20,000 nt of DNA from an uncultured virus (IMG/VR IMGVR_UViG_3300030060_002428) (IMGVR_UViG_3300030060_002428), one strand, 5' to 3'; positions 1 through 20,000 are shown, numbered from the stretch's first letter. Translations and numbers: made by a program. Notes: generated from the letters alone by a model not told the origin.

Positions 1-3000
1 TGGTAATTTCATACCAAGAGAATTGGCTATGCTGTTAAGCATTACTGTGCCAGAAGAATTAGTTGCTAGCACTCCACGGTTTTGCATTACCTCGCGTGCT
101 GTCATTACTTGGCCTAGAATTTCTGACTTTTCTGCAAAGTTGTGCGCCATATCTCTAAACTGGTACAGGCTAGTTGCAATATCTCTAGATATGTCTTTAG
201 CAGGCACAACGTTTGTATAGTATACAGGAACTTTTTTATCTAATTCTCCTGTAAGACTATTGTAATTACCAAACATGTCATCTGTCTCCATGGGAGTTGT
301 TGCTTCTGCAAGTATATCTTTTGCAGTTTTAAATACTCCTTGTTCTTTTAGCCTGTCAATATCTTTCTTTCTAATAGTAGGCATTAAGTACGAGTGCGTA
401 TCCCATGAGTTTTTATCCATTCTATTAGTGCCTATCAGATCATGGGCAACCTTAAATTCTTTTCTAACAAAGTCATAATACTTTTTGAGTCGTGGATCGT
501 TTTGGATCTTTTTATACTTTTCGTTAGCATATATTGACTCTTTAGGCTGTGACCACTCTCCTCTAGGCTTACCCGTAGAGGTAAGATTGTTTCTTTTTAT
601 ATTTTTTAGCTGCTGTATTCTAGTTTCGATCATTATTACAGCATCCTCTTTACCTTTATCCTGCGCGTTCTTTTTGTATTTTTCTTGCTTAGCAATAGCT
701 CTTTCAAGTTTAGCTAGTTCTGTTTTCCAGGTAGGGCTAGGCTCATGATTTTTTTCGTACCATGTATCTCGTTCTGCATTGTACCTAGTTACAGTGTTTC
801 TATTGTTTAGCCATTTCTTAGCAGCTGTATCGTATTCGCCCTCTGTTTTAAAGTCTCTACGCAAAGGTTTGCCGTACTTCTGAGCAAGAGTAGTAAACAT
901 TTCTCTTTCTGCAGCTCTTGCTTTATTTAAATCTAAAGGCTGCACAAGGCTTAGTGCTTTTATTCTTTGGCGTTTACCGTCTTTCCAGCTATCTATTTCT
1001 ACTTCTTCTAGCAGATCTTCGTTAAGTTTTTGTACATCTGCTTCATTTTGCCCTTTTGCAAATTCTGTATAGGCTTCATTAAGCTCAGGCTTAAAGTCTA
1101 AGTCTCTTTCGTTTTTTCTAATGTTTGCGCTGTCAATAAGCTTAGCTAGCATTTGTATAGACTGCTCGTTAGAGTACATGATAGGGTCAAAGTAAAAAGC
1201 AAATGCACTTTTATCTTCGTATGCAGACTCTAGTTCTCTGACTAAAGCACCTCTTCCAGGTATCATTTTTTCTTGTAGCTGCTGTACTGCTAAGTCTAGT
1301 CTAGCCTGTTCAAATTCTTCTTGACTTATCTGCTCACTATCTAGACGGTCTTGTAACTCAATATATCTTCTATCATTTTTCTTTAGATGATTTCTCCAAC
1401 GGCCGTGCTCTTTAATATTATCTATATGCTCTTGTATTTTAGCATCTATTTTTGTGTTATGGAATGGCTGTAACGCAGCTGCTACCATGGGTATAATATC
1501 TTTCTTGTAGTTATACTCCATGTCTTCAACCTCTTCGATAATGTCAAAGATCCTTTCTTCCATATTAGCCAAACGTTCTGTATCAAGACGCGGTCTTGCT
1601 TGACCAGTTTTTTTGATTTTTCTTTGTTTAGCTCTTACAATATTTTTAAGCTGCTTTATAGTATCCATTGCATCAATGGTCTTTTTCAGCTCATACATGC
1701 GAGCCATGTTGGCCGGCGATGCTGCTTCTTCTGGACTTTGCTTAGATAGAGCCACTAGTCTATCGTACTCAGCACGTGCTTTTGATATAGTTTCTGCAGA
1801 TGCTGCTACAAACTTGGATAAGTCTTCTACTTTCTTTACGTTAGACAGTGTAACTTTTAGTACTTCTTGTCTATCTAACGCTTTTTCTTTTGCTTTTTGC
1901 TGCTCTTCAGTAGCCTCAGGTAAGTTTCTAATAGCTCTAAGCTCTGACTCTACTTGAATCTTTGCTTGGTTTACTAGGTCAGTTAAGTTTTGCTCGCCTC
2001 TACTTTGCTGCGCATAAGAGCTTAGGGGGTTGATCATTGCAGATGCCCTGAGCTCGTTAGCAAACATTTCCTGCGCTAAGGTAGCTGCTGTTGCAGGTGT
2101 AGATTTAATCCCTAGCTTGTTAAGCATGTTAGAGAAAGCTCTAAATATTTTGTTAAGCAGAACTTGTATAGGGTTAGGATTCTTTCTAGTAATCTTAGCT
2201 CCCTCTAAGCCTATTGCTGTAGCCAGTACCTCTTTGTCTAGCCTTTCGCCCTGTAGGTCTGGATACTTTTCTGCTACTTGTGTATACAGGTCAGTTCCCT
2301 TTAATTGTGCTATTGCGCTAGCGACTGCAGGGTTTCCAGTTCCTAGCAGATCAATGTACACGTGACCAAACTCGTGGTACACTGTGTCGTCTGCCATCAT
2401 ATCAGGATTAAACTTTATAGTAACAGGCTCTCCTATCTCATGCGGTTGTACTTCTCCTAATACGTCTAGGCTTGGGTCCATTACAACATCTATCTCTACG
2501 CCTACCTTAGAGAATGCATTCTTTAGGTGCGTAATCTTTTGCTGGTTTCGGATTTCTGTGTCTTTTTGTCCTTGAGATATTCTACTTTGGTCTGATGTAT
2601 TTTCAGCTCTAGCCATCTCATCTAGCTGGTAGTCTTGTGCAAACGCACTAGTTTCCCTGCTACGCATGTACTCATCAATATCTCGACGTGTCTGGTATGT
2701 TGCATCAGCATTTGCTTCGCCGTCCTGTGGTATAGACTGCAGTACTGACTCGTTAATAGCTGCTCCAAACAGTCTATTTGTAGGAGAGTATTGTGTAGGC
2801 TCTGTCTTTTTAATAAAGTTATAGTCTACTAGGCCTGGATACTTACTGTTAATACGGTCAAGCTCTTTTAGCTGAGTATTAACACCTTTACCTTGCACGA
2901 CATATAGGTTACCGTCGTTACGGCGTAGTATACTATTGTCACGTAGTATCTCATATACTCTTTCAGCACTCTTCTTTTCTGGAGCTGTATTATCAAAGTA

Positions 3001-3060
3001 GCCGTACAGTTCTGTGTACAGTTTACTTTCTTTTCCGTCTACAAAATATTTACAAGGCAT
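1..3060 (-). CDS. Giant virion cargo protein with an N-proximal zincin-like metallopeptidase domain (crAss-like RNAP-adjacent protein); 3'-truncated, >=1020 aa
   Basis: Not in the ORF track because it runs off the window. Manual translation: ATG at 3060-3058 overlaps the RNAP stop (TAATG), and I found no in-frame stop down to position 1. It begins MPCKYFVDGKESKLYTELYGYF and has DTVYHEFGHVYIDLL (HExxH at 2376-2362, aa 229-233) with a downstream KEVLA glutamate (aa 277), followed by a long helical, charged region. Confidence 0.9.
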   Translation of the reverse strand, partial: MPCKYFVDGKESKLYTELYGYFDNTAPEKKSAERVYEILRDNSILRRNDGNLYVVQGKGVNTQLKELDRINSKYPGLVDYNFIKKTEPTQYSPTNRLFGAAINESVLQSIPQDGEANADATYQTRRDIDEYMRSRETSAFAQDYQLDEMARAENTSDQSRISQGQKDTEIRNQQKITHLKNAFSKVGVEIDVVMDPSLDVLGEVQPHEIGEPVTIKFNPDMMADDTVYHEFGHVYIDLLGTGNPAVASAIAQLKGTDLYTQVAEKYPDLQGERLDKEVLATAIGLEGAKITRKNPNPIQVLLNKIFRAFSNMLNKLGIKSTPATAATLAQEMFANELRASAMINPLSSYAQQSRGEQNLTDLVNQAKIQVESELRAIRNLPEATEEQQKAKEKALDRQEVLKVTLSNVKKVEDLSKFVAASAETISKARAEYDRLVALSKQSPEEAASPANMARMYELKKTIDAMDTIKQLKNIVRAKQRKIKKTGQARPRLDTERLANMEERIFDIIEEVEDMEYNYKKDIIPMVAAALQPFHNTKIDAKIQEHIDNIKEHGRWRNHLKKNDRRYIELQDRLDSEQISQEEFEQARLDLAVQQLQEKMIPGRGALVRELESAYEDKSAFAFYFDPIMYSNEQSIQMLAKLIDSANIRKNERDLDFKPELNEAYTEFAKGQNEADVQKLNEDLLEEVEIDSWKDGKRQRIKALSLVQPLDLNKARAAEREMFTTLAQKYGKPLRRDFKTEGEYDTAAKKWLNNRNTVTRYNAERDTWYEKNHEPSPTWKTELAKLERAIAKQEKYKKNAQDKGKEDAVIMIETRIQQLKNIKRNNLTSTGKPRGEWSQPKESIYANEKYKKIQNDPRLKKYYDFVRKEFKVAHDLIGTNRMDKNSWDTHSYLMPTIRKKDIDRLKEQGVFKTAKDILAEATTPMETDDMFGNYNSLTGELDKKVPVYYTNVVPAKDISRDIATSLYQFRDMAHNFAEKSEILGQVMTAREVMQNRGVLATNSSGTVMLNSIANSLGMKLP
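2230..2376 (-). other. Zincin-like metal-binding site (HEFGH plus distal Glu)
   Basis: Translation gives H229-E-F-G-H233 and E277 in DKEVLATAIG, preceded by beta-strand-like segments (VEIDVVMD, LGEV, VTIKFNPD). Confidence 0.8.
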
Positions 3061-6000
3061 TATGCTTTACAAAGTTTTAATGGTTGTTCTACACTCTCAG
3101 GCATTATTATGTCTTTAGCTGTTGGTTCAGATACATAGTTGGCTCCAGGCAGATCTGTTGTACCTTCGCTAGGTATAATGCTATCCATAGAATCTTTAGA
3201 CGATAGTATTTCATGCATTTTATTAGGAACACCTAGAGGCTGTAGCCTTTTGTAGTTGCCTACGAATGGATTAGCACTTTCTCTAACATACATAATAGGT
3301 CCTTCAGTAGGGTGGTAAGTTACGAAATATGCTGCAAATCCTTTATTTTTTGTGTGAACAGCTGTTTTCTTAGACATTGGTACACTGTTAGGTATGCCAG
3401 GAGTCTTAGTTCCAGGCATTCCTTTGTACCTAACTACAGGTAGTATGTTTCTGCCTCCAGGCTTTGCAGTACCAAAGCTTCTTACGAACTCCTGCACAAA
3501 GTCTTGGAAGGTTTCGTTTAGCAAAGTTGTTTCTGCATTGTTTGCAAAGAACTCTACAGGTGTAAGCGCTATAGGACTATCACTTAGAATGTTTGTAGTA
3601 AACGCTTCTACAGGTATTAGATCAATATACGCACCAGGTCCTGGAGCAAATCCGTTTGTTAGTAGCTGGTTTGCTACTATCATTTTACCTAGCTGTTTAA
3701 TTTCTGCAGCTTCTTGCGCATTGTCTCTATCATTTGCATAGTCTTCAGGCCTAGTCAACAAAAGAAGTAGATCGTTAGATAGCCTATTCTTATCATGCGC
3801 AGTTAAATCAGTAGAGTTATCAAACTTTACTTTAAACACTTTTGCATTTAGATCATTGTTAGCTGGATCTTCTTGTAAAGATTCTACAAACGAGTTTCTT
3901 GATAGGCCAGGATACTTTTCTTTTAGAGTAGTTAATCTAGCTGCTATATTGTTTGGTCCTGTGTACATTGCACGTGCTGCTTGCTCTGACATTAGTGGAG
4001 CTAACGGGCTGTTACGGTCTGCCATCATTTTTAAGAACAAGGCTTTGTCTATAAACTTATGCTGAGCAGGAGTAAGCGTGTCAATGTTTAGATCCTGTTT
4101 TAGTATTTGCTTAAATGTAAAGAATGCGGGCCTATTGTTAATTAGCCCTGCAGTTTCCGCAGTGTTTAATGCTGTTTGAAGTATACCACGGTACGCAATA
4201 GATATGGGGTATACAGCTCTTATGCCTACAACATTTTCTAGCGCCGATGATACAAATTCAGTTCCTCCTTTAATAAGAGACGACTCTGGATCTCTAAAGA
4301 ATGCATCTTCTCTTTCTAGGTGTGCAGCAATAGCTGACATCTCATTAACATTCTCTAGTGTGTCTGGAGTTATTAGCTGATTTAACGTTTGTAGTTGTCT
4401 ACCTACTTCAAAGAATTGCTTAAAGTTGCCAAGGTATGCAAGTTGTTCTGCAGGAATATTATATTCTTCTACTGCCATTGCTGTCCCAACCGCCGACGCT
4501 TCTAACTTAGCACTGCTCATAGGAGATATTAATTCAGGCACTACTCCTTTATATTTATTAGCTACAGTGTTTATTGCTTTAGACATTCTATTCAGTCCGT
4601 AGCCTTTAACCTTAGATTCTTCTATTACCTCCTGTATTATAGGCTGTGATAAGAAGTGTACTACATCTTGCACTGGCACACCTACGCTTAGCATAAATCC
4701 AGCTACAGGCACAGTGTATAAGTTATCATTAATATCTACTTGTACAGGCTTTTTAGCTGCGTCTACTGCAGCAGATAGGTATAACGATATGTTTTGGTCT
4801 ACGTATGTACCATCTACTGCCTGTATCATGCCTAGCATGTTTAGAGATTCTCCATTAAGATTAAGAGCAATTTTACTTTGCAGAGGATTGTTTGATAATA
4901 CATTGTGCCCTGACAAGAAGTTAGCCCATAGACCAGTTAGTCTTTGTCCAGATTTATTTCTTTCCTCTTGTGTAAGCTCTACGAGTGGGTGGTTTCTATC
5001 TTCAATAGTGCCTACTCTGCGCAAGTTTGCTCCTAGTTCGTACAGTTTAGGGTCATCTAGAGGGTTAAGCACCTCTCGTAGGTGTGTAGGAGATGTAATT
5101 ATACTGTCCATTAGACTATATAATGCTGTATCCCTTTCTTGCCTGTTCATTTTAGACGGATTTTTTGCAAAGTCTACACCTATGCGCTGCATTTTACCAT
5201 CTACTACTTCTGTCTCAGGCTGTATAATGTACATTTTATCAATATCAAAGTCAGATCCCATCTGCACTGTAACTCCTCCAGGCACCATAATAGCTTTCTC
5301 ATGGCTTTCAGGTAGGAAGCCTACAACCTTTATTGGCAGTGACGAGTTCTTACCTTGGTTAGGTACACGGTACCCAATTACTTCTAGAACTTTCGGATCT
5401 ACATCTGCAATGTTTGTTCCAGGAGGTAGCCCTAAGGTACTAGCTTTAATTCTAACCTCTGCTCTATTAGTCCCGTCGTACATTCTTAGCTCTCCGTCTA
5501 CACCGTGCCCGCCTGCTTCTGCTATTTGCACTAGCTCTTTACCTTTAATCATTTGATTAAAAATATCTTGCTTTACAGTGCTTAGTAGTATCTGCTCAAA
5601 CTTAGCTTGGTAGTTAGGGAAAGATAGAGGCACTCTAAATCTCCAGTCGTACCTACCGTTTGGTACAATGTCTAGACCTTTTAGGTAGTTGGCAGGCAGC
5701 TCTCTGTCTTTTACTTGTTGTGCAAGTCTGTCTCTTACCTTTTTTAAGTGGTCAAGTTTTGCATCAGCATACTCCTGTGTATCACGCTCAGCTTTTTGCA
5801 AACGCGTAATGCCCATACTTTTATTAAAGTTGTTAGTATCTTCTAAAATATTTTCTGATACAATGTCTTGGAATCTTGCAAACACTTCTGCGCCTTTCAT
5901 TGTCTGCCCATCTACATTATAGTTAGCATCTGCAACAATGTTAGCAATAATGTTTTTTCTAATTTGCCTAGACATTAGAATTTTCTCTGCCTTTTTCTTT

Positions 6001-9000
6001 GTTATAATCTGAGGCAGGCGCAATCCTTTAGAGTTCATTATAGTAACGTTAGACGTATCTAGCTCTGCTTGATTTTGTAAATCCTGTACACCCTTTCTTG
6101 CTCCCTTAGTAGCACTTCGTGTATTAATAACATGCACTTTGCCGCCTTCCATTGCGTTGTGCATTTTTCGTAGCTCTGGAAACTCGTTTGCTATTTCGTT
6201 TGTAACAATTGTGTATGAATTTTTATCCATAGACAATGTCATCGTACCATTTCTAAGTGTAAGCTCTTCGTGGTAAGGCTTAATAGGATAGATAGACACA
6301 GGGTTGCCATTATCATCTACCCATCCCAGCCCAGCTTTATCATTTGCATAAGCTTGGTTGTCTCTTTCGCCCCATTGCCCCATTCCCTGCATTATACCAC
6401 GGTACATTTCTGTGCTAATAAAAGACTGCGCATCAGTTTTATTAACACTTCTATACTTATCAGCTATATCATTAGCTACTTCTACGCTGTTACCTGCTGC
6501 AATTAAATTGTCTTGAATTCTATCAGCAACTTCAGCAGCTCTCGTTGGATCTACAAAGTCAAAGTCTGCTACTGTAACTGTGTTGTAATGAGACATCATA
6601 CCATATGTAGGATCGCCTTTAGCTTCTCCTGCAATTAGTAATTTTTGCCCTGGCGTTGTAACTAGCGCCATACGTTTATAGAAGTCTGCAGTATTTTTTG
6701 TAAATCCAAACCCGCCTCTTAACAATTTAGCTGCTTCTATACGCCCAACAAAGTCATTAAAGACAAAGCTTTTTACAAAGTCTTTTCTAGTAGACATGTC
6801 AGTATGCACCTCTTCTTTTAATGTAATGTCAAACTTTTCTATCTGCGCAGTAACATCGTCTTCGTATTTGTTAAGTTTATCTTTAACTTGCTCTACAAGA
6901 CTATTAAGCCTAGCTTCAAAATGTTGACCTTCAGGGCTGATTCTATATCTTTCATTGCCTGATACATAATTTTCTACTTGACTTGCAAGAGTTTTAAGAC
7001 CTTCTATACTGGTAGGACTTCCGGGCATATACTCTTCTTGCAAGTTTAAGCCTTCTATCTGAGCCATTGTAAAGGCTCCGCCGTCTCTTGCAGTAGGGTT
7101 AGATCCTTTTTTGTAATGGTACCCTTCTATAAGTTTTGAGACATCTCCTGTTCTTACAGCTGTTGCAACCTGCTTAGCTGCTTGGTCTAGCCTAGCTAAG
7201 TCTTGTAGTATTAGCCCTTTGATTATATCTTCTTTAGATACTCCTGCAGCTTGTTGGTTATCATATCTAGGCTGGATCATAAAGTCTAGATTTCTACCAG
7301 GCATTGTAGGTATAGCTATTCTAGTTAACGATGCATTATTGTTATTTGCAAAAGCATTTAGCCTTACAATAAGCGATGACCTAGATGACTGCTCGTCGTA
7401 GTCACTTATGTTACCGTTAGCTTCTTTTAAAGAGTCTAAAGATCTTATTCCTTCTTCTTCAAACGCTTCTCTAAAGGTAGGACTATTTAAAAGGCGTGTT
7501 ACTAAAACAGACTGGTGGCGGAAATCACGCCCTGGATTATACAAAGGGTCTTGTAGCATTGTCTGCAAAAGCTCGTTACCTTGCTTAGACTTTATATTTA
7601 ACACTACCTCGTCTAAAGTTGTTGGTAGGTTTACAGGGTAATACGATTTGTTTGTACCACTTATAAAAGATCCTATGTACTTACTGTCAAACAGAGGAGC
7701 TATGGAAGCTATCTTGTTTATAGTTGACCCCTCTTTTGTGTAAATGTTTTTATTTTGCCTAGCTACTTCTCGTAAACTTGCTAGCGGTTTCTTTTTACCT
7801 CTGTACGATGGGTTAATATAGTTGTTAAATAACAACATTCCATTTGCAGGTCTACCACCTATAAATCCACCTATCGTAAAATACCTAGCTAGATTAGCTT
7901 TTGTAGTTTCTAAGGTAGGTCCGTACTGCATTCCTAAACTCCACAAGTAATCTCCTAAGGCATCTACTGCCTCGCTAGGTACTGGATCATTAGGTCTAAG
8001 ATTTGCAGTAGACCTTTCTAGTCGCTCCCAAGCATTGTCAGCAGCTGCTAGCTTTTCTGGGATTACTTCCAAATTACCTTCTGCATCTTCTTTGTATAGA
8101 GCCCTAGGATTAGGAGCCTGCCTCTCAATAGAGTTATTGTTGTATCTAGTACGGTAACGACGTGCTGTATCGTTCTCGTTAGGGTTAGACATTTTAGTAG
8201 TAACCTTTACATTGCCCTCTGCATCTATCCCGCGTTCTATTCTAAATAAAAGAAACTGCTTGTAAGCTAGCGCAAAGTTAGAGAATATTGCTGCTTGCTG
8301 CCTAGGCTCTAGCCCTCGTAGTCGTTCTACTATAGGAGTAAGTTCTGGTTTGTATTTAGCTCGCTGCTCTAATTCTGCTAGCATAGCTGGAAAGCTTGAC
8401 TGCTCTGCTGTAGCTTGCGCTAGTTCTCCATACACCATATCAATAGGCATATCAGTCTGGTAGCCTTGGCCTAATAGTTTTTTTAGTATAGAATTTGGGT
8501 TATCGTACTTGATTCCCGCAAGAGCGCTTTTAGCTTCAGCTGATAAACGATCTCTAGGATTTTCTTGTAGTCTTGCCACACTGTATATACGTACAGGGGT
8601 CTCATCCATTTCTACTAACATCTCCCCTTCGCTAGTCATCTTCATTCCATGGTTAGCCAAGCGGTCTTGTATTTTATCTCTCCACCCTACAGTTTCAATG
8701 TTACCTGTAGCTTCATTAATTTGACTGTTCCATCTGTCGTAGACGTCAAAGAATACTATTTGTCCTGCAGGTGTAAGTGTCACTCCTTCAGGTAAGTTAT
8801 TTAGTAGGGCATTAAAGTCTCTACCGCTTTCTTTCCAGATATTGTACAGGTCTACTGCTGTGTTAAGATCTTCTGGAGATCTGCTAAGGCCATCGAAGCT
8901 TTCACCTAATAGCATTTTTGCAAGTGTGCCGTTATCTATAGGCCTGCCTTTAGCATCTAGACCAGGGTTAAAGAAATCATTTACACTATCAGGGTTTCTA

Positions 9001-9452
9001 AAAAACTCTGGATTTTGCTTACGTGCTTCAGACACAAATGTAGATGCAATGTCTAGTATCTCTGTTTCTAGCGCTGGATCAACTAAGTTTTGTGCTTGTG
9101 TTACAGCGATACTTTGTGCATCTACTCTTGCTTTTGCAGCTACTCCTGCTTTTGTAACAGTTAGCAGATCACCGTTAGTGTTCATCCACTCTACCTTACC
9201 ATTGCCGTATATAAGTTTAGGCTCACCATTGTCATCAGTAAACAGGCTATCAGCAGCGTTAGGATTAGAATTCCATTTCATACCAAACCAGTCTGTAAAC
9301 TCTTTAGTTTGTGTATACGCATACATTTCGTAAGCGTCCTGATTACCAACTATTGTTGCTAGCTCTTTATAAAGCTGAGAAGGTTTACCGTTAGGAGCGT
9401 TTACTCCAACAACAGCACCTGTCTTTTTATCTCTTATTATTTTACACGCCAT
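3060..9452 (-). CDS. Virion-packaged single-chain two-barrel (DPBB) DNA-dependent RNA polymerase, crAss-like/phi14:2 gp66 type, 2130 aa
   Basis: The catalytic loop GSDFDIDK (DFDID at 5252-5238, aa 1401-1405) is preceded by GYRVPNQGKNS (RxP, R at 5369-5367) and followed by VDAAK (4766-4752). Upstream are first-barrel-like motifs TDAQSF, IKP, DKNS and SATKG. DFDID in place of cellular DFDGD, the size and the context match crAss-like virion RNAPs. Confidence 0.93.
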   Translation of the reverse strand: MACKIIRDKKTGAVVGVNAPNGKPSQLYKELATIVGNQDAYEMYAYTQTKEFTDWFGMKWNSNPNAADSLFTDDNGEPKLIYGNGKVEWMNTNGDLLTVTKAGVAAKARVDAQSIAVTQAQNLVDPALETEILDIASTFVSEARKQNPEFFRNPDSVNDFFNPGLDAKGRPIDNGTLAKMLLGESFDGLSRSPEDLNTAVDLYNIWKESGRDFNALLNNLPEGVTLTPAGQIVFFDVYDRWNSQINEATGNIETVGWRDKIQDRLANHGMKMTSEGEMLVEMDETPVRIYSVARLQENPRDRLSAEAKSALAGIKYDNPNSILKKLLGQGYQTDMPIDMVYGELAQATAEQSSFPAMLAELEQRAKYKPELTPIVERLRGLEPRQQAAIFSNFALAYKQFLLFRIERGIDAEGNVKVTTKMSNPNENDTARRYRTRYNNNSIERQAPNPRALYKEDAEGNLEVIPEKLAAADNAWERLERSTANLRPNDPVPSEAVDALGDYLWSLGMQYGPTLETTKANLARYFTIGGFIGGRPANGMLLFNNYINPSYRGKKKPLASLREVARQNKNIYTKEGSTINKIASIAPLFDSKYIGSFISGTNKSYYPVNLPTTLDEVVLNIKSKQGNELLQTMLQDPLYNPGRDFRHQSVLVTRLLNSPTFREAFEEEGIRSLDSLKEANGNISDYDEQSSRSSLIVRLNAFANNNNASLTRIAIPTMPGRNLDFMIQPRYDNQQAAGVSKEDIIKGLILQDLARLDQAAKQVATAVRTGDVSKLIEGYHYKKGSNPTARDGGAFTMAQIEGLNLQEEYMPGSPTSIEGLKTLASQVENYVSGNERYRISPEGQHFEARLNSLVEQVKDKLNKYEDDVTAQIEKFDITLKEEVHTDMSTRKDFVKSFVFNDFVGRIEAAKLLRGGFGFTKNTADFYKRMALVTTPGQKLLIAGEAKGDPTYGMMSHYNTVTVADFDFVDPTRAAEVADRIQDNLIAAGNSVEVANDIADKYRSVNKTDAQSFISTEMYRGIMQGMGQWGERDNQAYANDKAGLGWVDDNGNPVSIYPIKPYHEELTLRNGTMTLSMDKNSYTIVTNEIANEFPELRKMHNAMEGGKVHVINTRSATKGARKGVQDLQNQAELDTSNVTIMNSKGLRLPQIITKKKAEKILMSRQIRKNIIANIVADANYNVDGQTMKGAEVFARFQDIVSENILEDTNNFNKSMGITRLQKAERDTQEYADAKLDHLKKVRDRLAQQVKDRELPANYLKGLDIVPNGRYDWRFRVPLSFPNYQAKFEQILLSTVKQDIFNQMIKGKELVQIAEAGGHGVDGELRMYDGTNRAEVRIKASTLGLPPGTNIADVDPKVLEVIGYRVPNQGKNSSLPIKVVGFLPESHEKAIMVPGGVTVQMGSDFDIDKMYIIQPETEVVDGKMQRIGVDFAKNPSKMNRQERDTALYSLMDSIITSPTHLREVLNPLDDPKLYELGANLRRVGTIEDRNHPLVELTQEERNKSGQRLTGLWANFLSGHNVLSNNPLQSKIALNLNGESLNMLGMIQAVDGTYVDQNISLYLSAAVDAAKKPVQVDINDNLYTVPVAGFMLSVGVPVQDVVHFLSQPIIQEVIEESKVKGYGLNRMSKAINTVANKYKGVVPELISPMSSAKLEASAVGTAMAVEEYNIPAEQLAYLGNFKQFFEVGRQLQTLNQLITPDTLENVNEMSAIAAHLEREDAFFRDPESSLIKGGTEFVSSALENVVGIRAVYPISIAYRGILQTALNTAETAGLINNRPAFFTFKQILKQDLNIDTLTPAQHKFIDKALFLKMMADRNSPLAPLMSEQAARAMYTGPNNIAARLTTLKEKYPGLSRNSFVESLQEDPANNDLNAKVFKVKFDNSTDLTAHDKNRLSNDLLLLLTRPEDYANDRDNAQEAAEIKQLGKMIVANQLLTNGFAPGPGAYIDLIPVEAFTTNILSDSPIALTPVEFFANNAETTLLNETFQDFVQEFVRSFGTAKPGGRNILPVVRYKGMPGTKTPGIPNSVPMSKKTAVHTKNKGFAAYFVTYHPTEGPIMYVRESANPFVGNYKRLQPLGVPNKMHEILSSKDSMDSIIPSEGTTDLPGANYVSEPTAKDIIMPESVEQPLKLCKA
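5238..5252 (-). other. RNAP catalytic Mg-binding motif DFDID
   Basis: Minus strand GAC TTT GAT ATT GAT, in frame within the 2130-aa ORF, 39 aa after the RxP arginine. Confidence 0.93.
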
Positions 9453-12400
9453 TAGTTACAACCTTGATCTAATTGATTTTTTGCTATTGTATTAGCTGCA
9501 CCTCCTTGTCCCATTAGCCTGCGCAGCTCTTCGAGATTTGCCTCTTGCTCAGTGCTATTGGTATCGCTTTCTCCTAATGCATCAAAATCTACCTGATTCA
9601 TTACTGCTGTTCCAATTGGAGATGTAGCAACAATTACTTTACCAGTCTTTTTATTTGTAATCGTACCCTTATCAATATCCACAACATAAGTGTTGTTGTT
9701 ATATTGTATTTCTTGAGTAGGAGAAGTAGTTATTTCTCCTGTAATGATACTGTCAGAGCTCTTGGAAATTTTTGGAGACTCTGTATTTTCTACTATTTCT
9801 TGTATGGTACTACCTTTTAAGTTGCCTTTTGCAAACTTAACTCCTATATTATTAAATACACTACCTCGTACGTTTGTTACGTCTGTAGTTAATATTGCAC
9901 TATGTCCAAACCTACCAGCTATATCACCAGTCTCTGGACTAGCATTGTTGTCAGTACCAAACAGGTAGTCTTGATAGTTGTCGTAAGATATACCTGTTAC
10001 CTTAGATACATACGGCGCATTAGCATTTGACGCTGCAATATCTACATTGTACTTTTTCTTTTCTAAGAACTTTCTTAAGTCTGCTGTTATGCCTCCTTTA
10101 TTATCCATCTCTGCATATAAATCTACTATGCCTGTTGATGAGAAATTTACCTGAAACTGTTTAGTAGCAGCTGGAGCCATTTTACGCCAAGTGTCTGCTG
10201 ACTCATCGTACTGTACAAAATCAAACCTTGGTGACCCGCCTCTTTGAATAGCTTTAGTAAGCTCGTTTTCATTTATACGAACCATGGCAGTAGCATTGTT
10301 TGATGGAGACCCGTACACTATATAATTTGTACCATCTTCAAATTGATTAAACTCTAGAAAAGTACTGTTCTGCATAGCATTTTTTCTAGAGTCTGCTGTT
10401 TTACTATTTGCTACTATTTCTGCAGCGTCCGCAAGGTTTCCTTCTGCAAGCTTATTGAATACTACATTTTGTGCCTGCCCGCTAAGCTTAGCAGTGCTTG
10501 CAATAGCAAGTTTAGACTTACCATCAGGACTGTTTTCAGGTCTAATAACTACAGCTATTTGACCAGAAGTAAGGTTTTCAAAGTTTTGATGGTTTCCTAA
10601 GTCTGCATCAATAGCTTCATTACCTGTTACCCAAGCGCTTACTCCTCTATCTGCGCTTACTGCAGCTAGGGTAATACTTCCTTCATCATTCTTTTGGAAT
10701 ACGTCAGTAGGTTTAGAGAAGTAAGGATCGTATCTATATTGTTGCTCTCCAACTGCATCTACTTCTGTAGGCGTCTGCACTCTTGTATGATTAAGATTTC
10801 TTGGAGAAGCTGCTTTCTGACTAATAACGCTAGTAACTCTTTCTCCTGACAGCAGTTTTTTTACAAGAGCCCTTCTGTCTGCAGCAGATGCGCCGTCAGA
10901 CTTTTCTAGCTTACCTACAATTTCTCCATTAATTTTTACATAGATAGGCACTACATCAAACGCTCCTGATACAGATCCGTCTGCAAGAATACGTGGTGAC
11001 ATACGACCGCCTTCTTTAAAGAAGTCATTCTCGATTAATTCAAACTCTACTTCTGTGCCTACAGGTGATGCAGCTAGTAGCCCTCGATTAGGAATAAGAA
11101 CCGTTGCATTTCCATTTAAAACATCCTCATTAGTTTCTACTGCGCCATTAGAAGAAGCTATTCTTACATACTTATAGCCAGTTTCTTTTCTGCTTATTAC
11201 ATTGTCGTCGTTAGCCATGCCTACTCCTATGTTACCTCCTGTAGGAGTTTCGTTAGGAGGCACTGCAGTCTGTGCTGCTTCTTGTAATGCATCTCCAAAT
11301 GTAGGAGCAGCTGGATCAACGTCTTCCCAGCTAGCATCGTCCATATCATCAAACAAACCAAGTTGTTCTCCAGCTTGTCCTGTATCATTGTCTGGAACAG
11401 GCGCATTGTTTAGGTCCTGCTCAATCTTAAGGGTTTCGTTATCTGTAGGAGCAGTTACGCTTTCTTCTACTGGTCCTTCTACATCAGCCCTCGCGCCTTC
11501 AATTTCTCCTCTAGTATCAGCCTTCTCTCTTGCATTGTCTTCCCTTTCAGCGCTTGCTGCGTCTGAGAGCTCAGCCTCTTCTCTAGGTCCTGCAGTTTCA
11601 TTACTTCTTTCATTTTCTAAACGTTTTAATTGTTGTTGCTCTACAGTTATTGCAGCTTGCAGTTCTTTAATTCTTTTTTGAGCTTCTTGGATTGCAGCTC
11701 TTTCAGTGTCCATAGTTTTTACAGCCTGCCTCTTACCAGCAATCCACTCATCTGTAGCCTTCTCTGTCGTGCTTGCAGCATTTAACGACTCGACTCTAGC
11801 TTTTGCATCAAGGCCTTTTTCCTTAGATACTTCTATTTGGCTCTGAAGTTCAGTAATTTGATTTTCATGATCTTCAATTACCTGCATTGCTTTATTTTCT
11901 GCACGAAGTATTTCGTTAGATGTAGGAGTTACAGATTCTTTACGGTACTTTAGTACCTTTTTCATCTCACGGATTCGTGCAGTCAACGAGCGCATTTCTT
12001 TGTTTAATGCTTTTAATTCAGGATCATTCTTTAGATCTTCTTTAGTTGCACCTGCTTCCTGAATATACGACGTACGCAGATTATCAGAAGCTTGCAGAGC
12101 TGCATCAAACAGCCGCTCTAATTCATATATCTCTTGCCTTAGAGATGATGTAGTTTTGCTACCATGCTTACCAGTAGTAGCTTTTCTTCTAATAATTTCT
12201 TCTGCAGCTTTCTTTTCTAACAAAGCTTGCTCACGGTTTATAGTAGGCTGGCCTTCTACTTTTGCCATTTCAGCCAGGATAATATGATAAGCTAGTGTTT
12301 CTACTCTATCCTGAGGCCCCCATATAACATGTCTGTTGCCCTGCTCATCAAATAAGCTGACAGTTTTTATACTACCGTCTCTTGTACGTTCTATTGCATC

Positions 12401-15244
12401 TAGTGGATTTGTTCTGCGGTTAAAGAATCGTTTACCATCAATAATAAATTCTCTACCATCTGCACTAGCTGCTGTTACATCCCCAAGGTTTTCTTCTTTA
12501 AATGCATCTTCTACAGCTTCCGCTACTCCTGCGTTTACCGCGTCAGCAACTTTCTCTTCTGTAGTCTGACCCTCTTTCTGCTTGTTTAAGGCTGCTTCTG
12601 TTTCTGTTATAGCTCTAGTTAACCCTGCACGTTGTGTAGGACTAAGACTTTCTGGATCTATGTTTTTTAAATCCTTTAGTCTATCTTCAAGAGACATATT
12701 AATTCTCTCTTGTATAAAGTTATCTGCAGCTGCCTTTTCCGCTGCGTTTAGTGCGTCTAGCTTGTCCTCAAGCTGTTGCTTTTGTGCAGGCGTCAAGTCG
12801 TTTACATCAGGAGAATTATTAACAAGATCTGCTGCAGTAGCAGAGTTGCTAATAGCTTCGTCTAATCTATTTTGAACTTGTTGTTCTTTAGCAATACGCT
12901 CATTATTTGCTACCTCTTCTTGGAAAGCCTGACGATAGAAAGGATCAGACACTAGTTTATTATAAGCATTTAGTGCACGGTCTGTATCTGTCATAAGACC
13001 TATATAGTCATTTGCTTTTCTACCAAACTGGTCTGCAGCTATTGCACTACCATTAGGGCCTAGCATTTGGTCCTGTATATTTTTTAGTGCTGTAGCTATT
13101 GCAGTATTTCTTTTTTGAAGATAGTTTTCTGCAGAAGGAGTCTCCTCGGTAAGAGTAACATCTTCTTCAGCAAAGGCTTCAGATATTGCTTTTTTAACAT
13201 CTATGCCAGAGTTCTTAAGTGCAGGGTCATTGTCAATAACTTGCTGCATGTCTTTTTCCAAAGACTCCATACGTGCATTTCTATCTGTAATAGTTGCACC
13301 GTTATAGATTAGCTCATTTCTTAATGCTTGTTGTTGCTTATAAACAGCATCTTCTGCAGCTCTTTCTGCCTCAGTCATCCTCATTCTAGGTAGACCTTTA
13401 GTCTTGTCAGGCAGAGGAAACATTTCATTAACGTTTTCGTACGTAGTTTTTAACTGCTCTAATTTACCTTTAAGATTGTCTACTATTTGAGCTTGACTTT
13501 GTCCGCCCGCCTGATCTGCAAGAGTTAGCGTATTACCGTTTGAATCTACGCCTGTGTACCCATACATCTTTTTAAACTCTCCCTCAGACATGCTCTTAGA
13601 GTCTTCTAGCTTTTCCATAAGCACATCGAATCCTCCCTGATCAAGAATGTTGAGCCCATTATTAAAGATCATCTTCATCTGGACATCTTTAAATCCTTTA
13701 TGATCTCCGTTATCTAGAGCAGTTTGCATTTGCTGCATGTAACTTGCATTAGCATTTTCTGCCTGTGCAGCTGCCATAATGTTATCAAAGTACCCTGCAT
13801 CAATAGCAGCTTTTAAATTTGCTGCGGCAGCCTTTCTATTTTTGTACTCGCCTCTAACTGCAGCTCCTCCACCTCCCATTAGGCCACCAGTAAGAAAACC
13901 TACCAGCATAGACTCTCTACCTTCTTGTGTGCCAAAAGTTTCTGAGAGTCCTTTCATCATTGCGCTCCATCTGTCACCTACTCCTCCGTCATGATATTTA
14001 TCAGTATGAAGAGTGCTTGAGTATATGTTAGACGCAAACTGCAAACCCTCTTGTGTTGCCTCTTCGAGGCCTCCTACAACAACTGGCTTTAGTCTGCTGA
14101 GAGCGCTACGCATTACACCTCGTTCAGCCAGGGTATCAATTACCTCTCTTTTGGCTGCGCCAAATACAACGTCTTTATTAGCTTTAGTAGCGCCTTTAAA
14201 TCCTAACGCCATCTTACCAAACATTAAGGCGTTTGTACCACTAGTAACAACTATGTTCAGTCCAAAGTTTGCATTACCTGCAGAGATTGCAGCTTTGTCT
14301 ATTTTAACTTTTTCTGCATCTGGTATTTGCCACTCATAATCTAAACCATTGTCTTCTAAATATTGTTGTACAAGATCGTCATTTACACTTCTTTTAGTTT
14401 CTCTTGCCTCTACAGAAGATTCTGCAAGAGACATCATAACAGCTGCGTCAAGCATTTGCCCTGCTCTTAAAGCAGACTTGCTAATTCCCGCTCCTTTTGC
14501 TAAAGTAGATGCAAGTTTAGTTCCTTGTGTAATAGCCTTAGATAGTCTATACATACCTAATAGCTTGCTACCTGCACCTACTGCTTGAACTCCTTTAGCC
14601 GCCATTCCTACATACCCTGTTCCTCCAGTTAAAAACATAGTTGCAACAGCTCCAAGACTATATCCTAGTCCATTTGCAACAGTGTCTGCATAAAAGTTGG
14701 CTGTTCCCATTTTTTGCAGAGTTGTCATATTCATCTCTGCTTCAGTGTAGTAGTTAGGATAGTGCTCACGCATCCACTCATTTGCGCTATCTACAGTTTG
14801 GCCAACTGCATTGTCGTAATATTGACCACCTGTTGCAAGCTCCCCAAGCCCAAATAACAATCCTACTGTATTTTCTGCTATAGCTCCTAGAGTAGTAACT
14901 CCCGCCTTAGATAATCCTCTACCCCATTTTTCTGCTGTAGATTGGTTACGAGCTCTCTGTTCATCCCAGTTTAAATCTTGTCCTAATGCAACGTTATAAG
15001 CTTGATACTTAGATAAGTCATCTCCAGTTCTTCTAGTCCAAGTATGTCCCTGCATTTGTGCCGCTAACTCTCCTGGCTTACCTCCAAATGTAAGTCCCTT
15101 TACTTGCGCAGCTCCTGTAAGAGTTTGCCCAGTCATAGGATTTACTAGTAAGTCTTCTCCAGAAGTTGAATCTATTCCAGGAGCTTGTTCTCCTAGAGTC
15201 AATCCAGTCATAGGATTTACAAGGGATGTATTTTCTTCTGCCAT
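9452..15244 (-). CDS. Giant virion cargo/ejection protein, 1930 aa: N-terminal membrane-like helices, central coiled coils, acidic linker, C-terminal globular region
   Basis: Long ORF coupled to the RNAP gene by TAATG. It has Gly/Ala-rich hydrophobic segments (GLGYSLGAVATMFLTGGTGYVG; MLVGFLTGGLMGGGGAAV), an EEATQEGLQF motif, and heptad-like E/K/Q/A stretches around 11600-12200. The function is inferred from composition and synteny. Confidence 0.75.
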   Translation of the reverse strand: MAEENTSLVNPMTGLTLGEQAPGIDSTSGEDLLVNPMTGQTLTGAAQVKGLTFGGKPGELAAQMQGHTWTRRTGDDLSKYQAYNVALGQDLNWDEQRARNQSTAEKWGRGLSKAGVTTLGAIAENTVGLLFGLGELATGGQYYDNAVGQTVDSANEWMREHYPNYYTEAEMNMTTLQKMGTANFYADTVANGLGYSLGAVATMFLTGGTGYVGMAAKGVQAVGAGSKLLGMYRLSKAITQGTKLASTLAKGAGISKSALRAGQMLDAAVMMSLAESSVEARETKRSVNDDLVQQYLEDNGLDYEWQIPDAEKVKIDKAAISAGNANFGLNIVVTSGTNALMFGKMALGFKGATKANKDVVFGAAKREVIDTLAERGVMRSALSRLKPVVVGGLEEATQEGLQFASNIYSSTLHTDKYHDGGVGDRWSAMMKGLSETFGTQEGRESMLVGFLTGGLMGGGGAAVRGEYKNRKAAAANLKAAIDAGYFDNIMAAAQAENANASYMQQMQTALDNGDHKGFKDVQMKMIFNNGLNILDQGGFDVLMEKLEDSKSMSEGEFKKMYGYTGVDSNGNTLTLADQAGGQSQAQIVDNLKGKLEQLKTTYENVNEMFPLPDKTKGLPRMRMTEAERAAEDAVYKQQQALRNELIYNGATITDRNARMESLEKDMQQVIDNDPALKNSGIDVKKAISEAFAEEDVTLTEETPSAENYLQKRNTAIATALKNIQDQMLGPNGSAIAADQFGRKANDYIGLMTDTDRALNAYNKLVSDPFYRQAFQEEVANNERIAKEQQVQNRLDEAISNSATAADLVNNSPDVNDLTPAQKQQLEDKLDALNAAEKAAADNFIQERINMSLEDRLKDLKNIDPESLSPTQRAGLTRAITETEAALNKQKEGQTTEEKVADAVNAGVAEAVEDAFKEENLGDVTAASADGREFIIDGKRFFNRRTNPLDAIERTRDGSIKTVSLFDEQGNRHVIWGPQDRVETLAYHIILAEMAKVEGQPTINREQALLEKKAAEEIIRRKATTGKHGSKTTSSLRQEIYELERLFDAALQASDNLRTSYIQEAGATKEDLKNDPELKALNKEMRSLTARIREMKKVLKYRKESVTPTSNEILRAENKAMQVIEDHENQITELQSQIEVSKEKGLDAKARVESLNAASTTEKATDEWIAGKRQAVKTMDTERAAIQEAQKRIKELQAAITVEQQQLKRLENERSNETAGPREEAELSDAASAEREDNAREKADTRGEIEGARADVEGPVEESVTAPTDNETLKIEQDLNNAPVPDNDTGQAGEQLGLFDDMDDASWEDVDPAAPTFGDALQEAAQTAVPPNETPTGGNIGVGMANDDNVISRKETGYKYVRIASSNGAVETNEDVLNGNATVLIPNRGLLAASPVGTEVEFELIENDFFKEGGRMSPRILADGSVSGAFDVVPIYVKINGEIVGKLEKSDGASAADRRALVKKLLSGERVTSVISQKAASPRNLNHTRVQTPTEVDAVGEQQYRYDPYFSKPTDVFQKNDEGSITLAAVSADRGVSAWVTGNEAIDADLGNHQNFENLTSGQIAVVIRPENSPDGKSKLAIASTAKLSGQAQNVVFNKLAEGNLADAAEIVANSKTADSRKNAMQNSTFLEFNQFEDGTNYIVYGSPSNNATAMVRINENELTKAIQRGGSPRFDFVQYDESADTWRKMAPAATKQFQVNFSSTGIVDLYAEMDNKGGITADLRKFLEKKKYNVDIAASNANAPYVSKVTGISYDNYQDYLFGTDNNASPETGDIAGRFGHSAILTTDVTNVRGSVFNNIGVKFAKGNLKGSTIQEIVENTESPKISKSSDSIITGEITTSPTQEIQYNNNTYVVDIDKGTITNKKTGKVIVATSPIGTAVMNQVDFDALGESDTNSTEQEANLEELRRLMGQGGAANTIAKNQLDQGCN
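15129..15220. repeat. 17-bp exact direct repeat, two copies 75 nt apart, encoding a duplicated LVNPMTGxTL peptide
   Basis: ccagtcataggatttac at 15129-15145 and 15204-15220; the protein reads SLVNPMTGLTL and LLVNPMTGQTL. Confidence 0.9.
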
Positions 15245-15245
15245 A

Positions 15246-17750
15246 TTACTTAGGAAGTCTGGTTCTAAATGTTTGCTTGTCTTCTATATTTTGCTCAATA
15301 ATTTCAGCAACTGCATTAGACCCCATACTTACAGTGCCGTTAGATATAATATTACCGTCTGCATCCAAAATGTTAACAATCCCGCCTGTAGCTTTTCCTT
15401 CTTTTTCAAATACATATTCTAAAGCCCCAGTAACAATACCATTTTCATCTAAGAACTCTAAAATAGCTCCAGGACGTCCATGTACACGGTGCATATCTAA
15501 CTCCTGCTCTACTCTATAAAGTGGGTTAGTGAACAGTACATTTAAGCCAGACTGTTCTAGATTACTCGTAGGAACTAAGATGTCTCTACTAATCAGCTGA
15601 CCATCTTCACCTTTACCTTCTACAGTAAATTGGAGAACTTGCATGCCGCCTATTGTAGTTTTTGGATACTTAATATCTGTTACTTTAGGAGTGTCGACAA
15701 TCTCCATAGCTTCCATTAATGCAGCTCTAGTACCAAAGCCTTCTGTATTAGCAGTTTCTTGTACTTGTCCATCGTAGTAGATCTTAAAGTTTTCAGGTAA
15801 AACCTTTCCAACAAATGTATTTTTCATAGCAGCAGTATTTGCTCTAACCTCTGCATTTGTAGAACCTGGAGCATTGGTGCCTACCATGTCTCCTGCTATT
15901 AATTTTTCAGTTTTCTTTAGTTCTGCATTAAGAAGGTCATCTGACGTCTCACGAACCTTATACATATCAGCTAGTATATCGTCAACGTCTCTCTCACCAA
16001 ACTGCCTATCTGCCAAATCCTTTTGGCCAAATATAGATAGAGGACCCTCATACCAAGCTTCGGTAGTACGTCCAAACCCTTGTGCCGTTTCTGTGCCGTC
16101 AGCTAGCAACTCTAGATCGTCCATAGAGAGTCTATATACGCCATCTTCATCGTACCCACTCTCATTTGCAAGTCGACCTCCAAAATATGCCTTCATTATA
16201 TCCCATTGCAGCTCTTCATTACCTTGTGCGTCTGGCATTACGCTAGTTATAACATCAAAAAGCTCTTGTGCACCTGTAACTCCTCGCATGTCAGTCTGCC
16301 TTTTTTCTTCACTCTCTCCTGTTACTGCAGCAGCATCTGCCATCCTTTCTTCTTGCAAATGTCTCTGAATCCTTATAGACTGAAGTTGAGATTTATATTG
16401 CTCTACTAAAGCTGGATTAGCGTTAGCAGGAATATTTGTGCCATTTAATATATCTTCTGCAGTAAGACCGGTAGCGCCTAGCTGCTCATTAATAGTCTGC
16501 AGTAAACTGTCTTCTTGTAAAAGGCTTGTTTCTAAGTACGCATTAATACTCTTTAGATCTGATCCACCAGGATTGTTAATTTGAGTAACACCGCTGTCGA
16601 CCATAACTTCAGGTAAATATGACTCTAGTTCATGCTTATACCTTGCCACGAACAGTTCATCATAAGTAATGTCTTCATTAGTCCATACATTTTCTCTTAC
16701 ATACTTAGCGTAGGCAGCTCCATACTCTCTTTCTATTTCAGAATTCTTTACAGACTGTAACATAAACGATTTACGAAGAGCCATCATTTCTTCAGGAGTT
16801 TCTACTCCTGTGCCTTCTAGCATTTCGCTATACCTTTTTATCTGTGCTTCTAAGGCAGAAGCTTCTTCAGTTTTTCCTTCACTAATAGCTTTTTGCAGCA
16901 TGCCCCTAAGTCCGCCAATACTATCTGGGTCATTTATATCTCCATCTAGTGCAGCAAGAAGTTGCTGTTGAATGTCTTCGTCAGTTACATTATACGTTCT
17001 AAGCGAAGCAAACTGGTTAAGAGAAGACTGCACATCAGGCCTACTTAACAGGTCTTGCATAACTACATCTATGTCTTCTTTAGGAACTATTTCCCATTCT
17101 GTGCCTCTTTTTATTGCCCATTGTCCAGGTTGACCTATAATTTTACCATCCTTGCCGTACAGTGTCTGCGCAAGCTGCTTAGTCTCCGTACCGCCTTTAT
17201 GCGCATTGTAGCCCTGCATTGCTTTATCAAACTCTGCACTAATATCTACATCTCCAACTAAGTTTACGCCGTTAAAAAAACTTCCTTCATCAATACTACC
17301 ATCTTCATTTGTCTGTAGACCTTTATAGTCATGCATAGAAGCAGCTAAAGCTAACTGAGCAGTTTGATCATATACTCCACCTTCTCCAATCTTAGAATTC
17401 TTTAGCTCTTTTAAAGCCTCTTGATATGCAGCAAACTTCTTATAGTTCTGCTCTAAAGGAGTGTACCTAGTCTGGAAGTCTCTTGCACTTCTAGCCACAT
17501 CCATACCCATTGTTTCATAGTCACCACGACCAGCTCTTTCCTGCAAAGCTCCTCTAGTGTCTCTTTCTAGCTGCATTTTTAAAGCTTGGTCTCCTTCAAA
17601 GTCAGCAACTGTCATTTGATCTACAGCACCAGCAATAGCATCATCAGCATTAAATGCTTGCTCAAACCTTTGACGCAGTGTCTCGTTAATCTTAACACTG
17701 TTCTGGTCTCTGTAAGTAGTTTGATATGGGGTTAGTTGGTACCTTCTCAT
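15246..17750 (-). CDS. Hypothetical acidic virion protein, 834 aa (probable cargo/ejection protein)
   Basis: Long ORF whose ATG overlaps the upstream stop (TAATG at 17752-17748). It is Cys-free and acidic, with no catalytic motif that I recognise. The role is inferred from its position in the cargo module. Confidence 0.65.
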   Translation of the reverse strand: MRRYQLTPYQTTYRDQNSVKINETLRQRFEQAFNADDAIAGAVDQMTVADFEGDQALKMQLERDTRGALQERAGRGDYETMGMDVARSARDFQTRYTPLEQNYKKFAAYQEALKELKNSKIGEGGVYDQTAQLALAASMHDYKGLQTNEDGSIDEGSFFNGVNLVGDVDISAEFDKAMQGYNAHKGGTETKQLAQTLYGKDGKIIGQPGQWAIKRGTEWEIVPKEDIDVVMQDLLSRPDVQSSLNQFASLRTYNVTDEDIQQQLLAALDGDINDPDSIGGLRGMLQKAISEGKTEEASALEAQIKRYSEMLEGTGVETPEEMMALRKSFMLQSVKNSEIEREYGAAYAKYVRENVWTNEDITYDELFVARYKHELESYLPEVMVDSGVTQINNPGGSDLKSINAYLETSLLQEDSLLQTINEQLGATGLTAEDILNGTNIPANANPALVEQYKSQLQSIRIQRHLQEERMADAAAVTGESEEKRQTDMRGVTGAQELFDVITSVMPDAQGNEELQWDIMKAYFGGRLANESGYDEDGVYRLSMDDLELLADGTETAQGFGRTTEAWYEGPLSIFGQKDLADRQFGERDVDDILADMYKVRETSDDLLNAELKKTEKLIAGDMVGTNAPGSTNAEVRANTAAMKNTFVGKVLPENFKIYYDGQVQETANTEGFGTRAALMEAMEIVDTPKVTDIKYPKTTIGGMQVLQFTVEGKGEDGQLISRDILVPTSNLEQSGLNVLFTNPLYRVEQELDMHRVHGRPGAILEFLDENGIVTGALEYVFEKEGKATGGIVNILDADGNIISNGTVSMGSNAVAEIIEQNIEDKQTFRTRLPK

Positions 17751-20000
17751 TATTCTTCGTCTTCGTTTTCTGTAGTATCAGTTGGTACAGGTTCTTTAAT
17801 AGCTATGTTAAAAATGTCAGCAATGTCTGCATTAGTGTATGGCTGTTGTGTTCTAGGATTCACCATACCTAATAGCATTTGACGTAGTCTTGCTCTTTCA
17901 TAGATTCCCATGTCCCCAGTAGCTCTAGCTAAGTCTTGCTCTGCTTGATAGCTCATAACATCTCCAGCTAAACCAGCAGTTCCTGATGCTAACCTATCAA
18001 GACCCATCATCTTCTGATTTTCTTCAGCAACTCTTTGCTGCTCTCTAAGCTGTGTATTAATCATGTCTACTTGCATTCTGTTTCTAACATTTTGTACATC
18101 TGCCTGCATTCCCATCTGAGCTTCAGCATTTGCAATCTGAGTATTAGCCTTAGCTTCTGATGCAGCAATTTGCATATCCCCAGTTTGCTTACGTCTGTAA
18201 GCTGCCATCTTACTTATAATGTTAGCTGGCCCGCCGCCGCTAGTTTCAATAAATCTATTTAACGCTCTGTTATCTGCAGCGTTAGCCATACGCTCTGCGT
18301 TATAGCTTACTCTATCTAGGTTAGGAGCTTTAATCCTGCCAGGAGCTCCCATTAGTTTTTGTGCCTTTTCTTTATGTAGCATAGCGTACATAGCAGGCCC
18401 TAACTGAGCAACACCTGCTGCAATAGCTAAGTTTGGAACATCTTTGTACAGTCTGTCTAAAGCTTTCTTCTCTGCTTTAGTTAGACCATCTGCTCCTTTA
18501 GTAGTTTCACTAGTGCTTATAGTGCCATCTTCACTAGGTACAGAATCTGTATCTGGCATGTAATAAGAGTAATCTTCGCCTGGTACAAGATCTCCTATTT
18601 CCTCTGTCGCTTCTGTCTCTACACCAGTATCTATAGTAGACGGAGGTATAGTTTCTACCTCCTGCAAATTAGTATTATTACCGCCAGTAGTGCTGCTTGA
18701 TCCTCCACCAGTGTTAGACTGATTATTATTAGTAGGTGGAGCCTTGTCTTGCCCCTGAGACGCTCTTCCAGTAAGGAAACCTTCTTGGTCTCTACTTTCA
18801 AAGTACTCTGACTCTTTATATTGAGTTCTTATAGGAGCTTGAAGATTATAAAACGAAGATGCCTGTATATGATCAACTGATCCAGGCATTGTAACTGTTC
18901 CATCTGGTAGTATATAAGATTCCATACCACTAGTACGAGTTTTACGAATAAGTCCTCCATATGCATTTACAGCATTTAATGCGTTATTAGGATTATCTAC
19001 GCCATATGGATCTTCGTCAATTTCGTATGGATTTGTACCAGGGTTAAATCCTGCGAGTTGGAATTTTCTAGGACCTCCTGCACGCATCTCTACCGCATTA
19101 GGGTTTCTACCAGCTGCACGCTCTTGCATCTTAGCTAGTAGATTAATATCTTTTTGATTACCTCCTTTACGAAGTATGTCTTTATGTCTTTGCGCAAATG
19201 ACTTTCCGCCTAGCTTTAAGTGCTGAGAGAAAAAGTAATCACGCTTACCGCCTTGTTTTTTCATATTTACTTTATCCATTGTTTCTCCTCCCTCAACCTC
19301 AGTTTGCGGATCTAAAAGTATACCGCCCTTTTCATGGCTTGCACCTTTAAACTCTACCGCATCAGATCCTGGTATAGGCTTCATCATACCTCCTGGTAGT
19401 TTTACGCCCCCCATACCAAACTTGTTTGCAATCTTTTCTACTCGTTCAGACTGGCCCTTATGCATCTTAGATGCTTTAGCTAACTCTTTAGAAATCTTTA
19501 AAAGTCTTTTAGAACTAGTGTTTCTTTCTCCTCCCATCTTAGCCATGTCTGCACCAAAGTCATAACCTGAATACATTCTAGACTTCATAGCTTCTTGCCT
19601 CATTCGTCCGCCAATTTTAGACTCATCATATTTTTGCTTTAATTGAGCTCTATCTTCTGCTTTTAAAGCAGAGCCTCTTTCAACAAGACCTTTTCCTACT
19701 CCATATAGTCCTCCAGCAATTCCACCTATAAGCCCTGATATTGGAGCTAATGGTCCACCAATAGCTGCTCCTATCGTTCCCCCTACTGACGCTCCAGTTG
19801 CAGCAGAAGATAATATACCACCTGTTGCTTCTCCTACATTCCATGTAGTTGGGTCATCATCGTCTGCGACATATTTTGTTACCTCTCCTATTACTTTTGC
19901 ATAAGGAGCCACGGCGCCCATAGTAGATGAAACCCCCGCTGCTGTAGAACCTGCAATACCAGCACTTCCACTTGCTCCTTCAGCTGCTGCAGCCGCTTTA
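17750..20000 (-). CDS. Glycine-zipper-containing virion cargo/ejection protein; 5'-truncated, >=749 aa
   Basis: The frame stays open upstream of the track's ATG at 19921 to the window edge (KAAAAAEGASGSAGIAGSTAAGVSST-MGAV...), so the true start probably lies beyond 20000. It contains a GxxxG zipper (GASVGGTIGAAIGGPLAPISGLIGGIAGGLYGVGKG), a GASHEKGGI...EVEGGE module, a low-complexity linker and a Q/N/A/M-rich helical C-terminus. Confidence 0.75.
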   Translation of the reverse strand, partial: KAAAAAEGASGSAGIAGSTAAGVSSTMGAVAPYAKVIGEVTKYVADDDDPTTWNVGEATGGILSSAATGASVGGTIGAAIGGPLAPISGLIGGIAGGLYGVGKGLVERGSALKAEDRAQLKQKYDESKIGGRMRQEAMKSRMYSGYDFGADMAKMGGERNTSSKRLLKISKELAKASKMHKGQSERVEKIANKFGMGGVKLPGGMMKPIPGSDAVEFKGASHEKGGILLDPQTEVEGGETMDKVNMKKQGGKRDYFFSQHLKLGGKSFAQRHKDILRKGGNQKDINLLAKMQERAAGRNPNAVEMRAGGPRKFQLAGFNPGTNPYEIDEDPYGVDNPNNALNAVNAYGGLIRKTRTSGMESYILPDGTVTMPGSVDHIQASSFYNLQAPIRTQYKESEYFESRDQEGFLTGRASQGQDKAPPTNNNQSNTGGGSSSTTGGNNTNLQEVETIPPSTIDTGVETEATEEIGDLVPGEDYSYYMPDTDSVPSEDGTISTSETTKGADGLTKAEKKALDRLYKDVPNLAIAAGVAQLGPAMYAMLHKEKAQKLMGAPGRIKAPNLDRVSYNAERMANAADNRALNRFIETSGGGPANIISKMAAYRRKQTGDMQIAASEAKANTQIANAEAQMGMQADVQNVRNRMQVDMINTQLREQQRVAEENQKMMGLDRLASGTAGLAGDVMSYQAEQDLARATGDMGIYERARLRQMLLGMVNPRTQQPYTNADIADIFNIAIKEPVPTDTTENEDEE

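Follow-up and report, generated by a model that had tools for sequence, protein, structure and literature searches.

One of the closest described counterparts of the arrangement reported here comes from the cyanopodophage A4 (Anabaena phage A-4L). According to a cryo-EM study of its pre-ejectosome, Cys1715 of gp27 is linked by a disulfide to Cys5 of gp26 (PNAS 2025, PMC12002296). The accessible text of that study describes the bond as stabilising the core, and presents it neither as an ejection chain nor as a rule. In the A-4L genome, these two residues are the only cysteines of proteins of 1717 and 1114 amino acids, and no Cys is present in gp29, an ejection protein encoded nearby. The same signature recurs in 4/4 relatives examined, which share 23–27% identity.

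Two further systems are characterized by a scarcity of Cys rather than by its placement. In N4-like phages (Schitoviridae; N4 gp50 / DEV gp71, gp72 and gp73), the ejection operon is Cys-suppressed, with 0.00075% Cys in gp71 homologues as compared with 0.865% in the proteomes, a suppression that has been tied to passage across the envelope through the periplasm (Nat Commun 2024, PMC11445570). The N4-like polymerase is a single polypeptide of ~3,400 amino acids with zero Cys, and no terminal Cys is reported for it in the accessible parts of that paper (PMC11445570). The T7-type internal core proteins gp14, gp15 and gp16 are also Cys-poor and are ejected through a short tail, as is the cargo of crass-like phages. 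No Cys is present in gp15 and gp16 of T7 and P-SSP7, or in gp35–gp37 of phiKMV; the T7-type gp15 and gp16 lack facing terminal Cys, and hence any chain signature, and are held by a folded core instead.

In the crassvirus crAss001, mass spectrometry placed gp47, gp49 and gp50 in the virion as cargo, and partial unfolding is expected when they are ejected (Nature 2023, PMC10172136). The cargo is not resolved in the published maps. The virions as purified do contain disulfides, in the dimer of gp57 and in proteins of the tail hub and ring (PMC10172136). The word "cysteine" does not occur in the accessible text of that paper, nor do "cys" and "disul" in that of a preprint on phage phi14:2 (10.1101/2020.03.07.982082), and neither text mentions a covalent cargo link. 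The database record of phi14:2 carries MS/MS notes on the presence of the homologous proteins in its virion. The same preprint reports that the cargo of some phages is fused into one polyprotein, for which cleavage was suggested. No description of a terminal-Cys link between cargo proteins was found in the literature for Crassvirales.

The DNA analyzed here is a stretch of 20,000 nucleotides from an uncultured virus (IMGVR_UViG_3300030060_002428), referred to as the window. It contains five co-linear ORFs on the minus strand, in the order A, B, C, D, E (Table 1), for which Pfam and PHROGs return almost nothing: proteins A and E have no match in either collection, and protein C matches phrog_32390 (E 1.3e-17). 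Proteins C, D and E are homologues of crAss001 gp47, gp50 and gp49, and of phi14:2 gp67, gp66 and gp65, respectively. The first-pass annotation had labelled the 2130-residue protein D an RNA polymerase (RNAP), and this assignment is borne out by its similarity to the DNA-dependent RNA polymerase of phi14:2 (PDB code 6VR4; E 6.9e-34), by tblastn matches in 96 phage records to genes annotated as "putative RNA polymerase" of crAss-like phages (~25% identity), and by a DFDxD motif, here DFDID, the D, F, D and D of which are invariant in alignment A1. Protein C falls into the C family by both BLASTP and HMM comparison; it has no HExxH motif, one of which is present in crAss001 gp47. In protein E, the HEFGH motif aligns with HEFGH in relatives, and phi14:2 g065 carries HEIMH at residue 245; the latter protein has been called zincin-like (10.1101/2020.03.07.982082). 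The complete protein E comprises 1480 residues in L001 and L002, two loci from relatives that are 94–95% identical. The equivalence of protein B to crAss001 gp46 is one of position only, as BLASTP detects no significant similarity between them (E 0.70).

Table 1. Position of the five proteins and of the features discussed in the text. Coordinates are counted from the first nucleotide of the window.
Feature	Position	Strand	Remarks
Protein A	17750..19999	-	At least 749 aa, 5' end beyond the window; rich in Gly and Ala; no Cys; leading gene of the cargo block within view
Protein B	15246..17750	-	834 aa, 0 Cys; second small cargo protein by position
Protein C	9452..15244	-	1930 aa; crAss001 gp47 / phi14:2 g067 type; giant at the head of the proposed chain
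Cys1929 codon (TGT) of protein C	9458..9460	-	Only Cys of C, penultimate residue (...DQGCN)
TAATG stop/start overlap, C / RNAP gene	9450..9454	-	
Protein D, virion RNA polymerase	3060..9452	-	2130 aa; phi14:2 gp66 / crAss001 gp50 type
Cys3 codon of RNAP	9444..9446	-	MACK...; invariant column in alignment A1
DFDID catalytic motif of RNAP	5238..5252	-	Residues 1401-1405
Cys2128 codon of RNAP	3069..3071	-	Third residue from the end (...LKLCKA); closes a variable, gap-rich tail
TAATG stop/start overlap, RNAP gene / E	3058..3062	-	
Protein E	1..3060	-	At least 1020 aa visible, 3' end open; crAss001 gp49 / phi14:2 g065 type
Cys3 codon of protein E	3052..3054	-	MPCK...; only Cys in visible E
HEFGH, zincin-like HExxH motif of E	2362..2376	-	Residues 229-233

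Translation of the five ORFs yields 4 Cys in 6,663 residues, each placed 1–3 residues from a terminus that faces a neighbouring giant protein. This agrees with the first-pass annotation, which had counted four Cys in about 6,660 codons, all at facing termini, and had placed the four codons where each indeed translates to Cys. The RNAP has Cys at residues 3 and 2128 only, and proteins A and B, stated earlier to lack the residue, contain none. Equivalents of protein A upstream in L001, L002, L003, L006, L011 and L013 also have 0 Cys, as do the B-class ORFs in every locus listed. A background set of 76 other ORFs of at least 150 amino acids, taken from 12 loci of the same phage clade, contains 298 Cys in 24,429 residues (1.22%). 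At this frequency, ~81 Cys would be expected in the window giants and their partners, in which the four that are found amount to 0.06% (Poisson P(≤4) = 9.5e-30). Depletion by chance is excluded. With 0.06% against 1.22% in neighbouring ORFs, the window cargo qualifies as Cys-suppressed in the same sense as the ejection proteins of Schitoviridae, where the giant polymerase of the virion and the proteins ejected with it are likewise almost Cys-free (PMC11445570).

The terminal placement of Cys is present in 6/6 of the relatives first inspected, down to an RNAP identity of 36%. In crAss001, the sole Cys of gp47 is Cys2339 of 2341 residues, that of gp49 is Cys5, and gp50 has Cys5, Cys1334 and Cys2404 in 2412 residues. 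In phi14:2, g067 ends in its sole Cys, Cys1797; g066, of 2180 residues, has Cys3 and Cys2179; and the sole Cys of g065 is Cys3. Phage cr85_1 shows the pattern as well. A wider survey covered 85 sources in 54 sequence clusters, namely the window and 84 loci, with the best 80 of 468 relatives kept. Cys within 12 residues of a terminus were scored, and junctions cut by contig ends were excluded from the counts. Upstream ORFs were taken as C by position only in L032, L037, L048, L055, L071 and L076. Among these 85 sources, both facing Cys are present at 53/53 split C|D junctions (29/29 clusters) and at 71/72 split D|E junctions (42/43 clusters), so that the terminal Cys are co-conserved where the genes are separate. 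In the same set, no Cys is found at the outer N-terminus of C (0/32), as had been noted for the free N-terminus of the first giant in the window, or at the outer C-terminus of E (0/79). Judged by these sequences, the terminal-Cys pair is a rule across the order.

The alignments around the junctions single out the same residues. Across 27 C-terminal segments of the RNAP (250 residues each; alignment A2), with a mean column identity of 16%, the terminal Cys is the sole invariant column. Across 27 N-terminal segments of E (600 residues each; alignment A3), M1 and C3 are the sole invariant columns. Outside the Cys, the RNAP tails are unconserved and, from their gaps and composition, probably disordered. 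Three loci depart from the pattern. In L072, Cys does not appear in E before residue 20, and 13 internal Cys are present; in L010, the RNAP is frameshifted; and in L046, the RNAP gene is interrupted, with no Cys pair at the interruption, which is possibly an intron or a homing-endonuclease insert. An Rfam search of the L046 insert detected no intron.

Internal Cys amount to 0.038% of 271,899 residues in the 54 clusters. The earlier proposal that they have been purged to prevent mis-pairing is partly right. It is less well served by the lineages that keep 13–18 internal Cys, among them L074 with 14 and L082 with 18, in which the terminal ones are retained, and by the N4-like phages, for which Cys suppression is already known and has another explanation, the passage through the periplasm (PMC11445570).

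The genes are not split in all relatives. Among the 85 sources, 13 C-D and 10 D-E junctions are fused, and no Cys occurs within ~250 residues of the inferred junction, the position of which was derived from HSP offsets to about ±100 residues. For five of the 13 C-D fusions (L025, L041, L054, L077 and L084), the assignment was deduced from a considerable extension at the N-terminus, in which C-family hits are weak or lacking. Not a single Cys is present in five complete C-D-E polyproteins, of 5,329–5,636 residues. The terminal Cys are therefore gone at the 13 and 10 junctions where the genes are joined. On a tree of the RNAP core (50 rows, without L041, L072, L076 and L082, the core of which is under 300 residues), at least 6 changes between the split and the fused state are required at C|D, and at least 4 at D|E. 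The N4-like polymerase is the counterpart of this fused state, not of the split state with its Cys pairs.

Partial fusions establish which Cys belong together. In the C-D fusions L026, L028 and L084, only the pair of the D end and the E start is kept, and in the D-E fusion L075 only that of the C end and the D start. What travels together is hence the pair at a junction, and neither the two Cys of the RNAP nor all four, because partial fusions keep the remaining pair only; the pairing of the C-terminus of one gene with the N-terminus of the next, as suggested in the first-pass annotation, is fixed by these loci. Two alternatives raised at that time, N-to-C cyclisation of the RNAP as a redox lock and a single inter-subunit site shared by all four Cys, have in their favour that both ends of the RNAP carry a single Cys and that four Cys would suit a tetrahedral site. 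Both are ruled out in the form proposed, as the C-D fusions keep the RNAP C-terminal and the E Cys without the RNAP N-terminal one, and the D-E fusion retains the C-end and RNAP-start Cys alone, and we regard any version of them as very improbable.

The position of the boundary itself also varies. A domain recognized by the motif HEA[FY]H lies ~180 residues before the end of crAss001 gp47 and ~100 residues after the start of the RNAP ORF in L017, and in pairwise alignments based on this landmark a Cys pair is present at both boundaries. From these comparisons, the Cys pair tracks the gene boundary and not a homologous position. Coordinates of the C-family HMM were ambiguous for locating the shift, because the model is matched to its end by upstream C ORFs as well, and the HEA[FY]H landmark was used instead. 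When the split termini are aligned onto fused junctions at residue level, the first 50–90 residues of E find no counterpart.

The boundary could attract Cys codons for reasons that have nothing to do with the protein. All four in the window read TGT followed by AA and adjoin the TAATG overlaps, as expected if they were the by-product of a TGTAA signal in the junction DNA. The relatives speak against such a motif: the Cys may be followed by K, A, L, P, I, G, S or N, or directly by the stop, TGC is used in 27/247 terminal Cys codons, the spacing between the Cys and the gene end ranges from 0 to 11 residues, and crAss001 gp47 keeps its Cys although it is encoded on the other strand and at a distance from the RNAP gene. 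A DNA-level junction motif was rejected because of this variable context and the placement of gp47. Chance fares no better, given the Poisson probability for depletion alone, and the likelihood of either origin is close to nil.

A different possibility is that each terminal Cys acts alone, as a tie to another virion component such as the portal, the tail or the capsid interior, in a homodimer, or as a site for modification of a free end. The tail and portal-vertex proteins of crAss001 do form many disulfides (PMC10172136), and the loss of both Cys on fusion is expected here too, as the termini are removed. Such a role leaves unexplained why, among the 85 sources, the outer termini of C and E never carry a Cys and why the Cys at the end of one protein is matched by one at the start of the next at all but one of the split junctions; moreover, A4 provides a heterotypic pairing of exactly this kind (PMC12002296). 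We consider a solitary role unlikely. Because it also predicts the loss on fusion, the case for pairing rests on the asymmetry, by which outer termini never have Cys, and on the analogy with A4.

The analogy is close in several respects. As in A4, the crass proteins are consecutive large ejection proteins, the upstream one having its sole Cys near the C-terminus (1715 of 1717 in A4) and the downstream one a sole Cys5 in A4. Proteins C, RNAP and E of the window show the same signature, with a Cys near the upstream C-terminus and one within the first 8 residues downstream, and are otherwise Cys-free. Counted from the ends, the Cys of the window are at C-1 and N3 and at C-2 and N3, and those of A-4L at C-2 and N5. 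The start of A4 gp26, MSKHC, resembles the starts MSKRC and MAKKC in crAss001. No homology to the crass proteins is detectable for gp26 and gp27, with HMM scores of ~0 bits and no BLASTP match better than E 0.013 over 40 residues. By this comparison, the likeness is one of mechanism and not of family, and the precedent is an analogy. The systems also differ in extent: in A4, a single link connects two channel-forming proteins of a folded pentameric core, whereas the crass arrangement would have two links among three proteins, with the RNA polymerase in the middle. The rule across the order, and the interchangeability of peptide bonds and Cys pairs, belong to the crass arrangement.

The chemistry of the contact is a separate matter, as the comparative data indicate that the facing Cys belong together and are silent on what joins them. 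They might meet in a metal-bridged or non-covalent clasp, comparable to a two-Cys zinc clasp with further ligands. Such a clasp could form in the reducing cytoplasm, the site of assembly, and no thiol oxidase was found in five related records, in a search in which the Erv1 control was silent. Against it, the tail and head alignments show no conserved His, Asp or additional Cys in the vicinity, His is scarce in the window proteins (0.6–1.2%), a two-ligand site would not hold unfolded proteins together, and a disulfide is what was seen in the sole solved structure with this signature (PMC12002296). A metal bridge is accordingly improbable in our view.

By analogy with cyanophage A4, it is reasonably probable that C, the RNAP and E are joined head-to-tail by intermolecular disulfides. 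In the proposed arrangement, C (1930 residues), the RNA polymerase D (2130 residues) and E (~1480 residues) would be virion cargo that is kept nearly Cys-free like other ejected proteins, with Cys retained at two junctions, one between the end of C and the start of D, the other between the end of D and the start of E. Each facing pair would form a disulfide inside the particle, and the three proteins would become one unbranched chain, with the topology of the single polyprotein of 5,300–5,600 residues of some relatives. Links placed exactly at the chain ends would keep the assembly linear, which would make possible storage at a fixed stoichiometry of 1:1:1 and the threading of partly unfolded protein through the portal and the channel of the tail. 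The chain would then be separated by the reducing cytoplasm of the host. The disulfide chemistry in crassviruses we infer from A4; the time at which the links form, placed after lysis in the first-pass annotation, the threading as one chain and the reductive release are likewise proposals. The overall interpretation of the first-pass annotation is in this sense partly supported.

Phages assemble in the reducing cytoplasm and many of those considered here live in the anoxic gut, which was counted against a disulfide. No thioredoxin-fold gene was detected in five related records, one of them at least 90% complete and four incomplete (the control matched 13/14), and the search of these records for Erv1/Alr gave no match, with the control genomes silent too. 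Also counted against a chain is that no docking interface is evident and that the tails show no conservation apart from the Cys.

Co-folding of each tail with the next head had been proposed earlier as a check, and was carried out for the E head (residues 1–500) and the RNAP tail (250 residues). The predicted complex scored 0.35, as compared with 0.00 for the best of 3 controls; the mark for such predictions is reached by 116/157 solved complexes and 2/215 mismatched pairs, but at scores of 0.60 or below by only 18 of the 157 solved complexes and by both of the mismatched pairs that reach it. At least 22% of the contacts are shared between runs, and the pLDDT of the partner, at least 49, is low. 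No contacts for a disulfide between the two Cys were obtained. The prediction weakly supports an association of the E head with the RNAP tail: the score stands apart from the controls, and the low pLDDT and the lack of contacts weigh on the other side.

A broader reading can be offered tentatively, and we hold it to be possible rather than probable. Covalent continuity itself may be selected, if the polymerase and its two partners must exit the capsid as one unbranched thread, either as a polyprotein or as proteins rejoined by disulfides, with repeated switching between the two. The disulfide form would add a release triggered by the redox state of the host cytoplasm, and its independent origin in cyanophage A4 would suggest a general principle for short-tailed phages. 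Were the polyproteins cleaved ahead of packaging, selection could not be acting on the continuity of the chain.

These observations bear on how protein in megadalton amounts passes the narrow tail of podophages before the DNA does. Cys suppression in ejected proteins and the A4 disulfide were already known; the present analysis adds an order-wide rule for two junctions in Crassvirales, a strict one at the level of sequence, by which Cys occur only at facing termini, are interchangeable with a peptide bond and have been switched at least 10 times on the tree. If the proposed chain is correct, it would explain the order and stoichiometry of cargo delivery, provide a redox trigger for the activation of the injected RNA polymerase, and link the split and fused gene architectures that have long been noted in Crassvirales. 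In uncultured phages, proteins that are ejected together could also be recognized by this sequence signature.

Re-translation of the five consecutive minus-strand genes of the window (A to E, of which C, D and E are the giants) gives four cysteines in 6,663 residues. C contains only C1929 (...DQGCN), D only C3 (MACK...) and C2128 (...LKLCKA), and the visible part of E only C3 (MPCK...); the translated ORFs of A and B contain none. The codon coordinates in the first-pass annotation are exact for all four. The cysteine background, calculated from 76 other ORFs of 12 loci of the same phage clade, a set that is not deduplicated and takes in Cys-free homologues of A, is 1.22% (298 in 24,429 aa) and predicts about 81 cysteines in the window proteins. 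The probability of four or fewer is 9.5e-30. The scarcity and terminal placement of cysteine claimed in that annotation are confirmed and lie far beyond chance.

D is identified as the virion RNA polymerase (RNAP) by its similarity to the phi14:2 polymerase (PDB code 6VR4; E 6.9e-34), its roughly 25% identity to crAss-like phage genes labelled 'putative RNA polymerase', and a DFDID motif at residues 1401-1405. Besides this RNAP evidence, Pfam and PHROGs returned almost nothing for the five proteins and no family match for A, whose Gly and Ala contents are unusually high (12.0% and 11.6%) and which has hardly any Trp (0.13%). The stop and start codons overlap as TAATG at A|B, C|D and D|E, and the remaining one of the four junctions reads TAATATG. 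The GC skew is negative in each 2-kb step of the window (1-20000), and its steady cumulative fall to -2.47 fits the location of all window genes on the minus strand.

Coordinates of the window genes, of the HEFGH motif and of the ORF inserted in the RNAP gene of locus L046
Feature	Record	Position	Strand	Length	Remark
A	window	17750-19999	-	>=749 aa	
B	window	15246-17750	-	834 aa	
C	window	9452-15244	-	1930 aa	
D	window	3060-9452	-	2130 aa	
E	window	1-3060	-	>=1020 aa	
HEFGH motif	window	2362-2376	-		near residue 230 of E; also in phi14:2-type relatives
Insert ORF	L046	10923-11690		255 aa	

An IMG/VR protein search returned six loci with RNAP identities of 94-95% (two) and 36-43% (four). All six share the terminal-Cys pattern, and Cys3 is the sole cysteine of their full-length E proteins (1456-1480 aa). 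A profile search was then used, in which the best 80 of 468 relatives correspond to 77 distinct loci; with the window, the survey comprises 85 sources in 54 clusters, a cluster having more than 40% of RNAP 5-mers in common. ORF classes were assigned by BLASTP and HMMs built in this analysis, cysteines were taken as terminal at no more than 12 residues from a terminus, and junctions cut by contig ends were omitted.

In this survey, including the best 80 of 468 relatives, both facing cysteines are present at every split C|D junction (53/53 sources, 29/29 clusters) and at 70 of the 72 split D|E junctions by the first-ATG rule, or 71/72 sources and 42/43 clusters once the E start of L073 is re-placed at MAKKC immediately after the RNAP stop; the outer N-terminus of C and the outer C-terminus of E never carry cysteine (0/32 and 0/79, respectively). 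The remaining D|E exception is L072, in which E has no Cys before residue 20. The co-conservation anticipated at split junctions is therefore borne out. The giants of the 54 clusters, drawn from the same best 80 of 468, contain 146 terminal and 103 internal cysteines (0.038%) in 271,899 residues, and 31 clusters have no internal cysteine at all. Because some lineages with 13-18 internal cysteines still keep the terminal ones, the purge and the pairs are separable.

When the 250-aa tails of 27 diverse RNAPs are aligned, the cysteine is the only invariant column, and in 27 E heads (600 aa) the cysteine and M1 are the only ones, at a mean column identity of 16-19%. The pattern extends to cultured phages, in the C, D and E types of crAss001 (gp47 with only C2339 of 2341; gp50 with C5, C1334 and C2404 of 2412; gp49 with only C5) and of phi14:2 (g067 with only C1797, the last residue; g066 with C3 and C2179 of 2180; g065 with only C3). 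One or two conserved internal cysteines occur in the RNAPs of gut Steigviridae (L007, L008 and some 25 gut loci such as L038-L067), such as C1334 of crAss001 and C1331 and C1404 of cr85_1; they are absent from the window's clade and phi14:2.

Each of the four window Cys codons is a TGT with AA directly after it, and all adjoin the stop/start overlaps. A DNA-level junction signal as the source of these codons is ruled out by the relatives, where the terminal codon is TGC in 27 of 247 cases, the next residue is highly variable and the cysteine lies 0 to 11 residues from the chain end. In crAss001 and cr85_1, the C-type gene (gp47) lies on the opposite strand, convergent to the RNAP operon, and its product keeps a single Cys two or three residues before its end.

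The terminal cysteines disappear where the genes are fused, a point that the first-pass annotation had proposed to test. No cysteine occurs in five complete C-D-E ORFs of 5,329-5,636 aa (L020, L022, L025, L029, L035) or in four truncated ORFs of this kind (L019, L024, L033, L049). At the 13 C-D and 10 D-E fused junctions of the survey (best 80 of 468 included), placed by HSP offsets and, in five of the 13 C-D fusions, with the C part assigned by length, no Cys comes closer than about 250 residues. Partial fusions are more specific. A single Cys, adjoining the C-terminus, is present in each of the C-D fusions L026 (3743 aa), L028 (4209 aa) and L084 (4125 aa), and the separate E beside them has the matching Cys3 or Cys4; the D-E fusion L075 (3833 aa) has only Cys5, and its separate C bears the facing C-terminal Cys. 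As judged from these ORFs, cysteines are gained and lost as junction pairs, which settles the partners: the end of protein n pairs with the start of the next, n+1, as first suggested. The two alternatives offered alongside, RNAP cyclisation from N- to C-terminus and a four-Cys site shared between subunits, are contradicted by these four loci and are excluded.

On a quick maximum-likelihood tree built from 50 RNAP-core rows, with four cluster representatives left out, at least six changes between split and fused states are required at C|D and four at D|E, counts that are approximate given the quick search and some long branches. The all-split clade of the window is nested in a well-supported group containing fused forms.

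The cargo block has two distinct HExxH motifs, HEFGH and HEA[FY]H. In crAss001-type phages (e.g. L007) the latter is found where C ends, in L015-L017 where the RNAP ORF begins, and it is absent from both C and D of the window. This zincin-like domain serves as a homologous landmark: it precedes the C-terminal Cys of crAss001 gp47 by about 180 residues, and in L015-L017 it is found within the RNAP ORF, 104-643 residues past the N-terminal Cys, and not in the separate upstream C. The homology is confirmed by the match of the gp47 tail to the L017 RNAP head (E 7e-12). Fused L026 runs continuously across the L017 boundary (37% identity, E 3e-57) with no Cys there. Two non-homologous break points, each with a Cys pair, argue for repeated acquisition of the pairs.

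Besides L072, the exceptions to the terminal-Cys rule are L046 and L010. In L046 an insert of about 1.3 kb (10852-12178), which encodes a presumably LAGLIDADG-like protein, breaks up the RNAP gene; an Rfam search of the insert gave no intron match, and the lack of a Cys pair at the break implies that the gene is either spliced or recently split. In L010 the RNAP passes from frame 1 to frame 3 at 15346-15349 relative to L006, either by a frameshift or by a sequencing error in the metagenomic contig. The near-identical L078, L080, L081 and L083 lack long ORFs under table 11; with TAG as sense, they reveal an RNAP-containing ORF (2-13429, at least 4475 aa, 54-58 in-frame TAG) that keeps the terminal Cys pair (C-2/N5), and their reading frame identifies a stop-codon reassignment in this crAss-like lineage.

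A disulfide of this kind has been seen directly in the pre-ejectosome of cyanopodophage A4, where cryo-EM shows a bond between gp27 Cys1715 and gp26 Cys5 and insertion of the gp27 C-terminal helix into gp26, as features of one structure (PMC12002296). As encoded in the A-4L genome, the two proteins (1717 aa, and 1114 aa starting MSKHC...) have no further cysteine, and gp29 has none. The signature is kept at 23-27% identity in all four phages compared (Pf-WMP3, Pf-WMP4, TR020, CHP58), of 18 non-A4 records. Although A4 shares this signature with the crass giants, sequence comparison detects no similarity of gp26 or gp27 to crass proteins, making A4 an independent example. The public labels of the gp27- and gp26-like proteins in these four phages (L090-L093), 'ParB-like partition nuclease' and 'tail fiber protein; host specificity', conflict with the pre-ejectosome assignment.

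Loss of both cysteines on fusion would be expected, too, if each terminus had a role of its own. The case for pairing lies in the outer termini, which are never occupied, and in the A4 precedent. On comparative grounds, the facing cysteines belong together and can replace a peptide bond.

Cysteine suppression itself is shared with the ejected proteins of N4-like phages, for which one paper links it to passage through the periplasm and gives 0.00075% Cys in gp71 homologues versus 0.865% in proteomes (PMC11445570). The core proteins of T7, P-SSP7 and phiKMV are likewise Cys-free, but without facing terminal cysteines. In P-SSP7 (5532-6558) the small internal protein 032 ends in ...SGC and the next, 033, begins VC...; in T7 (3729-4319), gp14 begins MC..., with no terminal Cys in gp13. 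These may represent a miniature facing-Cys motif in T7-like phages. Such suppression and one A4 disulfide are already known; full-text literature searches, in which the phi14:2 study was covered in its preprint form, gave no account of terminal Cys or a covalent cargo chain in Crassvirales, and 'cysteine' does not occur in the crAss001 atlas text (PMC10172136), nor 'cys' or 'disul' in the phi14:2 preprint (10.1101/2020.03.07.982082).

The crAss001 atlas reports disulfides in purified virions (gp57 dimer, tail hub and ring proteins). It places gp47, gp49 and gp50 among the cargo on mass-spectrometric evidence and proposes that they unfold in part as they are ejected (PMC10172136). Co-folding of the E head with the RNAP tail, a check proposed at the outset, weakly supports the link, with a score of 0.35 against 0.00 for the best of three controls, agreement between runs in at least 22% of contacts and partner pLDDT of at least 49; the output named no contacts. 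The mark used is reached by 116/157 solved complexes and 2/215 mismatches; at scores of 0.60 or lower it is reached by only 18 of the 157, yet by both passing mismatches.

Crassviruses assemble in the cytoplasm, in many cases that of an anaerobic host, which counts against a disulfide chain. A search of five records, of which four are incomplete, turned up no phage thioredoxin-fold gene, and an Erv1 search of the five was silent, as was its control. The wording of the phi14:2 preprint allows polyprotein cleavage before packaging (10.1101/2020.03.07.982082); if that were the case, continuity would not be the selected property.

A functional link between the facing termini is very probable, and a disulfide chain is, on balance, its favoured form; continuity of the thread for ejection is a more tentative candidate for the selected function. 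The original interpretation is supported in part: comparison shows that the facing termini pair and that such a pair is equivalent to a peptide bond, and we infer the disulfide chemistry, the moment at which the bond forms, passage as a thread and release by reduction. The cysteines sit at the end of variable tails, which are probably disordered. A disulfide at the very chain ends would leave the assembly unbranched, the only topology that would be able to pass a narrow channel, and we infer that the need for an unbranched chain may explain why the cysteines are only a few residues away from the termini.
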